This document shows positions 1 through 64,000 of a stretch of DNA of 64,000 nucleotides, piece after piece. Positions within the stretch are counted from its first letter, which is position 1. Each line of letters opens with the position of its first letter. The notes under the pieces are model-generated. The model was not told the DNA's origin. It made no database searches and saw only the letters and a program-made list of their open reading frames with translations. The stretch comes from an uncultured Muribaculaceae bacterium (GTDB taxonomy: Bacteria > Bacillota_I > Bacilli_A > RF39 > UBA660), in the NCBI GenBank assembly GCA_964369625.1, contig CAYJFC010000002.1, positions 5,502 through 69,501 of the forward strand, read 5' to 3'. The translations under genes were made by a program, and so were the position numbers.

Positions 1-39
1 CATTTTTCCCTCTTTCTAAAATAAAAAAGAACAATACCC

Positions 40-90
40 AAGGAGTGCCTTAGGCACGGTACCATCCTTTTATTTACTTTTTTTATTTTT
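40..90. terminator. Hairpin AAGGA-GTGCC-TTA-GGCAC-...-TCCTT followed by T-rich tract. Possible intrinsic terminator for an upstream + gene and/or the minus-strand RSH gene.
   Basis: Perfect palindrome GTGCCTTAGGCAC at 45-57 with outer AAGGA/TCCTT arms, then TTTATTTACTTTTTTTATTTTT on + strand. Confidence 0.3.
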
Positions 91-253
91 AACGACTTTT
101 AGCCGATTAATCTAGGAAAGTAGCATAATTAATAAAATTCACTAATTTTCACCATCCATTAGCTCTCTTTTTGAAATTTATATTAATTAATTCTTTCTTA
201 AACGATTACAAATATAATATATCATATTTACAAGTAATTATCAACTTCATAAA

Positions 254-1453
254 TTATGAATTATGAATATTTTTTCTAGTCAACAATTCAGATTTAACTC
301 TTTCCATAAATTTTTCACTATCTGAGTTTTTATTTTCCAAGTTACTTTGTTCTTCGGATATTAGCTTCAATGATTTAAAAAATTCTGATTTTTGCATTTT
401 TTCAAGCATTTTATCAGGAGCTAATCCTTCGTATTTTTTCCAATAACCGATGAGCCCATATGTACTAATATATTGCATATCTTTTGTCAATATTTTAAAT
501 TGAATCACTTTATTTTCATACTTAACTTTGGTATGTATAGCCCTATAGTTATTATCTTTAGTATTAACTATGTAGTCATTTACAATTCCATCATGTGATT
601 CATAAGTGTTTTTTATAATTTCTAATATTTTATAACAATCATCTTCAGTTTCTGTAATAATCTTAAATGAATAAATATCATGTATTTCTTCGTAAGGAAT
701 ACCTTCTTCTAATTTCAAAAATATTCGATATTTATTTTTTGTTCTAAGTTCTATCTCACAATCAATACCAGCTTTTTCTAATAATAATTTCTTAAACTCT
801 ACTATATAACTAAATAACGATGTTTTTATACTTTTTTCTTGATTATCTAGTTTACTTGTTATTTCGTCATACTGATTAGATTCTAAATATTTAAAAGATA
901 AATCTTCCAATTTTCTTTTTAAATTATAGGCTCCAATATAATATGCAAGTGGTGCATACACTTCCATTGTTTGAAGCGCTATTCTTTTTTGTTTAAAATC
1001 AGGAAGTGCATCAAGCGTTTGCATATTGTGTAGTCTATCTACGAGTTTTAATATTATTATCCTTATGTCATAATTAACACTTCTAATTAATTTTGCATTA
1101 TTAAGAACTTCTAATTTCACTTTTTGATGAGTAGTAATTTTAGATATTTTAGTTACTCCTTCAACTAAAGAAACAATAGTTTTGCCAAATAATTTTTCAA
1201 GCGCATGATAAGTCATTGTAGTATCTTCTACTAAATCATGGAGTAAAGCAGCGCATAATGTTGCACCATCAGCATGCATATTAGCAAGCATTGTAGCTAC
1301 CGCTAAAGGATGAATAATATATGGTTCTCCACTTTTACGATATTGATGCATATGAAATTTATTAGCAATCTCATATGCAAATTTCACTTTTTTTAATTCA
1401 TCCGGATTATAAGATTCTACTATTTTCAATAGTTTTTCTATATTATACTCCAT
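254..1453 (-). CDS. RelA/SpoT-homolog (long RSH) containing HD hydrolase and synthetase domains only (399 aa). No TGS/helical/ACT C-terminal region.
   Basis: HD motif HDLVEDT with upstream His. Synthetase motifs RTKNKYRIF, DIYSFKII, DDCYKILEII, DYIVNTKDNNYRAIHTKV. ORF stops about 70 aa after the synthetase domain. SD AAGGGGA 8 nt upstream of ATG. Confidence 0.75.
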   Translation of the reverse strand: MEYNIEKLLKIVESYNPDELKKVKFAYEIANKFHMHQYRKSGEPYIIHPLAVATMLANMHADGATLCAALLHDLVEDTTMTYHALEKLFGKTIVSLVEGVTKISKITTHQKVKLEVLNNAKLIRSVNYDIRIIILKLVDRLHNMQTLDALPDFKQKRIALQTMEVYAPLAYYIGAYNLKRKLEDLSFKYLESNQYDEITSKLDNQEKSIKTSLFSYIVEFKKLLLEKAGIDCEIELRTKNKYRIFLKLEEGIPYEEIHDIYSFKIITETEDDCYKILEIIKNTYESHDGIVNDYIVNTKDNNYRAIHTKVKYENKVIQFKILTKDMQYISTYGLIGYWKKYEGLAPDKMLEKMQKSEFFKSLKLISEEQSNLENKNSDSEKFMERVKSELLTRKNIHNS

Positions 1454-1469
1454 ACATATTTCCCCTTTG

Positions 1470-1518
1470 AATGATAGTATTTTACTATTTTATACTGTAT
1501 TTGTCAATGATAGTATTT
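1470..1518. repeat. Two direct copies of AATGATAGTATTT (1470-1482 and 1506-1518) in the divergent promoter region. Candidate operator.
   Basis: Exact 13-nt direct repeat spaced 36 bp apart. Copies overlap the -10 and -35 of the minus-strand promoter and abut the -35 of the plus-strand promoter. Confidence 0.4.
1479..1507 (-). promoter_or_regulatory. Sigma-A-type promoter for the RSH gene: TTGACA, 17 nt spacer, TAAAAT.
   Basis: Reverse complement of 1502-1507 is TTGACA and of 1479-1484 is TAAAAT, with exact 17-nt spacing. Confidence 0.45.
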
Positions 1519-1545
1519 GCATTGATAATATATATATATTATAAT
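1517..1545 (+). promoter_or_regulatory. Sigma-A-type promoter for the lysozyme gene: TTGCAT, 17 nt spacer, TATAAT.
   Basis: TTGCAT at 1517-1522, TATAAT at 1540-1545. AAAGGA SD at 1555-1560. Confidence 0.45.
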
Positions 1546-1570
1546 ATTTTTATTAAAGGACGTGATTAAA

Positions 1571-2770
1571 ATGTGGAAGAAAATATTTATTATTGCTTTG
1601 CCACTTACATTATTAATAGGAGCAATAATGATATATTCATTTATGGATGAAGAAAAAATTGAATTTAACGATACATATTATACATATGAAGATAATTTAA
1701 GTTATGAATACTATGAAGAAATTAATTTAGAAGATATATTAGTTTTCAGCAAAAATGCAAAACTTATAACAAGTAGCTTTATAGATACTAAAAAGTTAGG
1801 CAATAATAAATATACATTTGAGTATATTGTTGATGAAAAAAAATTTACAGGTAACATTTCATATGAGGTTGTTGATACTACTAAACCATTAATTTTAAAT
1901 TCTAGCAATTACACGATCAAAACTGGAAATGAGTTTAACATGCTTGATTATACTTTATGCGCAGATAACCATGATAAAAACCCTGAATGTAAAATAATTG
2001 GAGAATATGATATAAATACCGCTGGAATATATAATTTAGAAGTGGAAGCTACTGATTCTAGTAATAATCAAACTACAAATAAATTTACTTTAACAGTTAA
2101 AGATGAAGTAACTACATCTAGCTACACACCTACTCCTATTTATCTTGATGATATTATCAGTAAACACAAAAATGAAAATACTGCAATAGGAATAGATGTT
2201 TCAAAATGGCAAGGTGAAGTCGACTATGAAAAAGTTAAAGAAGCTGGTGTTGAATTTGTTTTTATTAGAATTGGATGGGGTCATAATGATGATAACGAAA
2301 GTGTTTTAGATGAATATTTTAAAGAAAATTTAACAAATGCAAAAAAAGCTGGTTTAGATGTTGGATTATATTACTATAGTTATGCTAATACAATTGAAGA
2401 AGTTAAAAAACAAGCAAACTGGATAATTGATACTTTAGATGGAGAAAAATTAGAATTACCTATATCATTTGACTGGGAAGAATGGTCAAAATTCAATGAA
2501 TATGATATGAGTTTAGTAGATATAAATAATTTAGCAGATGCTTTTATTAGCGAAATAGAAAAAAACGGATATGAAGCTATTAATTATGGTAGCGCAAGTT
2601 ACCTTAGGAATATATGGACATTATATGATCATGATATATGGCTTGCCCACTATACATCACAAACTAATTACGAAGGTTCTTACTATATATGGCAACTTAC
2701 TAATGCTGGCGTTGTAAATGGAGTTAGTGGTGATGTAGATATAAATGTTTTATATAAAAATAAAAAGTAG
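1571..2770 (+). CDS. Membrane-anchored GH25 muramidase (lysozyme) with N-terminal signal-anchor and Ig-like repeats.
   Basis: GH25 signature IGIDVSKWQGEVDYEKVKEAGVEFVFIRIGWG. N-terminal hydrophobic segment. The ATG at 1571 is preferred over the track GTG at 1562 because of SD spacing. Confidence 0.75.
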   Translation: MWKKIFIIALPLTLLIGAIMIYSFMDEEKIEFNDTYYTYEDNLSYEYYEEINLEDILVFSKNAKLITSSFIDTKKLGNNKYTFEYIVDEKKFTGNISYEVVDTTKPLILNSSNYTIKTGNEFNMLDYTLCADNHDKNPECKIIGEYDINTAGIYNLEVEATDSSNNQTTNKFTLTVKDEVTTSSYTPTPIYLDDIISKHKNENTAIGIDVSKWQGEVDYEKVKEAGVEFVFIRIGWGHNDDNESVLDEYFKENLTNAKKAGLDVGLYYYSYANTIEEVKKQANWIIDTLDGEKLELPISFDWEEWSKFNEYDMSLVDINNLADAFISEIEKNGYEAINYGSASYLRNIWTLYDHDIWLAHYTSQTNYEGSYYIWQLTNAGVVNGVSGDVDINVLYKNKK

Positions 2771-2787
2771 ATTACATCTACTTTTTT
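2767..2787. terminator. Bidirectional intrinsic terminator shared by the convergent lysozyme and Nudix genes.
   Basis: GTAGAT-TAC-ATCTAC stem-loop flanked by A-run (2762-2766) and TTTTTT (2782-2787). Both stop codons lie within the stem. Confidence 0.6.
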
Positions 2788-3278
2788 AAAAGATAATCCA
2801 AAATAATTGAACGATTAGATATTCTAATCTTTTTTTCTTTCAACATATTTTTTAATTTTTCTTTATTTATAAATTCAGCATACTCTACTTCACTTTTTTG
2901 ATATATTAATTTTTTTATATCAACATCCATCTTTAGATAAAAAACATCCCATATTTGATGAGTCTCTTTAAAAGTTTGAAATATTGATATGTCTTTGTGA
3001 TTTATATCCAGTCCTATTTCTTCCTTAACTTCTTTAACTATACATGTAATTGAGTCATCTCCACTTATAACATGACCTCCTGTTAAAGCAAAGATACTTC
3101 CTTTTTCCTTAGAGGTATACTGCATTAATATTTCCCCTTTAGTATTTTCTATAATTATAACTGCTATTAAATAGTAATAACCATCTTCAACTTCATTTCT
3201 GACATTTTTTGTTCTCAAAATTTTTTTCCCTGTAAACACATTATTACAATTATATAAATCTAAATATTCTTTTTTCAT
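2778..3278 (-). CDS. Nudix hydrolase (166 aa).
   Basis: Nudix box variant GGHVISGDDSITCIVKEVKEEIGLDI (G-x5-D-x7-KEVxEExGL). Confidence 0.6.
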   Translation of the reverse strand: MKKEYLDLYNCNNVFTGKKILRTKNVRNEVEDGYYYLIAVIIIENTKGEILMQYTSKEKGSIFALTGGHVISGDDSITCIVKEVKEEIGLDINHKDISIFQTFKETHQIWDVFYLKMDVDIKKLIYQKSEVEYAEFINKEKLKNMLKEKKIRISNRSIILDYLLKK

Positions 3279-3289
3279 TTGCTCCCTTT

Positions 3290-4168
3290 CTAATTATTTT
3301 GATAATATTTTTTATAACGTTGAAAATTATGAGTTCTTAATAATTTTTTTAATATTGAATTTTGAATAGCACAAATTCTAGATCTACTTAATCCTAATTC
3401 TTCCCCTATTTGTTCTAACGTATAGCATTTTTTATCTTCAAAAAAACCAAATCTGGCCATTATTATATACTTTTCTCTTTGTGTTAATATTGAATCTAAA
3501 GACTGCAGTATATCTTTTGATAAAAAATTATTTTCCGCTATTTCTTCAATGTTTTCCGTTAACAAAGCTCCATTTGTATATTTTAAAGCATCAAATTTTT
3601 CAATATTTTCTCTTTGGTCAGAATTAAATTCATCCTTTTCATCTAAATAAAGTATATTAGACATCCTATTATAAATCAATACTAATTTTTTATAAGAAAT
3701 GTTGTTTTTTGCCGCAAATTCCTCCATAGAAAAAGGAATTTCTAATAATTCATTATTTCTTTTTTCTTTTAATAGTTTTAAATATAACTCGTGTTTATCA
3801 TCAGGTAATCTTAACAACGTATCTTTTTTGAGACCTTTAATAATAACAGATTTAACATGTATATATACCCATGTGGTAAACTTAACATTTTTTTTATACT
3901 CAAAATTTTGCGTTGCATTAATAAGTCCTATATTTGCATATTGAATTATATCACTAATTTCAAATGCATTTTTAACAGCTGGATATTTATAATATTTAAA
4001 AGCTAGTTCCATAGCATATTTTATATTTCCTTTTATAATTTTTGAATAATAATCTTCACCAGTATTTTCCATTTCTATGTATAATTTTAATGTTTCATCT
4101 GCATTTAAAACTTGATAATTATTTATATCTTCTAAATACTGTTTATATGCTAATTCATAATTTTCCAT
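3290..4168 (-). CDS. Sigma-70 family alternative sigma factor, group-3 (FliA/SigD-like) architecture (292 aa).
   Basis: Region 2-like DIIQYANIGLINATQNFEY...FTTWVYIHVKSVI. Region 4 HTH LTQREKYIIMARFG...YTLEQIGEELGLSRSRICAIQNSILKKL. Confidence 0.6.
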   Translation of the reverse strand: MENYELAYKQYLEDINNYQVLNADETLKLYIEMENTGEDYYSKIIKGNIKYAMELAFKYYKYPAVKNAFEISDIIQYANIGLINATQNFEYKKNVKFTTWVYIHVKSVIIKGLKKDTLLRLPDDKHELYLKLLKEKRNNELLEIPFSMEEFAAKNNISYKKLVLIYNRMSNILYLDEKDEFNSDQRENIEKFDALKYTNGALLTENIEEIAENNFLSKDILQSLDSILTQREKYIIMARFGFFEDKKCYTLEQIGEELGLSRSRICAIQNSILKKLLRTHNFQRYKKYYQNN

Positions 4169-4199
4169 GAAATCACCCCTTTTAATATGGGTTATTATA

Positions 4200-4793
4200 T
4201 CATAAATTATTTTTTTGTAAATCTTTTAATGAATATCCCATTTTTTCAAGGTAATAATATATTTTTTCGACTGGAATCCCCAATATGTTATAGTAGCTTC
4301 CATCAATTTTTTCTATAAAATTTGATAATATAGTTTCTATAATGTAACCAGATGCATGCATAATACCTTTTTCATTTTCTAAATAATAATTTATATCTTC
4401 TTCCTTTATTTTTCTTAATGATATCTTAGTAATTTGATAGTCTGTTATAATTTCTTTTGTATTATTATTTATAATAGTAATGCCAGTTACAACTTCTGAA
4501 GTTTTCCCCATAGTAAGCAATATATTTTCTTTAGCTTCTTCTATAGATTTTGGTTTTTCCATTACTTTTCCATTAATATAAACTACTGTATCTAGTCCTA
4601 TAATAATATTATCGTTTTTATCACATATAGCATTACTAGCCTTCCCTAATGATAAAGCCTTAACATATTCATATACATCATCACGATTATCTAATTCTTC
4701 TACAAAGTTACTTTTTACACATTCATGATTAAGATGTACCTTACTAAGTATTTCGCTCTTAAATTTAGAAGTACTTGCCAACATTAATTTCAT
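4200..4793 (-). CDS. maf: Maf-family nucleoside triphosphate pyrophosphatase with atypical N-terminal motif.
   Basis: LASTSKFK (versus canonical LASxSPRR), GLDTVV, EKPKSIEEA motifs. Start ATG is adjacent to the stop of the upstream phosphatase gene. Confidence 0.7.
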   Translation of the reverse strand: MKLMLASTSKFKSEILSKVHLNHECVKSNFVEELDNRDDVYEYVKALSLGKASNAICDKNDNIIIGLDTVVYINGKVMEKPKSIEEAKENILLTMGKTSEVVTGITIINNNTKEIITDYQITKISLRKIKEEDINYYLENEKGIMHASGYIIETILSNFIEKIDGSYYNILGIPVEKIYYYLEKMGYSLKDLQKNNL

Positions 4794-4794
4794 A

Positions 4795-5331
4795 TTAATC
4801 CTCTTTTCTTAAATCATAAGTAATAAATTCACAATTATTTAATTTATAACTATCATAATCATCATTTTTAGGGAATCCCTCAAAATATATTCTCATATAA
4901 ATACTAGTTCCTGCATGTGTAACAACTAATATATTCTTATCTGCATACTTTTCTTTAATTTCATCTAGAAAGTTAAATACACGATTCAGCAAATTCTTAG
5001 TAGGCTCAATATTATATTTTTCAATGCATTTTTCATCTCTATAATTAATGATTTTAATTATTTCATCAACATGCATACCTTCTAAATCGCCATTACCTCT
5101 TTCGATAATTCTATCATCAATAGTTATTTTTTCATTAGTAATAATTGATGCAGTTTTTAAAGCTCTTGAAAGAGGACTAGAATATACAACATCAAATTTT
5201 ATATTCTTTAATTTTTCTTTAACAATTCCAGCTTCATAAATTCCAGTTTCATTTAATGGTATATCAGCTTGCCCTTGATGTTTTTTTAATTTGTTCCAAT
5301 TTGTTTGACCATGCCTTACTATATATAACAT
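4795..5331 (-). CDS. Histidine phosphatase (phosphoglycerate-mutase family), 178 aa. True start is internal to the track ORF.
   Basis: MLYIVRHGQTNWN motif. GGAGG SD (reverse complement of 5336-5340) 4 nt before ATG at 5331. The 15 extra N-terminal codons in the track lack an RBS. Confidence 0.7.
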   Translation of the reverse strand: MLYIVRHGQTNWNKLKKHQGQADIPLNETGIYEAGIVKEKLKNIKFDVVYSSPLSRALKTASIITNEKITIDDRIIERGNGDLEGMHVDEIIKIINYRDEKCIEKYNIEPTKNLLNRVFNFLDEIKEKYADKNILVVTHAGTSIYMRIYFEGFPKNDDYDSYKLNNCEFITYDLRKED

Positions 5332-5396
5332 ACTACCTCCATTTTTATCATTATAACATAAAAAATAGATAATCAATATTATCTATTTAACTAATC

Positions 5397-5999
5397 TTAT
5401 CTAACATATGTACTTACATGTGTTAAATAAGATTCATCTTTAACTATTATATTATCATTTTCAAATAAGTGTAATATATTTTCTCCGGTAGTAACCGAAT
5501 AAAAATTTTCACCAATTGAAAGTGTATTTTCTTCTCTTAGTAAATTACAAACTATATCTAATTTATTTTTTTCTTTTTTTAAATCATCACTATTTCCCAG
5601 ATCAACTAACTTATTTTCTATATCGTTTCTATTAACTAACCAGTTTTTTGATAATTTGTATTTTTTTATTTCTTCTTTATCAAAATTAAATGGCGACTCT
5701 AAAAAATCTTGTCTACTAGAGCACTCTCTTTGTTTTTCACTAATAGTATACGCTTTAAGCGGTAAATCACTTATAATTTCAAATGCACATAAAATATCAT
5801 TTTTTGCCATTAATATATAATCTATATTCATTTTTTCTATTCCTGCTAATATTATTTCCAAAACATTTTTTGATGCATGGTATTTTTCCTCAGTATTATA
5901 TTTACACTGTAAATAAGCTGAATTAACTAAAGATACAGGCACGTAAAGCGCTAATATATCCTCATCTTGTATTATTTCATTATACGAATAATTTTTCAT
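5397..5999 (-). CDS. Hypothetical protein (200 aa), no recognisable motif.
   Basis: Long ORF in AT-rich DNA, tightly packed in a co-directional operon. Confidence 0.5.
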   Translation of the reverse strand: MKNYSYNEIIQDEDILALYVPVSLVNSAYLQCKYNTEEKYHASKNVLEIILAGIEKMNIDYILMAKNDILCAFEIISDLPLKAYTISEKQRECSSRQDFLESPFNFDKEEIKKYKLSKNWLVNRNDIENKLVDLGNSDDLKKEKNKLDIVCNLLREENTLSIGENFYSVTTGENILHLFENDNIIVKDESYLTHVSTYVR

Positions 6000-6053
6000 A
6001 TCTTTCTCCTTATATAATTATATTATATCACTATAATTGATATTTTAGAACCT

Positions 6054-7103
6054 CTATTTTACTTTTATCTCTACTTCATTTAGAATATCATTATTTACTT
6101 CCAAATCATTAATTTTAAGTTGTAATTTATCTTCTGGACCACTAGGTATATTAGTTATATCTATATTTTCATAATGATATGCCATTCTTAAACAAAGATT
6201 AATTAATTTATTTGTGATGTTATACTGTATGTTATCAGCATTAATTAATTTTAACTTACAATCATATTTTGATTGGTCATTATAATACTTATTTTTATTG
6301 TATATTGATAATAGTTTAGCATTATATCTTATAGGCATCATATGAATAACCTCAATATCTTTTATACTTTTTGCAAAAGCCGTTCTTATAATACTATTAA
6401 ATGCGTATACAAAACTGTGAGTAACATTCATAATATCATCATCAAAAGATATATCACCATTTAATTTATAAAGTTTTCTATTTACTTTTTTTGCAAATTT
6501 ATTCGTATTATTTTTATTTGACTGCATAGCATATAAATATAATTTATTATCAGAAATACCATAATATATAAGAGGAAAAAAATATTCCAATCCATTTAAG
6601 GATAATTTAATTTCTAAAGCATAAGGCGTTTCATTAACTATTTTACTTTTAATAGTTTTAACTATTAAATCAGATTCAAAAAAAGAAGAATATTCAAAGC
6701 AAGTTTCATTTATCAATTTATTTTCAAAAAACTGTATTCTATTTTTTAAAAAATATATAGGATTTTCAAAATCATATACAGTAGCATTTGACCACAATAA
6801 AGATAAAATTGTTTTGATTTTATAATAATCATTACAATCATCTTCAAGTAATTCTTCAAATTCATAAAAATCTAGCGCTTTTTCTACATAAATGCCTAGT
6901 AATTCGTTAAACAATGATATATTATTTATTTTTAATGTCGGAACAGTATATTCATTAAAAGTATCATTACATTTCATATCAATTCCTAATTCAGAAATTT
7001 TAGTATTAAAAAGTATATTATATTTAAAATAACTTTCTACACATCCTTTAGATGCCTCTTGAATTATTTCTTCAAAAAATATTTTAATACATTTTTTATC
7101 CAT
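6054..7103 (-). CDS. Hypothetical protein (349 aa), no recognisable motif.
   Basis: Long ORF. A 4-nt gap separates it from the upstream kinase gene. Confidence 0.5.
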   Translation of the reverse strand: MDKKCIKIFFEEIIQEASKGCVESYFKYNILFNTKISELGIDMKCNDTFNEYTVPTLKINNISLFNELLGIYVEKALDFYEFEELLEDDCNDYYKIKTILSLLWSNATVYDFENPIYFLKNRIQFFENKLINETCFEYSSFFESDLIVKTIKSKIVNETPYALEIKLSLNGLEYFFPLIYYGISDNKLYLYAMQSNKNNTNKFAKKVNRKLYKLNGDISFDDDIMNVTHSFVYAFNSIIRTAFAKSIKDIEVIHMMPIRYNAKLLSIYNKNKYYNDQSKYDCKLKLINADNIQYNITNKLINLCLRMAYHYENIDITNIPSGPEDKLQLKINDLEVNNDILNEVEIKVK

Positions 7104-7107
7104 ATAT

Positions 7108-7923
7108 TTACCCCTCTAATTTTTTTATTTCATCCCATTTATTTGCATATTTTTGCATATCAGATAGCATATATTTATATGCTCTACTCATTCTAATAAA
7201 GAAAATAATTTTAATATAAGAAGAAATATATTTTTCCTCTACTTCGCATAGTGAAATTATTTCTTTAAGTGATATCACATCAAATAATGTTGCATCAGAA
7301 AAACAATAAAAAATAAAATCATAAACAGGGTCACCAATTAAAGTTTCTGGATCAATTATAGCGACAAAATTATTATCTTTAACCATAGTATTATGTAGTC
7401 CAAAATCTCCATGAATAAGCTTTTTTTCAAAAGTATAATTCTTCATTTTATATAGTTCATCATTTATTATTTCAAAAGTTTCATTATCAAAATAATGGGT
7501 TAGAACTTCTCTTGCATCACTGCATTCATCCTGTAAAAATTCACACCATGAATTTTTAATATTATTATAATATCCATATCCATTACAATTAATTCTTTTA
7601 TAACTTTTAGTTATATCATATATAATCTTAATTAAATTAATTATTGGTCTCGCATCTTTACAATCATTTGCTTCCAGCATTTTATATACTATAAATTCAT
7701 TATCAACATCAATATCAATAAACTTTGGATAAAATTTATTTTCATATATCGAAAAATAAAATGCTTCTCCTTCTAAAACTTTTTTCTTCTTAAATTTAAA
7801 AAAATATTCATTATTAACATTATATGCTCTACTTTTACTACCACTTTCAATTAATTTACAATCAACTAAAGTAATATTTTTTTTTGACAAATATTTTTTT
7901 ATTATATTTACATCTCTTTCCAT
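7108..7923 (-). CDS. APH/choline-kinase-fold small-molecule phosphotransferase (CotS/APH family), 271 aa.
   Basis: Catalytic loop HGDFGLHNTMV and metal-binding IIDPETLIGDPVYDF. ATP-lysine region FKFKKKKVLEGE. Confidence 0.7.
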   Translation of the reverse strand: MERDVNIIKKYLSKKNITLVDCKLIESGSKSRAYNVNNEYFFKFKKKKVLEGEAFYFSIYENKFYPKFIDIDVDNEFIVYKMLEANDCKDARPIINLIKIIYDITKSYKRINCNGYGYYNNIKNSWCEFLQDECSDAREVLTHYFDNETFEIINDELYKMKNYTFEKKLIHGDFGLHNTMVKDNNFVAIIDPETLIGDPVYDFIFYCFSDATLFDVISLKEIISLCEVEEKYISSYIKIIFFIRMSRAYKYMLSDMQKYANKWDEIKKLEG

Positions 7924-7938
7924 ATAATTTCCTCTGAA

Positions 7939-7951
7939 TCAATTATAACAC
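7939..7951 (-). promoter_or_regulatory. Extended -10 promoter (TGTTATAAT) for the kinase operon.
   Basis: Reverse complement of 7942-7950 is TGTTATAAT, about 18 nt upstream of SD AGAGGAAA and ATG at 7923. No good -35. Confidence 0.4.
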
Positions 7952-8067
7952 TTTCGAAGCAAAAATAAATTTATATATTCAATTTTTCTTTTTCTAGTTT
8001 ATATTCATAAATAAACTTTTTGTAATCATCTTCTAATTTTACTGTTCCTTTGATTAATCCCACTGCG

Positions 8068-8190
8068 CACCTCTACTTAAAGTATATCATTTTTTACTTA
8101 TATTTAAAACTATTCCTATACTTGCAAGTGAAATTAATAAACTAGACCCACCATAACTAAGAAAAGGTAGAGTTACCCCCGTCACGTATA
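8068..8190. repeat. Direct-repeat copy A (about 89% identical to 9567-9692): duplicated 3' end of ftsW plus about 25 nt downstream including an SD-like AGAGGTG.
   Basis: By-eye alignment 8085-8190 versus 9588-9695 gives about 11 mismatches per 104 nt. The shared CACCTCT reverse-complement SD lies at 8068-8074 and 9567-9573. Confidence 0.8.
8087..8190 (-). pseudogene. Start-less fragment encoding the last 29 codons of FtsW ([29 protein letters not shown]), identical in protein to the real FtsW C-terminus.
   Basis: Minus-strand translation of 8087-8176 is identical at all 29 aa to the C-terminus of the 9591-10673 product. All 8 differing codons are synonymous. The frame has no Met and an upstream in-frame stop at 8236-8238. 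Confidence 0.7.
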
Positions 8191-8240
8191 TTTGGTTAGT
8201 ACTTTTTTATGGTTACACTTTTTAATTAGTCTATTTTATT

Positions 8241-9563
8241 TTAAAATAATTTTAATTTCTTTCTAACTATTTTTTCATTATTTTTAGAACCAGTTCCTAA
8301 AGAAACTATATTTGAATTTGTTTCATCTTCTAACCATTCTAAATAATTTCTTATATATCTATTAAAGTATATATCATCATAACGACCTATTACCTTTGAA
8401 TAGTTAATATCAAGATGTTGGAAAAAGTTTAAGTATAAATAATTTGGATCATTTACTATACAATTATTTTTAAGTTTTTTAATATCTAAATCAAACACTC
8501 TTCTTTCTTTTTTTGTAACAGTAGTTGTTTCAGATAAATCTTTTATTTCCCCAAAATCATAAAATTCACTACTATATGTAACATTATTTTGTAGTTTATT
8601 ATATAATCTTTCTAACTCCAGTAATTTAATATTATTAAGATTATTCAAATCAACTTCACCATTAAATACTTGTAGGAGTTGTTCCTGTGAAAATTTATTT
8701 ATTATAAATTCAATATATTCTTTATCGATAATAAAACTTAAATCATCAAACATATCTATAGTCGGATAACTTTTATTTAAAGATGAAATATTTATATGTG
8801 ACCAAGTAAGTTCGTTACCAGTTCCATACCTACCTGTATTAATATAATTTCCATTATAAGAAATGTTACTAATTCTTATAGGAAACGGCCTAATAACCAT
8901 TAAAGTATCTAAAAGTCTTAAAGGTGATATTCCTGAATCTGCTAATAACTGAGAGGTAGAAACATTTCTACTTGTTACATATGGGTAATTTCCACTATGA
9001 TTAAGTGATAAATCAGCCCCTTGCGACCCTTCTAATAAAACATATCCTTGAATGTTATTTAAATGCTTATTAATTTTTTCTAAATAGTCATCATTTTTAA
9101 TTACTATAGCATTTTTATATCCTTTGAAAAATTCTAAATCAGGATTTCTAGTTACTTTTTCTGATATAGCCGTTCCACAACCTTTAAATGTAGAGCCAAA
9201 TTTCAAATTGTTTTTTTCGTATTCTTTGTGTCTATCATCTATAATTGGTACCATTTCATGAACATATATCTTTCTATCTCCAAGTAAGTCTTTTATACTT
9301 TCATATTCAACAATAAAATCATTCATATCTATTATTGACCCAGGACCTATAAATAGTTCAGCTTTTTGATTTACAATGGTTACTGGAATATTTCTAAATA
9401 CATGTTTTAATCCATTTTCATCAACAAAGGTGTGACCTGCATTAGGCATATTATTAGTTATTGTAGCAACTATATTATAATCTGTTGCTATCTCTCCAAT
9501 TACTTTACCTTTACCACAGCTACCTGCTGCTCCATCAATAATCGAAATAACATTTCTATTCAT
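8241..9563 (-). CDS. Adenylosuccinate-synthetase (PurA)-family ligase, non-canonical. P-loop is GSCGKGK instead of GDEGKGK and the Arg cluster is lost (440 aa).
   Basis: PurA motifs GSCGKGKV, NAGHT, GSTFKGCGTAISEKV (compare GTTGRGIGP) and EGSQGADLSLNHSGNYPYVTSRN (compare EGAQGxLLDIDHGTYPYVTSSN). NTGRYGTGNELTW replaces TTGRRRRTGW. SD AAGAGGTG lies 5 nt before ATG. Confidence 0.75.
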   Translation of the reverse strand: MNRNVISIIDGAAGSCGKGKVIGEIATDYNIVATITNNMPNAGHTFVDENGLKHVFRNIPVTIVNQKAELFIGPGSIIDMNDFIVEYESIKDLLGDRKIYVHEMVPIIDDRHKEYEKNNLKFGSTFKGCGTAISEKVTRNPDLEFFKGYKNAIVIKNDDYLEKINKHLNNIQGYVLLEGSQGADLSLNHSGNYPYVTSRNVSTSQLLADSGISPLRLLDTLMVIRPFPIRISNISYNGNYINTGRYGTGNELTWSHINISSLNKSYPTIDMFDDLSFIIDKEYIEFIINKFSQEQLLQVFNGEVDLNNLNNIKLLELERLYNKLQNNVTYSSEFYDFGEIKDLSETTTVTKKERRVFDLDIKKLKNNCIVNDPNYLYLNFFQHLDINYSKVIGRYDDIYFNRYIRNYLEWLEDETNSNIVSLGTGSKNNEKIVRKKLKLF

Positions 9564-9566
9564 AGT

Positions 9567-9692
9567 AACACCTCTTGGTTGTTTATTATATCACTTTTTA
9601 CTTATATTTAAAACTATTCCTATACTTGCTAGTGATATTAAAAGACTTGATCCACCATAACTAAGAAATGGTAGCGTTACCCCTGTAACAGG
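9567..9692. repeat. Direct-repeat copy B: the functional ftsW 3' end plus the SD of the PurA-like gene.
   Basis: See copy A. Homology decays upstream of codon -30 (VTG) and about 25 nt beyond the stop codon. Confidence 0.8.
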
Positions 9693-10673
9693 TATAAGTC
9701 CCACAACTACAGCTAAATTGAGAAGTGCTTGCACTAGTATTCCGCTTCCTATACCAAATGATAAATATTTTGCAAATAAATTTGTTTGTTTAAGAGATAT
9801 TTTAATAATTCTATAAAATATAAAAAAGAAGAAAGATGTAACAATTATGACTCCTAAAAAACCAAATTCTTCACTAATAATAGAAAATATAAAATCAGTT
9901 TGAGGCTCAGGAAGATAAAAATGTTTTTGCCTAGAAGACATAAATCCTTGTCCGAGAAGACCACCTGGTCCTATTGCATATAAACTTTGAATTATTTGAA
10001 AACCTGATCCAAGTGGATCACTCCATGGATTCAAAAACGATACAATTCTGGCAACTCTATAGGGTGCCGCTATAATTAAACCTACTACACCAAGCAACCC
10101 TGCTATACCTAATTTTATAAAAAAACTTAAGTTAACTCCAGAGGCAAATATTATAATTATATTAGTTAACACTAGTACTACACCCGTTCCAAAATCTGGT
10201 TCTAGCATAATTAAAGTAAATGTTAAAATAATAACACCTAAAAGCGGCATTATATTTTTTATATTATTATTGGTATTAATTTTATTTTTAGATAAATATT
10301 TAGATGTAAAAATAATTAAAGCTAATTTTGTAAATTCTGAAGGTTGTAATCCAAACGAACCTATACCAAACCAACTTCTAGATCCATTACGAACAACTCC
10401 TATCCCAGGAATAAGTACTAAAATTAATAATACGAAACATATTATAAAAATTAAATTACTTCTTTTTTCATAAAATTTATAATTAATTTTAGAAATAATA
10501 AATACTCCAATAATTCCTATTATTAAAAATAAACTCTGCTGCATAACAAAACGATACTGGTTATCAAATTTATATTCTGCCCATACATAACTAGAAGAAT
10601 ATATCATTATACAACCAAAAACACTTAATATAACAACACTTATTAAAAGTGGATAGTCTATTTTTTTACTCAT
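9591..10673 (-). CDS. SEDS-family peptidoglycan glycosyltransferase (FtsW/RodA/SpoVE), 360 aa.
   Basis: 10-TM profile. Typical SEDS C-terminus [23 protein letters not shown]. No obvious SD. Confidence 0.8.
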   Translation of the reverse strand: MSKKIDYPLLISVVILSVFGCIMIYSSSYVWAEYKFDNQYRFVMQQSLFLIIGIIGVFIISKINYKFYEKRSNLIFIICFVLLILVLIPGIGVVRNGSRSWFGIGSFGLQPSEFTKLALIIFTSKYLSKNKINTNNNIKNIMPLLGVIILTFTLIMLEPDFGTGVVLVLTNIIIIFASGVNLSFFIKLGIAGLLGVVGLIIAAPYRVARIVSFLNPWSDPLGSGFQIIQSLYAIGPGGLLGQGFMSSRQKHFYLPEPQTDFIFSIISEEFGFLGVIIVTSFFFFIFYRIIKISLKQTNLFAKYLSFGIGSGILVQALLNLAVVVGLIPVTGVTLPFLSYGGSSLLISLASIGIVLNISKK

Positions 10674-10696
10674 ATACTAAACTTTATTAAGTTTAT

Positions 10697-10724
10697 AAAA
10701 AAAAAGAACCCAAGTTCTTTTTTT
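10697..10724. terminator. Bidirectional-type intrinsic terminator downstream of the nuclease gene.
   Basis: A9-AGAAC-CCAA-GTTCT-T7. The nuclease stop codon (10723-10725) abuts the T/A-run. Confidence 0.55.
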
Positions 10725-11448
10725 ATGTTAAATAACTAGTTCCATCACTATAATTAATTGTCACTCCTGGCTGTACATTATATACATATACATTAAACAT
10801 TATTTCATCATCTAATGTAGATAAAGCTTCCATAATAACACCGCTAGCAACTAAATTATCTCCATCATAAACTGGAGTTACTCTATACAAAACTGGATTA
10901 CCTGTTTCTTTAATATAGTCTGCTACCATATTTTCAAAAGGAAGCATTCCTTCAACATTAAAATATCTTGTTCCTGTTATTAAATTTTCTTCGTTGGCAT
11001 TTTCACCAGTTAACTGAAATCCGATTAAATGTGATCTATTATATAAATATTTCCCTGACACAATATCATACTTAACTGTTTGCCATCCGCTAGGCTTTAC
11101 CGTTCCTATGCTCTCTCTATCTTCAGTAGGCATTAAACTACTATCTATTTTTGCATATGCAGTGCCAGCTCTATTTAAATTATCTAGTGGCATATATTCT
11201 TCAAAAATATTTTTTTCTTTGTCATTATCAGTAAATAATGGGATATTATCATTTAATACTACATATATATTTTCAGTATATACAGGAATATCATCAATAT
11301 TATAACTTTCATATGTAGTTGCACTTTCTATTGTAGTTTTTGCATCATCAGTGAAAAAATTAATTACATCATCAAATGAATATGATCCATTTAAAAAGTA
11401 AATACCAATTCCTACAAGACCCACTAAACCTATTAATGTTTTTTTCAT
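10723..11448 (-). CDS. Secreted DNA/RNA non-specific endonuclease (NucA/EndA family), 241 aa.
   Basis: N-terminal signal/TM segment. Active-site region NRSHLIGFQLTGENANEENLITGTRYFN (DRGH-type motif). Confidence 0.7.
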   Translation of the reverse strand: MKKTLIGLVGLVGIGIYFLNGSYSFDDVINFFTDDAKTTIESATTYESYNIDDIPVYTENIYVVLNDNIPLFTDNDKEKNIFEEYMPLDNLNRAGTAYAKIDSSLMPTEDRESIGTVKPSGWQTVKYDIVSGKYLYNRSHLIGFQLTGENANEENLITGTRYFNVEGMLPFENMVADYIKETGNPVLYRVTPVYDGDNLVASGVIMEALSTLDDEIMFNVYVYNVQPGVTINYSDGTSYLT

Positions 11449-11849
11449 ATACTGCTCCTAATATAAATTTCTCTAGTAATTTTTTTATGAGAATTACCAA
11501 TAAATTCCTTTGTTTCACGTAATATATATTTACTTAAATCAATGTCCAATTTAATATCAGACGGATATGATCTATTAAATTTATATACTATAATTTCATC
11601 TATTTCTTTTTCAATTTTTTTTAAGTCACTAAGTTCATTAAAATAAAAACCTGATTCCGATACTATATTATCAGAAATATTAATTGTTTTATTATAACCA
11701 TATTCTTCAAACATTTTATATGAATAATTATTCATATGTAAATATACATTTAAAAACTCTATATCTTCAATTATTTTTCTATCTTTACTAACTCTTTTAT
11801 TATTCCAAGATATTCCATATTTATCATCTATACAAACTATAATCTTCAT
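11445..11849 (-). CDS. Hypothetical protein (134 aa) translationally overlapping (ATGA) the nuclease gene. Possibly nuclease-associated.
   Basis: 4-nt start/stop overlap with the nuclease gene. N-terminus MKIIVCIDDKYGISWNNKR is faintly DHFR/RibD-C-like. Function not assignable. Confidence 0.4.
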   Translation of the reverse strand: MKIIVCIDDKYGISWNNKRVSKDRKIIEDIEFLNVYLHMNNYSYKMFEEYGYNKTINISDNIVSESGFYFNELSDLKKIEKEIDEIIVYKFNRSYPSDIKLDIDLSKYILRETKEFIGNSHKKITREIYIRSSI

Positions 11850-11921
11850 ATTTACTCCTTAAATATTATAACACTATTTAATAAATTAAGATCTTTTTAT
11901 ATTATATCTTTACATATATAA

Positions 11922-12404
11922 TTAGTATTCTCTGTTTACATGGTGAAATAATCGATTATATTTTATTATCTCATATAAAATATCAGGAACAACATTATAA
12001 TCTTTCAATTTATTTATTTCAATCCATTTAAAATATTCTTCACTGCTAGCTGTTTCATCTTGATTATATATTATTTCTGGAAATATATATTTATCAACTT
12101 TTAAAGATAATTCTCCAATAAAAAGAATTTCATGTCTACTTTTTTTATCAAAATCAGATTCGAAGAAATTTTCTACAATTCCTCTTGTTCTAACAAAATT
12201 GCATTCAAGTTTTGTTTCTTCGTAAATTTCTCTAAGCATCGCTTCATGTGCAGCTTCACCTACTTTGCATTTACCACCTGGAAGAGTTGCATAATCTGTT
12301 TTTTCATTAAATTGTAATAATACTTTTTTATTATGTATTACCAGTGCGCTAACTCTAAATACAAAATTCATTTTTTTATCTACTATTTTAATATCTTTTC
12401 CCAT
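11922..12404 (-). CDS. Nudix hydrolase (160 aa).
   Basis: Canonical Nudix box GGKCKVGEAAHEAMLREIYEETKLEC. Confidence 0.75.
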   Translation of the reverse strand: MGKDIKIVDKKMNFVFRVSALVIHNKKVLLQFNEKTDYATLPGGKCKVGEAAHEAMLREIYEETKLECNFVRTRGIVENFFESDFDKKSRHEILFIGELSLKVDKYIFPEIIYNQDETASSEEYFKWIEINKLKDYNVVPDILYEIIKYNRLFHHVNREY

Positions 12405-12433
12405 AATCTACTCCATTTAACTTTATTATATCA

Positions 12434-12464
12434 AAAAAATACCTACTGTGGTATTTCTTTTTTT
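12434..12464. terminator. Intrinsic terminator at the end of the hydrogenase operon. Palindromic with A-run and T-run on either side.
   Basis: A7-AATACC-TACTGT-GGTATT-TCTTTTTTT. The hydA stop codon lies within it. Confidence 0.6.
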
Positions 12465-14197
12465 AAATTATATTTGGTTGTTTTTTCATAAACTGTATGA
12501 AATAATTCATGTGCTTTTTCTTTTCCAGGTTTCCCAATATATTCTAAATATATTTTTTGCATTTCTGGATTTTCATGCGATTTTCTAATTTTGCTTTTTT
12601 CATCTACACTATATAAAGCACTTGCTCTTAAACTTCTAACATCTGTTTTATCCAAAATATTGCTATGCACTATAGGTTGACCACCACCCATGATGCATCC
12701 TCCTGGACATGCCATTATTTCTATAAAATCATATTTTTCTTTACCCGATTCTAATTCTTTTAATATAATGTCCGCATTTTTAAGTCCAGATACTACTACT
12801 AATTTGTACTCCTTATTATTAATTGTTACTGCTGCTTTTTTGATAGCTTTGTCTTTTCTAATTTCTTCAAAAACTATTTTTTCACTTCTATCTCCTAGTA
12901 AATCTTTAGCAGTTCTAACAGCAGCTTCCATTACTCCTCCAGAAGTTCCAAATATAGCAGCAGCTCCAGTTGCATACCCAAGAGGATTATCAAACTCTTT
13001 TTCTGGTAAATTCTTAAAATCAATACTGTAATCATTTATTAATTTAGCAAGTTCTCTAGTAGTTATTACTGCATCAACATCTTTTAAGCCATTTACCTCA
13101 CTACCTTTTTTTGTGATTTCATATTTTTTTGAAGTACATGGCATAACTGATACAACAAAAATATTTTCTGGTTTTAACTTATTTCGTTTAGCGTAATAAG
13201 ATTTAATAACGGCACCAAGCATTTGATGAGGTGATTTACAAGTAGACAAATGATTTATGTAATTTGGATAGTTCATTTCTATAAATCTTACCCAAGCAGG
13301 TGAGCAAGATGTTATCATTGGTAATATTTCATTATTTTGAATACGCTTTACTAGTTCAACAGCTTCTTCCATAATCGTAAAATCTGCACCCGTATTAGTA
13401 TCAAATACTTTTTTAAATCCCATTTCATTTAGAGCACTAACCATTTTACCAGTAACGTTTTCTCCTATTTCATAGCCAAATTCTTCACCTAGTGCTACTC
13501 TTATTGACGGAGCAGTTTGAACAACAACATATTTATTCTCATCTTTAAGAGCCTTTTTAACTTTAGATATATTTTCTTTTTCACTTAAAGCACCAGTTGG
13601 ACAAGCTATAATACACTGACCACAATATGTGCAATTTACATCATTTAAACTTGCGTTACATGCAGTGCTAACAATTGAATCAAATCCTCTGTTCATTGTA
13701 TTTATAGCACCTATATTTTGAATTTTATCACATACACTTACACATCTTTTGCATAATATACATTTATTTGAATCTCTAACAATAGATGGTGATTTATCAT
13801 CTATTTGATAAGTGTGCTTTTCACCTTTATAAATTGATGATTCCACATTATATTTTTTCATTAATTTTTTTAGTTCACATTTGCCTTTTCTAGAACAATT
13901 TAAACAATCAAAATGATGATTTGAAACTATTAAATTAAGCATTTTTAATCTGGCTTCTTCTACATCAATTTCATTTGTATTTACATTTAAACCATCATAA
14001 ACTTTTAAAGAGCACGCTGTATATAATTTATTATCTTGTAGATTTTTAACAAGACACATACGACAACTACTATTGTTATTTACATTTTTTAAAAAGCATA
14101 GTGTTGGTATAAAAATATTATTACTTCTAGCCACTTCTAAAATGGTTTTACCTTCATTAACAGTAAATTCATTATTATTTATACTTATATTAATCAT
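12443..14197 (-). CDS. hydA: [FeFe]-hydrogenase catalytic subunit HydA with N-terminal 2Fe-2S and 4Fe-4S ferredoxin domains (584 aa).
   Basis: H-cluster motifs TSCSPAW (L1), MPCTSKKYE (L2), MACPGGCIMGGGQP (L3). Multiple CxxCxxC clusters at the N-terminus. Confidence 0.9.
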   Translation of the reverse strand: MINISINNNEFTVNEGKTILEVARSNNIFIPTLCFLKNVNNNSSCRMCLVKNLQDNKLYTACSLKVYDGLNVNTNEIDVEEARLKMLNLIVSNHHFDCLNCSRKGKCELKKLMKKYNVESSIYKGEKHTYQIDDKSPSIVRDSNKCILCKRCVSVCDKIQNIGAINTMNRGFDSIVSTACNASLNDVNCTYCGQCIIACPTGALSEKENISKVKKALKDENKYVVVQTAPSIRVALGEEFGYEIGENVTGKMVSALNEMGFKKVFDTNTGADFTIMEEAVELVKRIQNNEILPMITSCSPAWVRFIEMNYPNYINHLSTCKSPHQMLGAVIKSYYAKRNKLKPENIFVVSVMPCTSKKYEITKKGSEVNGLKDVDAVITTRELAKLINDYSIDFKNLPEKEFDNPLGYATGAAAIFGTSGGVMEAAVRTAKDLLGDRSEKIVFEEIRKDKAIKKAAVTINNKEYKLVVVSGLKNADIILKELESGKEKYDFIEIMACPGGCIMGGGQPIVHSNILDKTDVRSLRASALYSVDEKSKIRKSHENPEMQKIYLEYIGKPGKEKAHELFHTVYEKTTKYNLKKEIPQ

Positions 14198-14204
14198 AAA
14201 ACTC

Positions 14205-16019
14205 CTAACCTATAATAGCATTAAAAGGACAAGCTTTAATGCATAATTTACATTTAACGCATTTTTCTTTATTAATTTTTCTAATAGCTGTCCCTTCAAT
14301 TGCTTCAAAAGAACATGCTTTTTGACATAAGCCACACGATTTACATTTATCAGGATCTATAAATATTTCATCTGATAAATTACATATATTTGCATCACAT
14401 TTGTGATGTACTATGTGATTAATATATTCTTCTTTAAAATATTTTAAAGTACTTAAAACTGGATTTGGAGCACTTTGTCCAAGTCCACATAAACTAGTTT
14501 TAATTATAGTATTAGATAAATCTTCTAAAAGGTCTAAATCTTCAAGCTGGGCTTTCCCTGTTGTTATTTTTTCAAGAATTTCACTCATTCTTTTAGTTCC
14601 TATTCTGCATGCTGTACATTTACCACAACTTTCACTTACTGTAAAATCTAAATAAAATTTAGCCAAAGATACCATACATTTACTATCATCAACTACTATT
14701 AAGCCTCCAGACCCCATCATAGATCCTATATTTTTTAGCGATTCGTAATCCATTTTAGTATCTAATAGCGCCTCAGGTATACACCCTCCTGAAGGTCCGC
14801 CTGTTTGGGCAGCTTTAAATTTCTTATTGTTGTTAATTCCTCCACCGATATCAAATATTATTTCTCTAAGCGTTATTCCTATTGGCACTTCTACAAGGCC
14901 AGTATTTACAACATCACCACCTAAAGCAAATACTTTAGTTCCTCCTGAATTTTCTGTACCTATTTTATTAAATGCTTTGCTTCCTGATAAAATAATAAGA
15001 GGAATATTTGCTAGTGTTTCCACATTATTTATAACTGTTGGACAGCCATATAATCCTGCAATAGTAGGATAAGGTGGTTTTCCTCTGGGGTGTCCTATTT
15101 TTCCTTCAATGGATTCTAAAAGAGCTGTTTCTTCTCCACAAACAAAAGCTCCAGCTCCTATTCTAATTTCTAAATCAAATGAAAAATTACTATCTAATAT
15201 ATTATTTCCAAGAATTTTATATTCATATGCTTTACTAATAGCTGCTTTAAGTTTTTTTACAGCATTTGGATATTCTGCTCTAATATAAATATAGCCTTTA
15301 TTTGCATTAATAGCATATGCTGCAATAATAATTCCTTCTATAACACTGTGAGGATTTCCTTCTAAAATAGAGCGGTCCATAAAAGCTCCAGGATCTCCTT
15401 CATCAGCATTACATATTACATATTTTTGTTCTGATTTAATTTCATATGCTGATTTCCATTTCAGACCAGTATTAAAACCGGCCCCACCTCTTCCTCTAAG
15501 CTTGGAATCAGTTATCATGGTAATTATTGATTCATTTGATAATGTAAGTATTTTTTCTAAAGCTTTATAACCATCATTTTTTATATAATGATCAATATTT
15601 TCCGGATCAATTAATCCACATAATTTTAACACTTGTCTATTTTGTTTTTTATAAAATGAAATATTTTCTAACTTTTTACTTATTTTACCATTTTCATCTT
15701 CTAACAATAATTTATCAACTATAATATTTTGCTTTATATGACTATCAATAATTTCTTTACAATTTTTAATGGATACCTGAGCATAACATACATTATCTGG
15801 TTTTACAGCTACAAAAGGTCCTTTAGAGCATAAACCAAAACAACCTGTTTTAATTACTTTTACACTATCTAAACTTTCACTATTAATAATTTTGTTAAAC
15901 TCATCTATTATTTTCATAGAATTTGATGCACTACACCCAGTATCACTACATACTAAAATATGTTTTTCATTTTTTAAAATGTTTTTTTCTTTTCTAATTT
16001 CATTAAAAATTTTCATCAT
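14205..16019 (-). CDS. hydB: NuoF-like NAD(H)-binding flavoprotein subunit HydB of bifurcating hydrogenase (604 aa).
   Basis: NuoF-type motifs (GRGGAGFNTGLKW, ADEGDPGAFMD). N-terminal thioredoxin-like 2Fe-2S. C-terminal 2x[4Fe-4S] CxxCxxCxxxCP. Confidence 0.85.
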   Translation of the reverse strand: MMKIFNEIRKEKNILKNEKHILVCSDTGCSASNSMKIIDEFNKIINSESLDSVKVIKTGCFGLCSKGPFVAVKPDNVCYAQVSIKNCKEIIDSHIKQNIIVDKLLLEDENGKISKKLENISFYKKQNRQVLKLCGLIDPENIDHYIKNDGYKALEKILTLSNESIITMITDSKLRGRGGAGFNTGLKWKSAYEIKSEQKYVICNADEGDPGAFMDRSILEGNPHSVIEGIIIAAYAINANKGYIYIRAEYPNAVKKLKAAISKAYEYKILGNNILDSNFSFDLEIRIGAGAFVCGEETALLESIEGKIGHPRGKPPYPTIAGLYGCPTVINNVETLANIPLIILSGSKAFNKIGTENSGGTKVFALGGDVVNTGLVEVPIGITLREIIFDIGGGINNNKKFKAAQTGGPSGGCIPEALLDTKMDYESLKNIGSMMGSGGLIVVDDSKCMVSLAKFYLDFTVSESCGKCTACRIGTKRMSEILEKITTGKAQLEDLDLLEDLSNTIIKTSLCGLGQSAPNPVLSTLKYFKEEYINHIVHHKCDANICNLSDEIFIDPDKCKSCGLCQKACSFEAIEGTAIRKINKEKCVKCKLCIKACPFNAIIG

Positions 16020-16464
16020 TTTTACTCCTTAAATCATTAATAATGCTTTCTAATTTATCTAGTGTACAGTTTCCATAAATTTCATCATTAACAATAAGTA
16101 CTGGAGCCAGACTACAAGCACCAACACATCTATTTTCCACTATTTTAAATAGTCCGTCACTTGTTACTTCACCTGTTTTTATATTTAATGTATTTTCAAG
16201 TTTCTCTAAAAGATTCTTTGCACCTTTTACAAAACAAGCTGTTCCCATACACACCGATATATTATATTTACCATTACGAGATAAAGAAAATCTTGAATAA
16301 AATGTAATCACACTATAAATTTCTGCCATCGATACATTTAAATAATCAGATATTAATAGTTGATTTTCAAGCGATATGTATCCATATTTGTCTTGAAATT
16401 CATTTAATATTTCTATTAAGTTACTTTTATCTTTACTATATTTTTTTAATACTTCATTTTCCAT
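16003..16464 (-). CDS. hydC: NuoE-like 2Fe-2S subunit HydC (153 aa).
   Basis: Thioredoxin-like ferredoxin motifs CMGTAC ... CVGACSLAPV. Overlaps hydB by 17 nt. SD AGGAG. Confidence 0.8.
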   Translation of the reverse strand: MENEVLKKYSKDKSNLIEILNEFQDKYGYISLENQLLISDYLNVSMAEIYSVITFYSRFSLSRNGKYNISVCMGTACFVKGAKNLLEKLENTLNIKTGEVTSDGLFKIVENRCVGACSLAPVLIVNDEIYGNCTLDKLESIINDLRSKNDENF

Positions 16465-16489
16465 AGTGCACTCCTATATTCTTATATAT

Positions 16490-16518
16490 ATTTTATCAAA
16501 TATAATAGGTGCTGTCTA
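16490..16518 (-). promoter_or_regulatory. Sigma-A-type promoter for hydCBA: TAGACA, 17 nt spacer, TAAAAT.
   Basis: Reverse complement of 16513-16518 is TAGACA and of 16490-16495 is TAAAAT. AGGAG SD follows. Confidence 0.4.
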
Positions 16519-16564
16519 TTAATTAAACACATAAGAATATTTTTATAATATAGGTTTTCTATCA

Positions 16565-16592
16565 TAAAAAAAGTAATTAAATATTAATTACT
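16565..16592 (-). terminator. Intrinsic terminator of the ABC-F gene.
   Basis: AGTAATTAA-ATAT-TAATTACT stem overlapping the stop codon, followed on the minus strand by T7. Confidence 0.5.
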
Positions 16593-18185
16593 AAATTTTT
16601 CCATATATTCATCATATGTCATATATTTATCACGATACGTTCCATCTTCTTTAATATCTATTAATCTGTTAGTGGCTGTATCTATTAACTGCTGATCATG
16701 TGTAGAAATTATAAACGATGAAGTAAATTTGGTTAAACCATTATTAAGTGCTGTAATAGACTCTATATCTAAATGATTAGTAGGTTCATCCATTAGTAAA
16801 AAATTATTTTGTTCAAGCATTAATTTCGCAAGCACACATCTTACTTTTTCACCACCTGAAAGTACATTGACTTTTTTTAACGCATCTTCTCCACTAAAAA
16901 GCATCCTTCCTAAAAAACCTCTTACAAAAGTATCGTCATTATCTGTAGAATACCTTCTAAGCCAATCTACCATTGAAATTTTATCAACAAATAATTCTTC
17001 ATGATCTTTAGCAAAATATCCAATATTGGTATTTGTCCCTATTTTTATAGTTCCACTATCAGGCGTTATTTCACCTGCTATGATTTTCAAAAGAATTGTT
17101 TTAGCAACTTCATTTGTCCCTATTAAAGCTATTTTATCATCTTTATTAACATATAAGCTGAAGTTTTTTAATATCGTTTTTCCATTAAGTTCATAATTTA
17201 TATTACTTAAATGAAGTATTTCACCAGTTAATCCTTTTTCGAATTCAAAGTTAACAAAAGGATATTTTCTACTACTAGGTTTTATATCATCTAAAACTAT
17301 TTTATCAAGTAATTTTTTACGTGACGTAGCTTGTTTAGATTTTGATGCATTAGCACTAAATCTAGCAATAAAACCTTGTAATTCTTTTATTTTTTCTTCT
17401 TTTTTCTTATTAGAATCTTTCATTTGTCTTTGAATAAGTTCACTAGACTCATACCAAAAATCATAATTACCAACAAAATTAGTTATTCTATTATAATCAA
17501 TATCTACAATGTGTGTACATATTTTATTTAAAAAGTGTCTGTCGTGAGATACTATAATTACAGTATTTTTAAAATCTAATAAAAATTCCTCTAACCAAGT
17601 TTTACTTTTCATATCAAGACCATTCGTTGGTTCATCTAAAAGTAATATATCTGGTTCCATGAATAAAGCTTGAGCCAAAAGAACCTTAACTTTATCACTA
17701 TCTTTTAACTCTTTCATTTGAAGTTGTAATTGTTCATTAGTAATACCTAAACCAGCAAGTAAAGTTGCAGCTTCTGATTCAGCACCCCAACCATTCATTT
17801 CGGCAAATATAGATTCAAGTTCTCCTGCTCTTATTCCATCAGCATCAGAAAAATCTTCTTTCATATATATAGCATTTTTTTCTTCCATAATACTATATAA
17901 TTCTTTATTTCCCATGATAACAGTTTCAATAACAGTATATTCATCATATAGTGTATGATTTTGTTTTAAAACACTTAATCTTTCATTTTTCCCTCTAATG
18001 ATATCTCCACTAGTAGTTTCGATTTCTCCTGCTAATAATTTTAAAAACGTTGATTTTCCTGCACCGTTTGCACCTATTAACCCATAACAATTATTTCCAA
18101 AGTCTAAATTAACATTTTCAAAAAGTGTTTTTGTACCAAATTTTAAACTAACATCTATTGCTTTTAACATAAATATTACCTCCAA
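16584..18185 (-). CDS. ABC-F family ATPase (tandem ABC domains, no TMD), 533 aa.
   Basis: Two Walker A sites (GANGAGKST, GTNEVAKT), two signature LSGGE-like motifs and Walker B LLLDEPTN / LLMDEPTNHLD. Confidence 0.85.
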   Translation of the reverse strand: MEVIFMLKAIDVSLKFGTKTLFENVNLDFGNNCYGLIGANGAGKSTFLKLLAGEIETTSGDIIRGKNERLSVLKQNHTLYDEYTVIETVIMGNKELYSIMEEKNAIYMKEDFSDADGIRAGELESIFAEMNGWGAESEAATLLAGLGITNEQLQLQMKELKDSDKVKVLLAQALFMEPDILLLDEPTNGLDMKSKTWLEEFLLDFKNTVIIVSHDRHFLNKICTHIVDIDYNRITNFVGNYDFWYESSELIQRQMKDSNKKKEEKIKELQGFIARFSANASKSKQATSRKKLLDKIVLDDIKPSSRKYPFVNFEFEKGLTGEILHLSNINYELNGKTILKNFSLYVNKDDKIALIGTNEVAKTILLKIIAGEITPDSGTIKIGTNTNIGYFAKDHEELFVDKISMVDWLRRYSTDNDDTFVRGFLGRMLFSGEDALKKVNVLSGGEKVRCVLAKLMLEQNNFLLMDEPTNHLDIESITALNNGLTKFTSSFIISTHDQQLIDTATNRLIDIKEDGTYRDKYMTYDEYMEKFSN

Positions 18186-18262
18186 GCCCTATAATTTTAC
18201 CATAATTTTTATATTTTTGCACGAAAAAAGGTATATAATATAAAATTAATACCTTACCTTAA

Positions 18263-18661
18263 TTAGTTTATATTATTATATTTATCAATCGCATTTAAAA
18301 AAAGTTTTTTTGTTTCATCAAAATTTAAATGATTACATATTTCATTTATTTTAATAAATTCACCTTCGTTCACTTCACTTTCTTGAAGTAATATTTCATC
18401 ATTAAGAGGCTCTGCTAAATAGTAAATAACATCTTTATTTATATTTTCTTTAACTATATAACTTTCTATAAAATACTCATCACTTAATATTTTAATATCT
18501 ATATTAGTTTCTTCTTTAACTTCTCTTTTAGCAGTTTCTATGTAACTTTCCCCCGATTCCATATGACCTTTTGGAAAGCCCCAATGACCTTCCTTATGTT
18601 TAATCAGTAGTACTTTACCATTTTTAATAACTATTGCTCCGCAGCTTATTTCTTTTTTCAT
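18263..18661 (-). CDS. Nudix hydrolase (132 aa).
   Basis: Nudix box GHWGFPKGHMESGESYIETAKREVKEETNI. Confidence 0.75.
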   Translation of the reverse strand: MKKEISCGAIVIKNGKVLLIKHKEGHWGFPKGHMESGESYIETAKREVKEETNIDIKILSDEYFIESYIVKENINKDVIYYLAEPLNDEILLQESEVNEGEFIKINEICNHLNFDETKKLFLNAIDKYNNIN

Positions 18662-18662
18662 T

Positions 18663-19145
18663 TTACACTCCTTCTTTTTTTAATATTTGTATTTTAATTT
18701 CTAAATCATTTACATAATAACTATGCACTGTGTTTATTTTTTTATTATATATCGTTTTACCTACTATACTATTTAAAGTAATTTCTTCTTCATTATTAGG
18801 TTTATATAAACCTGTTAATTTAATTTTTTCATCTTCATGCATTCCATTTTCATATATAAATTGTAAATATATATAATCATTTATATTTACATTTTCTTTA
18901 ATCTTTTTTTCGTTTATTATTTTTAAATTCTTTTTATCAAGTAGTAATTTATTTAATTGCCCCATTAACATTTTTTCTACTCTTGCTGCATCTTCTGCTG
19001 CAAAATTATCATGCCATCCATCACCAGGTGCATCATTCATTGCTTCACTTTTTTCTATATTGTTTTTATTTATTTTATCATAAGTTTCACTAATTAAATT
19101 ATCAAGTTGCATAGCACCTTCTTTAGTTACTAGTATTTCACTCAT
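18663..19145 (-). CDS. GreA/GreB-family transcript-cleavage-factor homolog with non-canonical coiled-coil tip (about 160 aa).
   Basis: Tip region APGDGWHDNFAAEDAAR versus GreA GDLSENAEYxAAKE. C-terminal FKBP-like pattern IKLTG...SIVGKTIYNKKINTV...LEIKIQIL. Start chosen at the ATG with SD GGTGA. Confidence 0.55.
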   Translation of the reverse strand: MSEILVTKEGAMQLDNLISETYDKINKNNIEKSEAMNDAPGDGWHDNFAAEDAARVEKMLMGQLNKLLLDKKNLKIINEKKIKENVNINDYIYLQFIYENGMHEDEKIKLTGLYKPNNEEEITLNSIVGKTIYNKKINTVHSYYVNDLEIKIQILKKEGV

Positions 19146-21237
19146 ATTCATCACCAATAAATTTTACTAAATCATTATTATAAATTATAGTTAGTTCATG
19201 AAGTGCTCTTGTCATTGCAACATAAAGTAATTTCATATCAAGTAAATTATTTTCTAAATAGACATTTGAACTAGCATTACTTATTATAACGCCATCAAAC
19301 TCAAGGCCTTTAGCTAAATAACTAGTAATAACACAAACACCTGCATTATAGTTAGATTCATTATCAGATATCAAAGTTAGTACTATTCCATTATTTTTTA
19401 AATATTCATATATTTGGATACTTTCTTTTTCAGTTTTGCATATAATTGCTATAGATTTATAATTTTCTTTTAAGTACTTATTTAATACTTCTAATATACT
19501 TTTTAGCAAATCACTACTTCTATAATATAAAACATTTTTACCATTTCTAATAACTGGAACAGCTTTTGCTAATCCAATATTAGACGTGATTTTATTTGCC
19601 TCATTCATAATCTGCACTGTAGTACGATAACTTTTTTCTAAATATTTTATATCTATTTTTTCAAATATTTCAATGATTTCTTCCCAGTTATTTATAGATC
19701 TATATTCATATATTGATTGGGCTAAGTCTCCAAAAATACTAAAAGTTGCTCTAGATAGCAATTGTTTTAATACATAATAATTAAATACACTCAAATCTTG
19801 AGCTTCATCAATTACTACATGTTTATATTTATAGAATTTACTATTCCCATAAAATTTATAATATATGTACATAAGTGGAGCTAAATCTTCAAATTCAACA
19901 TTTTTCTTTCTCAAATATGATACTTCTTTAATATTTAATTCTAACAAAATTTGTATATACAATTGAATTATGTTTGGCTTAGCTTTTGAAAAATAACTTT
20001 TAATAATATTACTACATTTATTTTTAATTTCTTTTATAGCACACTGATAATCTTCTTTTTTTATTTCATTTTTGTTTAACATATAATAGTTACTTACATT
20101 AAATATTATTCTTTCCTTTTTAGTTTCAATAAATTTAGAAAATTTTGAATAAAATTTTTCCATTCTTACATTAAGCGTTTCATAATCATTAATATCTTCA
20201 GTAAATATTTTTTCTATAACACTTCTAGCTAGTATTGGAATTCCTTTATAAATTAAATCTTTATCTGGTATTATTTTTTTTATGTATTCATTTATTATTT
20301 GATCACAATCATTTTTAAAGTTTATAGAAGATTTATATTTACTAACATTTAAAATATTTGCATTTTTCAAATATTTTTCTAACCTTTCTTCATCGCTAAT
20401 TAGATTTAAATTATTTGGAATTATACTAGTTAATATTTCAAATATTGTTGATTGCATTACATTTTCAACATCTAAATCTGGAAGTACCCCCGAAATATAA
20501 TTTACAAAAAATTTATTTGGACCTATTACTAAATATTCATCTGGTTTAATAAAATCAATATTGTTATATACAAGATACGCAACTTTATGAAGAGCAACTG
20601 TCGTTTTTCCAGAACCAGCTACACCTTGAACAATTATATTTTTATTTATATTTTCCCGAATTATTTTATTTTGTTCCCACTGAATAGTAGATACAATATT
20701 TTTAAGTCTATTATCTGCACTAGCATTTAAATATGGTTTTAACATATCATCATTTGAAACTGTATCAACGTCTTGAATAGATAAGATTAAGCCATTTTCA
20801 ATATCAAATTGCCTTTTAATAAGAAGATTACCATTTATTACACCACTTGGAGAAATGTATGATGCATTACCTATATTTGAATCATAATACATTGATGCAA
20901 TTGGAGCTCTCCAATCAACTGTTAATATTTTGTTTTCAGAATCACTTATACCTACTTTGCTGATATAACATTTTTCCACAAATTTTAACTCATTTTCAAA
21001 ATCAATTCTAGCAAAATATGGTTTATCTAACGATTTTTCAATTAATTGCAATTTTCTTTCAGCCCTATACATCAAATCTGCTAATTGGTAAGGGTCTTCC
21101 CGGTACATACTTGGTAAATTATCCAATCTTTTTTTAGTTATTTTTTTTACATTATCAATTTGTAATATCACACTTTTTAAATGTGATTTTTCTAAAGTAT
21201 ACATACTTGTAGACATAAAAAACACCTCCATATTCAT
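19138..21237 (-). CDS. helD: HelD-type (helicase IV / UvrD-like) RNAP-associated helicase, 699 aa.
   Basis: N-terminal HelD-specific region (PYFARIDF, DWRAPIASMYY). Walker A GVAGSGKTT. C-terminal motif VI LLYVAMTRALHEL. Confidence 0.8.
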   Translation of the reverse strand: MNMEVFFMSTSMYTLEKSHLKSVILQIDNVKKITKKRLDNLPSMYREDPYQLADLMYRAERKLQLIEKSLDKPYFARIDFENELKFVEKCYISKVGISDSENKILTVDWRAPIASMYYDSNIGNASYISPSGVINGNLLIKRQFDIENGLILSIQDVDTVSNDDMLKPYLNASADNRLKNIVSTIQWEQNKIIRENINKNIIVQGVAGSGKTTVALHKVAYLVYNNIDFIKPDEYLVIGPNKFFVNYISGVLPDLDVENVMQSTIFEILTSIIPNNLNLISDEERLEKYLKNANILNVSKYKSSINFKNDCDQIINEYIKKIIPDKDLIYKGIPILARSVIEKIFTEDINDYETLNVRMEKFYSKFSKFIETKKERIIFNVSNYYMLNKNEIKKEDYQCAIKEIKNKCSNIIKSYFSKAKPNIIQLYIQILLELNIKEVSYLRKKNVEFEDLAPLMYIYYKFYGNSKFYKYKHVVIDEAQDLSVFNYYVLKQLLSRATFSIFGDLAQSIYEYRSINNWEEIIEIFEKIDIKYLEKSYRTTVQIMNEANKITSNIGLAKAVPVIRNGKNVLYYRSSDLLKSILEVLNKYLKENYKSIAIICKTEKESIQIYEYLKNNGIVLTLISDNESNYNAGVCVITSYLAKGLEFDGVIISNASSNVYLENNLLDMKLLYVAMTRALHELTIIYNNDLVKFIGDEYE

Positions 21238-21303
21238 TTATAGAGATCTTTGCTAAGTAAAAGTCAATTTAATAATATCATATAAAATATTATTATACAA
21301 TAT

Positions 21304-21327
21304 AAAAGAGCATAAAATTTATGCTCT
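21304..21327 (-). terminator. Intrinsic terminator after efp.
   Basis: AGAGCATAAA-A-TTTATGCTCT palindrome overlapping the efp stop, followed on the minus strand by TTTATATTGT. Confidence 0.5.
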
Positions 21328-21879
21328 ACCTGAATAACTACCATCTTTAGTAGAAATTATAATTCTTTCTCCTTGTTCAATAAATAAAGGAACTTTAACA
21401 GTATAACCTGTTTCTATTTTAGCATCTTTAAATACATTAGTTGCTGTATTTCCTTTAACTGCTGGCTCAGATTCAATTATTTCAAATTCTATTTTTTCTG
21501 GTAAATTAATTCCTATAATTTCATTTTCATAATATTCAATAGTAATATTTAAACCTTCTTTTATAAAAGCCAATTTATCTTTTAAAACATCCTTAGAAAT
21601 TTCTGTTTGCTCGTATGTTTCATTATTCATGAACACATAATTATCACCACTAGCATATAAATACTGGGCATCTACTTTTTCAATATGAGCTTTGATAACT
21701 TTAATATTTGTATTAAAAGTTTCTTCAATAGTTGAACCAGTTCTTAAATTTTTAAGTTTTATTCTAACAAATGCTGGTCCTTTACCAGGTTTAACATGTT
21801 GAAATTCTAATATAGTATATAAGTTATTATCAATAATAACACTCATACCATTTTTAATATCATTGATATTTATATTCAT
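21319..21879 (-). CDS. efp: Elongation factor P.
   Basis: 186 aa. KPGKGPAFVRIKLKNLRTGS loop with the conserved Lys. Confidence 0.9.
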   Translation of the reverse strand: MNININDIKNGMSVIIDNNLYTILEFQHVKPGKGPAFVRIKLKNLRTGSTIEETFNTNIKVIKAHIEKVDAQYLYASGDNYVFMNNETYEQTEISKDVLKDKLAFIKEGLNITIEYYENEIIGINLPEKIEFEIIESEPAVKGNTATNVFKDAKIETGYTVKVPLFIEQGERIIISTKDGSYSGRA

Positions 21880-21896
21880 ATAGTTTCCCTACCTTA

Positions 21897-22061
21897 TTAT
21901 TTTTTTTCTTTAGCTACAACATTTTTACGACATTTAGGACAATATTTTTTCTTTTCTAAACGCTCAGTTGTATTTTTTCTGTTTTTACTAGTAGGTCTAA
22001 GTTCAAAACCACAAGTAGTACATCTCATTGTAATATCATTACGATTATCATTTTTAGCCAT
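21897..22061 (-). CDS. rpmG: 50S ribosomal protein L33 (54 aa). Not in the ORF track because it is under 60 aa.
   Basis: Translation MAKNDNRNDITMRCTTCGFELRPTSKNRKNTTERLEKKKYCPKCRKNVVAKEKK has the L33 Cys4 zinc ribbon. SD GGGAG. Confidence 0.8.
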   Translation of the reverse strand: MAKNDNRNDITMRCTTCGFELRPTSKNRKNTTERLEKKKYCPKCRKNVVAKEKK

Positions 22062-22107
22062 GAAATTCAGCTCCCTTCAATAAATCTATCTAATTATATC
22101 AAATAAA

Positions 22108-24069
22108 TCAACTATTTTCAAATAAAAAATCAGTTATTTTCTTAGAAATGTATCTAGTTATGCGATAAATGTAATCATTATCTTCTTCGTTTACTGAAAT
22201 ATGAGGTGAAATTATTGCTATACTGTATGTTGGATTATTAAGCGGAGCATACCCAGCGAATGTTAGAGTCATTGTTTTAGTATCTATTAATCCATCATTA
22301 TCAAGATCTAAAAATGATTCACTAGTTCCTGTTTTTCCAACTGGATTATACTTATTACTGAAATATCCATACCCAGTCCCACTTAAAGCAACTTCATTTA
22401 AACCAGTTTTTACTCTATTAAAATCATCATCACTTATACTCAAAGTATTAAGAACAACATTTTCCTTTATATATATAATTTCATTATCACCAACCACCCT
22501 ATCAAGCAAACTAATTTCTAATCTATTTTTATCATTTGCAATGGTGTTCATATATTGAAGCAGCTGAATAGTTGTATATGTATCATACTGACCAATACTT
22601 AGATTAAGTAATAAATCATCTGCGATAATAGTACCTTTATTACCGGTCATTTCTCCTGGTAAATCAATACCTGTACTACTTCCAAGACCAAATTCACTAA
22701 GTGTATTTCTATATATATCAAAATGAATATTAGTCGCCCCCAATATCATATTATTTGTATACGCTTTCCCTGTTAAGTTTATTGCTATTAAATATTGAAA
22801 GTAATTTGATGACATTCTAAGTGCTTCAATATCATTTATTTGACCTAAATTTTTCCAACTACATTTTTCTGGAACTAAATAAAGCTTGACACATGAATCA
22901 TTAATAACTTTATTTGGATTTATTAAATCATTATTATAACCAACTGCAATAGTAGCGCCCTTTACAGTTGAACCTACGGTAAAAGATGAAGAAATAATTT
23001 CATTTGTAATATCATTAAAAGTTTGAGTATTTTCCAAATATCTTTGTCCACTAATCGCAATTATTTTTCCAGTTAAGGGATCTCCTATTACTGCAAATGT
23101 ATCACTGAAATATTGTGTATTATAGCTATTTTTCGCAAGAAGAATCTCTTCTTTAATTATCTTTTCTAATTCTAACTGAATATCTATATCAATTGATAAA
23201 TATATGTCACTACCTTTAGTTTCTTCTTTAATTAGTTTTAATGTTCCATTGCTATTAACTTTATATATAGCTTTTTCTCCTTTTAAATAACTTTCATATT
23301 CTTTTTCTAAATAACTTAATCCTACTTCATCATTTAGCATATACCCATTTTTTAAATATTCATCTATATTTTCTTCATGAATGGGGCCAACTGACCCTAA
23401 AATACTTTTGATTGTTTCGTTATAAGGATAATATCTTTCATAAGTTATTTCGGCTCTAACTCCAGGTAAATTTAATTCATTAATTTTAGCAAATTCTTCT
23501 GCTGTTACATTTTCTTTAATTAACTTAGAATCATGAGTATATCCATTATTCATTAAATCAAATATATAAGCCGCTTTTTTATCAGAATCAGATAAATCCT
23601 CGATATTTATACGGCTTATTTTAAGATCATATATTTCATCACTAGTAATTTTTCTTTCTTCAAATAATCTATATTCTTCGCTTGTAATTAATTCATTTCC
23701 GTTATCATTTAATACTAAATAAAAATTTTTGAGCATCATGTCACTAGCACTATCATCAAATATTAATATTTCACTTATTTTATATGATAAACTTATTTCT
23801 TCTTCTAAAGTTATTCCATCTAATTTATGATAAAAAACTGAATTATTTTCTTTATTTCCTACTAATAATTTTCCATTTACATCATATATATTTCCTCTTT
23901 TTGCACTTGAACTATATACATATAAATTAGTTTTTTCTAATAATTCATTATAATAAAAGTCATATTTAAAAATATTAATATATATTAATCTTGATATAAT
24001 TATTAAAAATAGCAGTATTAAAAATATATAGATAACTTTCTTCATATTTATAGTATAGTTTTTAAACAT
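22108..24069 (-). CDS. Class B penicillin-binding protein (transpeptidase), 653 aa.
   Basis: N-terminal TM. Motifs STVK, SSN, KTGT. Confidence 0.85.
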   Translation of the reverse strand: MFKNYTINMKKVIYIFLILLFLIIISRLIYINIFKYDFYYNELLEKTNLYVYSSSAKRGNIYDVNGKLLVGNKENNSVFYHKLDGITLEEEISLSYKISEILIFDDSASDMMLKNFYLVLNDNGNELITSEEYRLFEERKITSDEIYDLKISRINIEDLSDSDKKAAYIFDLMNNGYTHDSKLIKENVTAEEFAKINELNLPGVRAEITYERYYPYNETIKSILGSVGPIHEENIDEYLKNGYMLNDEVGLSYLEKEYESYLKGEKAIYKVNSNGTLKLIKEETKGSDIYLSIDIDIQLELEKIIKEEILLAKNSYNTQYFSDTFAVIGDPLTGKIIAISGQRYLENTQTFNDITNEIISSSFTVGSTVKGATIAVGYNNDLINPNKVINDSCVKLYLVPEKCSWKNLGQINDIEALRMSSNYFQYLIAINLTGKAYTNNMILGATNIHFDIYRNTLSEFGLGSSTGIDLPGEMTGNKGTIIADDLLLNLSIGQYDTYTTIQLLQYMNTIANDKNRLEISLLDRVVGDNEIIYIKENVVLNTLSISDDDFNRVKTGLNEVALSGTGYGYFSNKYNPVGKTGTSESFLDLDNDGLIDTKTMTLTFAGYAPLNNPTYSIAIISPHISVNEEDNDYIYRITRYISKKITDFLFENS

Positions 24070-24097
24070 TTAATCATACAATAATATAGGTGAAGAT

Positions 24098-24361
24098 ATG
24101 TATATGTTATTAGAAAAATATTTTAATAGTTTAACTATTGAAAAAACAAAATTATTAAGTGAAAAAAATGATATTTATTTAACAGATAATGAATTACAAT
24201 TTACTTATAATTTCATTAAAAAAAATTGGAATATTATAATTAGTAATCCCAATTCTTTCAACATAGATAAATATAGCGAAAAATATTCTAATGATAATTT
24301 TTCAAAGCTAAAAAAACTTTATTATAATACATTAGCTAAATATTCTCATTTTTTAAAATAA
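24098..24361 (+). CDS. Hypothetical small protein (87 aa). The only plus-strand gene in this stretch.
   Basis: SD AGGTGA 4 nt before ATG. Convergent 16-nt overlap with nfo. Confidence 0.45.
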   Translation: MYMLLEKYFNSLTIEKTKLLSEKNDIYLTDNELQFTYNFIKKNWNIIISNPNSFNIDKYSEKYSNDNFSKLKKLYYNTLAKYSHFLK

Positions 24362-25233
24362 GTTATAACATCGTCAATTAAATTATCATTAAACAATTTA
24401 TTTTTAATCATTTTGATTTCTTCTTTATATGGAGGATAACTATTTTTATCATCTGGTATAAAAGGTGTTTCTAAAATTTTAGGAACATCTTTTAATAAGT
24501 CATTGTATACAACATTTATTAAATTATCAAATCCTATTTTGCCAAACCCAAAATTTTCATGCCTATCTTTTTTCATACCTATTTCATTTTTCGAATCATT
24601 TATATGAATACATTTAATTTTATGAATACCTATTTGTTTATCAAATTCATTTAAATATGCATCAAATTTATTTATATCTACTCCCGAATCATTTAAATGA
24701 CATGTATCAAGGCATACTCCTAAATATGAAGAATCAACAGACTCAATTACATATTGAAGTTCTTCTAAAGTTGAGCAAAGTTCTGTACCTTTTCCAGCCA
24801 TTGTTTCAATAAGTAATAATACGTTTTCATTTACTAATTGTTTTAAAGCATTAATTATATTCAAAAGTCCTTCACTTCTAGTTATGCCAACAGCATTTCC
24901 CGGATGGATAACTATTTTTTTTATTCCTAAAATTTCACATCTATTAATTTCTTGTTTTAAAAAATTAATTGAAAACTCCCATTGCTCTTTTTTTGACGTA
25001 GCTAAATTAATAATATATGGAGCATGACATATAACATCATCAGGATTAATATTATTATCTTTCATCATCTGATGAGCCTCTATTACTTTAGACTTATCTA
25101 TTTCTTTTCTAACTGTATTTTGGGGAGCTCCTGTATAAAACATAAAAGTATTTCCACCAAAATTCATTATTTCTTTTACGCACCCTAGTAAGCCACCTTT
25201 AGAAAAACTTACATGCGAACCTATTTTTAACAT
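24346..25233 (-). CDS. nfo: Endonuclease IV (AP endonuclease family 2).
   Basis: 295 aa. TIM-barrel xylose-isomerase-like Nfo motifs (HAPYIINLA, IHPGN, HLNDS). Confidence 0.85.
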   Translation of the reverse strand: MLKIGSHVSFSKGGLLGCVKEIMNFGGNTFMFYTGAPQNTVRKEIDKSKVIEAHQMMKDNNINPDDVICHAPYIINLATSKKEQWEFSINFLKQEINRCEILGIKKIVIHPGNAVGITRSEGLLNIINALKQLVNENVLLLIETMAGKGTELCSTLEELQYVIESVDSSYLGVCLDTCHLNDSGVDINKFDAYLNEFDKQIGIHKIKCIHINDSKNEIGMKKDRHENFGFGKIGFDNLINVVYNDLLKDVPKILETPFIPDDKNSYPPYKEEIKMIKNKLFNDNLIDDVITYFKK

Positions 25234-25279
25234 CTATATCACCAATAACATTTTATCAAATAAAAAAAGTATAAGCAAA

Positions 25280-25930
25280 TTATTTACTTATACTTTTTAA
25301 ATATTCATTATAATCTTGCGGTAAAGTACTTAGTTTAATAAATTCATTTGGATACTTATTAAATACTGTATTACTACCATCTAAATTAGTAATTACAGAT
25401 AAATCCTTTTCTCTTAATTTTCTTTTAACATAACTACTACTTAACATATAAAGTATTTTTTCTGAATAAGGATTTTCATATGATGACTCTAGCAAGCTTT
25501 TTGCTATGACTATATTATCATTAGTTTCAAACATCTTCATTAATAAAGTTTCTAGTTCATCCATCGATAAGTTATTATCAGAAATATTTTTAGTTGAATA
25601 TAATACCTGGCGTTTTGATGAATTTTCTAATTCAGTTTTATCCCTTATTACATTTATTAAAAGTAATCTTAGCACTCTTTCAGGAGTAAACTCCATTGCA
25701 AATTTTCTTGCATCACTTTCAGTTGCAGAAAAACCATTATAACTAGTTTCATAAATATTTATATTATCCCTTTTAATTAAACCTTTTACAATTAAAAATA
25801 TAGCATTTGTTAAATTATTTTCAGACATATAATCATAATTTCCGCTAACGCATGCTTTTTTTATCATACAGTCAATTACAGTTTGCATTAAATCATCATC
25901 ATATTTTATCTCATTTATTAATTCATTCAT
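25280..25930 (-). CDS. Hypothetical protein (216 aa).
   Basis: Long ORF immediately downstream of the pseudopilin gene. Confidence 0.45.
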   Translation of the reverse strand: MNELINEIKYDDDLMQTVIDCMIKKACVSGNYDYMSENNLTNAIFLIVKGLIKRDNINIYETSYNGFSATESDARKFAMEFTPERVLRLLLINVIRDKTELENSSKRQVLYSTKNISDNNLSMDELETLLMKMFETNDNIVIAKSLLESSYENPYSEKILYMLSSSYVKRKLREKDLSVITNLDGSNTVFNKYPNEFIKLSTLPQDYNEYLKSISK

Positions 25931-25970
25931 TTTTTCTCCTATAAAAAGATAAAACTTACCTTAGTAAGTT

Positions 25971-26435
25971 TTATGGACAAGTTGTTAATGGAGTTTCATC
26001 TCTATAAGTTACTAAATCATCGCCAATAACTTCTCCATTTTCTGTAACATCTTTAATGATTTTATAATCATTTGCATAATCTATTAAATGAATTGTATAT
26101 GAATTAGTTGCTTTATCTACTAAAACGACTCCTTCATAACCATTATTAGTTGCACCTTCAGGTTTTGGAAGAGATATTCTATCTACATAATTTTCTTCAA
26201 TTAATTCTTTTAATGTATAACAAGTTTTAGATGAACCAGTGATATCATCTGATAATGATTTATTTCTTACAGCTTCAACTACAAAGTTAGCTGTTGCAGC
26301 AAATCCAGACTCTCTAGATGAATCTATAAGTGGTAAAGCTACAAATGTTGCTATTCCCATTACTACTGATAATATAACTATTACTGCTAATAATTCAAAC
26401 AGTGTAAAACCTTTGTTATTCTTTAATATATTCAT
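25971..26435 (-). CDS. Type IV pilin-like / pseudopilin with class III (prepilin peptidase) signal (154 aa).
   Basis: N-terminus KGFTLFELLAVIVILSV (G/FTLxE motif). Confidence 0.75.
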   Translation of the reverse strand: MNILKNNKGFTLFELLAVIVILSVVMGIATFVALPLIDSSRESGFAATANFVVEAVRNKSLSDDITGSSKTCYTLKELIEENYVDRISLPKPEGATNNGYEGVVLVDKATNSYTIHLIDYANDYKIIKDVTENGEVIGDDLVTYRDETPLTTCP

Positions 26436-26457
26436 TTTGGCACCATCCTATAATATA

Positions 26458-26486
26458 ATAATACACTAAGCATTTTTTTTAGTCAA
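26458..26486 (-). promoter_or_regulatory. Sigma-A-type promoter for the pseudopilin gene: TTGACT, 17 nt spacer, TATTAT.
   Basis: Reverse complement of 26481-26486 is TTGACT and of 26458-26463 is TATTAT. SD AGGATGGTG. Confidence 0.4.
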
Positions 26487-26516
26487 TATATTTTTATTTT
26501 TAATTAATTATTAGAC

Positions 26517-26542
26517 ATAAAAAAAGGATTAATAAATCCTTT
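26517..26542 (-). terminator. Intrinsic terminator after the flavoprotein gene.
   Basis: AAAGGATT-AATA-AATCCTTT stem flanked by A9. Gives a T-run on the minus strand. Confidence 0.55.
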
Positions 26543-27726
26543 TAAATGCTTTCATTTATATATATAGCACAGCTATAAGCTGTTGAAAAAGCTAATGTTA
26601 AATTATAACCACCTACTGGACCATGAATATCAAGAGCTTCGCCTATATAATACATATTGCTAACTATTTTTGATTCGAAAGTTTTAGTATCTACTCCCTT
26701 TAAACTAATTCCTCCGCCAGTTATATAAGCTTTTGATAAACTATTTACACCACTTACTTTTATAACATCATTATTAATGATATTAATAATTTTTAATATA
26801 TCACCTTTATTTAAACTTTTGACATTTATTTCACTATTAACGCCCGATTTATTTAATAAGTGCAATGCAAATTTTTTAGTAAATAATTTTGTTAAAGCAT
26901 TACCAATACTTTTATCTCGGTTACTTTCAAAAAACATTTCTAAATCATAATCAGGTAAATAATTAATTTTTATTTCTTTTACTTTATCTAAATATATGTG
27001 CTCACTTGCTTTCATAATAGATACACCACTAAGACCTGTATGTGTATAAATCAAATTACCACTAAAATTTTTATTATTAAAATTTAGTTCAATGTTATCA
27101 AAGCTAGTACCAGTTAGAAAAGATGTTCCTAAAGTATTTATTGATGTTTCTGCAGGAAACACTGGAGTAATTTCTTGATTAAATGATTTAGCAAATTTTA
27201 TATGATCACCACTACTGCCTAACGAAGGAAAGCTACATCCACCAGTAGCTACCACTACTCTTTTAGTTTTATAATTACATTTATTTGTTATGATATTAAA
27301 TATATCATTATTTTTATTAATCTCTACAACTTCTTCATTATAAGATATATTACATTTTTTATTTTTAAGTAGAAAATTAAGCACCTCACCAGCATTATTA
27401 GAAACTGGGAAAATTTGGTTTTCTTTTTCTTCTTTTAGAGAAATTTTAAAATAATTCATAATATCTTTGGGTCCAAATCTAGTTAAAGTTGAATATAGAT
27501 ATTTATGATTATATTTTACATTTTCTAAAAAATCTTTAATTTCTTTATTATTAGTTAAATTACATCTTCCACCACCAGTAATTAATAATTTTTTTCCTGG
27601 ACTTTCTTTTTTTTCTAAAATTAAAACTTTTAAATGAGTATTAATAAAATTAGAAAACATTAAACCTGATGCTCCAGCACCAATTACAATAACATCATAC
27701 ATACTATACCTATAATAACCTTTCAA
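26542..27726 (-). CDS. HI0933/BaiN-like FAD-dependent oxidoreductase (394 aa).
   Basis: Dinucleotide fold VIVIGAGASGLM. GGGRCNLTN motif typical of the HI0933 family. Confidence 0.75.
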   Translation of the reverse strand: MKGYYRYSMYDVIVIGAGASGLMFSNFINTHLKVLILEKKESPGKKLLITGGGRCNLTNNKEIKDFLENVKYNHKYLYSTLTRFGPKDIMNYFKISLKEEKENQIFPVSNNAGEVLNFLLKNKKCNISYNEEVVEINKNNDIFNIITNKCNYKTKRVVVATGGCSFPSLGSSGDHIKFAKSFNQEITPVFPAETSINTLGTSFLTGTSFDNIELNFNNKNFSGNLIYTHTGLSGVSIMKASEHIYLDKVKEIKINYLPDYDLEMFFESNRDKSIGNALTKLFTKKFALHLLNKSGVNSEINVKSLNKGDILKIINIINNDVIKVSGVNSLSKAYITGGGISLKGVDTKTFESKIVSNMYYIGEALDIHGPVGGYNLTLAFSTAYSCAIYINESI

Positions 27727-27818
27727 ATATATTTTAACATAATGAATTTAGTTATTAAATAAAAAAAGTATAACTTATTACAATTATACTTTTTTATACT
27801 TGTGGGAAATTTATTATA

Positions 27819-29447
27819 TTAATTTATCCCTTTTATTATATTAATGGTTCCTTCTGTATATTCAATATTTATTTGCATACCATTTTTTATAAATGGTAAT
27901 CTATATTCATCTACTGTTATAGACATTTGATAATTAGCCCCTTCGCTATCTGTTATATAATAATATGTATTACCATCTATTATAGCAGATGTAATAAAAT
28001 CAACCGTTATATCTTTTGTTATAACGTTATCTTCATTTATAGTTTCACTACTTATTTTACTTATATAATCTTCGCTTGCCTTAACTATTCCAAGAGAAGA
28101 ATCTGTAACAGATACTAATTGATAATCAATTACATCTACAAATGCATACATTTTTACAAGACCTGCTGCATCTTTTAAACTCATTAAATAAGTTGGTCTT
28201 CCTGCTAAATTTATTAACAATGGAAATGAAGCTATATAACCTTTTTCCTGCACTAACCCTTGAGCTGAATTCATTGCACTAAATTCTTCAGCACCTGCTA
28301 CTGAATAATAATTTGTTTGCTTTGTTCTTAAATTAACTAATATAAATCCTAAATTAGATTCATCTGCTAATACTGATGTTATTCCTGTATATAAATAAAC
28401 ATCATCTTCTATTGTTAAATAATTATATCCTTCAGTTGTATTTACCACATTCTTTTGTCCGAATATAGAATTCCAAAAACCATTTACATAACTTCCCCAA
28501 TTGTTTACTTGCTCTAGTATAAGTTCTGATGGATATACATGATCAACCCATGATGGAATTTCATCTATATCATATTTTTTTGACTTTCCTGTGACTGCAT
28601 CTAAAAGTATTACTCCATCAATGGAAGATCTCATATTTACACCAACATATTTAACAGTAGGTACTACCCAGTAAGGATTTCCTTCTTCATCTATTTCAAA
28701 TGTTTTAGTCCCAAATATTTCAGTTGGATACTCGAATCTTAATTTACGATTTAAATCCTCACTAAACATAGCACTAGGCATATATTTCATTCCTTCTTCT
28801 AACTCAGTAAGTTTTGCCTCACCAGTTACTGAATCAACTGTTATATATGCTTTAACACCTTCATCTCTATTAGTAAAATATTTTATTAATCCATCGTACT
28901 CTAAAGGTGTTACTCTAAGTATTTCCTCTTGATAATTAATTTGTGTATACAAACTACTTACCGTAAATTGACTAACTAATTCAGGTATTTCCCCCATTTT
29001 GCGGTCACCTAATTTTTGTGAAGATTCTTTATCTAAAAGTGGTATTTTATTAAAATCAACCTCGGAAATATTTTCACTAAAACTAATAGTTTCATCAACA
29101 GATATTCTATTAGCATAGTCATTTGCGTTAAACAATGGTGAAAAGAAAATATTGACCCCAATCATACCAATAATTATTATTCCTATTGATAGCACTAAAA
29201 TTTTAGTAACTTTGTTTTCTATTTTAATATTATTGATATCGCTTAAATTTTTATATCCATTTATTTCATATTTTTTTATTGTATCAACAATTCCAGTAAT
29301 TGATGTAAGCACTAAATAAACTATTATACCCATAATTATGAATGTCCAAAATGCTATTGAACTAGGGTTTAGTGGTGGTAATACCACATAGTAATATGCC
29401 CCCATAATTAATAATGTAATTATAATTTTAATGATTTGTTTTTTCAT
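27819..29447 (-). CDS. Membrane protein with 3 N-terminal TM helices and a large extracytoplasmic domain (542 aa).
   Basis: Start moved to the Met with SD AGGAGTGA (reverse complement of 29453-29460). No family recognised. Confidence 0.5.
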   Translation of the reverse strand: MKKQIIKIIITLLIMGAYYYVVLPPLNPSSIAFWTFIIMGIIVYLVLTSITGIVDTIKKYEINGYKNLSDINNIKIENKVTKILVLSIGIIIIGMIGVNIFFSPLFNANDYANRISVDETISFSENISEVDFNKIPLLDKESSQKLGDRKMGEIPELVSQFTVSSLYTQINYQEEILRVTPLEYDGLIKYFTNRDEGVKAYITVDSVTGEAKLTELEEGMKYMPSAMFSEDLNRKLRFEYPTEIFGTKTFEIDEEGNPYWVVPTVKYVGVNMRSSIDGVILLDAVTGKSKKYDIDEIPSWVDHVYPSELILEQVNNWGSYVNGFWNSIFGQKNVVNTTEGYNYLTIEDDVYLYTGITSVLADESNLGFILVNLRTKQTNYYSVAGAEEFSAMNSAQGLVQEKGYIASFPLLINLAGRPTYLMSLKDAAGLVKMYAFVDVIDYQLVSVTDSSLGIVKASEDYISKISSETINEDNVITKDITVDFITSAIIDGNTYYYITDSEGANYQMSITVDEYRLPFIKNGMQINIEYTEGTINIIKGIN

Positions 29448-29475
29448 TTTTATCACTCCTAACATAAGTATATCA

Positions 29476-30381
29476 CTAATTATGCTTTAATCCAATTTTT
29501 TTATAAACTTTAACTAGTTTTGCAACAGAACTATTATAGCAACGATTATATTCTTCTTCGTTTATTTTTTTTAATGTGTATTTTCTTATATGATTTTCAA
29601 ATAAATTTACTAAATTTATTAAAGATTCAAAATTGTCACTGCCTATTATTTTATAAAACTCAGAAAAATTACCAGTCATTTTTGAATCTATTATTATGTC
29701 TTTATAATTATTATATATAGGTCTTACTATTTCTCTAATATAACTATGAGTACTAAAATTACTATAATTATTCCAGTTATTGTTTGGCTCTAATATATAA
29801 TAATTTGATTTAATCATTTTATCTATTATATCTTCAAGCTGAATATCTACAATAGCGTCATCAAATAACGCATATTTTAATTTATTAGGTAAATATTCAT
29901 TGTATTCGTTTTCATTTTGTGAATTTATAAATCCTACTGAATAACTATATGAACTAGTTTGAACACTTGATATAACATGACAAAATTCATGTAACAGTAG
30001 ATAATCAATATAACCATACATATTAGGTTTTATGGAAAAAAACAATACTGTTAAATAGTCAAAACCACAACCAAGTATTGCATTAGTTATCTGAAATTTT
30101 CTTTTAGCGCTACTAAGTTCTATAATATTTTTATTAAATATACTCGGATCTAATAAATGAATTTCTTTGATTTTGTTTGACATAACAAATTCATTTAAAT
30201 TACCAGTATACCTAATAATATCTTCTGCTTTTTGTTCGTATTCTCTAATGCCTTCTTCATTATTATAGAAAACATATTCCAAGTCATTAATTCTTTTGTT
30301 TATTAAATTTTGATAATCAGGATATATTTTACTCAAGATATTAATTGTCCTTATTTTTATATTTTCAATATTATAATCCAT
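29476..30381 (-). CDS. Putative zinc metallopeptidase (HExxH), 301 aa.
   Basis: LLLHEFCHVISS motif. Otherwise unrecognised. Confidence 0.4.
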   Translation of the reverse strand: MDYNIENIKIRTINILSKIYPDYQNLINKRINDLEYVFYNNEEGIREYEQKAEDIIRYTGNLNEFVMSNKIKEIHLLDPSIFNKNIIELSSAKRKFQITNAILGCGFDYLTVLFFSIKPNMYGYIDYLLLHEFCHVISSVQTSSYSYSVGFINSQNENEYNEYLPNKLKYALFDDAIVDIQLEDIIDKMIKSNYYILEPNNNWNNYSNFSTHSYIREIVRPIYNNYKDIIIDSKMTGNFSEFYKIIGSDNFESLINLVNLFENHIRKYTLKKINEEEYNRCYNSSVAKLVKVYKKIGLKHN

Positions 30382-30419
30382 GATTTCACCTACTTAAATA
30401 TATCGCCCAACTTAAAAAT

Positions 30420-30944
30420 CTATATACGAACTATTTTATGTAATTTGATTATCAATTTATATAAGAAAAACATTGCAGGGATATTAAACAAAATGAAAAG
30501 AAAAGTCGCAGCACCAAAAGTAAGATTATAAACAATTAGAAAAACTGCTATATTTAAAATGAAACTTACTATTAATACTAACCTAGAGCTATTTATATAA
30601 TTTTTATTAATCTCAAAGCACAAATTTTCAACTATATTTTTATACCATATAATAGCTATTGGAATAAAAATAATAGTACAGGAAAAGAAAATTAATATTA
30701 ATATAGTTATATATTTACTTATTTTTTTTTGCGTTAAAAAATAATCCCAAGAAAAGAAAGCTAAACAAATAATAAAGGTTATTAATATAGGCATCCAGTA
30801 GTAAGCAAAATTTTCAGTAGTACTCAGAGTTAATCCTGATATAGCTTTTAAACTAATTAAAAATAGAATGCTAATGCTTATAAGTATTACAATATTTATA
30901 GTCATTAGAAGTTTATAAGTTTTTTTATTATTAATCATATACAT
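30420..30944 (-). CDS. Polytopic membrane protein (174 aa, about 5 TM).
   Basis: Hydrophobicity profile. Confidence 0.45.
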   Translation of the reverse strand: MYMINNKKTYKLLMTINIVILISISILFLISLKAISGLTLSTTENFAYYWMPILITFIICLAFFSWDYFLTQKKISKYITILILIFFSCTIIFIPIAIIWYKNIVENLCFEINKNYINSSRLVLIVSFILNIAVFLIVYNLTFGAATFLFILFNIPAMFFLYKLIIKLHKIVRI

Positions 30945-30985
30945 TCACCTAATTAAATTATATAACTAATACTTAAAATAATCAA

Positions 30986-31207
30986 TTATTTAAGCGTATC
31001 TATTATACTACTTACAATATCTATATTATCTATAAGAGAGCTTATTTTATCACTAGTACGCTCTTTATACTTTATTTTCATATCCTTTAGAAAGGTATTA
31101 TAATTTATATTTCCTCGATTAAGTTCTTTAATATAATATGAATTTTCTTTTAAATAATTAAAATATTTTTCGTTTTTTCTAAAATCCATTTGAATATTAA
31201 GCTCCAT
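30986..31207 (-). CDS. Hypothetical small protein (73 aa).
   Basis: ORF co-directional and tightly linked with the next gene. Confidence 0.35.
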   Translation of the reverse strand: MELNIQMDFRKNEKYFNYLKENSYYIKELNRGNINYNTFLKDMKIKYKERTSDKISSLIDNIDIVSSIIDTLK

Positions 31208-31210
31208 TTA

Positions 31211-31567
31211 TTAATCTCCAAAAAATTTATTCATCGGTCTTGGACTAGTAGGTCCTTTTGATTTTAATATATTTGAAGCACCTTTTCCAGTTAATTCTTG
31301 TACAAAGCCTAATGCTTTTTGAGCTGTTCCTATGTGTTCTTGAATTGAATCCATATTTACATTTTTAAGTACATCACCTATTTTACCTAAACCACCAGTT
31401 ATACCGGATTTATTAATACTTTCATATTTATTCCACACACTTCTATCCTGACCATACATGTCATATAATTCATAAAATTTTTGCCAAGTCATTTCACCAT
31501 TTTTTATGTAATCTACTAATTCTGGTTTATTTTTAACAAATTCCTTAAATTCTTCTTTTTTACTCAA
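31211..31567 (-). CDS. Hypothetical protein (118 aa).
   Basis: ORF downstream of parC. No motif. Confidence 0.45.
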   Translation of the reverse strand: MSKKEEFKEFVKNKPELVDYIKNGEMTWQKFYELYDMYGQDRSVWNKYESINKSGITGGLGKIGDVLKNVNMDSIQEHIGTAQKALGFVQELTGKGASNILKSKGPTSPRPMNKFFGD

Positions 31568-31612
31568 AATAAATCACCCATTAAATTTTATGCTTTTAAT
31601 GAGTGATATTTT

Positions 31613-34108
31613 CTAAATTTTAAAATCTTCTGCAAATTCATCTAAAGAAAGTTGTTTTTTCTTAGAATTATTTTGTTCTTTTGTTTCTTCCTTGTTATCT
31701 TTTTTTTCATCTTTTAAATTAACTATATCTTTTTTTAGTACTACTTTATCAATGTTACTTTTGCTAATAACAGACCCAGTACTTTGTAAATCCATTATAG
31801 ATATATCACTATTTTTCATTTCTAATATATCTAAGTCATTAATAATTAAATTAGTGTCTCTTGCACTTGTTAAATGAGCTGATATTATTTTGTAATCTTT
31901 TGCTTTAACTTTTTTGAATAACATATTTCCTTTTTTTGCTCTAGAAATATTTTCCAGTTCCACTAACTTACTTCTTTTTCCAGTTTTAAAATTAGTAAAG
32001 ATATTTAAGTATTCATATTCTTCTTTTATAGCTGATGCATATACTACAAAATCATCTTTAAGAGATATTCCTTTAACACCACTTGCCTTAACTCCCACAA
32101 CAGGTATTTCAGCTGTATTATATTTTAGATAATAACCATTTGATGTTACAAAAATGCATTCTTCTTTTTCTATTTCTACGTTTAATAACTCGTCATCATT
32201 TTTAAGTTTAAATGCCATTAATGGTTTAGAATATCTAGTTACTTCGAAATCTTTAAGTAACACCTTTTTAGTCATACCATTTTTTGTAAATAAACATACA
32301 TTTTTACTTTTATCTTTTAATATAAGTGATGAAATAATTCTCTCTTCCGGACTTATCATAATAGTGTTAGATATATGTTTACCTAAATCCTTCCATTTTA
32401 CATCTGGTAAAATATGAACTGGTATATATAAATAATTCCCTAAATTTGTAAAAAGAAGTAATGTATCTTGAGTTGTAACTAAATACTGCCCGATGACATA
32501 ATCACCAGGTTTTACAAAAGCCTCATCATCGCTAGATGAATATGATTTATAACTTACTCTTTTAATATATCCTTCATTTGTTACCACTACTACTACATTT
32601 TCAGTTGGAATCATTTCCTTTAAATCAACTTTTACTTCTTCTATTTCATGCATGATTTCTGTTTTTCTAGGTGTTGCATATTCTTTTTTAATATTTTTAA
32701 GTTCTAATTTCATAACACTTTTTAGTTTATCTTCACTACCTAGTATTTCTTCTAACCCAGCTATTGCTTTTTTCAATTTTTCAGCTTCCTCTTCTAAAAT
32801 TACTACATCAGTATTTGTTAATCTATAAAGTTGCAGCTCAACTATTGCTTTAGCTTGTTCTTCAGTAAATTCGTATTTACTTACTAAATTTTTTATTGAA
32901 TCACTTTTGTTTTTACTAGATCTAATTAATGCAATAACTTCATCTAAAATACTTATTGCTTTTATTAAACCTTCAGTAATATGAAATCTTTTTTTGAAAT
33001 TTGCAAGATCAAATTCAAATCTTTTAATAAAAAAGTTTTTTTGATGTACTATGTAAGCATCAATAATATCTAAAATACCTAACTGTTTAGGAGTTCTATT
33101 AACTATTGCCACCATATTATAATTGTAAGATATTTGCAGTTCTGTATTTTTAAGTAAATAGTTTAAAACAAAATTTTTGTTGGCATTTGCTTTTAAATCT
33201 ATAGCAATTCTAAGACCAGTTCTATCAGTCTCATCTCTAACTTCTGCTATACCTTCTATTTTTTTATCAATTCTAATTGAATCTATTTTAGCAACTAAAT
33301 TTGCTTTATTAACTTCATATGGTATTTCAGTAACTATAATTTGATCTTTATTTTTTTCTCTTTTAAATTCAATTTTACTTCTAAGTATTACTCTACCTTT
33401 TCCAGTTTTAAATGCATCTTTAATTCCTTCAATTCCCTGTGCAATACCACCAGTAGGATAATCTGGACCTTTAATAAGTTCCATAATTGTATCTAAATAA
33501 CAATTAGGTGATTCAATTCTTTTTATTGTAGCATCAATTACTTCTCCTAAGTTGTGTGGAGGAATATTTGTTGCATAACCTGCTGATATACCACTTGCAC
33601 CATTTACGAGTAAATTAGGATATTTTGCAGGTAATACAGTAGGCTCTAAATATCTATCGTCAAAATTTGGCGACCAAGAAACTGTATTTTTTTCTAAATC
33701 TTTTAATAATTCACTAGATATTTTGGCAAGCCTTGCTTCAGTATAACGATATGCAGCTGCACTATCACCATCCATTGAACCATTATTACCATGTATATCA
33801 ATTAAAATATGATTTTGTTTCCACCACTGACTCATACGAACCATTGCATCATACACTGAAGAGTCTCCATGTGGATGATATTTACCTAAAACATCTCCAA
33901 CAGTAGCAGCACATTTAAAATATCCTTTATCATGAGTATATCCAGCTTTATGCATTGCAAAAAGAATTCTTCTTTGAACAGGTTTTAGACCATCTCTTAC
34001 ATCTGGTATAGCTCTATCTTGTATTATTTCTTTAGCATATTTACCAAATCTATCACCCATTATTTCTTCAAGTGCATAATCTTGTATTTTTTTTATAACA
34101 TCTTGCAT
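31613..34108 (-). CDS. parC: DNA topoisomerase IV subunit A.
   Basis: 831 aa. GyrA/ParC N-terminal breakage-reunion domain with catalytic AAAYRYTEARL. No GyrA-box (QRRGGKG) in the CTD. Follows parE. Confidence 0.8.
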   Translation of the reverse strand: MQDVIKKIQDYALEEIMGDRFGKYAKEIIQDRAIPDVRDGLKPVQRRILFAMHKAGYTHDKGYFKCAATVGDVLGKYHPHGDSSVYDAMVRMSQWWKQNHILIDIHGNNGSMDGDSAAAYRYTEARLAKISSELLKDLEKNTVSWSPNFDDRYLEPTVLPAKYPNLLVNGASGISAGYATNIPPHNLGEVIDATIKRIESPNCYLDTIMELIKGPDYPTGGIAQGIEGIKDAFKTGKGRVILRSKIEFKREKNKDQIIVTEIPYEVNKANLVAKIDSIRIDKKIEGIAEVRDETDRTGLRIAIDLKANANKNFVLNYLLKNTELQISYNYNMVAIVNRTPKQLGILDIIDAYIVHQKNFFIKRFEFDLANFKKRFHITEGLIKAISILDEVIALIRSSKNKSDSIKNLVSKYEFTEEQAKAIVELQLYRLTNTDVVILEEEAEKLKKAIAGLEEILGSEDKLKSVMKLELKNIKKEYATPRKTEIMHEIEEVKVDLKEMIPTENVVVVVTNEGYIKRVSYKSYSSSDDEAFVKPGDYVIGQYLVTTQDTLLLFTNLGNYLYIPVHILPDVKWKDLGKHISNTIMISPEERIISSLILKDKSKNVCLFTKNGMTKKVLLKDFEVTRYSKPLMAFKLKNDDELLNVEIEKEECIFVTSNGYYLKYNTAEIPVVGVKASGVKGISLKDDFVVYASAIKEEYEYLNIFTNFKTGKRSKLVELENISRAKKGNMLFKKVKAKDYKIISAHLTSARDTNLIINDLDILEMKNSDISIMDLQSTGSVISKSNIDKVVLKKDIVNLKDEKKDNKEETKEQNNSKKKQLSLDEFAEDFKI

Positions 34109-34115
34109 GTTTCAC

Positions 34116-36023
34116 CTAATTTCTATAGTCATCTTCTAATGTAAAGATAACATTTTCATTAATCCATTCTTTACGAGGTTCTACTTTATCTCCCATAAGT
34201 GTACTAACTCTTTTTTCTGCCATAGCAGCATCATCTATATTTATTCTAATTAAACTTCTAGTATCAGGATCCATCGTTGTTTCCCATAACTGATCAGGAT
34301 TCATTTCTCCAAGTCCTTTATATCTTTGAATTGAATAATTTTTTGTAGTATTTCTTTTTTCATCTTCTAGTTCTTCATCAGAATATAAATATTTAAAGTT
34401 TTTCCCTATCGTAAATTTATAAAGAGGAGGAAGTGCTAAATATAACTTTCCTGCTTCTATTAAAGGTCTCATATATCTATAGAAGAAAGTTAATAGTAAT
34501 ATTTGGATATGTGCTCCATCTACATCAGCATCTGTCATTATTATAACTTTATCATAATTAGCTTCACTTACTTCAAATGACGAACCAATACCTGCACCTA
34601 TTGTATATATAAGTGTATTAATTTCTTCATTTTTCATAATATCATCCATATTCGCTTTTTCTGTATTAATTACTTTACCTCTAAGAGGAAGTATTGCTTG
34701 AAATTTACGATCACGGCCACCTTTTGCAGATCCACCTGCTGAGTCTCCTTCTACTAAAAAAAGTTCATTAATTTTTGCATTTTTACTTTGAGCTGGCGAA
34801 AGTTTACCTGATAAATTTTTTTCAAATTTATTTTTATTTTTACCATTTCGAGCATCTTCACGAGCTTTACGAGCAGCTTCTCTTGCTTGTTTACTTCTCA
34901 ATGCTTTATCCAAAATTGTTAATGCTATTTCTTTATTTTCTTCTAAAAAGAATTTTAAATTTTCATATGTAATACTTTCAGTTACACTTCTTGCCTCAGG
35001 TGTTCCAAGTTTACCTTTAGTTTGGCCTTCAAATTCAAGTAAATTTTCTGGTATTTTTAAATTAAGAACTATACTTAAACCTTCTCTAACATCTGTACCA
35101 TCTAAATTAGCATCTTTTTCTTTTAATATATTATTATTTCTAGCATAGTCATTAAAAGCTTTCGTAATACCAGTTTTAAACCCTACTTCATGTGAACCAC
35201 CATCACTAGTTTTTACATTATTAACAAATGACATAATATTTTCATTATAACTATCTGTATATTGCATAGCTATTTCAACATCTATTTTTTGTTTATTACC
35301 TTTAAAATTAATTACTTTATGTAGTACATTTTTATCTTCGTTTATATATTCAACAAAGCTTATAAGACCATTTTCATAATGAAATTTAGCTTCTTTCCCA
35401 TCAGCCTCATCTATTACCTCTACAGTTAAATTATTCAATAAAAATGCTGACTCTTGCATTCTTTCACAAATAGTTGTATATGAAAAATTACAATTTTTAA
35501 ATATTGTATCATCAGGCATGAATGTAACTGTCGTACCTGTTTTTTTAGATGTACCTACTTCTTTTAAGGGCTCTAAAACTTTTCCACCATCGTGAAATTT
35601 AATTTCAGAAGTTTTCCCTTCCCTATTAATAGATACAATCATCTGTTTAGATAGCGCATTTACAACTGAAGCTCCAACGCCATGTAGTCCACCAGAAACT
35701 TTGTAACCAGCTTCCTGAAATTTACCACCAGCATGAAGCACTGTATAAATCACTTCTGGAGTTGATTTACCCGTTGCATGCATACCAATTGGTACCCCGC
35801 GGCCATTATCGCTAACTGTTATACTACCATCTTTATTTAATATGAGTTTTATATAATCACCAAAACCATTGATAACTTCATCAATTGAATTATCTACTAT
35901 TTCCCATACTAAATGATGCATACCACGCTTATCTGTTGAGCCGATATACATACCTGGACGTTTTCTAACTGCCTCTAATCCTTCTAAAACTTTTATACTT
36001 GATTCATCATAATTTACTGTCAT
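34116..36023 (-). CDS. parE: DNA topoisomerase IV subunit B.
   Basis: 635 aa. GHKL ATPase and TOPRIM (EGDSAGG, DADVDGAHI). Confidence 0.8.
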   Translation of the reverse strand: MTVNYDESSIKVLEGLEAVRKRPGMYIGSTDKRGMHHLVWEIVDNSIDEVINGFGDYIKLILNKDGSITVSDNGRGVPIGMHATGKSTPEVIYTVLHAGGKFQEAGYKVSGGLHGVGASVVNALSKQMIVSINREGKTSEIKFHDGGKVLEPLKEVGTSKKTGTTVTFMPDDTIFKNCNFSYTTICERMQESAFLLNNLTVEVIDEADGKEAKFHYENGLISFVEYINEDKNVLHKVINFKGNKQKIDVEIAMQYTDSYNENIMSFVNNVKTSDGGSHEVGFKTGITKAFNDYARNNNILKEKDANLDGTDVREGLSIVLNLKIPENLLEFEGQTKGKLGTPEARSVTESITYENLKFFLEENKEIALTILDKALRSKQAREAARKAREDARNGKNKNKFEKNLSGKLSPAQSKNAKINELFLVEGDSAGGSAKGGRDRKFQAILPLRGKVINTEKANMDDIMKNEEINTLIYTIGAGIGSSFEVSEANYDKVIIMTDADVDGAHIQILLLTFFYRYMRPLIEAGKLYLALPPLYKFTIGKNFKYLYSDEELEDEKRNTTKNYSIQRYKGLGEMNPDQLWETTMDPDTRSLIRINIDDAAMAEKRVSTLMGDKVEPRKEWINENVIFTLEDDYRN

Positions 36024-36074
36024 TTATATTTTCACCAATGATATTATAACAAAAAAAAGCGCCATTAGGCAACT

Positions 36075-36905
36075 TTATTTGTCAATATTGTACGTTTCTC
36101 CTGAAATTGAGTTAATATCAAAAGGTTTTTCCTCAACAGATTTAACTTTTTTCTTTGGTAAATCTATACCAGTTTTTGTAGGTTTAAGCTCTTCTGATAC
36201 TTCCTCTATTTTTTCTTCTTCTGGTTTTTTAGCAGCATACACAGAACTAAAAATTTCTGATGACTTAAATGCTGGTTTTTTTTCTTCTTCTTTATTTTCA
36301 AATATATCCATTACTTCATCAAAGTTAAGTTCTGGCAATTTAATTTCTTCCTCTACTTCATTTACTACTTCTTGAACCTTTTCTTCAATTTTTTTTGTAA
36401 CTGGTTCTATTTGTTTTTCTTCAGTTACTACAACTGGCTCTATAATTTTTTCCTCTTCCACTTCTACTGGTTTTTTTTCATCAAAAGTAGTAACTTCCAC
36501 ATTTTCTTCTTTTATTTCTACAGGTTTTTCTTCTAATTTCGTTTCTGAAACTGGTTCAAAAGCTGGCATAATAATCGTATCTGATAATTCAGCATCTTCT
36601 TTTTTTTCTTCTGTAACTGGTAAAGTTTTAGGAATTGGTGGCAATAAAATATCCACGTTTTCTGCTTTTTTTACTGGTTCAGGCTTTACTTCAGTTTCCA
36701 CTTTAACTTCATTTTTTTCTTCTTTAAAAGCTTTTTCTAAAGCTAGTTTTTCTAATTTTTTTGTTTCTTCTATTTTTTGATCTTTTTTCCCTAAAAATAA
36801 AACTAACAAAAACAAAACTACTAAAACTACTATAGCTATAATTAAATATAATGTAAAATTTTCTATATTGTATAAGTTATTAAAAAATTCTTGCATTTTA
36901 AACAC
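36075..36905 (-). CDS. N-terminally anchored low-complexity E/K/P/V-rich protein (276 aa).
   Basis: One TM helix, then a highly charged repetitive region (EEK/PVE repeats). Confidence 0.5.
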   Translation of the reverse strand: MFKMQEFFNNLYNIENFTLYLIIAIVVLVVLFLLVLFLGKKDQKIEETKKLEKLALEKAFKEEKNEVKVETEVKPEPVKKAENVDILLPPIPKTLPVTEEKKEDAELSDTIIMPAFEPVSETKLEEKPVEIKEENVEVTTFDEKKPVEVEEEKIIEPVVVTEEKQIEPVTKKIEEKVQEVVNEVEEEIKLPELNFDEVMDIFENKEEEKKPAFKSSEIFSSVYAAKKPEEEKIEEVSEELKPTKTGIDLPKKKVKSVEEKPFDINSISGETYNIDK

Positions 36906-36988
36906 ACCCCTTTATTCTAATATATATTCAGTTTAACATGTATTATTCTTTTAATCAATAAAAAAATAGTGAATTTCACTACTTTACA

Positions 36989-37198
36989 TTATTTATAACG
37001 ATTCATTTGACTCATTACTTGTTTGACTTGTTTCTGACTAGGTTTTCTCCCCATTTGACTCATCATTACTTCAATCATTTTTTCATTAATTGGTGGATTT
37101 TTTTCAAGCATTCTTTTCATTAAAAATCTTGCTACAAAAAAACCTATTATAAGTCCAATAATTAATCCTATTACTATATATAATATTTGTTCTAACAT
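36989..37198 (-). CDS. yneF: UPF0154/YneF-family small membrane protein (69 aa).
   Basis: Single N-terminal TM followed by [16 protein letters not shown]...[14 protein letters not shown], which is YneF-like. Confidence 0.6.
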
Positions 37199-37239
37199 AT
37201 TATCACTCCTTGATATAATTTTACTATAAAACTAGTATT

Positions 37240-37659
37240 TTAACAACTAATAATTTTTTCTACCCAAAAATAATCTTTATTCTTAAAATCACAAACAAAT
37301 AAATTTGGATTTAAATATATTTTTTCAAATATATTTTTTTTATTGATATTTGTTTTTAGAGTTAAGTGAGTTAAATGGGTTTTTAATACTAATGTTTCAT
37401 CTCTGTATTTGTTATACACTTTATGTGAATTTTTATTCATCATATAAAAATCATTATCTTTAAAATTATCAAACAAAAATTTATTTACATCATTTTTTTG
37501 AAAAGGTACCGCTATTTGTTCAAATAAATTTAATCCTAAATTTATTTCATTTTTACCCATATAATAAATATTTTCTAAAGTTTGATATAAATTATAAGGA
37601 TTATCCTTTGTTAAAATTTTAAATTCTTTATTAATATAAAAAATGTAGAAAGTTCTCAT
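37240..37659 (-). CDS. SirA-like protein (sporulation inhibitor of replication; YneE/DUF2522-like), 139 aa.
   Basis: N-terminus MRTFYIFYINKEF versus B. subtilis SirA MERHYYTYLIKEEF. C-terminus VCDFKNKDYFWVEK versus AMDFNSKRYGWLNP. Adjacent to yneF, as in B. subtilis. Confidence 0.45.
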   Translation of the reverse strand: MRTFYIFYINKEFKILTKDNPYNLYQTLENIYYMGKNEINLGLNLFEQIAVPFQKNDVNKFLFDNFKDNDFYMMNKNSHKVYNKYRDETLVLKTHLTHLTLKTNINKKNIFEKIYLNPNLFVCDFKNKDYFWVEKIISC

Positions 37660-37745
37660 ATCTAATCACCATCTACATTTTAATATACATTAACTAATTA
37701 TTTTGTCGAATTAAAACTTTTTGTTCTAACTTTTGATAAGGTTTA

Positions 37746-38396
37746 TTACTTTTCTATTTCTACAAATCTAATTGTTTTTATTTTTTGTACTAAATTAGGT
37801 AAATCATTTCCATTAACTGGTGTTGATGCTATTTTATCTACTACATCCATTCCAGCTATAACTTTACCAAAAGATGCATATAAACCATCTAATGATGTTG
37901 CATCTTGGTGAACAATGAAAAATTGTGATGATGCTGAATCCATTGTTTCAGCAGTATCTGGATTACCACCACGTCTTGCCATTGATAATACTCCTCTTTC
38001 ATGAGATAAATTATTTTCTATACCATTTAATTCAAATTCACCTTTAATATTTTCATCAGATCCTCCTGTTCCATTACCTAGAGGGTCTCCTGTTTGAATC
38101 ATAAAGTTTTCAATAACTCTATGAAAAATTATGCCATCATAAAATTTTTCATCAATTAGTTTTTGCATATTAGCAACAGTTATTGGTGCCACTTCAGGAT
38201 ATAACTGTGCAATAATTATATCATCGTTTTCCATTTCAATTTTAATATAATTTGTAATTTCTTCAGTTTCTTTAAATTCCATATCTTCTATATTCCCTTC
38301 TGTAATATAAGTTACTTCTTCAGTACCACACCCAGTTATAAAAATTAAACTAAATGCAGTTATTATTGTTAATATTTTTTTCATTTTTTCCTCCAT
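37746..38396 (-). CDS. Cyclophilin-type peptidyl-prolyl isomerase lipoprotein.
   Basis: Lipobox LIFITGC. Cyclophilin motifs FHRVIENFMIQTGDP, GVLSMAR, SQFFIV. Confidence 0.8.
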   Translation of the reverse strand: MEEKMKKILTIITAFSLIFITGCGTEEVTYITEGNIEDMEFKETEEITNYIKIEMENDDIIIAQLYPEVAPITVANMQKLIDEKFYDGIIFHRVIENFMIQTGDPLGNGTGGSDENIKGEFELNGIENNLSHERGVLSMARRGGNPDTAETMDSASSQFFIVHQDATSLDGLYASFGKVIAGMDVVDKIASTPVNGNDLPNLVQKIKTIRFVEIEK

Positions 38397-40198
38397 ATTT
38401 TATCTAAAACAGATCTTATTTGATCTTTATTAAATGGCTTTGCTATATAATCTTCAAAACCCATATCAATATATTTGTTTTTCGAATTAGATGTTGCATC
38501 TGCAGTAAGAGCTACTACAGGTATATTAAATCCATCTATTTCTTTAAGTTTATAAAGTGTTTGCTCCCCATTTAATTCCGGCATCATTATATCCATTAAT
38601 ATTAAATCGTAATTATTACCATTTTTTATTAATTCTAAACATTCTATTCCCGATAAAGAATCTTCAATAGTTAAATTCAAATCTTTAAGAGCTCTTCTAG
38701 CCACTTTAATATTAAGTTCATTATCATCTACTATTAAAACCTTTTTATTATAATATAATTGACATTCTAATTCATTAGTATCTTTCTTTTCAATAACTGG
38801 AGCTTCCATTATGCTTATTTTTTGAGGTATTTGAACAACAAACAAAGATCCATGACCATAACTAGACTTAACATTTATTTTTCCATTTAAATGTTTAACT
38901 AACTTTTGAGTAATAGCAAGACCAAGTCCTGTTCCTTCAACAGTGGAGTTTTTCTCAGCATCGAGTCTTTCAAATTTTGTAAAAAGTTTACTAATATTTT
39001 CTTCTTTTATTCCTTTACCAGTATCTTCAACACTAAGAATCAATAAACATTTATTATTATTATTTATACATCTAAGAGATATTTTAACTGATCCCGATTC
39101 AGTATATTTATACGCATTAGATATCAAATTATTAACAACTTGCTTCACATGATTTTTATCGCCTATAAGTTCATATGGAATATCTGGTGCATATGTTACT
39201 GATACTTTTATATCTTTATTAGCAATTCTAATTTCATTAACTTTCATTACACTATCTACTACTTCAATGATATTGTAATTTAATTCAACTCTTTCAAGTT
39301 TGTCACTTTCTATTTTTGAAATATCTATAATATTTCCAACTATTTCTAAAAGAGTATTAGAAGCATTTACTATATCAGAAGTATCTTCTTTTAATTCTTT
39401 AGGCAATATTTTATTTTCTAACATATCTTGTGATAAACCTACTATTGCATTTAGAGGTGTTCTTATTTCATGGCTCATACTCGATAAAAAATCCGACTTT
39501 GCTAGATTAGCTTTTTCTGCAGTTTTTTTCGCTTTATTTAATTGCTCTATCATTTTAACATCAGGATTTTCTATTGTATGGTACATTATGAATGTTACAA
39601 ACGTTAAAGGAGTTGAAACAAATACTAAAGTAGGAACATATATTCTTAATAGTAAAGTTACTATTGCTAAAAAAAGCAACACATATATTGGAATATATTG
39701 TTTAATAACTTTTCTTTTACTATTTAATATTGTTAATACTATTGTCAAAACTAAATACCAAGCAATAAATCCGTACATTAAGTATATAGATAAACCACTT
39801 GCGGTCATAGTATTGTTATCATTTATTAATTCAAATGGCAAAAATTGTGTAACTATAATAAAAATTGTATTTATTAAAGTCATCCATTTGGCTAAAGTTT
39901 TATAATTTTTTTCTTTTTTACAACTCAAATTATATACATATAAGAATAGCGTAGCACACCAAATTAACACTAATATCATCGCACATCTATTGAAAATTTC
40001 AATTAAAGTGCTACCAGGAAAAAAATAATTACAAAATACAGTTAAACTTTCCGCTACAGCAATTAATAAACTTGCTATTAATATATTCGAATACAATTTC
40101 GTCTCATTATTTACTAATTTTTCTTTAGCAAAAAATAAAATTGCAACAAATATAGCTATGCACACACTTATAACTGGATACATTAAATTATAATACAT
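38381..40198 (-). CDS. Hybrid sensor histidine kinase (6 TM, HisKA, HATPase, C-terminal receiver), 605 aa.
   Basis: H-box SHEIRTPLNAI. G-boxes DTGKGI, GTGLGL. REC domain with DIMMPELNG. Perfect SD AGGAGG. Confidence 0.8.
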   Translation of the reverse strand: MYYNLMYPVISVCIAIFVAILFFAKEKLVNNETKLYSNILIASLLIAVAESLTVFCNYFFPGSTLIEIFNRCAMILVLIWCATLFLYVYNLSCKKEKNYKTLAKWMTLINTIFIIVTQFLPFELINDNNTMTASGLSIYLMYGFIAWYLVLTIVLTILNSKRKVIKQYIPIYVLLFLAIVTLLLRIYVPTLVFVSTPLTFVTFIMYHTIENPDVKMIEQLNKAKKTAEKANLAKSDFLSSMSHEIRTPLNAIVGLSQDMLENKILPKELKEDTSDIVNASNTLLEIVGNIIDISKIESDKLERVELNYNIIEVVDSVMKVNEIRIANKDIKVSVTYAPDIPYELIGDKNHVKQVVNNLISNAYKYTESGSVKISLRCINNNNKCLLILSVEDTGKGIKEENISKLFTKFERLDAEKNSTVEGTGLGLAITQKLVKHLNGKINVKSSYGHGSLFVVQIPQKISIMEAPVIEKKDTNELECQLYYNKKVLIVDDNELNIKVARRALKDLNLTIEDSLSGIECLELIKNGNNYDLILMDIMMPELNGEQTLYKLKEIDGFNIPVVALTADATSNSKNKYIDMGFEDYIAKPFNKDQIRSVLDKIWRKK

Positions 40199-40210
40199 TT
40201 TATTCCTCCT

Positions 40211-40825
40211 TTAATTACATAAATCTGTAATATCAATTTTTACAACTTTATAATTGTTTTTTACCCCGCATATGGACATATATGCGGTATTTATTTTTTT
40301 TGTAGTTATATACAAATTATTAAATTCAATTAAATTAGATAAATAATCTAGTTCAATTTCATTAGCAGGATATGTTAATCCTTTTCCGTTATATTTTATA
40401 AATGATTCTTTGATTGTCCAAACTTTAGTAAGAAACTCCAAATCATTAATAAAATCATTATATTTATTGATATCATTTACGGACAACATGTAATTTATCA
40501 TATTATCCGTAAAATCAGAAACATTTTCTATATCTATACCAATATCATTATTATCTATACCAACTACTACAAATCCATTAGTATGACTAATATTAAATTT
40601 AATATCTGAATTTATAAATTCAGGTTTTTCATTAGAGTTAGTAATATAATCTACTTCAAAGCCAACTAATTTTTTTAATAACAAATAGGCTACCACACAA
40701 TTTATTTTATCCGATAACTTGATATAAGACATGAATTTTTTCATTCTGTATACTGGCATATCTACAGCTTTATTTAATAGGTCAACATATTTGTTATAAT
40801 CATCAATTTCACAATAATATATCAT
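40211..40825 (-). CDS. Sfp-type 4'-phosphopantetheinyl transferase (204 aa). Start codon abuts the NRPS stop.
   Basis: PPTase motifs GIDIE and WTIKESFIKYNGKGL. TAAATG junction with the NRPS gene. Confidence 0.7.
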   Translation of the reverse strand: MIYYCEIDDYNKYVDLLNKAVDMPVYRMKKFMSYIKLSDKINCVVAYLLLKKLVGFEVDYITNSNEKPEFINSDIKFNISHTNGFVVVGIDNNDIGIDIENVSDFTDNMINYMLSVNDINKYNDFINDLEFLTKVWTIKESFIKYNGKGLTYPANEIELDYLSNLIEFNNLYITTKKINTAYMSICGVKNNYKVVKIDITDLCN

Positions 40826-43800
40826 TTATTTAAACCTTAAATTTTTTTTATTTAACTCTTTTTGAGTGATTTCATTTGATATAGAATTTGTTGTTTGATT
40901 ATTCATAAAGCCATTTAAATATTTATAAACTATAACACTATCTCCCTCTTTATTGTCTAATAATTTATTAGCTATTATCATAAATTCTTCATCTTTTAAA
41001 ATTTTATAATTTATTTTTTTATAATCTAAATAATCAAATAAACCTTCAGTATATGGATCAAATAAATGATAAGTTTTTAATTTATTTTGGTCTTCAGATA
41101 ATTCAACAACCGCTTGTGCTATTTTATCAACCGGAGCTGTTTGAATCTTTACATTTACTGCTGATTCTGGAACTACTCCAATTTTTTGAATCATATTAAC
41201 AATCATTTGAAATGCACTTGTATCTTCATTTATTTGAAATTTATTATCATAACTTCTACTACCTATATAACCTGTTCTATATATACTGTAATTCAAATTT
41301 TTAGATTCAAACATTTTTAATAATTCTTCAGCTTTATATTTACTTAACATATAGGCATCATGAGAATAATCTTGACCAATATTTAAATCATTTTCTGTGA
41401 AATTAACATTGTTTATTGTTTGCTCAGAAACATTTATTCCTGAAACTGTAATAGTAGACATATGTTCTAAACTTGCACCTATTTCAAGTGCCATTTTTGA
41501 CATATTATATATTCCGTCAACATTATCTTTTTTTGCTTCTTCTACTGAAGCAAAATGACTAACATTAGCAGCGCAATTTATTATTCTTCCTACATTATTT
41601 TTGACATTTAATAAATCACTTTCTCCTAAACCTAAATTGGTTTTAGAAATATCTCCAGTAATAACTCTAATTCTACTATTATCTAGCTCTATTTTATCAT
41701 CAAAATAAAATTTTAATGCTTTTTTAAATTTTTCTACATCCCTTATCAAACAATAAATATTACATTCTTTGTTATTAATAATATATTCTAAAATATGACT
41801 TCCTAAATATCCTCCCGCTCCCGTTAATAAGATATCATTTTTGTTATTATTAACACCTGGAACTATTGAGGCGATATCATATTCTTTTAAATCTATATTT
41901 TTATATGTTTTTCTATTTTCTAAAACTTCAACCATATCATATATTGTTGGATTTTTTGCAAAATCTACCGGACCTAGTGTTTTTTTCATTATTTTAGATA
42001 TATCAGAAATAATATCTATTAATATTCTTGAGTCACCTCCAAATGATGAAAAAGTTGTATGTATGCCAACTGGTTTATAATTAAATTGTTTTTCCCAGAT
42101 ATTACAAATTATTTTTTGCAACTCTGTTTCAGGTGCTATATAAGAAGCTTTTAAAGATTCATACAAATCAAATTCAGGTAATCTTTTTTTATCTACTTTC
42201 CCTGATGCAGTTAACGGCATTTTATCTATTTTGACAAATATTTGTGGTATCATATTACTTTTTAATTTTTTACTCAGGTTTCTTCTAATATCTTCGTCAT
42301 CTATCGTTTTATCACCTTCATAAAAACATAATAAATATTTGTGATTGTTTGTTTCTTCTACTCTAACTGCAGCTAGTTTTATATCACTATATCCATTAAC
42401 AGCTATTTCAATTTCTCCAAGTTCTATACGAACACCATTTATTTTAATTTGATTATCTCTTCTTCCACAAAAAACAAGTTCATTATTTGTATTTAAACAA
42501 GCAAAATCCCCTGATTTATACGACATATTACCTGATTTTTTATCTCTTAAAAACACTTTTTTATTTTCTTCTGGATTATTTATATAACCTGCTGAAACTC
42601 CTGGGCCAATAATCACCATTTCCCCAATGTTATTAGGTGGTAAAACATTGTTGCATTCATCAATTAAATATATTTTGAAATTATTAGCAGGTCTTCCTAT
42701 AGATATATTATCAACTTCTACTTGTTTAATTGTATTAAATACAGTTGTTTCTGTTGGACCATATGTATTATAAACTTTAGGATTGCCACATTTATCATTT
42801 ATTAAATTTAAAATTTCATTATCAAACTTCTCTCCACCCAGTATAATAACATCTACATTTTTATACGATTCATCATTTATATTTTTTAAATTCATCTTTA
42901 TTGTAGTAGGAGTTTGCATTAAAACTGTTTTATTTTCACTTTTTACTATTTGCGCTAATTTTGATGAACTTGATAATTCCTCATAGGTAGGTAACACCAA
43001 TTTTTTCCCAGATAATAAAGGAGACATTACATCCATTAAAAATGCATCAAAATTTATTTTTGTTAAACTAATAAAAGTTTTAGCGTCACCTGTTAAATCA
43101 GAAACGTTGTTAAACATATTAACAACTCCAACATCTTTTATTAAAGATATTTTAGGATTACCTGTTGAGCCAGAGGTATGCAGGGCACAAAATATCGAGT
43201 CTGAATTTTTTCTAACTCTTTGATAAGAAATGTTATTTTCTAAACCACAATAAGTTCTCATATCAAATTTATTTAAGTTAAAATTAATATAATTACTACC
43301 ATAATGAATTACTGTATGCGCTTTAATATCTTCTAACATGGTTGTTATTTTTTCTTCAGGTAATTCAGCTTCATCTAAAAGAAAATATGCTTTACCTATT
43401 TTACTAATAGCAAGCAAACTTATTATTGTATAATAACTTTTATCGCCAACAACTGGTACGATATCCATATTGTCTAAATTAAGTTTACTTAGTTCATTTG
43501 CTAAATTATTAGCATCATTATTTATTTGCTCATAAGTATATTCTTTATCCTTAAATTTTATAGCTACCTCATTTGGATTATTAAATACAATATCATCAAA
43601 AATATCTAATACTGTTTTATTTATTTCATATGATAAATTATTATTTAATTCTTCATATTTTTTTAAATCTTTTGAAATTAATAACTGAATATCAGATAAC
43701 TTAATATTTGGATTTTTAATAACTTGTTTTGACACTAAAATAATTCTTTGTAAAATATCATTCACTTCTTCTTCATTAAACAAATCTGTTTTATAATCAA

Positions 43801-44959
43801 AATTCATTCTAAAACCAGTGCCATCACGATCATCTATATTAATAACCATTTCATTTAACAAGCATTCAGTAAAATACCACCCTGTTTCAAATTCGATATC
43901 AGTATTATTTTTAACTATTTGAGAAGGTTGATATGAAACTGCAACGTCATATAATTTTCCACCATATTTATGTTTTTCCTTTAAATCTTTTTGTAAAGCA
44001 GTAAATGGATATGATTGTCTTTTTAGTAAATTAAATTTTTCTTTTTTGATATATTTTGAAAATTCTGAAAATGTCAAATTATCATCTATAGTTACTTGAA
44101 AAGGTTGCGTATTAACAAACATTCCAAAAATTTGTCTTTCCTTCGCATTAGTTCTATTTAAAACAGGTGATCCAACTGATACATTTTTATTATTATTAAT
44201 TTTTCTTAAATATATTAATATTATTTTTTCAAAAAACAACGCTTCAGATATACTATTTTCACTACAAAAAGTTTTTATATCATTTGAAAATTCTTTTCCC
44301 AAATCTTTCGTATATCTTTTAGCAGCAATATTATTACTATCGTTTATAGCAAATTTTGATACAACGGGTTCACTTTGATACAAATTATCATAAGTTTCTT
44401 TATCTTTATCAAATTGTTTTTCTAAATACTGTTTTTCTCTGTCTATTAGCATTTCATACGAATATAATTTTTCAATTTCATATTCTTCATTTTTAAGTAA
44501 TTTCGAATATATATCTATTATTTTTTGACAAGTTAAAGCAGCAGTATAACCATCTGCTATTAAATGACTAACTTTCCAGTAAACACCGAATTTTCTATCT
44601 GATAACTTTAATAATTTGAAGTTAATTAATTCATCGTTCACAAAAATTTCTTTAGCCCATTTGTGGTATAAATTTTGTCTTTCTTGTTCAGATATATCAC
44701 TTAAATCAAGTTTTTCGAAATTTTGAAATTCGTAGTTTGAAAAAAATTGATAAACTTCTCCATTTTCTTCTTTTATCTTTATTCTATAAGCATCATATAA
44801 TTCAAACAACTTATTAACTGTTCTATTTAATTTTTCAAAATCTAATTCAATATTATCTACAAATAATTGTCCTGCTAAATTACCTATTTCTTGGCTTTTA
44901 GCAAATTTCATTGACTCCCAAATATTTTTTTGGGAGTTAGTTAATTCATATTTTTTCAT
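40826..44959 (-). CDS. Single-module non-ribosomal peptide synthetase, C-A-T-R (1377 aa).
   Basis: C motif SHLIADG. A-domain cores LHTSGSTGNPK, NTYGPTETTV, GEMVIIGPGVSAGY, YKSGDFA, GRRDNQIKINGVRIELGEIE, PLTASGKVDKKRL. T motif FGGDS. R-domain TGAGGYLGSH and YMLSKYKAE. Confidence 0.9.
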   Translation of the reverse strand: MKKYELTNSQKNIWESMKFAKSQEIGNLAGQLFVDNIELDFEKLNRTVNKLFELYDAYRIKIKEENGEVYQFFSNYEFQNFEKLDLSDISEQERQNLYHKWAKEIFVNDELINFKLLKLSDRKFGVYWKVSHLIADGYTAALTCQKIIDIYSKLLKNEEYEIEKLYSYEMLIDREKQYLEKQFDKDKETYDNLYQSEPVVSKFAINDSNNIAAKRYTKDLGKEFSNDIKTFCSENSISEALFFEKIILIYLRKINNNKNVSVGSPVLNRTNAKERQIFGMFVNTQPFQVTIDDNLTFSEFSKYIKKEKFNLLKRQSYPFTALQKDLKEKHKYGGKLYDVAVSYQPSQIVKNNTDIEFETGWYFTECLLNEMVINIDDRDGTGFRMNFDYKTDLFNEEEVNDILQRIILVSKQVIKNPNIKLSDIQLLISKDLKKYEELNNNLSYEINKTVLDIFDDIVFNNPNEVAIKFKDKEYTYEQINNDANNLANELSKLNLDNMDIVPVVGDKSYYTIISLLAISKIGKAYFLLDEAELPEEKITTMLEDIKAHTVIHYGSNYINFNLNKFDMRTYCGLENNISYQRVRKNSDSIFCALHTSGSTGNPKISLIKDVGVVNMFNNVSDLTGDAKTFISLTKINFDAFLMDVMSPLLSGKKLVLPTYEELSSSSKLAQIVKSENKTVLMQTPTTIKMNLKNINDESYKNVDVIILGGEKFDNEILNLINDKCGNPKVYNTYGPTETTVFNTIKQVEVDNISIGRPANNFKIYLIDECNNVLPPNNIGEMVIIGPGVSAGYINNPEENKKVFLRDKKSGNMSYKSGDFACLNTNNELVFCGRRDNQIKINGVRIELGEIEIAVNGYSDIKLAAVRVEETNNHKYLLCFYEGDKTIDDEDIRRNLSKKLKSNMIPQIFVKIDKMPLTASGKVDKKRLPEFDLYESLKASYIAPETELQKIICNIWEKQFNYKPVGIHTTFSSFGGDSRILIDIISDISKIMKKTLGPVDFAKNPTIYDMVEVLENRKTYKNIDLKEYDIASIVPGVNNNKNDILLTGAGGYLGSHILEYIINNKECNIYCLIRDVEKFKKALKFYFDDKIELDNSRIRVITGDISKTNLGLGESDLLNVKNNVGRIINCAANVSHFASVEEAKKDNVDGIYNMSKMALEIGASLEHMSTITVSGINVSEQTINNVNFTENDLNIGQDYSHDAYMLSKYKAEELLKMFESKNLNYSIYRTGYIGSRSYDNKFQINEDTSAFQMIVNMIQKIGVVPESAVNVKIQTAPVDKIAQAVVELSEDQNKLKTYHLFDPYTEGLFDYLDYKKINYKILKDEEFMIIANKLLDNKEGDSVIVYKYLNGFMNNQTTNSISNEITQKELNKKNLRFK

Positions 44960-45091
44960 AATTACCCTATTCTATTTACTACACTAATATAAATATATCA
45001 TAATTCGACATTTTTTTAAAGATAATTAATATAATAAATTTATTTTTCCAAATATTGGCTTAGCAATTTGTTTTATTATATATTACAATAC

Positions 45092-45103
45092 AAACAAAGG
45101 TTT
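45092..45103. promoter_or_regulatory. Candidate LexA (SOS) box AAACAAAGGTTT overlapping the dinB RBS region.
   Basis: AAAC-N4-GTTT inverted repeat. Resembles GAAC-N4-GTTC/T Cheo boxes and the box upstream of lexA. Confidence 0.35.
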
Positions 45104-45113
45104 GGTGAATAAA

Positions 45114-46361
45114 ATGAATAGAAGCATCTTATGTATTGATTTAAAAAGTTTTTATGCTTTTGTAGAATGTAACAAAAGAGGTTTAAATCCTTATAAAACC
45201 CCTTTAGTTGTAGCAAATATTAAACAAGGTAATGGTTCCATTACCTTAGCAATAACTCCATATATGAAAAAATTAGGAATTAAATCAAGATCAAGATTAT
45301 TTGAAATACCAAGTAATATTAATTATATAACAGCTTCACCTAGAATGAGTTTGTATATAGAAAAAAGTAAAGAAGTCATAGATATTTATCTAGATTTTGT
45401 ATCTAAAGATGACTTACACGTATATTCCATAGATGAAGCATTTCTTGATGTAACAGATTATTTAAAATATTATAACAAAAATGAGTACGAAATTGCTAAA
45501 ATGATATTAAAAAATGTAAAGAAAAAAACTGGGCTTGATGCTACATGCGGAATAGGCCCTAACTTATTTTTAGCTAAAGTAGCTTTAGATACCGAAGCTA
45601 AAAATAATAAAGATAATATAGCAAAATGGAGTTATGATGATATTCAAAAAAAGCTATGGTCCATTACTCCCCTTTCAAAAATGTGGGGAATTGGCTTTAG
45701 AATAGAAAAAAAATTAAATAATCTTGGGATAATAACTGTTGGTGATTTAGCGGTATTTGACAAAGACAAACTAAAAAAATTATATGGTGTTATTGGCGAA
45801 GAATTACATGAACACGCTAATGGCATTGATGAAAGCGTCATTAGTAAACATGAATATCGCAGTAAATCAAGCACTATTAGCAATAGTCAAATATTATTTA
45901 AGGATTATTATTATAACAATGTACAATTAATCATTAAGGAAATGCTTGAAACACTAACATATAGATTAAGAAATAATAATAAAATGTGTGGTAATATAGG
46001 TCTTGGAATAACTTACTCTAAAGATATTAGCGACTCATTTTATAGAGTATTAAAATTAGATACTTATACAGATGATATAAATCACTTATTTAAATATACT
46101 TTGATAATTCTTGATAAATACATAAAAGACTATCCTATTAGAAAAGTATCTATTTCACTTGGCAATTTATCAAATAAATGTGGTTTTCAATTATCTTTAT
46201 TTGATAATAATACTTTATATGAAAAAAATAGCAAATTAAATACCTCTCTTGATATTTTAAAAAATAAATATAATAAAAATATTGTAAATAATGCAACATC
46301 ACTATTATCTGACTCTACTCAAATTGATAGGAATAATAAAATAGGAGGTCACTGGGCATAA
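45114..46361 (+). CDS. Y-family DNA polymerase (DinB/UvrX-like).
   Basis: N-terminus ILCIDLKSFYAFVE (compare ILHVDMDAFFASVE). Catalytic SIDEAFLDV. ATG at 45114 is preferred over the track TTG. Confidence 0.8.
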   Translation: MNRSILCIDLKSFYAFVECNKRGLNPYKTPLVVANIKQGNGSITLAITPYMKKLGIKSRSRLFEIPSNINYITASPRMSLYIEKSKEVIDIYLDFVSKDDLHVYSIDEAFLDVTDYLKYYNKNEYEIAKMILKNVKKKTGLDATCGIGPNLFLAKVALDTEAKNNKDNIAKWSYDDIQKKLWSITPLSKMWGIGFRIEKKLNNLGIITVGDLAVFDKDKLKKLYGVIGEELHEHANGIDESVISKHEYRSKSSTISNSQILFKDYYYNNVQLIIKEMLETLTYRLRNNNKMCGNIGLGITYSKDISDSFYRVLKLDTYTDDINHLFKYTLIILDKYIKDYPIRKVSISLGNLSNKCGFQLSLFDNNTLYEKNSKLNTSLDILKNKYNKNIVNNATSLLSDSTQIDRNNKIGGHWA

Positions 46362-46672
46362 TGAAAAGAAAAATGATAAAATGGATTGCTTTTGATTCTG
46401 TTATAAATTCAAAAAAGGTAGTTGCAGATTTATCTAATAAAAAAATGAATAAGCCAATGCCTATTTTAAGCAATGAACAATTTGAAGAAATAGAATATAA
46501 TTTACTTAAAGCATTTAGTACAAAAGCTAAAATTAAAATAATATATTACCAAGATAATAAATGGTTAGAAATTACCAGTCATATTAAACATATTGACAAT
46601 ATAAAAAAAATTATCATTACAGATAATTTCAGTTTATATTTTCATCAAATTATTAGTATTAAATTAGTTTAA
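46361..46672 (+). CDS. YolD-like protein (UmuD-analog partner of Y-family polymerases), 103 aa.
   Basis: Size and position overlapping dinB by 1 nt (TAATG), as in uvrX-yolD / yqjW-yqjX pairs. Confidence 0.55.
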   Translation: MKRKMIKWIAFDSVINSKKVVADLSNKKMNKPMPILSNEQFEEIEYNLLKAFSTKAKIKIIYYQDNKWLEITSHIKHIDNIKKIIITDNFSLYFHQIISIKLV

Positions 46673-47791
46673 TTTATTTAAGATATAATCACATATTAAT
46701 TCAGATGAATCTTTTTTTGAATTATTAATTAATCTTCTTTTATATTTGGATAATACATTAGGTTTTAAAAATTCATTGATATGCTTATTTAAATTAACTT
46801 TTCTTCTTGAAAAAGTACCAAATCCTTCTTTTTTAATATATTTAATATTATATCTTTCTTGTCCGCCTAAACCAGGAATTAAAATCATTGGCAAATTAAA
46901 CCCCATACATTCGGTAATTGTTGCTCCTCCGGGTTTAGTTATAACAAAATCTGATATATTCATTAAATTGTAGATATCAGTAGTAAAACCAAGAACTACT
47001 ACATTAGTTAATTTATTTTTTTGAACAAAAGCATCACATTTATTTTTTAGTTCTTCATTTTTTCCACTTATAAAGATTATATTTGCATTACGCTGCGCAA
47101 TTACTACATTTTTAAAATATTCATAGTAAGTAAGTGAACCTGCAGTGCTTCCGCCAAAAAATAAAATAACTGGCATATTATTATTGACTTTATATTTATT
47201 TTTTATAAGTTTTCTATGTTTTAGATTACGCATTTTATCACTTTGAAGTGGTATTCCATAAGCGAATATTTTGTTTTTTTCAACACCAAATTTAATAAGT
47301 TCTTCTTTAACAATATTATTCGCAACAAAAAACACATCTTTTTTTCTATGGTGTGATAACCATTCACTATGTGAAGCATAATCTGTTAAAATTGTAGATA
47401 TTTTAGAACTAATTATTTTTTTCTCATTATAATATGATGCTAAAGTTGCACCATAAAAATGAGTTGCGATTACTACATCGGGATCAAACTTTACAAAAGC
47501 ATCCCTAATTTCTGAATTATCAAAAAACAATTTAGAAATCTTTTTTTGAGATAAAGATGTTAGCTTATTATCAATAAGTTCATAACCAGCATTATACAAA
47601 GTTTCTGTTCGATATTTTATAACGAAATCAAATACTTTAAAACTGGCTTTGCCTAAAATATTTGCAAAATTCGTTATATCTAACATCTCTACTAATACAT
47701 TTTTATTTTTACTTAATTTATCATATATATTATTTGCAACACTTTTATGACCAGAGCCATACATTGCATACACAATTAAAACTTTTTTCAT
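46664..47791 (-). CDS. MGDG-synthase/UgtP-like diacylglycerol glycosyltransferase (375 aa).
   Basis: N-terminus KVLIVYAMYGSGHKSVA. C-terminal GT-B domain (GGS...FITKPGGATITE). Confidence 0.7.
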   Translation of the reverse strand: MKKVLIVYAMYGSGHKSVANNIYDKLSKNKNVLVEMLDITNFANILGKASFKVFDFVIKYRTETLYNAGYELIDNKLTSLSQKKISKLFFDNSEIRDAFVKFDPDVVIATHFYGATLASYYNEKKIISSKISTILTDYASHSEWLSHHRKKDVFFVANNIVKEELIKFGVEKNKIFAYGIPLQSDKMRNLKHRKLIKNKYKVNNNMPVILFFGGSTAGSLTYYEYFKNVVIAQRNANIIFISGKNEELKNKCDAFVQKNKLTNVVVLGFTTDIYNLMNISDFVITKPGGATITECMGFNLPMILIPGLGGQERYNIKYIKKEGFGTFSRRKVNLNKHINEFLKPNVLSKYKRRLINNSKKDSSELICDYILNKLN

Positions 47792-47835
47792 ATACTCTCC
47801 ATAATATATATATCATATTTTATATTTTTAATCAA

Positions 47836-47979
47836 TTAATTATTGTATGCATATAAGTCAGTATCCATATTTTTTACTGAATTCAAATCCTCAAATCTAG
47901 CATTTACTAATAAAACACAAATTAATATAAATATATAAAATAAAATTACTCCTGTGTACTCTTTAATCATTTTTTCCAT
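47836..47979 (-). CDS. Possible small membrane protein (47 aa).
   Basis: ATG at 47979 with SD GAAGG. One TM (VILFYIFILICVLLV). Confidence 0.3.
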   Translation of the reverse strand: MEKMIKEYTGVILFYIFILICVLLVNARFEDLNSVKNMDTDLYAYNN

Positions 47980-48010
47980 GTTATACCTTCTTTCACATTT
48001 ATAATAACAC

Positions 48011-48022
48011 AAACAATTGTTC
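48011..48022. promoter_or_regulatory. Candidate LexA autoregulatory box AAACAATTGTTC upstream of lexA.
   Basis: One mismatch from GAAC-N4-GTTC. About 25 bp upstream of the lexA -35. Confidence 0.4.
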
Positions 48023-48048
48023 GTGTAAATATACAATTAAACAAATGT

Positions 48049-48077
48049 TTGACTTTTTACAAATTTTATTGTAAAAT
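48049..48077 (+). promoter_or_regulatory. lexA promoter: TTGACT, 17 nt spacer, TAAAAT.
   Basis: Consensus-like hexamers with 17-nt spacing. SD AGGTGAGAG. Confidence 0.5.
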
Positions 48078-48084
48078 TAATTAG

Positions 48085-48705
48085 GTGAGAGATATGATAA
48101 CAAAAAGACAAACTGAAGTTTTAGACTTCATAAAAAAATATATTGCATCAAAAGGATTTGCTCCTTCTATTAGAGATATATGTGCAGGGTTAGGATTAAA
48201 TAGTCCTGCTACAGCATTTTCCCACGTAAAAAAATTAGAAGCAAACAATTATATTAAAACTTCTAATAATAAATCTAGAACAATTGAAATATTAGTTGAT
48301 AATGAATATATCGAAAAAGATGATAGTATTGTTAAAGTTCCCCTACTTGGAAAAATTACTGCAGGCAGTCCAATAGAAGCTATAGAAAAACCCGATGAAT
48401 TTTTTGATTTACCAGCCTCTTTGGTACCAATCAATTCAGAAGTATTCACTTTACATGTATCCGGTGAATCAATGATTAATAGAGGTATTTATGACAATGA
48501 TTTTGTTATAATAAAAAAACAAAGTATAGCTAAAAATGGCGAAATAGTTGTTGCTATGAATGATAACAATGAAGTAACACTTAAGACTTTTTATAAAGAA
48601 AGTGATCATTTTAGATTACAACCAGAAAATGATACTATGTCTCCTATTATTTTAAAAAATGTTACAATACTTGGAATAGCTGTTGGACTTTATAGAAAAA
48701 TATAA
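48085..48705 (+). CDS. lexA: LexA repressor.
   Basis: 206 aa. N-terminal wHTH. S24 peptidase motifs GESM (Ser) and cleavage-site region. Confidence 0.85.
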   Translation: MRDMITKRQTEVLDFIKKYIASKGFAPSIRDICAGLGLNSPATAFSHVKKLEANNYIKTSNNKSRTIEILVDNEYIEKDDSIVKVPLLGKITAGSPIEAIEKPDEFFDLPASLVPINSEVFTLHVSGESMINRGIYDNDFVIIKKQSIAKNGEIVVAMNDNNEVTLKTFYKESDHFRLQPENDTMSPIILKNVTILGIAVGLYRKI

Positions 48706-48733
48706 CCTAATTTAGAAACTAAATTAGGTTTTT
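48706..48733. terminator. Bidirectional intrinsic terminator between lexA and the CaCA gene.
   Basis: CCTAATTTAG-AAA-CTAAATTAGG followed by TTTTTATTTT. A-rich on the other side. Confidence 0.65.
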
Positions 48734-48736
48734 ATT

Positions 48737-49687
48737 TTAAATAATTATAATTGTATAATATAATGCGAATAAAATTAACATTGCTATACCATGATATCTT
48801 TTAATAGCGGATTTTCTTCTTGCAAATATAAATAATAATATTGCTGACAATATAAAAATCACAAAATCAATTAATGAAAAACCACTTGGAATAATACTTC
48901 CTATTAATGCTGAAGGTATACCAATAACAATACATATGTTAAATATGTTACTTCCAATAATATTTCCAACTAAAATATCTTGTTCTCTTTTTTTAGCTGC
49001 AACTATTGAAGTTATTAATTCTGGAAGTGACGTTCCAAATGCAATTATTGTTAAAGATATCATTCTTTCACTAATATTTAATACATGCGCAATATTAACC
49101 GCTTCATTTACTACTAAATCACTTGATATAATAATTAATATAATTCCTGCTACTGTCATTAAAATACTTTTTAATAAACTAGTATTATTTTCTTCTGGAA
49201 GTTCATCAACTGTTTTATTTCTCATAATACTAAATAAATAATATACAAATATTGCAAAAAATAAAAGTATAACTATTCCATCTGATCTAGATATCATGTT
49301 TTGTGTACTTCCACTTAAAGATATATCAAAAAATAAAACAGATAATAATATTGTTACCAAAATACATATAGGTATTTCTTTTCTAATTGTATTACTTTTA
49401 ATGGAAATCGGTACTATTAAACTAGATATACCTAGTATCAATAGTATATTAATTATATTACTACCTATTACGTTACCTAATACTAAGTCTCCTGAACCGT
49501 TTATAAGTGACTGCACACTTACAGCAAGCTCTGGTGCACTTGTACCGAAAGCTACTATAGTAAGACCTATAACCATTTTTGATACTTTAAAATGACTTGC
49601 CAAAGAGCTAGCTCCTGATACAAAATAATCTGCTGATTTTATCAAAATTATAAATGCAGCTATTAAAATTAAAATACTAATTATCAT
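48737..49687 (-). CDS. CaCA-family cation/Ca2+ exchanger (YrbG-like), 316 aa.
   Basis: Duplicated alpha-repeats GNVIGSNIINILLILG / GNIIGSNIFNICIVIG. Confidence 0.8.
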   Translation of the reverse strand: MIISILILIAAFIILIKSADYFVSGASSLASHFKVSKMVIGLTIVAFGTSAPELAVSVQSLINGSGDLVLGNVIGSNIINILLILGISSLIVPISIKSNTIRKEIPICILVTILLSVLFFDISLSGSTQNMISRSDGIVILLFFAIFVYYLFSIMRNKTVDELPEENNTSLLKSILMTVAGIILIIISSDLVVNEAVNIAHVLNISERMISLTIIAFGTSLPELITSIVAAKKREQDILVGNIIGSNIFNICIVIGIPSALIGSIIPSGFSLIDFVIFILSAILLFIFARRKSAIKRYHGIAMLILFALYYTIIII

Positions 49688-49694
49688 AAAACTC

Positions 49695-50843
49695 CTATCT
49701 AAATAACATAAAGGCTAAAAATGCAAAATAAAGTGCAAGAGCAATAAATCCATTTATGGATTCTTTTTTATCACTTTTTCCTCTTACTCCAAATGCAACT
49801 GCCGCTAAATAGCCACCAATTAGTCCACCAATATGAGCTGCATTATCTATACCACTAATACTAAATCCAATAAATAAATTTATTAATATTATTGGTATTA
49901 TTTGAGTTTTTAATGCATCATTTAAATATAATCTATAATGGTATCCAAAATATAATAATGCCCCTAACAAACCAAAAATAGCTCCACTTGCACCTACAGA
50001 AACATTAAGTTCAGGATTAAACAGTACACTTAACAAACTACCACTTGCACCACTTAACAAATATATACCTAAGAACTTCCATTTCCCTAAGTATGTTTCA
50101 ATTTGGTTACCAACAATATATAGTGAATACATATTAACAAGTAAATGAATAATTCCAGCATGCAAAAATATTGATGTTATAAGCCTATAAAATTCACCAT
50201 TTTTAACTAATAGACCGTTGTTAGCCCCTAAATTAAGTAAAGTCAAAATATTTGTAGGACCCTCGCCTAATATATAAGTTAAGGAAAACATTATGATACA
50301 TAGAGCAATTATTATGTTTGTTACTATGATCTTTTTAGGACTAAATACTTCTTCAAATATTTTATTTTCTTTTTCAGTTTTATCATTTATATCATTTGTA
50401 GCATTTACAAATAAATCAAAGTTTTCTACAGCTTTTATTGAGTCTTCCTTTATATCAGGAAATGCAGTTTTCAAAGTTTCATTATTAACTAAATGTTTAT
50501 TATCTAGTACTTTAATAGTATCAACATTTTTTATATTTCTAACATCAACTCTTTCTGCTAAGTCAAGACATATATTTAGTGCATTTAATTTAAAAGATAA
50601 TGTTCTTTTTTTTATTTGTTTAATTACATGTTTTACTTTAAATACATCAAATTCATACTGTTCATCATTATGAATATAATTGCTATTAATTCTAATTACT
50701 TTATATTTAGCGGATAAATTTTCAAGCCAAATTTCATTTTTGGCTCCTTGCACTACAATTGGTGAATAGTTCTCTTTAGTAACTAAATAATGAACTAATC
50801 CCATAACTATTTGATCTTTAGCATTAACTATTTTTGTTTCCAT
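49695..50843 (-). CDS. Rhomboid-family intramembrane serine protease with N-terminal cytoplasmic extension (382 aa).
   Basis: GASGAIFGLLGA (Ser) and HAGIIHLLVNM (His) motifs. Confidence 0.8.
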   Translation of the reverse strand: METKIVNAKDQIVMGLVHYLVTKENYSPIVVQGAKNEIWLENLSAKYKVIRINSNYIHNDEQYEFDVFKVKHVIKQIKKRTLSFKLNALNICLDLAERVDVRNIKNVDTIKVLDNKHLVNNETLKTAFPDIKEDSIKAVENFDLFVNATNDINDKTEKENKIFEEVFSPKKIIVTNIIIALCIIMFSLTYILGEGPTNILTLLNLGANNGLLVKNGEFYRLITSIFLHAGIIHLLVNMYSLYIVGNQIETYLGKWKFLGIYLLSGASGSLLSVLFNPELNVSVGASGAIFGLLGALLYFGYHYRLYLNDALKTQIIPIILINLFIGFSISGIDNAAHIGGLIGGYLAAVAFGVRGKSDKKESINGFIALALYFAFLAFMLFR

Positions 50844-50881
50844 AAAACCTCCGTCATATATTAATATTTATTTCATATACT

Positions 50882-51232
50882 TTGTTAAGGACGGTGCCTA
50901 TGATTATATATATGATAATTTATATATTAACATTTTTTATTTTTTCTTATTCTACACTTAACTTTATATTTATAGATAAAAAATTACGTGAATATTATTT
51001 ATTTTACTATATTTCAATTTATATTTTGCTATTAAGTATTCCATTATTTTATTTTGTCTTCCAAAACTATATAACTACACTTTTATCTATATTTTTTATT
51101 CTCATCTTTTTTACTACACTTTCATTTCGTTTATATAAAAATAATTATAGAACATTAATGTGTACATTACCATTTTTTTATTTTTTATACTGGACTTTTT
51201 GTTATATTTTAGCTAATCTTCTAATTGTTTAA
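50882..51232 (+). CDS. Possible membrane protein (116 aa). Uncertain.
   Basis: A stop-free run of more than 100 codons is unusual in 25% GC DNA. Very hydrophobic. Convergent 20-nt overlap with rluD. Confidence 0.3.
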   Translation: MLRTVPMIIYMIIYILTFFIFSYSTLNFIFIDKKLREYYLFYYISIYILLLSIPLFYFVFQNYITTLLSIFFILIFFTTLSFRLYKNNYRTLMCTLPFFYFLYWTFCYILANLLIV

Positions 51233-52103
51233 TATAATCAGCCATTTCTTTAGGCATATCACAATTAAATTGCATTAATTCATTAGTAATAGGATGTGCA
51301 AACGTTATTTTAGTAGAATGTAAAAATTGTCCAAACTTTGTTGCTTTATTTTTACTATATACTGGATCATTAAATACTGGATATCCTATATATTCTAAGT
51401 GAACTCTTATTTGATGTGTTCTACCAGTTTCTAAAGACAATCTAACTAATGTGTGTTTTTTATATCTTTTTTCTACGTGTAAATTAGTGATAGCTTTTTT
51501 TCCACCATCTTTTATTTCTTGCATTCTAAAATCTTTACTGCTTTTACCTATTGGTGCATCAATTTTAGCACTTTGGCTAGGAAAAACGCCATTTATAAGA
51601 GCTACATATTCTCTTTTAATTTTTTTGTCTTTAAAATCATTTGACAATTTAACATGTGCTTTATCTGTTTTTGCAACAAGCATTAACCCACTAGTATCCT
51701 TATCAAGTCTATGAACAATTCCCGCTCTATCTGCTCCACCTTCTGCTGATAAATTATCAGTATAAAACAAAAGACCATTTACAAGCGTATCAGTTCTATT
51801 TCCTGAACCAGGATGAACAACTAGTCCACTTTGCTTATTAATAACTAAAATATCTTCATCTTCATACACAATATCAAGAGGTATTTCATTTTTTTCTAAT
51901 TTAACTTCCTTTTTAAAATTTTCATCTATAACTATTTCATCGTCTAAATTAACTTTATATGATGATTTTTTTATTTGATCATTAACAAGCACATTACCAT
52001 TATCAAGTAATTTTTCAATTAAACTTCTTGATAAATCAGTATTACTTGCTATATATTTATCTAATCTATTTCCTTTTTCATTTACTACTATTTTCATATA
52101 CAT
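51213..52103 (-). CDS. rluD: 23S rRNA pseudouridine synthase (RluD/RluA family).
   Basis: S4 domain at N-terminus. Catalytic HRLDKDTSGLML. Confidence 0.85.
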   Translation of the reverse strand: MYMKIVVNEKGNRLDKYIASNTDLSRSLIEKLLDNGNVLVNDQIKKSSYKVNLDDEIVIDENFKKEVKLEKNEIPLDIVYEDEDILVINKQSGLVVHPGSGNRTDTLVNGLLFYTDNLSAEGGADRAGIVHRLDKDTSGLMLVAKTDKAHVKLSNDFKDKKIKREYVALINGVFPSQSAKIDAPIGKSSKDFRMQEIKDGGKKAITNLHVEKRYKKHTLVRLSLETGRTHQIRVHLEYIGYPVFNDPVYSKNKATKFGQFLHSTKITFAHPITNELMQFNCDMPKEMADYIKQLED

Positions 52104-52542
52104 CTTCCTTTTTTATTATTGCTATAACTAAAAGTATAACACCTACTACTACGGCCATGTCTGCTATATTAAATACAGGATAATGATAATTACCAAATAC
52201 TAATTTTATATAATCTATTACATGTCCATAAACTATTCTATCAATTAAATTCCCTATCAATCCCCCTATTATAAAGGAAAATGCAAGTGTATTTCTAATA
52301 GATTGTTTAAAATTTTTTATCATATATAATATGTATCCTAATATTAATATATTTATTATTATTAACATCCATCTTTGATCTGTAAAAATGCTAAAGGCTG
52401 CTCCCGTATTATATACTTTTGAAAACGAAAAAAAATTATCAATTATAATAAAAGAACTATGTAAATTATTTTCCACTAGCACTTTAACTAATTGATCAAT
52501 TATTATAATTATAAAACTAAAAATAAAAATCTTTTTTTTCAT
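52078..52542 (-). CDS. lspA: Lipoprotein signal peptidase II.
   Basis: 154 aa. Motifs NTGAAFS and FNIADMAV. Confidence 0.85.
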   Translation of the reverse strand: MKKKIFIFSFIIIIIDQLVKVLVENNLHSSFIIIDNFFSFSKVYNTGAAFSIFTDQRWMLIIINILILGYILYMIKNFKQSIRNTLAFSFIIGGLIGNLIDRIVYGHVIDYIKLVFGNYHYPVFNIADMAVVVGVILLVIAIIKKEDVYENSSK

Positions 52543-52569
52543 GTATATATTATAACATATATTTTAAAA

Positions 52570-52788
52570 TTATTTAACTAATATTACATCAGTTCCTATT
52601 TTAACTATCGAGGAAAATTCTATAATATTATCTGCACTTCTTATGAATTTTTTCATAAACTTTTTGGGTTCCGTTGATAATCTTAATATTTTACCTTCTA
52701 AGTTAATTTCAACATCAACTATGCGACCTAAATTATATCCTGTTTCCATATTTATTATATCTTTTTTTTGAAGTTCACTTAAATTCAT
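52570..52788 (-). CDS. ylmC: YlmC/YmxH-family PRC-barrel protein (72 aa).
   Basis: Size and conserved position downstream of sigG in sporeformers. Confidence 0.55.
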   Translation of the reverse strand: MNLSELQKKDIINMETGYNLGRIVDVEINLEGKILRLSTEPKKFMKKFIRSADNIIEFSSIVKIGTDVILVK

Positions 52789-52810
52789 ATAATCACCTAT
52801 TTAATTATAT

Positions 52811-53587
52811 TTAATTTATTAATTTTCTTACATTTTTTATAGCACTTTTTTCTATTCTTGATACTTGCGCTTGACTAATTTGAAGTTCTTCAGCTATTTC
52901 TGTTTGAGTTTTACCAACTATATATCTTTTAATCAAAATATCTTTTTCTCTTTGTTTAATATCATTTAAAGCTTTACGCATTGCTATTAACATATCTTTA
53001 TTACTACTTATTTCTTTTATATCTGCTATTTTATCTTGCAAATATATCGTATCTCCCCCATCATTATATATTGGTTCAAATATTGATATAGGATCTTTTA
53101 AAGAGTCTAGTGCATAACCAACTTGATATACCTCTATTCCAAGAGCTGAAGCTATTTGATCAGTTGTTGGAATATGACCATTAATATTTAAATATTCATC
53201 ATTAAATCTAAGTATTTGATATGCTAAATCTTTGATACTTCTAGAAACTCTTAATGATGTATTATCTCTAATAAAACGTTTCATCTCTCCCATTATAAGG
53301 GGCACTGCATATGTACTTAATTGTAATCCATAACTTAAATCAAAATTATCAATAGCTTTAATTAATCCAACAACACCTATTTGAAATAAATCATCTGCAT
53401 TTACAGCGGCAGTGTTAAATCGTTTAAGTATACTAAAAACTAATTTCAAATTACCTTCTATGAGTTTATCTTTTGCTAAAGCATCTCCATTATTCATATC
53501 TTCAAATAATTTAATTATTTCTTTATTTTTTAAAACTTTTAATTCATTTGTGTTTATTCCACTTATATTTACTTTATAATTTGACAT
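52811..53587 (-). CDS. sigG: Sporulation sigma factor sigma-G.
   Basis: Near-colinear with B. subtilis SigG: ELKVLKN, GNLKLV, IGVVGLIKAIDNFDLSYG, VSRSIKDLAYQ, SIFEPIYNDGGD, GKTQTEIAEELQISQAQVSRIEK. Confidence 0.85.
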   Translation of the reverse strand: MSNYKVNISGINTNELKVLKNKEIIKLFEDMNNGDALAKDKLIEGNLKLVFSILKRFNTAAVNADDLFQIGVVGLIKAIDNFDLSYGLQLSTYAVPLIMGEMKRFIRDNTSLRVSRSIKDLAYQILRFNDEYLNINGHIPTTDQIASALGIEVYQVGYALDSLKDPISIFEPIYNDGGDTIYLQDKIADIKEISSNKDMLIAMRKALNDIKQREKDILIKRYIVGKTQTEIAEELQISQAQVSRIEKSAIKNVRKLIN

Positions 53588-53630
53588 AAAAAAATCCTTT
53601 CAACAATATTGTGAAAGGATTAATTCATTT

Positions 53631-54032
53631 TTATTCACATTCGAAACCGTTTTCTTCAGCATCTTTTTTCATTGCTTCATAACCAGTATCTTCATATCCC
53701 ATTTCTTCTTTAGCTTCATCACTTAATTTAGTATAATCTATTTCAAGTTCTAAAGTAATTTCTGTTCCATCGTTTGATGCTTTACAAGTCATACCTTCTT
53801 CCTCAGAAGCTTCACACAATTCTTCTAAATCTTCTTTAGTAGGTTCTACACCATAATCCATAGTAGTAACAGTTTTAGCTGTTTTAACTTCATCATTAGA
53901 ATCAAAATCCATTGTTACTGTAATATCACCTAATAATTCTTCTTCCATACTGCATGTTAAAGATTTCCCACCACACGCTGTTATCATTAAAAGTACAAAT
54001 AATGCCATTGATATTAATTTAATGTTTTTCAT
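53631..54032 (-). CDS. Acidic lipoprotein (133 aa).
   Basis: Lipobox LLMITAC. SD GAGGTG 5 nt before ATG at 54032. Track start has no RBS. 4 Cys, highly acidic. Confidence 0.55.
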   Translation of the reverse strand: MKNIKLISMALFVLLMITACGGKSLTCSMEEELLGDITVTMDFDSNDEVKTAKTVTTMDYGVEPTKEDLEELCEASEEEGMTCKASNDGTEITLELEIDYTKLSDEAKEEMGYEDTGYEAMKKDAEENGFECE

Positions 54033-54085
54033 TTTTTCACCTCTTTTCTTTTTTATAATTAAACTACACACTTATAGTTAATTTA

Positions 54086-55399
54086 TTAATACGCTGTATG
54101 AGGAGCTTCTATTCCAGTTCCATCTGGTGCATTATAATCCGGCTCCTTAACTTCTTCCACTACAGGATTAGCATTTTCCAAACAATCATCACTTGGATAA
54201 ATCCCCACTAATGTAAATGCGAAATTTAAAATAATTGGAATAAAAAATATAATAACTGTGTATACAAGTCTTAAAGTAACCGTTTTAAAAGCTTTATTAA
54301 GAGCATCATTATCTTGCGCAGCTACTGACTTTAAAAAATCCATTATACTTAATATTACCAATGCTGTTATTGCTACATATTTCATTATATCAAGTATTAA
54401 TTGAAACCATTTTGCAGATTCTCCTAAAAGAGATGCACAATCATCAAATGCTTCACCAATTAAATCATCTATATAATAGTCTTCACCATTGACATTAGTT
54501 AAATAATCTTTCATATTGTCAGTTACAAAATTTTGAGTCAATTGATTTTTTTCTTCAGTAATAATTGTTACTAATTTTTCAGCAGTTACAGAATCAATTC
54601 CTGGGTTGTTATTCACAGCCTCTATAAGGTCATCCCAAAAAGAATGTAATGACGAAATTATAAAATTAGAAACTAGTTCTTCTACATTACCTTCCATAGA
54701 TAATTTGACTTTTAAATATTCAGTTGCATATACAGGAAAATTATTTGCATATTCTAAATACGTATCTGAATATATTTCTGAAATTATTTTTTTGGAATAA
54801 TTTTCATCTTGAAATTCATCAGAATTTTCTTTTAAGTTAGCTATAATACTTGAATCTTTTTTATACTCATCTATAATATTATTTACCTTTATTATTTGAT
54901 TATCTATTTCAGATTGATAATCATTAATTAAATTAGATGCAGTACTTTTTTCACTAAAAGAACCATATGCTTCACATTCCCCATTATTATCATAACATAT
55001 AGCATTTTGATTCATTTCTGGTTCACCATAAAAACTATGTGCATAATATCCAAAATCAGGACAATCGAATAATTCATTTTGGCCACTGATTTCAAAAAGC
55101 TCGCCAGTTCCTTCATATCTAATAGAAAAAGTTCTATCAAAAGCTATTCCTTTGCCATATGAAACTACTCTATCATCATATAATTTAACCGAAAGTTCAT
55201 AATTGTACACAACATTAGTTTGTCTAGTAATATCATAATATATATATATTTCTTGTGTTAAATTTTCTCCTGCTATAATTTGATTTTTTTCTTCAAATTC
55301 ATTTTTGTAACTACAAACCACCATTTTTTCTTCTGCACTAACATTATTTATAACTAAAAAACTCATTACTATTAAAAATATATAACTCAACTTTTTCAT
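54086..55399 (-). CDS. Secreted protein with cleavable signal peptide and two C-terminal TM helices (438 aa). Unknown family.
   Basis: MKKLSYIFLIVMSFLVINNVSA signal. C-terminal hydrophobic pair. Start at 55399 by SD GGTGAG. Confidence 0.5.
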   Translation of the reverse strand: MKKLSYIFLIVMSFLVINNVSAEEKMVVCSYKNEFEEKNQIIAGENLTQEIYIYYDITRQTNVVYNYELSVKLYDDRVVSYGKGIAFDRTFSIRYEGTGELFEISGQNELFDCPDFGYYAHSFYGEPEMNQNAICYDNNGECEAYGSFSEKSTASNLINDYQSEIDNQIIKVNNIIDEYKKDSSIIANLKENSDEFQDENYSKKIISEIYSDTYLEYANNFPVYATEYLKVKLSMEGNVEELVSNFIISSLHSFWDDLIEAVNNNPGIDSVTAEKLVTIITEEKNQLTQNFVTDNMKDYLTNVNGEDYYIDDLIGEAFDDCASLLGESAKWFQLILDIMKYVAITALVILSIMDFLKSVAAQDNDALNKAFKTVTLRLVYTVIIFFIPIILNFAFTLVGIYPSDDCLENANPVVEEVKEPDYNAPDGTGIEAPHTAY

Positions 55400-55472
55400 T
55401 GTCTCACCTACTAATAAAATTATATCACATAACAAAGAAAAAAAACTAGTTTTTTCTAGTTTTATGTTTACA

Positions 55473-56156
55473 TTAGTTATTCATAGTTTGCTTTAATTTT
55501 TTGATAACCTTTTTTTCTATCCTGGAAATATATGACTGGCTTATTCCTAGCATAATAGCTACTTCTTTTTGAGTATATTCTTTTGTATTATTAAGTCCAT
55601 ATCTTAGAGTCATAATTTCCTTATCTCTATTTTTAAGACCACTTATTTCCCTCTCAAGATCTTTTTTATCCACATTTTTTTGATACTCATCTGGAACTAA
55701 ATTAACATCAGTTCCCAAAATGTCTTCAAGTCTTAGTTCATTACCTTCTGCGTCATAATTTAATGCTTCATCTAAGCTCATTTCTATTTTTTTCTTTTTA
55801 TTTTTTCTTAAGAACATTAATATTTCATTAGATATACATCTTGAAGCATAGGTAGCAAGCCTAATATTTTTATCTATTTTATACGTATTAATTCCTTTAA
55901 TTAAACCTATGGACCCTATCGAAACTAAATCTTCTAAATCATATATGCTATTTTCAAATTTTTTTGCTAAGAATACTACTAAACGTAAATTATGCTCAAT
56001 AAGTATATTTCTTGCATCTACATCACCATTTTTAGATAATATTAAGTATTTCAGTTCATCCTCTTTTGTCAAAGGAGGTGGAAGTTTATCCGTTGCACCA
56101 ACAAAAAAAAGTTCATTATATTTAAGTTTTAAGTACATAAGTATTTTTTTAAACAT
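55473..56156 (-). CDS. sigE: Pro-sigma-E (sporulation sigma factor E precursor).
   Basis: Pro-sequence with LPPPLT. ILIEHNLRLVVFLAKKFEN ... ISIGSIGLIKG ... LATYASRCISNEILM, which is SigE/SigK-like. SD GGAGGA. Confidence 0.85.
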   Translation of the reverse strand: MFKKILMYLKLKYNELFFVGATDKLPPPLTKEDELKYLILSKNGDVDARNILIEHNLRLVVFLAKKFENSIYDLEDLVSIGSIGLIKGINTYKIDKNIRLATYASRCISNEILMFLRKNKKKKIEMSLDEALNYDAEGNELRLEDILGTDVNLVPDEYQKNVDKKDLEREISGLKNRDKEIMTLRYGLNNTKEYTQKEVAIMLGISQSYISRIEKKVIKKLKQTMNN

Positions 56157-56910
56157 TTAAATCCTCCATTAATTTATAATTTAAAATACAGTTACTTCCA
56201 TCTAGATTAATAATTTCATTACTAACTCCTAGTAGATAATTATTAAATTTTTTATTATTAATTTCTATATATTTTAAAGAGAAACATTCAATTAAACCAG
56301 TTTTATTCACCCCCTTAAATGGTACATATATAGGATTTTTATTATTATATATTTTCCTATCAACGATAATTACATATTTATTTGTTACAGGGTCTTTTAA
56401 TTTATTACCTGAATCTATAAAACCATCTAATAATAAATTTTTATTATTTTTAAATACTACTTTAACTTTATATGATAATATTTGTTTACTTTTTAGCTTT
56501 TTTGTTTGATAAACATATATTACTAAAATTAAAGGTGATAACAAAAATAATAATAAAGTATTAATCATATAGTCATTTTTAAAGTACCGTGATAAATAAT
56601 GCATAAATCCTGCTAAAATAGTACTTGTCATATATAAATACATCAAATTAGTAATAGTGTGTTTCATATTTTTGTAATTAAATGTAATAATAGTCATAAT
56701 AGTTCCAGATAATATTTTAGATATTATTAATATTATTTCACTAGTATTTAATAATATAATAAATGAAAATATAGCCCCAAATAAAGATCCAATTATAATA
56801 TTTTTTAATTTAGCAACTCTTTTTAAAGCAATTTTAATGGTAACAAGTAATAAAAAGTCATAACAAAAATTAAGTATAAATAATAAATCCAAATATATCA
56901 TTTGCCTCAC
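56149..56910 (-). CDS. spoIIGA: Sigma-E processing aspartic peptidase SpoIIGA.
   Basis: 5 N-terminal TM helices. Catalytic FIDSGNKLKDP (DSGN). Confidence 0.8.
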   Translation of the reverse strand: MRQMIYLDLLFILNFCYDFLLLVTIKIALKRVAKLKNIIIGSLFGAIFSFIILLNTSEIILIISKILSGTIMTIITFNYKNMKHTITNLMYLYMTSTILAGFMHYLSRYFKNDYMINTLLLFLLSPLILVIYVYQTKKLKSKQILSYKVKVVFKNNKNLLLDGFIDSGNKLKDPVTNKYVIIVDRKIYNNKNPIYVPFKGVNKTGLIECFSLKYIEINNKKFNNYLLGVSNEIINLDGSNCILNYKLMEDLNV

Positions 56911-57004
56911 CTATTTTATTTTATACTTATAAATAAAAATATTTTGTCACTTATAGGAAATAAAATATGTAAAATTTCATAAAAAAAGAAGATATAATAT
57001 CTTC

Positions 57005-58057
57005 TTAAAATTCACTATTTCTTAAAAATGGAGGAATATCAAAATCATCATTCGCTACTTCTCTTCTTCTTTTAGGAAGTTCATTTGAAAATAAAGCTTC
57101 TTCTCCTACTTGATCGTCAAATCCTGTGGCAATTACTGTTACAATAACTTCTTCAGAAAGATTTTCATTTTTAATGGCCCCAAATATAATATTAACATCT
57201 GAGTTAGCTGCTTCTCTAACTGTTTCTACAGCATCTTCAATTTCGAATAATGTTAAGTTTTTACCACCTGTAACATTAACTATAGCATTAGTAGCTCCGT
57301 CAATAGTTGCTTCTAAAAGCGAATTAGCAACAGCTTGTCTCGCAGCTTCAATAGCTCTATTTTCTCCAGCATTACATCCAATACCAATGATAGCTGTTCC
57401 ACTTTTTTCCATTACTGTTTTAACATCAGCAAAGTCTAAGTTTATAATACCAGTAACAGCAATTAAATCTGAAATTGATTGTACACCTCTATGAAGCACA
57501 TTATCTACTTCTTTAAATGCATCATCAAAACTAGTTGTTTTATCTATTATATCTCTTAATCTATCGTTAGGAATAATAATTAATGTATCTACATTTTTAC
57601 GTAATTCATCAAGACCTAAAAGAGCATTTTCCATTCTCTTTTTACCTTCAAATCTAAATGGTTTAGTAACGATACCTACAGTTAAAGCACCCATTTCTTG
57701 AGCAATTTCAGCTATTACTGGAGCTGCTCCTGTTCCAGTTCCGCCACCAAGTCCACAAGCAACAAATACCATATCAGCACCTTTAACAGCTTCTTCAAGT
57801 TCAGCTTTTGATTCAAGTGCAGCAGCTCTTCCTACTTCAGGATTAGCACCTGCTCCTCTTCCACCAGTAATTGATTTACCTATTTGTATTTTATTATCTG
57901 CTTGTGATGCGTTTAAAACTTGTAAATCTGTGTTTACAACATAAAACTCAACACTTTTAACTCCCTCTTCAATCATACGATTAACTGCATTACAGCCACC
58001 GCCACCTACACCAATAACTTTAATCTTGGCAATTTGGTCCATTTCTAATCCATTCAT
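57005..58057 (-). CDS. ftsZ: Cell division GTPase FtsZ.
   Basis: GGGTGTG tubulin signature. [26 protein letters not shown]. Confidence 0.95.
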
Positions 58058-58069
58058 AATGTATCCTCC

Positions 58070-59314
58070 CTAACTATCAAAAAAATATCCAAACAATTTA
58101 CCTAATAATGAATTGTCTGATAAATTTATTTTTCTATGTAATCCACTTAATTCTTCTTGCTGATCAATATCAAATATTGAAAAGTCAGCATTACGTAACT
58201 TTAATCTACTATAATAATATTTTATTAAACCAGCTGCTACTGAATATTTATTATGTCTAATACCAATTTCATTAACATGAGCTATTTTAGCTTTTCTGTT
58301 AAACACTTCATCTAATAAAATATTAAAATCTTTAAGTTCTGTTGTGCCCCCTGTAACCATTATATAACTAATTTCCCTTTTTGTTAAGAGATTTATTTGT
58401 TTTTTTATTAAATTCAGCATTTCCACAAGTCTTGCATTAACAATTTCACTTGCATCATATTGATTTATTTTCACTAAATCATCTTGTTTATTAGTAAAAG
58501 TTACAGATTCATTAGCCTGTGCCATTGATTTATGGGCAAGAGCTAAATTTTCTTTTATATAAATAGCATCTTTTCTTGATATCTTATACATATAAGCAAA
58601 ATCTGCTTCAATATTATTGCTGCCAACATCAAGAACTTCTGTATTTGTTAAAATTCCTTTGTTAAATATTGATACTTCTGTTTTAGATGCACCTATATTA
58701 ACTATTGCTCCAACTTCATTATTATTAATTTCTTTTCTAAATTCATAATAATCTGCCAGTGGCCCCACTACTGTATCAACTACCTGCACATCTACTTTTT
58801 CAAGACATTTAAGTAGTGATATTATATTATTTTTTGGAGCTATAACACTAACAGCTTTAACTGTTAATTTTTCACCAATTGCTCCTATGGGTGATGCTAC
58901 TTTATCTACATCATTTATTATAAAACTAGTTGGCAAGACACTTATAAGTTCATGATTATCTGGAACTCTGTTATACACTGCTGCTTCTATTGACCTAGTA
59001 ATAGCTTTATGATTAATTACTTTATCCACACCATTAATAGATGTACTACCTTCAGAATAAAAACATTTTGTATTATAACTTGGAATGCTTACCACCACTT
59101 TATTTACTGGCATCCCCATGATATCAGAAGCCTTACTAAAAACTTCTTTAAAGGAAACTATAGCACTTTCAGGATTAACTATATAACCATTTTTAATTCC
59201 CCTAGCTGGCACGTCTATGCAAGTTAAAATATTTAGCTTTTTTTTAAATATTTCACCAATAATTAATTTTATATAATTAGAGCCGACATCTAAACTAGCA
59301 ATGATTTTTCGCAT
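58070..59314 (-). CDS. ftsA: Cell division protein FtsA.
   Basis: Actin-fold ATPase. LDVGSNYIK, NIGASKTEVSIF, VTGGTTELK. Confidence 0.85.
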   Translation of the reverse strand: MRKIIASLDVGSNYIKLIIGEIFKKKLNILTCIDVPARGIKNGYIVNPESAIVSFKEVFSKASDIMGMPVNKVVVSIPSYNTKCFYSEGSTSINGVDKVINHKAITRSIEAAVYNRVPDNHELISVLPTSFIINDVDKVASPIGAIGEKLTVKAVSVIAPKNNIISLLKCLEKVDVQVVDTVVGPLADYYEFRKEINNNEVGAIVNIGASKTEVSIFNKGILTNTEVLDVGSNNIEADFAYMYKISRKDAIYIKENLALAHKSMAQANESVTFTNKQDDLVKINQYDASEIVNARLVEMLNLIKKQINLLTKREISYIMVTGGTTELKDFNILLDEVFNRKAKIAHVNEIGIRHNKYSVAAGLIKYYYSRLKLRNADFSIFDIDQQEELSGLHRKINLSDNSLLGKLFGYFFDS

Positions 59315-59403
59315 AAACCCACTCCTATTTTCCTTACTTTTAATTATACATTATAAAGGTGGATTTTGGCAAGTAAATTAGATATCTATCAATAAAAAAA
59401 TCA

Positions 59404-60279
59404 CTATTCATTAGTGATTTTAAGCATAATATATAATTTTCCTAAACCTGCAAAAAATTCATATATTGCTATTATTTTATTTTCATAAACCATAAAATAT
59501 TTATTATCAGGTAAATCAAAAGTTATTTTAGCTCCATTTTTAACTTTAAAATATTCTTCATCCGTCAAATTGATTTTTTCAAAATCCAAACAATCTTCTA
59601 AATCAAGCATTTTATAATTATTAGTTTTCACATCTTCTAAGGTATAGCTATTTTCTATATTAAAGTTACCTTGCTTTGTTCTAGTAAGTTCCTGCATTGT
59701 ACCGATTACACCTAATTTTTTACATATATCACTTACTAAACTTCTAATATATGTTCCTTTACTTACACTTACTTCAAATGTAAAAGCATCTTCTGTAAAT
59801 TCTAATAGTTTGATATAATTTATTTCTATTTCTCTTACTGGAAGTACTACTTTCTCATTATTTCTAGCATATTCATATAATTTTTTACCATCTATTTTTA
59901 CAGCTGAATAAAGAGGTACCTCTTGATTACTTTTACCTAAAAAACTTTTAAGAACTTCTTCTACCTTATCTTTTGTAGTAAATACATTATTTTCTTCTAA
60001 AATATTGCCAGTAATATCAAGTGTATCAGTTTGCACTCCTAATTTCACTTTTGCTATATATGTTTTATCATATCCAGTAATAAGGTCTACTAGTTTAGTA
60101 TATCTTCCAAGGCACATAACAAGCACTCCAGTTGCTAGTGGATCAAGAGTACCTGTATGACCTATTTTTTTAGTAGCAAAAATGTGGTTAAGTTTATTAA
60201 CCACATCTCTACTAGTCATATCTTTTTCCTTATTTATAACTAAAAAACCATTCATATTAACCTTCATGTATTTTTTCAA
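59404..60279 (-). CDS. truB: tRNA pseudouridine-55 synthase.
   Basis: HTGTLDPLATGVL catalytic Asp motif. Confidence 0.9.
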   Translation of the reverse strand: MKKYMKVNMNGFLVINKEKDMTSRDVVNKLNHIFATKKIGHTGTLDPLATGVLVMCLGRYTKLVDLITGYDKTYIAKVKLGVQTDTLDITGNILEENNVFTTKDKVEEVLKSFLGKSNQEVPLYSAVKIDGKKLYEYARNNEKVVLPVREIEINYIKLLEFTEDAFTFEVSVSKGTYIRSLVSDICKKLGVIGTMQELTRTKQGNFNIENSYTLEDVKTNNYKMLDLEDCLDFEKINLTDEEYFKVKNGAKITFDLPDNKYFMVYENKIIAIYEFFAGLGKLYIMLKITNE

Positions 60280-60598
60280 TTATTTTTTCAATATTATTAC
60301 CATATTCAATGGATTTATCATATACAAATCTTAAATTAGGAGTATGTCTTATATCAAGTTCATGAGATAATTTACCACGTATGAAATGTGATGCTTCATT
60401 AACTTCTTTTTCTAAATCCTTTACTTCCATATCCATAAAAGATGTAAAATAAATTGTTGCATAACTTAAATCATTTGTAACAGTGCACCCAGTAATAGTA
60501 ATCTCTTTTAATATTTCATCTCTTGCCTCTGTTAGTATAATACTACTAACAAGTCTTGTAATATCTGATGCTATTCTAGCTATTTTATGATTAGCCAT
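60257..60598 (-). CDS. rbfA: Ribosome-binding factor A.
   Basis: 113 aa. RIASDITRLVS...ITGCTVTNDLSYATIYF. Position between infB and truB. Confidence 0.85.
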   Translation of the reverse strand: MANHKIARIASDITRLVSSIILTEARDEILKEITITGCTVTNDLSYATIYFTSFMDMEVKDLEKEVNEASHFIRGKLSHELDIRHTPNLRFVYDKSIEYGNNIEKIIEKIHEG

Positions 60599-62703
60599 TA
60601 TCTTTTTACCTCAACCATTTCAAAGCATGAAATAATATCACGTTCTTTAATATCATCAAAATTTTCAAGTGTTATACCACATTCAAAGCCTTTTTTAACT
60701 TCTTTTGCATTATCTTTTTCTCTTTGAACTGTTGCAACTTTAGTTTCTGCAACTACTTTACCATCACGTACTACTCGGCAGCTAGCGCCATTTTTAATTA
60801 CACCATCAGTAACATAACTACCTGCTATGTTTCCAACTTTAGAGAATTTAAATATTTTTCTAACTTCGGCTTCACCTAATGGTTTTTCTTCAAATTCAGG
60901 ATCTAACATACCACTCATTGCTTTTTCCATATCTTCTATTAATTTATAAATAATTGTATAAAGTTTAATTTCAACACCATAATCTTTAGCTGTTTCTTTA
61001 ACTCCTACATTTTCTACAACATTAAATCCTATAACTAGTGCATTACCAGCAGATGCAAGTACTACATCACTTTCAGTAATTGCTCCTATTCCACTACGAA
61101 TAACTTTAACAGCTACACCAGCAACATCAATTTTTTCAAGTGAACTTTTTACAGCTTCTTCGCTACCACGAACATCAGCTTTAAGTACAACATTTACTTC
61201 TTTAGCATCATCACCTAATCCAGAGAATAAATCATCTAAAGTAATAGGTTTTTTAATATTTTGTTCTAGTTTTAATTGTTCTTTTCTTTTTGATGCAACT
61301 TTTTTAGCTTCAACTTCAGTTTCAAAAGCCATAAATTTATCACCAGCAGATGGATTTTCAGTAAGACCTGTTACTTCAACTGGAGTTCCAGGACCTGCTT
61401 CAAGTATAGATTCTCCTAAATCATTTTTCATAGATCTAATTTTAGCATAAGATGAACCTACTACTAAAGGGTCTCCTATTCTAAGTGTTCCATTTTGAAT
61501 TAAGAAAGCTCCTACTCCACCAACATTTTTATCTTTTCTAGATTCAACTACAGCTCCGATAGCATATCTATTAGGATTTGCTTTGTATTCATTAACTTCT
61601 GAAATAGTTGTTATAGTTTCAAGTAAGTAAGGTATTCCTTCTCCAGTAAGTGCTGATATATTTATAAATGGATATTCTCCACCCCAAGATTCTGGAGTTA
61701 TATTAAGCTCAGCAAGCTCAGTCATAACACGCTCTGGGTTTGCACTTGGTTTATCTATTTTATTAACCGCTACTATTATTGGTACACCTGCATTTTTAGC
61801 ATGTTCTACAGCTTCTTTAGTTTGAGGCATTACACCATCATCTGCTGCAACTATAATAATAACTATATCTGTTACACTAGCTCCTCTAGCACGCATTGCA
61901 GTAAATGCAGCATGTCCTGGAGTATCTATAAATGTTATTTTAGTTCCTTCATGATCTATTTGATAAGCACCAATTGCCTGCGTTATACCACCAGCTTCAC
62001 CTGTTGTAATACTAGATTTTCTAATATAATCAAGTAAACTTGTTTTACCATGATCAACATGACCCATAATTGTTACAATTGGAGGTCTTTTAACTAAATC
62101 TTCTTCTTTATCAAATATTTCATATTCTTCAAAGTTTGCAACATTTTGACTTTCTTCATTTTTAAGTTTTTTACCATATTCTGAAGCAAGCATATCTGCT
62201 ACTTCATATTCAAGTGCATCATTTATACCTATCATTAATCCTAGAGTTATTAATTTTTTAATAATTTCTGCTGGATTAACTTGAATATTTTCAGCAAATT
62301 CATATAAAGTCATACCTTCTTTATAAACTACCACATTTTCATCTACTGAATTTGCTTGTAATTTACTTTTATTTTTATACATTTCTTTTTTTAGATTTTT
62401 AAATTCTTCTTTCGAAGCTTCTTTTTTCTTTAACTTTTGTTTATTTGATGTATTTTTACTAATAGTACTACTTATATTATTTTGAGTAATAATTTCATCT
62501 ACTTTTTCTTCAATTTCCTCATCTTCATCAAATGTAATTTCATTTTCTGTAGATATTAAATTAGTTGCACTATCAAGCATTATTATATCATCTTCACTTA
62601 AAACATCTCCTCCATTTGTTACTTTAATATCAAGTAAACTACATTGTTTTAATATTTCTGCTACTGATAAATTTACATCCTCTGCATAATTTTTTACTGT
62701 CAT
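60598..62703 (-). CDS. infB: Translation initiation factor IF-2.
   Basis: G-domain [22 protein letters not shown]-terminal beta-barrels. Confidence 0.95.
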
Positions 62704-62723
62704 AAGTTGTTTCCACCTTTCTT

Positions 62724-62990
62724 CTATTTGTTTTCTCCAAGCTTTATAAGTTCATCATATATTTCATCACTTAAAGTTACTTCAAATACTCTATCAAAAA
62801 CTTTTTTAGCTTTAGCTTTCTTAAAAGTTTCTAAATCATTTTTAATGTATACACCTCTACCGTTAACTTTACCTGTTAAATCTACTGTATAAGTATTGTC
62901 AGTTGTTCTAACAACTCTTATAAGATCTTTTTTAGGTAATCTTTCACGCGATACTGCACACATTCTCATAGGAATTTTTCTTTCTTTCAT
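62724..62990 (-). CDS. ylxR: YlxR/DUF448 protein of the nusA-infB operon.
   Basis: PMRMCAVSRERLPKKDLIRVV motif. Position between nusA and infB. Confidence 0.75.
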   Translation of the reverse strand: MKERKIPMRMCAVSRERLPKKDLIRVVRTTDNTYTVDLTGKVNGRGVYIKNDLETFKKAKAKKVFDRVFEVTLSDEIYDELIKLGENK

Positions 62991-62998
62991 AGCTTCTC

Positions 62999-64000
62999 CT
63001 ATTTATTTCCAGCTTCTTGTATCTCTTCCATTGTTTTAATTTCAAGTCTATGTCTTGTAAGTTTACTAGCAAGTTTAATATTACTTCCTTTTTTACCAAT
63101 AGCTAAACTTAAATTATCTTTATTTACTATTATTAAAGCTTCTCTTTTTTCTGGATCAGTTATATTTACTATTACATCTTTAGCAGGACTCATAGCATTT
63201 TTAATATATTCTTCAGCATTTTCACTATAAAGTACTAAATCAATTCTTTCACCAGCAAGTTCTTTTAAGATATTTGCTATTCTAGTTCCTCTTTCACCAA
63301 TACATGCTCCAATTGGATCTATTTTATCATTTACAGAGTATACCGCTACTTTACTTCTAACACCTGGTTCTCTAACACATGATGCAAGTATTACATCTCC
63401 ATTAACCATTTCAGGTATAACTTGTTCAAATAATCTTTTAACAAAACCATAATGTTTTCTAGATAAAAGTATTAATGGACCTTTATTATTTTGATCTATT
63501 TTAGTTATATATACTCTAATATTAGAACCCATTTCAATAGTTTCACCTGGTATAATTTCTTCTTTAGGAAGTATTCCTCTACTTTTACCTAAATCAACAT
63601 AAAAATTTCTTTGATCTTCTAAAGCTACCATACCTATCATCATTTCATTTTGTTTATCTTCAAATTCACTAATGATAATATTTTTTTCAGCTTCCCTTAT
63701 TTTTTGAACTACTACTTGTTTAGCTGTTCCAGCTGCTACTCTACCAAAATCTTTAGGAGTTACTTCAACTTCTATTTCATCACCTAATTTAGCATCTGGT
63801 TTAATTTTGATAGCATCTTCTAAAAGCATTTGTGCATCACGATTTATTTCAGGTGGAATAATCATGAAGTTTCCTTCTTCGTCTTCTCCATCTTCACCAT
63901 CATCATAATCATCTACTACTATGTTATATGTAAATACTTTGATAGTTCCGTTATCTCTATTTATATATACTCTTACATTTGTTCTTGAATCAAAATTCTT
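62999..64000 (-). CDS. nusA: Transcription termination/antitermination factor NusA. 5' end lies beyond the window.
   Basis: The frame stays open to the window edge upstream of the track Met (..DEEGNFMIIPPE..). S1 and KH domains. Confidence 0.85.
   Translation of the reverse strand, partial: KNFDSRTNVRVYINRDNGTIKVFTYNIVVDDYDDGEDGEDEEGNFMIIPPEINRDAQMLLEDAIKIKPDAKLGDEIEVEVTPKDFGRVAAGTAKQVVVQKIREAEKNIIISEFEDKQNEMMIGMVALEDQRNFYVDLGKSRGILPKEEIIPGETIEMGSNIRVYITKIDQNNKGPLILLSRKHYGFVKRLFEQVIPEMVNGDVILASCVREPGVRSKVAVYSVNDKIDPIGACIGERGTRIANILKELAGERIDLVLYSENAEEYIKNAMSPAKDVIVNITDPEKREALIIVNKDNLSLAIGKKGSNIKLASKLTRHRLEIKTMEEIQEAGNK

Follow-up and report, generated by a model that had tools for sequence, protein, structure and literature searches.

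A single-gene cassette between silently diverged ftsW 3′ ends: a probable remnant of site-specific traffic at a serine-recombinase palindrome

In the 64,000-nt stretch of DNA analyzed here (the window), a PurA/PurZ-like gene lies between two copies of the 3′ end of ftsW, and we consider it somewhat more probable than all other readings together that this arrangement is the recombinase-less remnant of site-specific traffic, namely a 1,504-bp insertion from a related lineage at a palindrome in ftsW. In the sequence of events that we propose, DNA of the related lineage would have entered at the palindrome (codons 329-333) in the terminal part of ftsW, bringing 32 closing codons from a functional ftsW together with a 27-nt spacer, the PurA/PurZ-like gene and 55 nt. 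Because the incoming DNA would have brought its own ftsW end, the gene could stay intact (copy B), and the original end (copy A), together with the first 30 codons of grpB, the presumed former downstream neighbour of ftsW, would have been pushed 1.5 kb downstream to become a start-less relic. The PurA-like gene, directly behind copy B, may now be transcribed either together with ftsW or by way of a promoter-like TGATATAAT over the stop codon. The cassette would be either a decayed element or the repair of an element-disrupted ftsW by a relative's intact 3′ end; the replacement end would have come either on a mobile element or by recombination with a relative's chromosome. An integration into the ftsW 3′ end that carried a replacement end had already been proposed in an initial annotation of this DNA, and the proposal is supported by the silent divergence of the two ends, the grpB junction and the recurrence of the insertion point, as described below. 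Coordinates are collected in Table 1.

Table 1. Features of the ftsW locus in the window.
Feature	Coordinates	Strand	Basis or remark
ftsW (dcw-cluster SEDS gene), intact, 360 aa	9591..10673	-	ORF; last 32 codons = copy B
Repeat copy B: V329-K360, stop, +4 nt; in-gene (putative replacement) ftsW 3′ end	9587..9689	-	
Palindrome GTTACAGGGGTAAC (V329-T333), left edge of copy B	9676..9689	-	
Spacer, 27 nt, ftsW stop to PurA-like start; SD AGAGGTG at 9569-9575	9564..9590	-	sequence
PurA/PurZ-like cargo gene, 440 aa, adenylosuccinate-synthetase family	8241..9563	-	
Right flank of insert, 55 nt, PurA-like stop to copy A	8186..8240	-	
Whole putative inserted segment, 1,504 bp: replacement ftsW end + spacer + PurA-like gene + 55 nt	8186..9689	-	repeat spacing 1504
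Repeat copy A: displaced start-less ftsW 3′ end, V329-K360, stop, +4 nt	8083..8185	-	
Palindrome GTGACGGGGGTAAC, left edge of copy A	8172..8185	-	
grpB′ relic: first 30 codons of GrpB-family gene, GTG start, ended by stop	7971..8063	-	translation

The sole repeat family returned by a repeat search consists of the two 103-nt copies in Table 1, which are 89% identical, and blastn aligned the two ftsW ends over 110 nt at 88.2% identity (E = 4.5e-35). These values bear out the ~89% identical ftsW 3′ ends first noticed in the sequence and exclude a low-complexity chance match; comparison of the 64-kb window with itself revealed only two copies. Copy B is the true end of ftsW, closing the 360-aa ORF, and copy A is a start-less fragment, as had been described, with stops just upstream, no ATG and an intact amino acid sequence. 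The block common to both copies comprises 32 codons (V329-K360) that encode identical protein, followed by a stop. Within it, the copies differ at 11 nt in 10 codons, and all 11 differences are synonymous. The initial annotation had counted nine differences in 29 shared codons, a subset from V332 onward; its observation that all are synonymous stands, and the extent is corrected to 32 codons with 11 differences. With ~25% of random substitutions in the block expected to be synonymous, the simulated chance of an all-silent outcome was 1e-3 for five changes and 1e-4 for six, and 11 silent changes arose in none of 100,000 trials (p < 1e-5 under neutrality). Silent-only divergence implies that both ends were functional while they diverged, and therefore that they did so in separate lineages. 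On sequence grounds we thus conclude, in agreement with the initial annotation and the simulation, that copies A and B diverged as functional gene ends in separate lineages. Any two of copy A, copy B and locus L001's native ftsW end are 89-90% identical. The amino acids of the FtsW C-terminus are identical in relatives with 80-86% FtsW identity, so a foreign end would be functionally interchangeable. The duplication had also been thought to run on through an AGAGGTG motif, which is not the case: identity stops 7 nt past the stop codon (TGATATA), the segment from there to AGAGGTG cannot be aligned between the copies, and the motifs at 8068-8074 and 9569-9575 are simply a Shine-Dalgarno sequence at each place.

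The FtsW ORF matches Pfam FTSW_RODA_SPOVE (8.4e-115); among NCBIfam models it passes the cutoff for ftsW (391 bits; cutoff 337.5), and spoVE gives the top score of 428 bits, below its cutoff of 448.8. For both FtsW and the PurA-like protein, 100% matches are present in the protein collection. An extended -10-like TGATATAAT (9585-9593) overlaps the ftsW stop codon, where a promoter scan found TTTAAA-16-TATAAT with TG, a consensus match only. An Rfam search of the window returned no structured RNA, and no terminator-like sites were found in 7800-10900. The sequence TGATATACT is situated within copy A.

The Shine-Dalgarno sequence beyond copy A belongs to a 30-codon grpB fragment and not to the kinase gene. 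In L003, ftsW is followed directly by grpB, and this junction matches the flank of copy A over 151 nt at 77% (blastn). The grpB′ relic agrees with the N-terminus of the L003 GrpB-NUDIX protein, the next after ftsW, at 23 of 28 amino acids (E = 4e-13), and with the L003 nucleotide sequence at 88% over 83 nt (blastn). Copy A and grpB′ are thus, as read from the sequence, the remnant of an ftsW-to-grpB junction. Since copy A is start-less and is followed by the grpB relic, the insertion would be the 1,504 bp that separate the two repeat boundaries. Among the 80 species-representative loci, one ftsW end is the usual state, and 67 are without rearrangement at this site, which excludes an arrangement with identical repeats common to all relatives. 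An empty site had been expected to read from ftsW directly into the kinase operon. Single-ended relatives do exist, but the neighbour is grpB (L003) rather than the kinase operon; an ftsW followed directly by that operon was not found in the fetched loci, and the kinase, orf349 and orf200 had no homologue in any of them. The databases held no genome of the same species with an empty site, the best FtsW relative being 86% identical.

The repeat boundary sits on a palindrome, GTNAC-NGGN-GTNAC, at codons 329-333. Large-serine-recombinase (LSR) elements in gut Bacilli MAGs use this palindrome as attB, with crossover in the GG of G331, an assignment based on the junction sequences of L074, L037, L075, L144, L147, L150, L152, L060, L071 and L003. 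Their ftsW attB is centred on GTTACNGGNGTAAC, the clade site is GTNACNGGNGTNAC, and the reconstructed junction of the window reads ...ATATACGTGACG-GG-GGTAACGCTACC... L074, L037, L075, L060, L071 and L003, plus at least 17 metagenome loci, carry LSR elements at G331, and breaks at aa 329-334 recur in independent genomes. The element of L074 (2.95 kb, exactly at G331) carries RelB/ParE and an LSR of 525 aa (L074:12276-13853) that comprises Resolvase, Recombinase and Zn_ribbon_recom domains; L037, L075, L060 and L071 hold the same element families, and L003 is a mixed population with occupied and empty sites. At 17 metagenome loci, whose LSRs are 52-92% identical, an ftsW end lies 60-100 nt beyond the LSR stop, and both junctions are present in four. 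Intact LSR elements truncate FtsW, and none of the seven with an intact LSR gene and a visible attL (L074, L037, L075, L144, L147, L150, L152) has a replacement end, so that this end must have arrived by a second step or with another element type. Relatives of the LSR in IMG/VR were distant only (≤40%), and the literature searched held no paper linking ftsW or spoVE with serine-recombinase integration. With its variant LSRs (52-92% identical) and visible attL/attR pairs, the ftsW palindrome offers a natural att-site set for recombinase engineering.

No recombinase gene was found in or beside the cassette of the window, and ORF and domain searches agree with the initial annotation that a single gene and no integrase lies between the repeats: the sole ORF there is the PurA-like gene, and the neighbours carry no recombinase domains. 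An LSR gene is absent from 7900-9700, and tblastn with the L074 LSR matched nothing in the window. In these elements a conserved attP arm of ~90 nt directly adjoins the distal ftsW end on its left. A 12-sequence P-arm profile gave no nhmmer match at 8186-8260 (all window matches had E > 3), and a register-fixed attP PWM gave p = 0.10 for the 55-nt flank. The arms of a second LSR subfamily (L154, L156) do not match this profile either, so that an LSR of another subfamily is possible. An apparent attP relic, GTGTAACC...AAAAAAGT, ~32 nt from the core, was rejected since it failed both nhmmer and the PWM. The boundary in the window lies on the LSR palindrome, but at V329, which is 6 nt left of the GG crossover. 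Copy A would therefore not be a simple attR of the L074 type, since it starts at V329, whereas L074-type P arms end in TTAG. Recombinase action in the window's event and the order of events are what we infer; since the LSR family uses the same site as attB in this clade, the cassette is taken as a remnant of traffic at this hot spot.

Duplications of the ftsW end around different cargo also occur in L001, L049, L160, L030, L034, L066 and L013. The architecture of the window, with a restored ftsW, a distal ftsW-end relic and a decayed or absent recombinase, is found in L160, L030 and L034. L160 retains a decayed LSR between the copies and a P arm detected by the HMM at E = 3e-15, and L030 is a single-gene cassette with a P-arm E of 1e-3; the attP-arm PWM gave p < 1e-4 for both and p = 4e-4 for L034. 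An ORF6N-like gene occupies the ftsW-end site in L030, L034 and L066. The duplication in L049 starts at V329, like that in the window. L001 is a mosaic: its copies agree at 99% as far as about aa 324-330 and at 77% beyond G331, the break is sharp and falls in the same codon as the LSR crossover, and the in-gene end is closest to that of another species (L004). For L001, an in-place tandem duplication and a simple Campbell integration were both rejected, since neither yields the 99%/77% mosaic.

The cargo protein has a partial match to Pfam Adenylsucc_synt (1.9e-30). Among the NCBIfam models PurZ scored best, at 193 bits, which is under the NF038379 cutoff of 300, and the PurA models TIGR00184 (120 bits; cutoff 395) and PRK01117 (94 bits; cutoff 402) were both missed. 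The P-loop reads GSCGKG, vs. GDEGKG in P. horikoshii PurA. By these cutoffs and its P-loop the protein does not class as a canonical PurA. Nor does it reach the PurZ cutoff, and the Z-cluster genes mazZ and datZ and a phage context are absent beside the cargo, the neighbours being ftsW and a kinase-like gene. The best PDB match was the 6FM1/6FKO/6TNH group, deposited as adenylosuccinate synthetase, which we take to be phiVC8 PurZ; S-2L PurZ (7ODX) also matched. In S-2L PurZ, the PurZ-specific residues that contact the substrate are S23, T273 and Q308 (PMC8342488). The Ser of GSCGKG is present in the cargo and invariant across the family, and NFFQ of the cargo aligns to the presumed N305-F306-x-Q308 of S-2L (a motif deduced from the numbering in PMC8342488), where the Q varies among homologues. 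The homologues form a conserved family in Bacilli MAGs, in varied chromosomal contexts. Phage matches were only 30-34% identical, the phage and plasmid collections yielded only partial matches at 30-35%, and IMG/VR gave three at 28-29%. A search for the same gene next to an ftsW fragment elsewhere had been suggested; none was found, and the closest PurA-like gene (L002, 68% identical) has homology that ends at the gene borders and no ftsW fragment beside it. No circular form or second copy of the cassette was found in the collections searched. PADLOC had no matches to the PurA-like gene and the three genes downstream, and a role in a defence system was rejected on that basis. The cargo is a member of a PurZ-like branch of the adenylosuccinate synthetases, conserved but uncharacterised among gut Bacilli, and its substrate is worth testing.

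A possible, though clearly less probable, origin of the cassette needs no site-specific enzyme. Here, ftsW-PurA-like DNA of a relative would have been joined by ftsW homology on the left and by an illegitimate joint at codon 329 on the right, or a circularised fragment would have entered by a Campbell-type single crossover. In its favour, the foreign sequence is a genuine end of ftsW at about sister-species divergence (89-90%), the window has no LSR signature, and the PurA-like gene ranks relatives as FtsW does (68% vs. 78% in the same MAG, GCA_964371745, where the PurA-like gene may be a few kb downstream of ftsW). L001 points the same way in part: its foreign block reaches into the donor's next gene (a GDPD fragment, 74%), as a piece of chromosome would be expected to do, and the distal copy begins at aa 238, which is not the att site. 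However, a random illegitimate joint is unlikely to fall on the very palindrome where the L049 duplication, the L001 mosaic break and all LSR insertions have their boundary. Moreover, the PurA-like gene directly follows ftsW in no fetched genome.

It is rather unlikely that some other integrative element placed the cassette and then lost all but one gene, for example one whose tyrosine-integrase attP spanned codon 329 to the ftsW end. The identity block that runs from V329, in the window as in L049, to just past the stop is a classical att layout of this kind, and that of e14/icd, with its distal 163-bp icd′ fragment, is alike; yet among ~200 loci no tyrosine integrase or element bearing one was seen at ftsW, and the recombinases there are all LSRs. 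A chimeric contig, in which the conserved ftsW end led co-assembly to fuse two related strains or species, is improbable. The window does match a MAG contig, its closest relatives are co-assembly MAGs, and the L003 scaffold has an N-gap join at this very site. With 11 differences and a longest exact run of ~35 nt (alignment read by eye), however, the copies should not collapse at large k-mers; unique sequence flanks copy A on both sides, the left boundary has no k-mer common to anything, and other studies' independent assemblies show the same architecture (L049, L160, L030, L034). An old tandem duplication that diverged in place could give direct repeats 1.5 kb apart, but it is highly improbable, since a neutral start-less copy should gain replacements and indels, as the older distal copies in L030, L034, L066 and L160 have done with frameshifts and replacements, instead of 11 silent changes in 11, and the arrangement is absent in the closest relatives.

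Returning to the insertion at the palindrome, we tentatively offer a wider hypothesis, which we hold to be possible rather than probable. The palindrome at codons 329-333 of ftsW/spoVE may be a dedicated LSR landing site in gut Bacilli, where insertion would switch the gene off through loss of the PFLSYGGS motif and the last helix. Escape would come by capture of a 3′ end from a sibling or another species, which would lock the element in place, and the recombinase would then decay until single-gene cassettes remain, such as the PurZ-like one of the window. The att site might then be an integron-like capture point behind an essential gene, and it might also provide a reversible switch for cell division or for synthesis of the spore cortex. 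If such repair and locking occur, they would explain the origin of orphan single-gene cassettes with host-gene repeats, and gene-end repeats that differ only at silent sites would mark old integration sites in MAGs. It appears that mobile DNA can use a conserved, probably essential cell-wall gene as a landing pad and that the gene can still be retained.

The likeness to tRNA-targeting islands drawn by the initial annotation is apt, in that the 3′ end of the target is duplicated, the proximal copy is functional and the island's far boundary is marked by a distal fragment, as for tRNA and tmRNA islands generally. Unlike those, the target here is protein-coding, so that the repeat diverges only at silent sites, and the "island" consists of one gene and has no integrase. 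With integron cassettes the locus shares a single, apparently promoterless gene behind a fixed site, presumably expressed from upstream signals, and different single genes at the site in different genomes (PurA-like in the window; ORF6N-like in L030, L034 and L066). It lacks an attC-type hairpin, IntI and a cassette array, however, and the flanking repeat is a piece of the host gene. The relatives of the window resemble the intervening LSR elements that exert "regulated gene integrity" (skin in sigK, SPbeta in spsM, gin in gerE), since insertion is in a coding region at a fixed dinucleotide of a short palindrome, the LSR gene adjoins attR and the target is truncated (PMC5595907, PMC7192596). 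The literature searched held no report of ftsW or spoVE as a target of such elements. In contrast to them, the window has no LSR and an intact ftsW, and the known elements leave no replacement end. The closest precedent is e14/phage 21 in icd of E. coli, where e14 supplies a replacement gene end with silent differences, the in-gene end and the distal 163-bp icd′ (the icd′/icdC pseudogene) differing by synonymous changes and two conservative Asp/Glu codons (PMC6379469, PMC13626634). In both systems the insertion is close to the 3′ terminus of a protein-coding gene that is essential or core, the in-gene end is attributed to incoming DNA, a start-less duplicate of ~100-160 nt lies at the far junction, and the copies differ mainly synonymously; e14 and phage 21 are larger, at ~15 kb or more, with their own integrase and precise excision, whereas the window's cassette is one gene with no integrase. 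The locus thereby joins gene-splitting serine-recombinase elements with replacement-end insertions of the e14/icd type, two classes that are usually treated apart.

The ftsW locus of the window is a real and recent insertion of a replacement gene end, unaccompanied by a recombinase, at an integration hot spot found across the clade. As the initial annotation held, there are just two copies of the ftsW 3′ end, copy B inside the intact gene and the start-less copy A about 1.5 kb downstream; blastn found no others within the 64 kb. The repeat spans 103 nt at 89% identity with a spacing of 1504 (8083-8185 vs. 9587-9689) in a repeat search, and 110 nt at 88.2% identity by blastn (E = 4.5e-35). Both copies encode the same FtsW C-terminus and stop, with 32 identical residues each. 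The claim that they differ only synonymously stands, but its extent (9 differences in 29 codons) does not: over 32 codons the copies differ at 11 nucleotides, which fall in 10 codons, and 11 of 11 differences are silent. Nor does AGAGGTG belong to the repeat, since identity ends 7 nt past the stop codon (TGATATA), and the AGAGGTG motifs beyond are separate Shine-Dalgarno (SD) sites. A change made at random within the block would be silent in only ~25% of cases, and the simulated probability that all are silent is 1e-3 for 5 changes, 1e-4 for 6 and <1e-5 for 11. Relatives share the amino-acid sequence of this end exactly, although their FtsW proteins are only 80-86% identical overall. The two copies, with their uniformly silent differences, therefore diverged as working ftsW ends in different lineages. 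The first codon of copy A (8185-8183) is GTG, where copy B has GTT; it formally permits a 32-residue hydrophobic mini-ORF, with no ribosome-binding site ahead of it.

In this genome of ~25% G+C, all genes of the region are on the minus strand (see the table). The window's FtsW and PurA-like proteins match two proteins of a single 70-kb NCBI MAG contig at full identity, and their relatives are gut MAGs labelled "uncultured Bacilli/Tenericutes." Behind copy A, the 30-codon ORF encodes the N-terminal part of a GrpB-family protein and is identical at 23 of 28 residues (E = 4e-13) to the GrpB-NUDIX protein of a related locus, L003, whose gene directly follows ftsW. Copy A plus this fragment (grpB′) aligns over 151 nt with the L003 ftsW-end/grpB junction (grpB part 88%). 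Judged from this alignment, copy A and grpB′ are the relic of an ftsW-grpB junction, and the inserted block is 1,504 bp long, from V329 of copy B up to the base preceding copy A. In pairwise nucleotide comparisons, the two window copies and the native (distal) end of L001, the closest relative, share 89-90% identity, which places the donor at about the distance of a sister species. Unlike the distal copies of older parallel cases (the L160, L030, L034 group), which have frameshifts and replacement changes, copy A has neither, indicating that the window event is comparatively recent. The truncation of grpB at codon 30 came later, by whatever brought the kinase cluster, which begins ~50 nt past the fragment. 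None of the fetched relatives has a homologue of the kinase or of the two ORFs behind it, and the three genes look like an independent second insertion. On either side of ftsW, the variable DNA (L001, L002, L003; window 2778-3278 and 11922-12404) abounds in small nucleotide- and phosphoester-handling genes; flanking genes in the group include several NUDIX in a row, HIT, Fic, GrpB, UDG, HAD, GDPD, Exo_endo_phos, His_Phos and Maf, in a different order in each genome.

Features of the window around ftsW, and single-gene cassettes at ftsW loci of relatives
Feature	Position	Strand	Remarks
ftsW	10673->9591	minus	Pfam FTSW_RODA_SPOVE, 8.4e-115
Spacer between ftsW and PurA-like gene		minus	27 nt
PurA-like gene	9563->8241	minus	440 aa
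Flank after PurA-like gene		minus	55 nt
Copy A	8185->8087 plus few nt	minus	last 32 ftsW codons, start-less
30-codon ORF	8063->7971	minus	GTG start
APH-like kinase gene, then two ORFs	5397-7923	minus	Pfam matches of kinase weak; ORFs of 349 and 200 aa, no family match
ORF6N-like cassette, L030	11361-12188
ORF6N-like cassette, L034	4529-5553
ORF6N-like cassette, L066	3145-4171
ORF6N-like cassette, L013	3422-4596
Possible ORF6N-like cassette, L012	7220-8551

GTDB species representatives were scanned with FtsW, giving 80 loci that were then compared by tblastn and self-blastn; rearrangements concentrate at FtsW residues 329-334, where the native sequence is a palindrome, GTNAC-NGGN-GTNAC (V-T-G-V-T). 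L074 (10988-14031) has a 2.95-kb element positioned precisely in the GG of G331; it encodes a RelB/ParE pair and a large serine recombinase (LSR) of 525 aa, which has Resolvase, Recombinase and Zn_ribbon_recom domains. The elements occupying the site at L037 and L075 measure at least 10 kb (LSRs 56% and 78% identical), and the contigs of L060 and L071 end in the same element arms. A scan of metagenomes with the L074 LSR gave ~30 close homologues (52-92% identity); in 17 of these loci the ftsW end, from residue 329 or 331, lies 60-100 nt past the LSR stop, and four (L144, L147, L150, L152) display both junctions of elements of 3.4-10.3 kb. Together (L074, L037, L075, L060, L071, L133-L160), these elements measure 2.9 to >10 kb, sit at the GG of codon G331 with the LSR gene adjoining attR, and carry cargo that includes RelB/ParE, nucleotidyltransferase, HAD and peptidase S51 genes. 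Seven have both an intact LSR gene and a discernible left junction (attL); in every one, FtsW is truncated after VTG(V), which costs it 29 residues, the PFLSYGGS motif and the last helix among them. The palindrome is an attB site of LSR elements in this clade. At L003 (= L009; 10941-11160), a 10-N gap with the same 53 nt on both sides joins a contig that ends in ftsW...VTG plus an element arm to one starting inside intact ftsW; the pattern looks like that of a mixed population, with the site occupied in some members and empty in others, and would imply an active element.

A full-length ftsW with a distal copy of its end also occurs at L001, L049, L160, L030, L034, L066, L013 and possibly L012. 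At L049 the cargo measures 620 bp and the copies are 97% identical. At L030, L034, L066, L013 and possibly L012, a single gene (~230-360 aa), labelled ORF6N-like from the motif ...IENMIYEIRGKQVMLDSDLAKLYGVETKRINEAV... alone, lies between ftsW and a decayed end copy. L160 retains an N-terminally truncated, frameshifted LSR and its attP arm (HMM E = 3e-15), the ftsW-end copy replacing the first ~104 nt of element sequence; L030 has an attP arm immediately before the distal copy (E = 1e-3), and L034 gives p = 4e-4 for such an arm in a register-fixed PWM test. By these sequence remnants, the three are demonstrably decayed LSR elements. At L001, a GDPD fragment, HIT and Fic lie between copies that are 99% identical up to residue ~324-330 and 77% from G331 on, with almost all differences silent, and the in-gene end most resembles that of another species (L004, 90%). 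The 54-aa ORF behind that end (11108-11272) is a fragment, 74% identical, of the GDPD gene after the distal copy (13113-13283); the import therefore extended into the start of the next gene of the donor. No intact LSR element has a restored ftsW end; restored ends are confined to loci with a decayed or absent recombinase.

At the window's palindrome, an insertion brought in foreign DNA that comprises a functional ftsW end and a single gene, and decayed LSR elements leave exactly this architecture. We modestly favor LSR traffic at the palindrome as the source of the cassette. The element could have brought its own ftsW end and then lost everything else, or an ftsW disrupted by the element could have been repaired by recombination with a relative's intact allele; such repair would destroy attL and ground the element, which would be deleted afterwards. 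Three observations do not fit this proposal. No recombinase was found in the window. The LSR attP arm has no match in the 55-nt flank, by a profile that is not exhaustive, since arms of a second LSR subfamily (L154, L156) fail it too. Copy A, like the distal copy of L049, starts at V329, which is 6 nt to the left of the LSR crossover, whereas attR sites of the LSR have the sequence ...TTAG|GG. A serious rival, which we regard as possible, is that a relative's chromosomal fragment entered by homology-facilitated illegitimate recombination or by Campbell-type integration, the latter being one of the two modes first suggested. Placement by an identity-block integrase of another type is possible but less likely; mis-assembly is unlikely, as is duplication in place for two ends with 11 silent differences.

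The cargo is not a canonical PurA (TIGR00184, 120 bits vs. a cutoff of 395); among NCBIfam models it scores best on PurZ, at 193 bits, below the cutoff of 300. The closest solved structures are those of the 6FM1/6FKO/6TNH group (deposited as adenylosuccinate synthetase), of Pyrococcus horikoshii PurA and of S-2L PurZ (7ODX). The first group we take to be phiVC8 PurZ. The protein has a PurZ-type P-loop, GSCGKG, vs. GDEGKG in PurA, as well as NFFQ where P. horikoshii PurA has TMLD, and an ~80-aa insertion. Its P-loop serine corresponds to S23 of S-2L PurZ, one of the PurZ-specific substrate-contacting residues (PMC8342488). Candidate substrates of the protein are IMP or dGMP, together with ATP or GTP. 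The family occurs in many Bacilli MAGs at 55-68% identity in unrelated chromosomal contexts; searches of phage and plasmid collections found no close relatives, and PADLOC gave no match. Only 27 nt separate the gene, which has an SD of its own, from ftsW, and the cassette lacks a promoter in the usual sense. TTTAAA-16-TGATATAAT overlaps the ftsW stop in copy B (TTTAAA-16-TG-TATAAT, 9585-9612 (-)), a consensus match that is not enriched over shuffles; the gene end may double as a putative promoter for the downstream gene. A weaker promoter-like version, TGATATACT, lies in copy A (8081-8108 (-)). In L001 and L003, too, the ftsW stop is followed by TGATATAAT.

The target gene scores best against the spoVE model, yet below its cutoff, and a literature search found no report of ftsW or spoVE as the target of such elements. 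The LSR elements of relatives resemble the sporulation gene-splitting elements skin, SPbeta and gin (PMC5595907) and cases of "regulated gene integrity" (PMC7192596). The closest precedent for the window insertion is e14/phage 21 in E. coli icd, where the 3′ end comes from the prophage, a 163-bp icd′ fragment remains at the far junction, and the differences between the end copies are mainly silent (PMC6379469, PMC13626634).

Follow-up and report, generated by a model that had tools for sequence, protein, structure and literature searches.

A PurZ-like ligase gene inserted at the 3′ end of ftsW and its family in low-GC gut Bacilli

Introduction

Closest to the protein described here are PurZ, or N6-succino-2-amino-2′-deoxyadenylate synthase (DgsS), with structures from Vibrio phage phiVC8 (PDB 6FM1, 6FKO, 6TNH) and cyanophage S-2L (PDB 7ODX), and PurZ0, the form of actinophages such as Gordonia phage Archimedes (PDB 7VF6), Ghobes and Wayne-like Arthrobacter phages. 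PurZ serves some phages in the synthesis of 2-aminoadenine (Z) building blocks for their DNA. As structures of canonical PurA we take those of the E. coli enzyme (1ADE) and of the short archaeal enzyme from P. horikoshii (5K7X). Asp13 of the GDEGKGK motif is the catalytic base of PurA. In characterised enzymes, its replacement by Ser is associated with dGMP instead of IMP (PMC8342488), and genomes containing dZ are defined by a Ser at this position (bioRxiv 10.1101/2025.10.22.683976). As hosts of Z-phages, the literature names Pseudomonadota, Cyanobacteriota and Actinomycetota (PMC12884076); in contrast, the family to which the present protein belongs resides in low-GC gut Bacilli. The gene lies in a 64-kb window (the whole stretch of DNA that was analysed), whose relevant features are collected in Table 1.

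Table 1. Positions of the PurZ-like gene, its diagnostic segments and the surrounding insertion scar in the window
Feature	Position	Strand	Remarks
ftsW (FTSW_RODA_SPOVE)	9591-10673	-	Pfam 384 bits; immediately upstream of the PurZ-like gene
Repeat copy B, live ftsW 3′ end	9587-9689	-	final 33 codons and stop
Shine-Dalgarno AGAGGTG	9569-9575	-	5 nt upstream of ATG; read from the sequence
PurZ-like ligase CDS	8241-9563	-	440 aa; ORF listing, PF00709 match, best NCBIfam model PurZ NF038379
P-loop G14-S15-C16-G17-K18-G19-K20	9504-9524	-	alignments; S15 in place of catalytic Asp13 of E. coli PurA
NTGRYGTG (aa 242-249)	8817-8840	-	within the extended loop of PurZ type that follows R230-I231; distinct from the aspartate loop
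Family-specific insertion (aa 255-343)	8535-8801	-	89 residues; four helices predicted
True aspartate-binding loop T346-T-T-V-T-K-K-E-R-R355	8499-8528	-	alignments; counterpart of T300-R306 in E. coli and of TTVTKKVRR in phiVC8
Predicted adenine-nucleotide pocket L378-N-F-F-Q382	8418-8432	-	replaces guanine-specific TKLD of PurA
Repeat copy A, displaced ftsW 3′ end	8083-8185	-	codes for 32 residues and a stop, identical to those of copy B
GrpB-family gene, 5′ stub	7967-8062	-	32-codon ORF, GTG start; former ftsW neighbour

Affiliation of the protein

The open reading frame for 440 aa on the minus strand is real, and the assignment of its product to the PurA superfamily in the initial annotation was borne out by a Pfam search with the 440-aa protein (PF00709, 106.4 bits; cutoff 27). 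The fold is that of PurA; Foldseek matched it to structures of PurZ and PurA with a probability of 1.00, and the top hits had target-normalised TM-scores between 0.74 and 0.79. The top NCBIfam model is PurZ (NF038379), whose cutoff of 300 is not reached (193.1 bits); unlike PurA, the protein stays far under the cutoffs of the purA equivalog models (TIGR00184, 120.6 vs 395.55; PRK04293, 167.1 vs 368). A search with the family profile placed phiVC8 PurZ first (6e-41), S-2L PurZ (1e-34) on par with P. horikoshii PurA (2e-34), and below them PurZ0 (3e-29) and bacterial PurA (1e-17 or weaker). Foldseek put the structures in the same order, the best matches among solved structures being phiVC8 and S-2L PurZ. 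Across its N-terminal 58% the protein is ~33% identical to PurZ, and it is ~24% identical to E. coli PurA; the architecture is short, as in PurZ0 and in PurZ, since the C-terminal segment of ~40 residues that bacterial PurA has is missing. HMM score, fold and diagnostic residues all place the protein in the Ser-bearing clade of the adenylosuccinate-synthetase superfamily, within the PurZ/PurZ0 radiation.

Catalytic residues and nucleotide pocket

In the alignments, GSCGKGK of the protein matches GDEGKGK of E. coli PurA, with D13 replaced by S15 and E14 by C16; both residues are invariant in 18 aligned family members (alignment A1), and S15 coincides with the Ser of PurZ GSTGKG (phiVC8 S14, S-2L S23). 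The loss of Asp13 and its parallel with the Asp-to-Ser exchange of phage PurZ had both been pointed out in the initial annotation, and both hold; NAGHT, GST..G, EGSQG and YPYVTSRN are all found. What is shared with PurA comprises the P-loop lysines, the His of NAGHT, GST, EGxQG, YPYVTS and R139, which corresponds to R143, the Arg that the partner subunit contributes. Invariant in A1 are also the other catalytic residues, K18, N41, H44, T125, R139, Q181 and R230.

The guanine motif (N/T)KxD of PurA (K331 and D333 in E. coli) is absent; in its place L378-N-F-F-Q382 is aligned with E. coli L-T-K-L-D. N379, F380 and Q382 are the equivalents of S-2L N305, F306 and Q308, which are residues of the ATP/dATP pocket (PMC8342488), and N379-F380-F381-Q382 may well form such a pocket, of the LNF.(N/Q) type that PurZ has instead of TKLD. 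PurZ0 shares the Ser and the TTVT loop with the protein, but combines GSE with L(T/S)F.D, keeping the Asp of the guanine motif, where the protein has GSC and LNFFQ. In S-2L PurZ, V241 sterically excludes the ribose 2′-OH (PMC8342488); at this gate position the family has an invariant Ile (Ile231), which, being bulkier than Val, agrees with a preference for deoxynucleotides without proving it.

The aspartate loop and the insertion preceding it

The aspartate-binding arginine loop was at first thought to be lost, because NTGRYGTG had been read as its counterpart. This was a misalignment by eye, caused by the 89 residues (aa 255-343) that separate the two segments; NTGRYGTG is part of an extended loop of the kind that PurZ has after its R-V/I pair (in S-2L, the insertion A242-W250 after R240-V241; PMC8342488), and the loop proper, TTVTKKERR, is present at aa 347-355. 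HMMER aligned ETTTVTKKERRVF of the protein with ELTTVTKKVRRVF of phiVC8 PurZ. V349-T350-K351-K352-E353-R354-R355 is aligned with E. coli T300-T301-G302-R303-R304-R305-R306, that is, TTGRRRR of PurA has become TVTKKERR: T350 has its equivalent there, K352 stands for R303 and E353 for R304, and R354 and R355 are kept. As in PurZ, the loop follows the pattern TTVT-K-K-x-R-R; T347-T348-V349-T350 is the TTVT tip, strictly conserved in the aspartate loop of PurZ (S-2L T273-T276; PMC8342488), and K352 is the equivalent of phiVC8 K267. V349, T350, K351, E353 and R354 are invariant in A1, and among the 143 closest 50%-cluster representatives (each of at least 300 aa) almost every one has TTVT..RR in this column, with few degenerate exceptions. 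Asp13 is truly replaced by Ser, but the arginine loop has been found; with the aspartate loop there in its PurZ form, the proposal of a different acceptor or nucleophile, which had been built on its absence, is unsupported.

The insertion directly before the loop measures 89 residues, compared with 6-19 in most relatives, and is predicted to be helical (residues 254-263, 281-288, 293-300 and 311-324 in the AF2 model). Its majority-residue fraction (0.62) is lower than that of the core (0.84), and a sequence search of Pfam and the PDB with the insertion alone gave no match. From its position it may gate or regulate the aspartate loop; together with the other features that set the family apart from PurZ, namely Cys16 (Thr in PurZ), Ala13 (aromatic in PurZ) and Ile231 (Val in PurZ), it could shift specificity.

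The locus at the 3′ end of ftsW

The gene is flanked by a direct repeat of 103 nt, whose copies are 89% identical and 1504 nt apart. The initial annotation had called attention to flanking repeats, and their reading as marks of a recent insertion is supported. The copies differ at 11 nucleotides, all synonymous, and downstream of the gene a displaced ftsW tail of 99 nt is left. The 3′ end of ftsW has been duplicated to give this repeat, a pattern that results when foreign DNA enters with ftsW homology as anchor. Beyond the displaced tail lies the stub of a GrpB-family gene, which matches the first part of the GrpB gene of a relative (L156) at 81% nucleotide identity, and all three of the nearest ftsW relatives lack the PurZ-like gene at this site. 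The gene forms a cargo of 1.5 kb set into the 3′ end of ftsW and was horizontally acquired, probably by recombination anchored in that end. Compositional foreignness was considered and rejected (GC3 0.122 vs 0.11-0.13 in neighbouring genes). Look-ups by exact sequence retrieved no record for the FtsW of the window or for the protein P0001.

The 1504-nt unit encodes neither a recombinase nor a transposase, its sole ORF being the PurZ-like gene. Of the claim that the gene is mobile, the insertion scar stands; the insert carries no recombinase, however, and flanking repeats are missing at 11 other loci of the family, so that they are not a general trait of the gene. A self-mobile element (IS, integrative element, cassette) was likewise rejected, there being no recombinase of its own and no shared terminal repeats.

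The gap between ftsW and the gene is 27 nt; a search of it for a terminator-like site found none. Given also the Shine-Dalgarno sequence, co-transcription is probable, and the gene is probably read through from ftsW, as had been proposed. The Shine-Dalgarno had in addition been placed inside the repeat; AGAGGTG does precede the ATG by 5 nt, but the gapless repeat family extends only ~4-8 nt beyond the ftsW stop and the Shine-Dalgarnos of the two copies are out of register. A promoter scan was uninformative in DNA of 25% GC (28 sites vs 24 by chance).

The family and its genomic setting

The GSC/LNF.Q subclade comprises more than 100 full-length clusters at 90% identity, and all loci examined are on chromosomes of low-GC gut Bacilli. 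Besides the assembly analysed here, carriers include the MAGs GCA_948655415.1, GCA_964530845.1 and GCA_964371745.1. In a neighbour-joining tree the family is a clade of its own within the Ser-bearing radiation, separate from PurZ0; Ser occupies the Asp13 position in all but ~4 of the 143 closest representatives. Members are 55-68% identical, and 132 of 440 columns are invariant, all catalytic residues included. No member of the subclade was found among 2.9 million viral contigs and 50,697 phage genomes; the viral relatives (IMG/VR, INPHARED) are all at or below about 35% identity and each lacks the insertion, and a phage origin of the locus was rejected on these grounds. Three copies are possibly broken (L002, L138 and L008), and the aspartate loop of one clade member (P0135) is degenerate.

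Unlike PurZ of phages, the gene stands alone: DatZ, MazZ/DUF550, DutZ/DmtZ and DpoZ were found near none of 41 family loci, and clustering of all ORFs around these loci revealed no conserved partner gene. The commonest neighbour is a Ppx/GppA-like protein of 298 aa (six loci, seemingly syntenic); NUDIX genes near five loci belong to more than one subfamily. PADLOC (PADLOC-DB 2.0) gave no match for the gene or six neighbours in the window, and only two chance-level matches for ten neighbours at other loci; defence genes are not enriched around the 41 loci. Membership in a defence system was rejected on the PADLOC result for the gene and the 16 neighbours.

Proposed reaction and alternative explanations

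We favour, with a probability of roughly 0.5, the reading that the protein is an active PurZ-type ligase rather than a canonical PurA, encoded by a lone, horizontally acquired chromosomal gene. By analogy to the phiVC8 and S-2L enzymes, the enzyme would most likely join aspartate to a guanine (deoxy)nucleotide in an ATP-dependent reaction: it would bind the nucleotide, with dGMP as the most probable substrate, and phosphorylate its O6 at the expense of ATP or dATP, not GTP; L-aspartate, bound by the loop with T350, K352, R354 and R355, would then displace the phosphate through its amino group, which would yield N6-succino-2-amino-(deoxy)adenylate. Adenylosuccinate lyase and nucleotide kinases of the host could then turn this product into 2-aminoadenine (Z) nucleotides. 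Against this reading speak that the specificity is deduced from enzymes of ~33% identity and could have been shifted by the family-specific features named above, that the NF038379 score (193) is below the cutoff of 300, and that the partners that make phage Z synthesis productive are absent nearby; further, constitutive synthesis of Z nucleotides is toxic in E. coli (PMC8342488), which makes it hard to give a lone PurZ-type gene a role in its host. In the cell the enzyme might serve to change nucleotide pools, to modify DNA or to defend against phages. A further but doubtful extension is that PurZ-type enzymes belong to, and are used by, cellular organisms as well as phages, with a widespread group of gut Bacilli making Z nucleotides from guanine nucleotides, either for some Z in their own DNA or for a change of pools as weapon or shield against phages, and with the 89-aa insertion as control element.

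A housekeeping role would make the protein an adenylosuccinate synthetase, that is, a phage-derived or archaeal-like short PurA that replaced canonical purA in a lineage of gut Bacilli with reduced genomes and uses ATP as phosphate donor to convert IMP and aspartate to adenylosuccinate. One source labels a member as adenylosuccinate synthetase, the genes are single copies in ordinary chromosomal surroundings (pheST, murF, ddl, metK, recG), and in a distant clade member (L007) a gene of the purine nucleoside phosphorylase family follows. The number of clusters (hundreds) and the identity spread (family ~58%, FtsW ~70%, possibly in the same organisms) resembling that of FtsW would also suit a long-resident housekeeping gene. 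The PurZ-like gene is the sole PurA homologue in the 64-kb window, which is, however, too small to rule out a purA elsewhere in the genome. We consider this explanation unlikely, as the catalytic base is replaced by an invariant Ser, which in characterised enzymes is tied to dGMP, not IMP (PMC8342488), the purA equivalog score is far too low (120.6 vs 395.55), the insertion here is recent and the gene is missing from the site in the three nearest ftsW relatives, and the L002, L138 and L008 copies may be broken. A somewhat fainter prospect, one about function that PurZ-type chemistry would allow, is an accessory gene for competition or against phages whose product drains dGMP, dGTP and (d)ATP or, on infection, swamps the cell with Z nucleotides, with the insertion as regulatory switch. 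Horizontal acquisition, a lone gene whose position differs between nearly all of the genomes examined, and a variable stretch downstream of ftsW that holds Fic, HIT, NUDIX, UDG and APH-like genes in relatives would fit; the lack of PADLOC matches in the gene and 16 neighbours and of defence-gene enrichment at 41 loci argues otherwise, and a literature search found no paper tying the superfamily to defence.

The ligase without aspartate binding proposed in the initial annotation, which would use another acceptor or nucleophile, has become improbable. Cys16, Ala13, Ile231 and E353 (R304 in PurA) are family-specific residues near the active site, and the insertion lies immediately before the loop; yet the loop T346-R355 is present, is conserved in the family and differs very little from its counterpart in phiVC8 PurZ, where Val stands in place of E353, so that PurZ-type enzymes do not need R304. 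It is hardly credible, finally, that the gene is a phage relic in decay or without catalytic activity: some relatives may be pseudogenes and P0135 has its degenerate loop, but the ORF is intact, full-length clusters exceed 100, and members that are only 55-68% identical keep 132 of 440 columns, with all catalytic residues, invariant.

Implications

Prediction of Z-genomes uses PurZ homology. An intact, conserved family of the PurZ clade that is chromosomal at all loci examined and has no phage partners shows the diagnostic Ser to be insufficient; a PurZ-like match that carries it is, alone, no evidence of a Z-genome phage. The automatic label “adenylosuccinate synthetase” is probably wrong for these proteins and skews reconstructions of the purine pathway in gut Bacilli. 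Whether some bacteria make Z nucleotides, and why, has thereby become a testable question. Scars at the end of ftsW point to a simple entry route for single cargo genes without any recombinase; a comparable scar, of 381 nt, is found in L156.

Protein identity and catalytic residues

The 440-residue protein encoded next to ftsW carries a large insertion and is a member of a hitherto undescribed branch, bacterial and chromosomally encoded, of PurZ-like enzymes, that is, of relatives of the phage enzymes making 2-aminoadenine (Z) nucleotide precursors. Its match to Pfam PF00709 (adenylosuccinate synthetase) reaches 106 bits (cutoff 27); among the NCBIfam models PurZ ranks first (193 bits), ahead of archaeal-type PurA (167) and TIGR00184 purA (121), all three scores falling under the respective cutoffs. 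A profile of the family retrieved from the solved structures phiVC8 PurZ (6e-41), then S-2L PurZ (1e-34), Pyrococcus horikoshii PurA (2e-34) and the actinophage form PurZ0 (3e-29), bacterial and eukaryotic PurA following at 1e-17 or weaker; Foldseek with the AF2 model (mean pLDDT 76.6) gave the same ranking.

Replacement of the catalytic Asp13 by serine, which the initial annotation had proposed, is confirmed by alignment to Escherichia coli PurA (P-loop GDEGKGK) and phiVC8 PurZ (GSTGKG): in the P-loop GSCGKGK, S15 aligns to Asp13 and C16 to Glu14, and both are unchanged across 18 family members with 55–68% identity to the query. Every other superfamily catalytic residue (K18, N41, H44, T125, R139, Q181, R230) is likewise invariant in the family alignment. 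Serine occupies the Asp13 position in all but about 4 of the 143 closest 50%-identity representatives (those of at least 300 residues among the best 150 matches from 1.84 billion proteins, aligned with MAFFT).

The PurZ-specific residues highlighted in the S-2L PurZ structure paper all have matches here: S23 corresponds to S15, the TTVT tip (T273–T276) to T347–T350, and N305, F306 and Q308, the residues recognizing the adenine base of ATP/dATP (PMC8342488), to N379, F380 and Q382, a pocket in whose place PurA has the guanine motif TKLD. Where V241 of S-2L PurZ crowds the ribose 2′ position, the family has an invariant Ile231. A neighbor-joining tree rooted on E. coli PurA comprises three groups set apart by the P-loop and adenine-pocket motifs: GSE/L(T/S)F.D, including PurZ0; GST/LNF.N, including PurZ of phiVC8, ZP6 and Acinetobacter and Klebsiella phages; and GSC/LNF.Q, consisting of the protein described here, its long-form relatives (439–482 residues) and short forms (361–393 residues). 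The tree has no support values and its branching order is tentative.

The aspartate loop

The arginine cluster binding L-aspartate was initially thought to be lost as well; alignment finds the loop behind an insertion. HMMER aligned residues 339–403 (EIKDLSETTTVTKKERRVFDL...) to 274–339 of phiVC8 PurZ (QLGQVPELTTVTKKVRRVFSF...), and TTVT..RR forms one column block in nearly all 143 representatives, with few degenerate exceptions. E. coli T300-T301-G302-R303-R304-R305-R306 aligns to V349-T350-K351-K352-E353-R354-R355, K352 being the counterpart of phiVC8 K267, which has been named as the R303 equivalent (PMC8342488). The segment formerly taken for the loop, NTGRYGTG (residues 242–249), sits in an extended loop after R230-I231; its S-2L PurZ equivalent is a PurZ-specific insertion following R240-V241. 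The misalignment is explained by an 89-residue insertion (255–343) that separates ELTW from the true aspartate loop; most relatives have 6–19 residues at this place. A PurA without aspartate binding is thus rejected as the identity of this ORF.

The insertion is less conserved than the core (majority-residue fraction 0.62 vs 0.84) and is absent from all relatives in 2.9 million IMG/VR contigs and 50,697 phage genomes. It is predicted to be helical and directly precedes the aspartate loop; one may speculate that it gates or regulates the enzyme. Several PurZ-like representatives carry fused extra domains of 200–400 residues (P0193, P0263 and P0275, 734–792 residues; P0196 and P0246, 551–562 residues), and in P0135 (372 residues, GSC clade) Asp is restored at the Asp13 position (GDCGKGK) and the aspartate loop is degenerate.

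Insertion at the ftsW 3′ end

Features in and around the insertion at the ftsW 3′ end
Feature	Position	Strand	Remarks
Repeat copy B	9587-9689		live ftsW 3′ end
PurZ-like ORF	8241-9563	minus	440 aa; PF00709
Shine-Dalgarno AGAGGTG			5 nt before ATG of PurZ-like gene
Repeat copy A	8083-8185		displaced ftsW 3′ end; 32-residue translation identical to FtsW C-terminus
GrpB-family 5′ stub	7967-8062	minus	32 codons, GTG start, own AGAGGTG Shine-Dalgarno; downstream of copy A
APH-like kinase gene	7108-7923		
Two ORFs (349 aa, 200 aa)	5397-7103	minus	variable stretch downstream of ftsW
Histidine-phosphatase gene	4795-5376		
Maf nucleotide pyrophosphatase gene	4200-4793	minus	within 16 kb of PurZ-like gene
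NUDIX hydrolase genes	2778-3278, 11922-12404, 18263-18661	minus	within 16 kb of PurZ-like gene

The gene is flanked by a 103-nt direct repeat, the copies of which are 89% identical and lie 1504 nt apart. Since all 11 nucleotide differences between them are synonymous and the encoded FtsW C-terminal peptide is also conserved in relatives, each copy evolved as part of a functional ftsW, in separate genomes, until the two were joined. A PurZ-like gene does not follow ftsW in any of its three nearest relatives (86%, 80% and 74% amino acid identity). A relative, L156, carries its own cargo after ftsW (a 54-aa ORF, HIT and Fic), followed by a displaced 381-nt ftsW 3′ fragment with intact reading frame (last 127 residues; L156:10600-10980), a scar of the same kind, but longer; the GrpB stub matches the first part of the GrpB gene of L156 (L156:13826) at 81% nucleotide identity. 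The scars vary in length and share one endpoint, the end of ftsW homology. From these two cases, foreign cargo seems to have entered genomes of this group repeatedly at the ftsW 3′ end. The nearest PurZ-like homologue (68% amino acid, 74% nucleotide identity), on contig L001, is probably part of this variable region downstream of ftsW as well, because the left end of that contig, which stops short of ftsW, is 88.6% identical to the HIT-Fic segment of L156; onward follow two unknown genes, the PurZ-like gene, UDG and NUDIX.

The repeats from which mobility had been proposed thus exist, and a self-mobile element is nevertheless rejected, as the insert holds no recombinase and no flanking repeats were found at the other family loci checked. 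The simplest reading is uptake of foreign DNA through homology to the ftsW 3′ end on one side, with the other side closed by illegitimate joining or a Campbell-type single crossover. GC3 of the gene (0.122) equals that of its neighbors, so the donor would have been compositionally similar. Read-through transcription from ftsW, also suggested initially, is plausible from the 27-nt gap, in which no terminator-like site was found.

Neither of the two ORFs of the variable stretch, which the kinase and phosphatase genes flank, has a Pfam or PADLOC match. Elsewhere, three otherwise identical dcw-cluster contigs (L158:3043-5872, L159:3289-5872, L160:4064-5872) differ in the PBP gene upstream of mraY, which is shortened in L158 and L159 (345 and 270 aa vs 602 aa) and there preceded by a large serine recombinase (in L158 by a T4SS coupling protein as well), which suggests that an integrative element has landed in the PBP gene.

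Proposed mechanism and role

PurZ-type chemistry is the best-supported mechanism. In this scheme a guanine nucleotide, probably dGMP, would receive a phosphate on O6 from ATP or dATP, whereupon L-aspartate, bound by the loop with T350, K352, R354 and R355, would attack to yield N6-succino-2-amino-(deoxy)adenylate; host PurB and kinases could turn this into Z nucleotides, a conversion by host enzymes that has been demonstrated for phage PurZ (PMC8342488, PMC12884076). The initial proposal of a ligase with a different acceptor or nucleophile loses its premise because the aspartate loop is not lost.

The main rival is a housekeeping enzyme of the AMP branch, as would suit the ordinary chromosomal settings of the family loci and an identity spread resembling that of FtsW; however, the serine at the Asp13 position is invariant, the insertion at ftsW is recent and the nearest relatives have no such gene at this site. 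Three copies may further be pseudogenes, with an in-frame stop within the conserved SRNV...LLADSG motif (L002:8001-9380), a frameshift near residue 93 (L138:7001-8373) or several frameshifts (L008:7974-9298, from a hybrid assembly), assembly errors being also possible. The 64-kb window holds no second PurA homologue. A role in defence is possible and has no direct support; PADLOC gave no defence match for the gene or the neighbors checked.

Distribution and genomic setting

A word-indexed search retrieved 1292 homologues, the best 120 clusters of which are all 55–68% identical, full length and 439–488 residues long. Their contigs, up to 700 kb, carry ordinary chromosomal genes (recG, pheST, greA, frr, murF, ddl, metK, a type VII-like FtsK ATPase, parAB), and the setting of a short-form member (L004) is chromosomal too. 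Contig names point mostly to metagenomes of animal gut, rumen and caecum, and where MAGs are labelled, the names are "Bacilli bacterium" or the like; the window itself (25.5% GC) encodes ftsW, PBPs, EF-P, Rel/SpoT and a [FeFe]-hydrogenase-like gene. No viral relative above about 35% identity was found in 2.9 million IMG/VR contigs or 50,697 phage records, and our literature search found no report of a bacterial chromosomal PurZ. According to a 2026 paper (PMC13128860), phages are the sole reported source of natural dZ-DNA; the hosts listed for Z phages are Pseudomonadota, Cyanobacteriota and Actinomycetota (PMC12884076).

Clustering of all ORFs around 41 family loci gave no conserved neighbor. 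NUDIX genes of different subfamilies recur, in the window and near the PurZ-like genes of L001, L114, L130 and L135; that these or Maf supply dGMP in a MazZ-like role is conceivable but unsupported. The sole purine-metabolism neighbor among the loci examined is a purine or uridine nucleoside phosphorylase-family gene (L007:1885-2679), which follows a distant clade member 35% identical to the query (MWGSCGKGK). Three family-bearing contigs (L001, L003, L005) are labelled "uncultured Muribaculaceae" (Bacteroidota); the 74–89% nucleotide identity of L001 with the low-GC Bacilli-type DNA of the window and L156 fits mis-binning, at least for that contig.

Follow-up and report, generated by a model that had tools for sequence, protein, structure and literature searches.

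The window, the whole 64-kb stretch of DNA analysed here, carries on its minus strand a nonribosomal peptide synthetase (NRPS) gene, followed by genes for a phosphopantetheinyl transferase (PPTase), a hybrid sensor histidine kinase and a peptidyl-prolyl isomerase (PPIase) lipoprotein. Open reading frames and junction sequences indicate that the four, the last three encoding the PPTase, a 7-TM hybrid kinase and the lipoprotein, probably form one operon with the NRPS gene first. The features are:

44960..45101, no strand assigned: AT-rich intergenic region of 142 nt, separating the NRPS gene from a divergent Y-family polymerase gene
40826..44959, minus strand: single-module C-A-T-R NRPS, 1377 aa (open reading frame; Pfam and NCBIfam domains; core motifs)
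43670..44956, minus strand: condensation (C) domain, residues 2-430 (Pfam PF00668, 3.5e-57)
42140..43585, minus strand: adenylation (A) domain, about residues 459-940 (Pfam PF00501; motifs A3-A10)
41924..42109, minus strand: thiolation (T, PCP) domain, residues 951-1012 (Pfam PF00550, PP-binding, 2.3e-07)
40829..41833, minus strand: terminal thioester reductase (R) domain, residues 1043-1377 (NAD_binding_4, TIGR01746)
40211..40825, minus strand: Sfp-type 4'-phosphopantetheinyl transferase, 204 aa (Pfam ACPS, 41 bits; cut-off 25)
38381..40198, minus strand: hybrid sensor histidine kinase, 605 aa (Pfam HisKA, HATPase_c, Response_reg)
39554..40198, minus strand: 7-TM sensor domain, residues 1-215 (hydropathy; AF2 model)
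38819..39502, minus strand: HisKA and HATPase_c core, residues 233-460 (Pfam; catalytic boxes)
38405..38740, minus strand: C-terminal receiver domain, residues 487-598 (Pfam PF00072, 5.6e-23)
37746..38396, minus strand: cyclophilin-type PPIase lipoprotein (Pfam Pro_isomerase, 5.6e-43; signal peptide ending in Cys)

The NRPS stop codon abuts the PPTase start codon (TAA|ATG, gap 0 nt, no overlap), confirming the tightly coupled, dedicated Sfp-type PPTase of the preliminary description. The PPTase has the Sfp-type motifs GIDI (96) and WTIKESFIK (136), and its top NCBIfam match is AusB, under that model's cut-off. The kinase gene follows after 12 nt and is preceded by an AGGAGG ribosome-binding site. 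It had been described as lying upstream of the NRPS; the shared orientation and tight linkage stand, but the kinase comes third in the operon and lies downstream. The likely start of the cyclophilin gene (ATG at position 38384) makes it overlap the kinase stop, and the gene is probably co-transcribed with the kinase. It is not kept in related cassettes and is missing from the related locus L001, where a homologous PPTase occupies the same position as in the window. The region 44960..45101 is the presumed operon promoter; promoter-like matches there are no commoner than in shuffled sequence, and no LexA-box-like site was found in it.

All the core C, A, T and R motifs reported earlier for the 1377-aa protein were borne out by Pfam domains and motif positions, and chance cannot produce a match across several domains like this one. 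The C3 motif reads S131-H-L-I-A-D-G; Ser replaces the first His, and the catalytic His132 and Asp136 are present and invariant across 8 family members. The A domain (AMP-binding match at residues 459-792, Pfam, 1.4e-48) contains A3 TSGSTGNPK (595), A5 NTYGPTE (731), A7 YKSGD (814), A8 GRRDNQIKINGVRIE (832) and A10 SGKVDK (919), and the T domain contains GGDS (974) with Ser977. The R domain (NAD_binding_4 match at residues 1045-1284, Pfam, 1.6e-38) carries TGAGGYLG (1046) and Y1203-M-L-S-K1207. It aligns with the PCP-R structure 6vtj (8.5e-28) and the AusA reductase 4f6c (1.4e-19); Y1203 and K1207 match the Tyr and Lys of both, and the upstream S-T is also kept. By sequence the reductase retains the residues for NAD(P)H binding as well as Thr, Tyr and Lys, and loss of the Tyr/Lys pair, raised in the preliminary description as a possible objection, is excluded. 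Among 5.8 billion proteins, a single homologue of the NRPS reaches 45% identity.

A degenerate A-domain pocket, the other objection raised, is excluded as well. Alignment to GrsA-PheA, which returned GrsA-PheA's own code as a control, gave the intact specificity code DAMMIGTVFK, and 9/10 positions are shared with the 45%-identical homologue. This hydrophobic code marks a pocket of the alpha-amino-acid type and is presumably closest to a Leu code among published ones. Across the cassette family the codes differ, being Leu-like, Gly-like, His-like or Val-like. Since the pocket is intact and the reductase complete, reductive release of an aldehyde or alcohol is the expected chemistry, in agreement with that part of the earlier prediction of an N-acyl-amino aldehyde or alcohol. 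The C domain invoked for the acyl group is a starter by position only, and profile scores do not separate its predicted subtype: the LCL references BacC (182 bits) and TycC6 (165) outscore the lipo-initiation starters RzmA-Cs (134) and SrfAA (126), so that N-acylation is no more than plausible. Self-condensation to a pyrazinone precursor is possible. Within the 64-kb window, the surroundings of the NRPS include no gene for an acyl-CoA ligase or ACP; this and the LCL leaning of the C domain speak against the receptor reading developed below.

Several characterised enzymes resemble this NRPS. MxcG, the myxochelin synthetase of Stigmatella and Myxococcus, has the same single-module C-A-T-R architecture and also releases its product reductively; its NCBIfam model aligns with residues 3-1299 at 332 bits, far short of the equivalog threshold (2300). 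Lys is the amino acid that MxcG activates, and the enzyme depends on a DHB-loaded aryl carrier protein, whereas the pocket here is hydrophobic and the window encodes no A, T or C partner. The Staphylococcus aureusimine/phevalin pair AusA/AusB is likewise a Firmicute R-terminated NRPS followed by a dedicated Sfp-type PPTase, and supplies the best NCBIfam matches (490 and 52 bits, below the cut-offs of 2500 and 225). Assignment of the NRPS as an AusA or MxcG equivalog was rejected on these scores. Unlike the single-module protein here, AusA has two modules (A-T-C-A-T-R) and builds its pyrazinones from two amino acids, and we know of no kinase in the two-gene ausAB unit. R-terminated NRPSs also occur in anaerobic gut Firmicutes (Guo et al. 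2017; ruminopeptin, Schneider et al.), where their reported products are dipeptide aldehydes, which were isolated as pyrazinones and are regarded as the active metabolites; these enzymes are dimodular (PMC12327764), the window NRPS single-module. One gut-metagenome example, the C-A-T-C-A-T-R protein P0004, is ~30% identical to the window NRPS, and its locus (L091) has no adjacent kinase.

The kinase has intact H (SHEIRTP), G1 (DTGKGI) and G2 (GTGLGL) boxes, and its receiver retains all DD, D, T and K residues; the protein has no Hpt domain. Its core gives strong partial NCBIfam matches to LuxQ-, TorS- and BarA-type hybrid kinases. Hydropathy predicts about seven transmembrane helices at the N-terminus, which form a 7-helix bundle in the AF2 model (pLDDT 90.7). 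This sensor domain has no significant Pfam match and belongs to a family of at least 753 clusters that lacks a Pfam model. Beyond the kinase's own, no further receiver domain was found in the 64-kb window.

The position of the kinase is a family trait. In every relative found with an N-terminal C domain, a single A domain and a terminal R domain (8/8, 27-45% identity), the gene for a polytopic sensor kinase comes directly downstream. The loci are the window, L001, L002, L003/L004, L005, L006, L038 and L092; NRPS and kinase are separated by -13 to +84 nt, except where the kinase comes after the PPTase. As a control, none of 52 other NRPS reading frames of at least 900 aa (loci L036-L091) has a kinase within 3 kb downstream, and this set includes a dimodular C-A-T-C-A-T-R NRPS equally similar to the window NRPS (~30% identity). 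This is a small sample, the 8 NRPS loci representing about 4 independent lineages. Four group B loci share the flanking genes HtrA and Tex, so synteny in that group is partly inherited. The linkage is real and conserved, and since every relative found has the kinase, the pair probably works as one unit.

The linked kinases fall into three sensor types (A, B and C), all polytopic with 6-8 predicted helices. The sensors of groups A and C are short-looped; group B has ~120 residues between the fifth and sixth predicted helices. Homology between type A and HisKA_7TM sensors is undetectable by hhalign, and the group B sensor has neither a sensor-region BLASTP match to type A nor a sensor Pfam model. 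Because the types are dissimilar where tested, no one receptor is conserved throughout, and the linkage may have a different function. Groups A and C comprise hybrid or orphan kinases, and in group B the last gene of the cassette encodes a receiver-HD-GYP protein (a c-di-GMP phosphodiesterase) with intact motifs. Where an output is visible, in group B, it is therefore not transcriptional. No related cassette has an adjacent gene for a DNA-binding regulator, and no cassette contains a transporter or resistance gene.

Sensor A also occurs beside other enzymes. Of the 7 sensor-A contexts, the five other readable ones and L001_HK1 have the kinase gene 7-135 nt 3' of a gene for a long-chain acyl-CoA-ligase-like protein (L093, L094, L097) or an AGPAT/PlsC-like acyltransferase (L095, L096, L001). 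Compared with the sensor of L001_HK2, the other kinase linked to an NRPS and PPTase, the window sensor shows 48.8% identity; against sensors of the ligase- or acyltransferase-linked kinases it shows only 25.7-33%. The reverse holds for the kinase core and receiver, which are 61-64% identical to the ligase- and acyltransferase-linked kinases and only 52% and 44% to L001_HK2. By these comparisons the sensor domain tracks the NRPS partner and the kinase core does not. This co-variation, together with 8/8 against 0/52, excludes chance adjacency.

A real and conserved linkage argues for a functional pair of synthase and sensor rather than a simple switch by which the kinase controls the NRPS. We tentatively favour, at slightly less than an even chance, a synthase-receptor cassette comparable to LuxM/LuxN, CqsA/CqsS or Rpf. 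In LuxM/LuxN and CqsA/CqsS (Vibrio) and LqsA/LqsS (Legionella) the synthase gene adjoins a hybrid kinase, as in the window, and the receptors share its layout: a polytopic sensor lacking any large periplasmic domain, then HisKA, HATPase and receiver. The window differs in that its synthase is an NRPS rather than a LuxM/AinS or CqsA (PLP) enzyme, its sensor has no Pfam model, LuxU-like or LuxO-like partners are not identified, and the host is a Gram-positive spore-former. Group B resembles the Xanthomonas Rpf/DSF system in combining a synthase, a polytopic kinase and a receiver-HD-GYP protein, and in L003 and L004 an acyl-CoA ligase-like gene adjoins the NRPS, giving the parts list of RpfF/RpfC/RpfG/RpfB. 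An NRPS replaces the crotonase-type RpfF, and the window cassette has a fused receiver and no HD-GYP protein. R-terminated NRPS-like enzymes are known to make signals: HamD/HamF and PvfC/MgoA yield diffusible autoinducers derived from amino alcohols or aldehydes, and a starter C domain adds an acyl group to a related intermediate (PMC5878181, whose text on these signals mentions no receptor). Their products (valdiazen, leudiazen and the PVF signals of Burkholderia and Pseudomonas) are proteobacterial, unlike the window; HamD is an A-T-R protein with a free-standing C domain, and the diazeniumdiolate needs tailoring enzymes.

The partners of sensor A raise a different prospect, a membrane-lipid homeostasis module, to which we give a low probability: the 7-TM kinase, like DesK, would sense membrane state or free fatty acids, the linked enzyme would remodel lipids, and the NRPS product would be a membrane lipid (an N-acyl amino alcohol or aldehyde) rather than a diffusible signal. 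The ligase-like and PlsC-like partners look like the two halves of Aas (acyl-ACP synthetase / lysophospholipid acyltransferase), the Aas model being among the NCBIfam matches, and lipid-recycling partners of this type fit a membrane-lipid sensor as well as a signal receptor. The short-looped intramembrane 7-helix bundle and the ligase-like gene in L003 and L004 also agree with it. However, the varied A-domain codes are a better match for specific small molecules than for a bulk lipid, group B has an HD-GYP phosphodiesterase as its output, and a sensor that co-varies with the type of partner enzyme is not generic. To our knowledge, NRPSs are not a route to bulk lipids.

We consider similarly unlikely the model of the preliminary description, in which the kinase perceives an external cue and turns on NRPS expression, the product being a reactive aldehyde or pyrazinone whose targets are other cells or host proteases. 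Autoregulated operons with their own two-component genes are common, and the co-oriented, tightly linked and conserved kinase would suit such a model, as would the gut-Firmicute aldehydes and pyrazinones. Signal-dependent expression nevertheless gains little support from a kinase that lies downstream as third gene of the operon, from cassettes in which no DNA-binding response regulator is adjacent and group B uses HD-GYP, and from a window with no second receiver; dissimilar sensor types would, moreover, all need to control one kind of enzyme. The model is partly compatible with the synthase-receptor reading, because autoinduction would give signal-dependent expression. We regard as quite improbable that the NRPS product, an N-acyl amino aldehyde or pyrazinone, is secreted as a protease inhibitor or antibiotic, with the kinase an immunity or damage sensor or merely co-transcribed. 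Peptide aldehydes act as protease inhibitors, a gene upstream of the NRPS and divergent from it encodes an HtrA-like serine protease at each group B locus, and the NRPS-PPTase pairing is AusAB-like; the activity ascribed to the peptide aldehydes of related gut NRPSs points the same way (PMC12327764). A single amino acid aldehyde is, however, a weak scaffold for a specific inhibitor, the cassettes carry no export or resistance function of the kinds noted above, and pure coincidence is excluded by the counts and by sensor co-variation.

We propose, inferring everything past domain content from synteny, that the synthase-receptor cassette would operate as follows. The PPTase would bring the NRPS carrier domain into the holo form, the A domain would load one aliphatic amino acid, the N-terminal C domain would N-acylate it from an acyl-CoA or acyl-ACP donor, and the R domain would release an N-acyl amino aldehyde or alcohol reductively; a less likely route joins two loaded units into a dipeptide aldehyde, which then closes to a pyrazinone ring. 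The co-transcribed kinase, which comparative genomics suggests is the functional partner of the synthetase, would be the membrane-embedded receptor for this hydrophobic product, an autocrine or quorum signal, with phosphate passing to the kinase's own receiver and then onward to downstream partners. The enzyme itself is of a known kind, and what is new is the comparative linkage of NRPS and kinase, in which the two may be a signal maker and its receptor.

The NRPS lies on the minus strand, as does nearly every gene of the window, which has a GC content of about 25%. It is the first of four tightly packed genes, spaced as follows.

44959-40826, minus strand: NRPS ORF, 1377 aa
40825-40211, minus strand: PPTase ORF, 204 aa, its ATG abutting the NRPS TAA
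40198-38381, minus strand: hybrid kinase ORF, 605 aa, 12 nt past the PPTase gene, with AGGAGG in front
38384 (likely ATG) to 37746 (ORF end), minus strand: cyclophilin-type lipoprotein gene, its start overlapping the kinase stop

The direct junction of NRPS stop and PPTase start bears out the coupling of the two genes read in the preliminary description. The kinase, which that description placed upstream of the NRPS, is downstream in coding-strand gene order, as the third gene of the same operon. A 142-nt intergenic region lies 5′ of the NRPS gene and is followed by a divergent SOS-type module (45102-48705, plus strand) encoding a Y-family polymerase, YolD and, farther out, LexA. SOS control of the NRPS was considered and rejected, as its promoter region holds no Cheo-box-like site and the sole near-match found (AAACAATTGTTC at 48011) stands in front of lexA. 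Promoter and terminator scans gave matches as frequently in shuffled sequence and are uninformative. A perfect palindrome with a 9-bp stem (CCGCATATG...CATATGCGG, 40266-40287) sits in the 3′-terminal part of the PPTase coding sequence; it scored as a terminator on the antisense (plus) strand only, and no T-run follows it on the coding strand. Recent horizontal acquisition was also rejected, since the GC content of the operon (0.23-0.26) is that of the window and gives no compositional sign of recent transfer.

The core motifs of C, A, T and R domains that had been read in the single 1377-aa protein are present by both Pfam and motif inspection, at the following residues.

2-430: Condensation (PF00668, 3.5e-57)
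459-792: AMP-binding
951-1012: PP-binding (PF00550, 31 bits, cut-off 20.8), GGDS at 974
1045-1284: NAD_binding_4 reductase (PF07993, 1.6e-38)

In the C3 motif (SHLIADG) Ser replaces the first His; all 8 homologues keep the catalytic pair, His132 and Asp136. The A domain carries core motifs A3-A10 (TSGSTGNPK, NTYGPTE, YKSGD, GRRDNQIKINGVRIE and SGKVDK), and the NRPS scores 292 bits against TIGR01733, slightly below the cut-off of 317. The preliminary description had left two points to alignment, the reductase Tyr/Lys pair and the state of the A-domain pocket. The reductase has TGAGGYLG and Y1203xxxK1207 (YMLSK), giving the full catalytic Thr/Tyr/Lys set, and YMLSK aligns onto the Tyr/Lys of the AusA reductase (4f6c) and of the 6vtj PCP-R structure. 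The pocket is intact, with the code DAMMIGTVFK. The PPTase matches ACPS (PF01648, 41 bits, cut-off 25) and has GIDI at 96 and WTIKESFIK at 136. An enzyme was called Sfp-type if it had an ACPS-superfamily fold, about 200-240 aa, and the motifs (V/I)G(I/V)D and (F/W)(S/C/T)xKE(S/A)xxK; all are found in the 204-aa protein, in agreement with its earlier assignment. Judged by these motifs, the NRPS is an intact C-A-T-R enzyme with a dedicated Sfp-type PPTase, predicted to activate an amino acid and to release its product in an NAD(P)H-dependent manner.

The specificity code was read from an alignment to GrsA-PheA, whose published code, DAWTIAAICK, was reproduced as a control. The one close homologue (P0002, 45% identity) has DAMMIGSVFK, keeping 9 of the 10 positions. 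Since Asp235 and Lys517 of the amino-acid pocket are kept, an alpha-amino acid is the expected substrate. The nearest entry of the Stachelhaus table is presumably the Leu code DAFMLGMVFK, which shares 7 of 10 positions with the window code; the substrate is therefore likely to be a hydrophobic aliphatic amino acid, an assignment made by comparing codes and not by a predictor. The C domain, described earlier as a starter, is one by its N-terminal position only; a profile of 8 family C domains gives the highest scores to LCL references (BacC 182 and TycC6 165 bits), with the lipo-initiation starters RzmA-Cs (134) and SrfAA (126) not far behind and CDA-C1 much lower (61). N-acylation by this domain may reasonably be supposed. 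The NRPS would load one aliphatic amino acid, probably N-acylate it, and reductively release an aldehyde or alcohol; alternatively, it would condense two units into a pyrazinone precursor. Valdiazen and PVF provide a precedent for NRPS signals released by an R domain (PMC5878181). No further C, A or T domain, reductase or acyl-CoA-ligase-like gene was found elsewhere in the 64-kb window.

The best NCBIfam matches of the NRPS are AusA (490 bits, cut-off 2500) and MxcG (332 bits, cut-off 2300), and that of the PPTase is AusB (52 bits, cut-off 225). Equivalence to AusA/AusB was rejected, as both scores are below cut-off and AusA is A-T-C-A-T-R, as against C-A-T-R here. The MxcG alignment spans nearly the whole window NRPS, yet scores far under the equivalog cut-off; equivalence was rejected here too, MxcG requiring DHB-activating and aryl-carrier partners and the window offering no A, T or C domain beyond those of the NRPS. 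By these scores the NRPS resembles AusA and MxcG and belongs to neither family. The NRPS search of 5.8 billion clustered proteins recovered the protein itself and one relative of 45% identity, all others being at about 30% or lower; the window housekeeping proteins checked are singletons at 90% identity too. The profile of 8 C domains retrieved fragments and Pseudomonas C domains only from the same database, with no new family member. A metagenome scan with a two-sequence NRPS alignment gave mostly generic NRPSs, the one true relative being that of locus L038 and the rest serving as controls. On sequence similarity, the window enzyme is a very divergent member of an already known enzyme kind.

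Gene neighbourhoods were compared for every retrievable NRPS of the same general layout (C domain at the N-terminus, a single A domain, R domain at the end), giving 8 loci in three groups.

Gene order in the NRPS-kinase cassettes.
Group A, window: NRPS, PPTase, 7-TM hybrid kinase
Group A, L001 (locus of P0002): PlsC-like acyltransferase, hybrid kinase 1, NRPS, PPTase, hybrid kinase 2
Group B, L002, L003/L004, L005 and L006: divergent HtrA-like protease, NRPS, kinase, receiver-HD-GYP, Tex
Group C, L038: NRPS, then kinase with HisKA_7TM sensor (Pfam 3e-37), its first base directly following the NRPS gene
Group C, L092: C-A-T-C-T-R NRPS, then HisKA_7TM-PAS kinase

A polytopic kinase directly follows the NRPS or its PPTase in 8 of 8 loci, a small sample in which several loci share ancestry. 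No kinase lies within 3 kb downstream of any of 52 other NRPS ORFs (at least 900 aa, about 40 loci from the same searches), a control set in which one dimodular enzyme, a C-A-T-C-A-T-R NRPS encoded by a mobile element, is equally similar to the window NRPS (about 30% identity). The adjacency of NRPS and kinase is conserved and non-random, and pure coincidence is excluded. We infer that the kinase is a functional partner of the NRPS. In the literature searched, no paper couples a C-A-T-R NRPS to a kinase or describes acyl-handling enzymes as partners of the 7-TM kinase family.

Group B kinases are of 660-680 aa and have a polytopic N-terminus unlike type A, the sensor type of the window kinase; the L005 contig ends inside the kinase sensor. 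The HDIGK, HHE and GYP motifs of the group B HD-GYP regulators are intact. L003/L004 carry an additional acyl-CoA-ligase-like gene. The HtrA-like serine protease, with Trypsin_2 and PDZ domains where the gene is complete, is encoded divergently upstream in every group B cassette.

L002: 7046-7825
L003: 1288-2418
L004: 4426-5556
L005: 1-741
L006: 4344-5465

A Tex gene lies downstream in L002, L003 and L006, the group B contigs that reach far enough. Common descent of the loci could explain these neighbours, as could a connection of the protease with a product of the peptide-aldehyde type. In L092 the C-A-T-C-T-R enzyme (8001-13835) has a second C and T without a second A, which would imply either one A domain serving the two carriers or loading in trans.

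The window kinase has HisKA, HATPase_c and Response_reg domains (Pfam) with SHEIRTP, DTGKGI, GTGLGL and DD/LILMD/LTA/AKP intact; co-operonic with the NRPS, it is apparently functional. No further receiver domain or kinase was found in the 64-kb window, and its downstream phosphorelay partners could be encoded elsewhere. Its sensor of about 225 residues (39554-40198, minus strand) has no Pfam match, and none to HisKA_7TM (PF16927) even at E<=10. The NRPS-linked kinases of L038 and L092 do match PF16927; assignment of the window kinase to that family was rejected, hhalign against these two sensors giving a probability of 0.2%. BLASTP aligned type A and group B kinases in the catalytic regions only, and Pfam offers no model for the sensor of group B. 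The linked sensors are of three types, all multi-pass membrane domains, with short loops in groups A and C. A common origin of the sensors, or one conserved receptor fold, was rejected, as no homology was detected between type A and HisKA_7TM and no sensor match between type A and group B.

The sensor-A family (related proteins P0084-P0336) comprises at least 753 clusters at 50% identity and E<=1e-3, with 331 at E<=1e-10, most of about 600 aa. Named members come from metagenome-assembled genomes of uncultured 'Bacilli', Ca. Faecisoma and Erysipelotrichaceae, and from Mycoplasma-labelled ones. An AlphaFold (AF2) model of the sensor, of high confidence (pLDDT 90.7), is a seven-helix fold in which a short hairpin separates helices 4 and 5. 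Among solved structures it comes closest to GPCR 7-TM bundles (TM-scores 0.60-0.67, weak E-values), a generic resemblance to which we attach little weight. Outside NRPS loci, the sensor-A kinase gene lies 9-135 nt 3′ of a gene for an acyl-handling enzyme in all five readable contexts.

L093, 6144-9884: long-chain acyl-CoA-ligase-like gene, then sensor-A kinase
L094, 5982-9863: long-chain acyl-CoA-ligase-like gene, then sensor-A kinase
L097, 6163-9110: long-chain acyl-CoA-ligase-like gene, then sensor-A kinase
L095, 3459-5196: AGPAT/PlsC-like acyltransferase gene, then sensor-A kinase
L096, 1845-4894: AGPAT/PlsC-like acyltransferase gene, then sensor-A kinase

Kinase 1 of L001 has the same pattern, 7 nt after the PlsC-like gene. 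Comparison with the window kinase reveals that the sensor tracks the partner enzyme; the signalling core presumably tracks organismal relatedness.

Identity of sensor-A kinases to the window kinase, with partner enzyme.
L001 kinase 2, NRPS and PPTase: sensor 48.8%, core 52.3%, receiver 43.9%
L001 kinase 1, PlsC-like: sensor 33.0%, core 49.8%, receiver 48.4%
L093 kinase, acyl-CoA-ligase-like: sensor 25.7%, core 61.0%, receiver 61.0%
L096 kinase, PlsC-like: sensor 30.0%, core 61.9%, receiver 64.2%
L095 kinase (partial), PlsC-like: sensor 33.3%

Some of these kinase genes are damaged. In the ligase-paired kinases of L094 (8001-9863) and L097 (8001-9110) the His that accepts the phosphate is gone (MTQEARNP and MSAEVRKP versus MSHEIRTP) and extra stops occur; these are possibly pseudokinases or decaying genes. 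A single in-frame TAA interrupts otherwise intact, full-length hybrid kinase genes in L093 (about 9138-9140) and L096 (about 3944-3946). That of L096 aligns to a Glu of the window kinase, which suggests a change of GAA to TAA. The two stops could be assembly errors, recent pseudogenisation or an on/off switch. Genetic code 4 was rejected as the cause of the split genes, since the codon that interrupts the frames is TAA, and since TGA serves as a stop in the window.

The host is, from the gene content of the window, an anaerobic endospore-former, on the following evidence.

52811-59314, minus strand: ftsA-ftsZ-spoIIGA-sigE...sigG cluster, sporulation genes
31211-31567, minus strand: YlbD-like coat protein
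37240-37659, minus strand: weak SirA-like match (E 7.6e-4, below cut-off), directly after the operon
12443-16464, minus strand: HydABC-type electron-bifurcating [FeFe] hydrogenase (large subunit, Nuo51-like subunit, adjacent small ORF)

The hydrogenase genes are consistent with a strict anaerobe. A 276-aa protein (36075-36905, minus strand) combines an N-terminal membrane anchor with a long Glu/Lys/Pro/Val-rich low-complexity tail and has no Pfam match; the same lack of a match applies to the ORFs at 27819-29465 (548 aa), 54086-55435 (449 aa), 29476-30381 and 30420-30944.

We propose, with somewhat less than even confidence, that NRPS and kinase form a synthase-receptor pair, the product of the NRPS being the predicted ligand that would be perceived by the membrane-embedded sensor of the kinase. 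This is favoured because the NRPS stays constant across dissimilar sensor types, and because the sensor co-varies with the type of partner enzyme. The sensors are intramembrane domains that would suit hydrophobic ligands, and where an output can be seen it is an HD-GYP protein, not a transcription factor directed at the NRPS; both points argue the same way. So does the variation of A-domain pockets among cassettes (Leu-, Gly-, His- and Val-like), which a diversified set of signals would lead one to expect. The main rival, which we regard as unlikely, casts the kinase as a sensor of membrane-lipid homeostasis, and draws on the ligase-like and PlsC-like partners of sensor-A kinases, which look like Aas-type lipid-recycling enzymes. 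Regulation of NRPS expression by the kinase, the model of the preliminary description, is weakened by the downstream position of the kinase gene and by the lack of an adjoining DNA-binding regulator; we give it a low probability, although an autoinduction loop would reconcile it with a synthase-receptor pair. That the NRPS makes a secreted inhibitor, the kinase being unrelated or of an immunity type, seems improbable.

Synthase-receptor logic is known from LuxM/LuxN, CqsA/CqsS and Rpf. In the Lux and Cqs systems, as here, a (putative) synthase gene adjoins that of a polytopic hybrid kinase; the window synthase is an NRPS, non-homologous to LuxM/AinS and CqsA, and the likeness is therefore one of logic and not of membership. 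The NRPS-kinase cassette would be a variation on such known synthase-sensor systems. Small-molecule signalling of Gram-positive anaerobes is generally held to rely mainly on peptides (Agr, Com, RRNPP), and few receptors are known for valdiazen, PVF and similar R-domain-released NRPS signals. It is possible, though doubtful, that the cassettes represent an unrecognised signalling class of anaerobic low-GC Firmicutes, in which the autoinducer, a lipo-amino aldehyde or alcohol or a compound of the pyrazinone type, comes from a single-module C-A-T-R NRPS and is detected by the downstream polytopic kinase, and in which the family of the window kinase pairs with varied acyl-activating or acyl-transferring 'synthases' (NRPS, ligase-like, PlsC-like). 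If so, Gram-positive bacteria would have their own equivalent of the LuxMN, CqsAS and Rpf systems, and the cassette of a spore-former could feed c-di-GMP signalling or sporulation decisions.

If conserved, such a pair of minimal NRPS and membrane kinase would offer a testable ligand-receptor hypothesis and a rule for genome mining, namely an N-terminal-C, single-A, R-terminated NRPS adjoining a polytopic kinase. It would also be a first functional handle on a large, Pfam-less 7-TM kinase family that occurs in uncultured Firmicutes of gut and environmental origin. Should the kinase prove not to be the receptor, the linkage still ties NRPS products to the signal transduction of their own producer, which differs from a product acting on hosts or competitors only.
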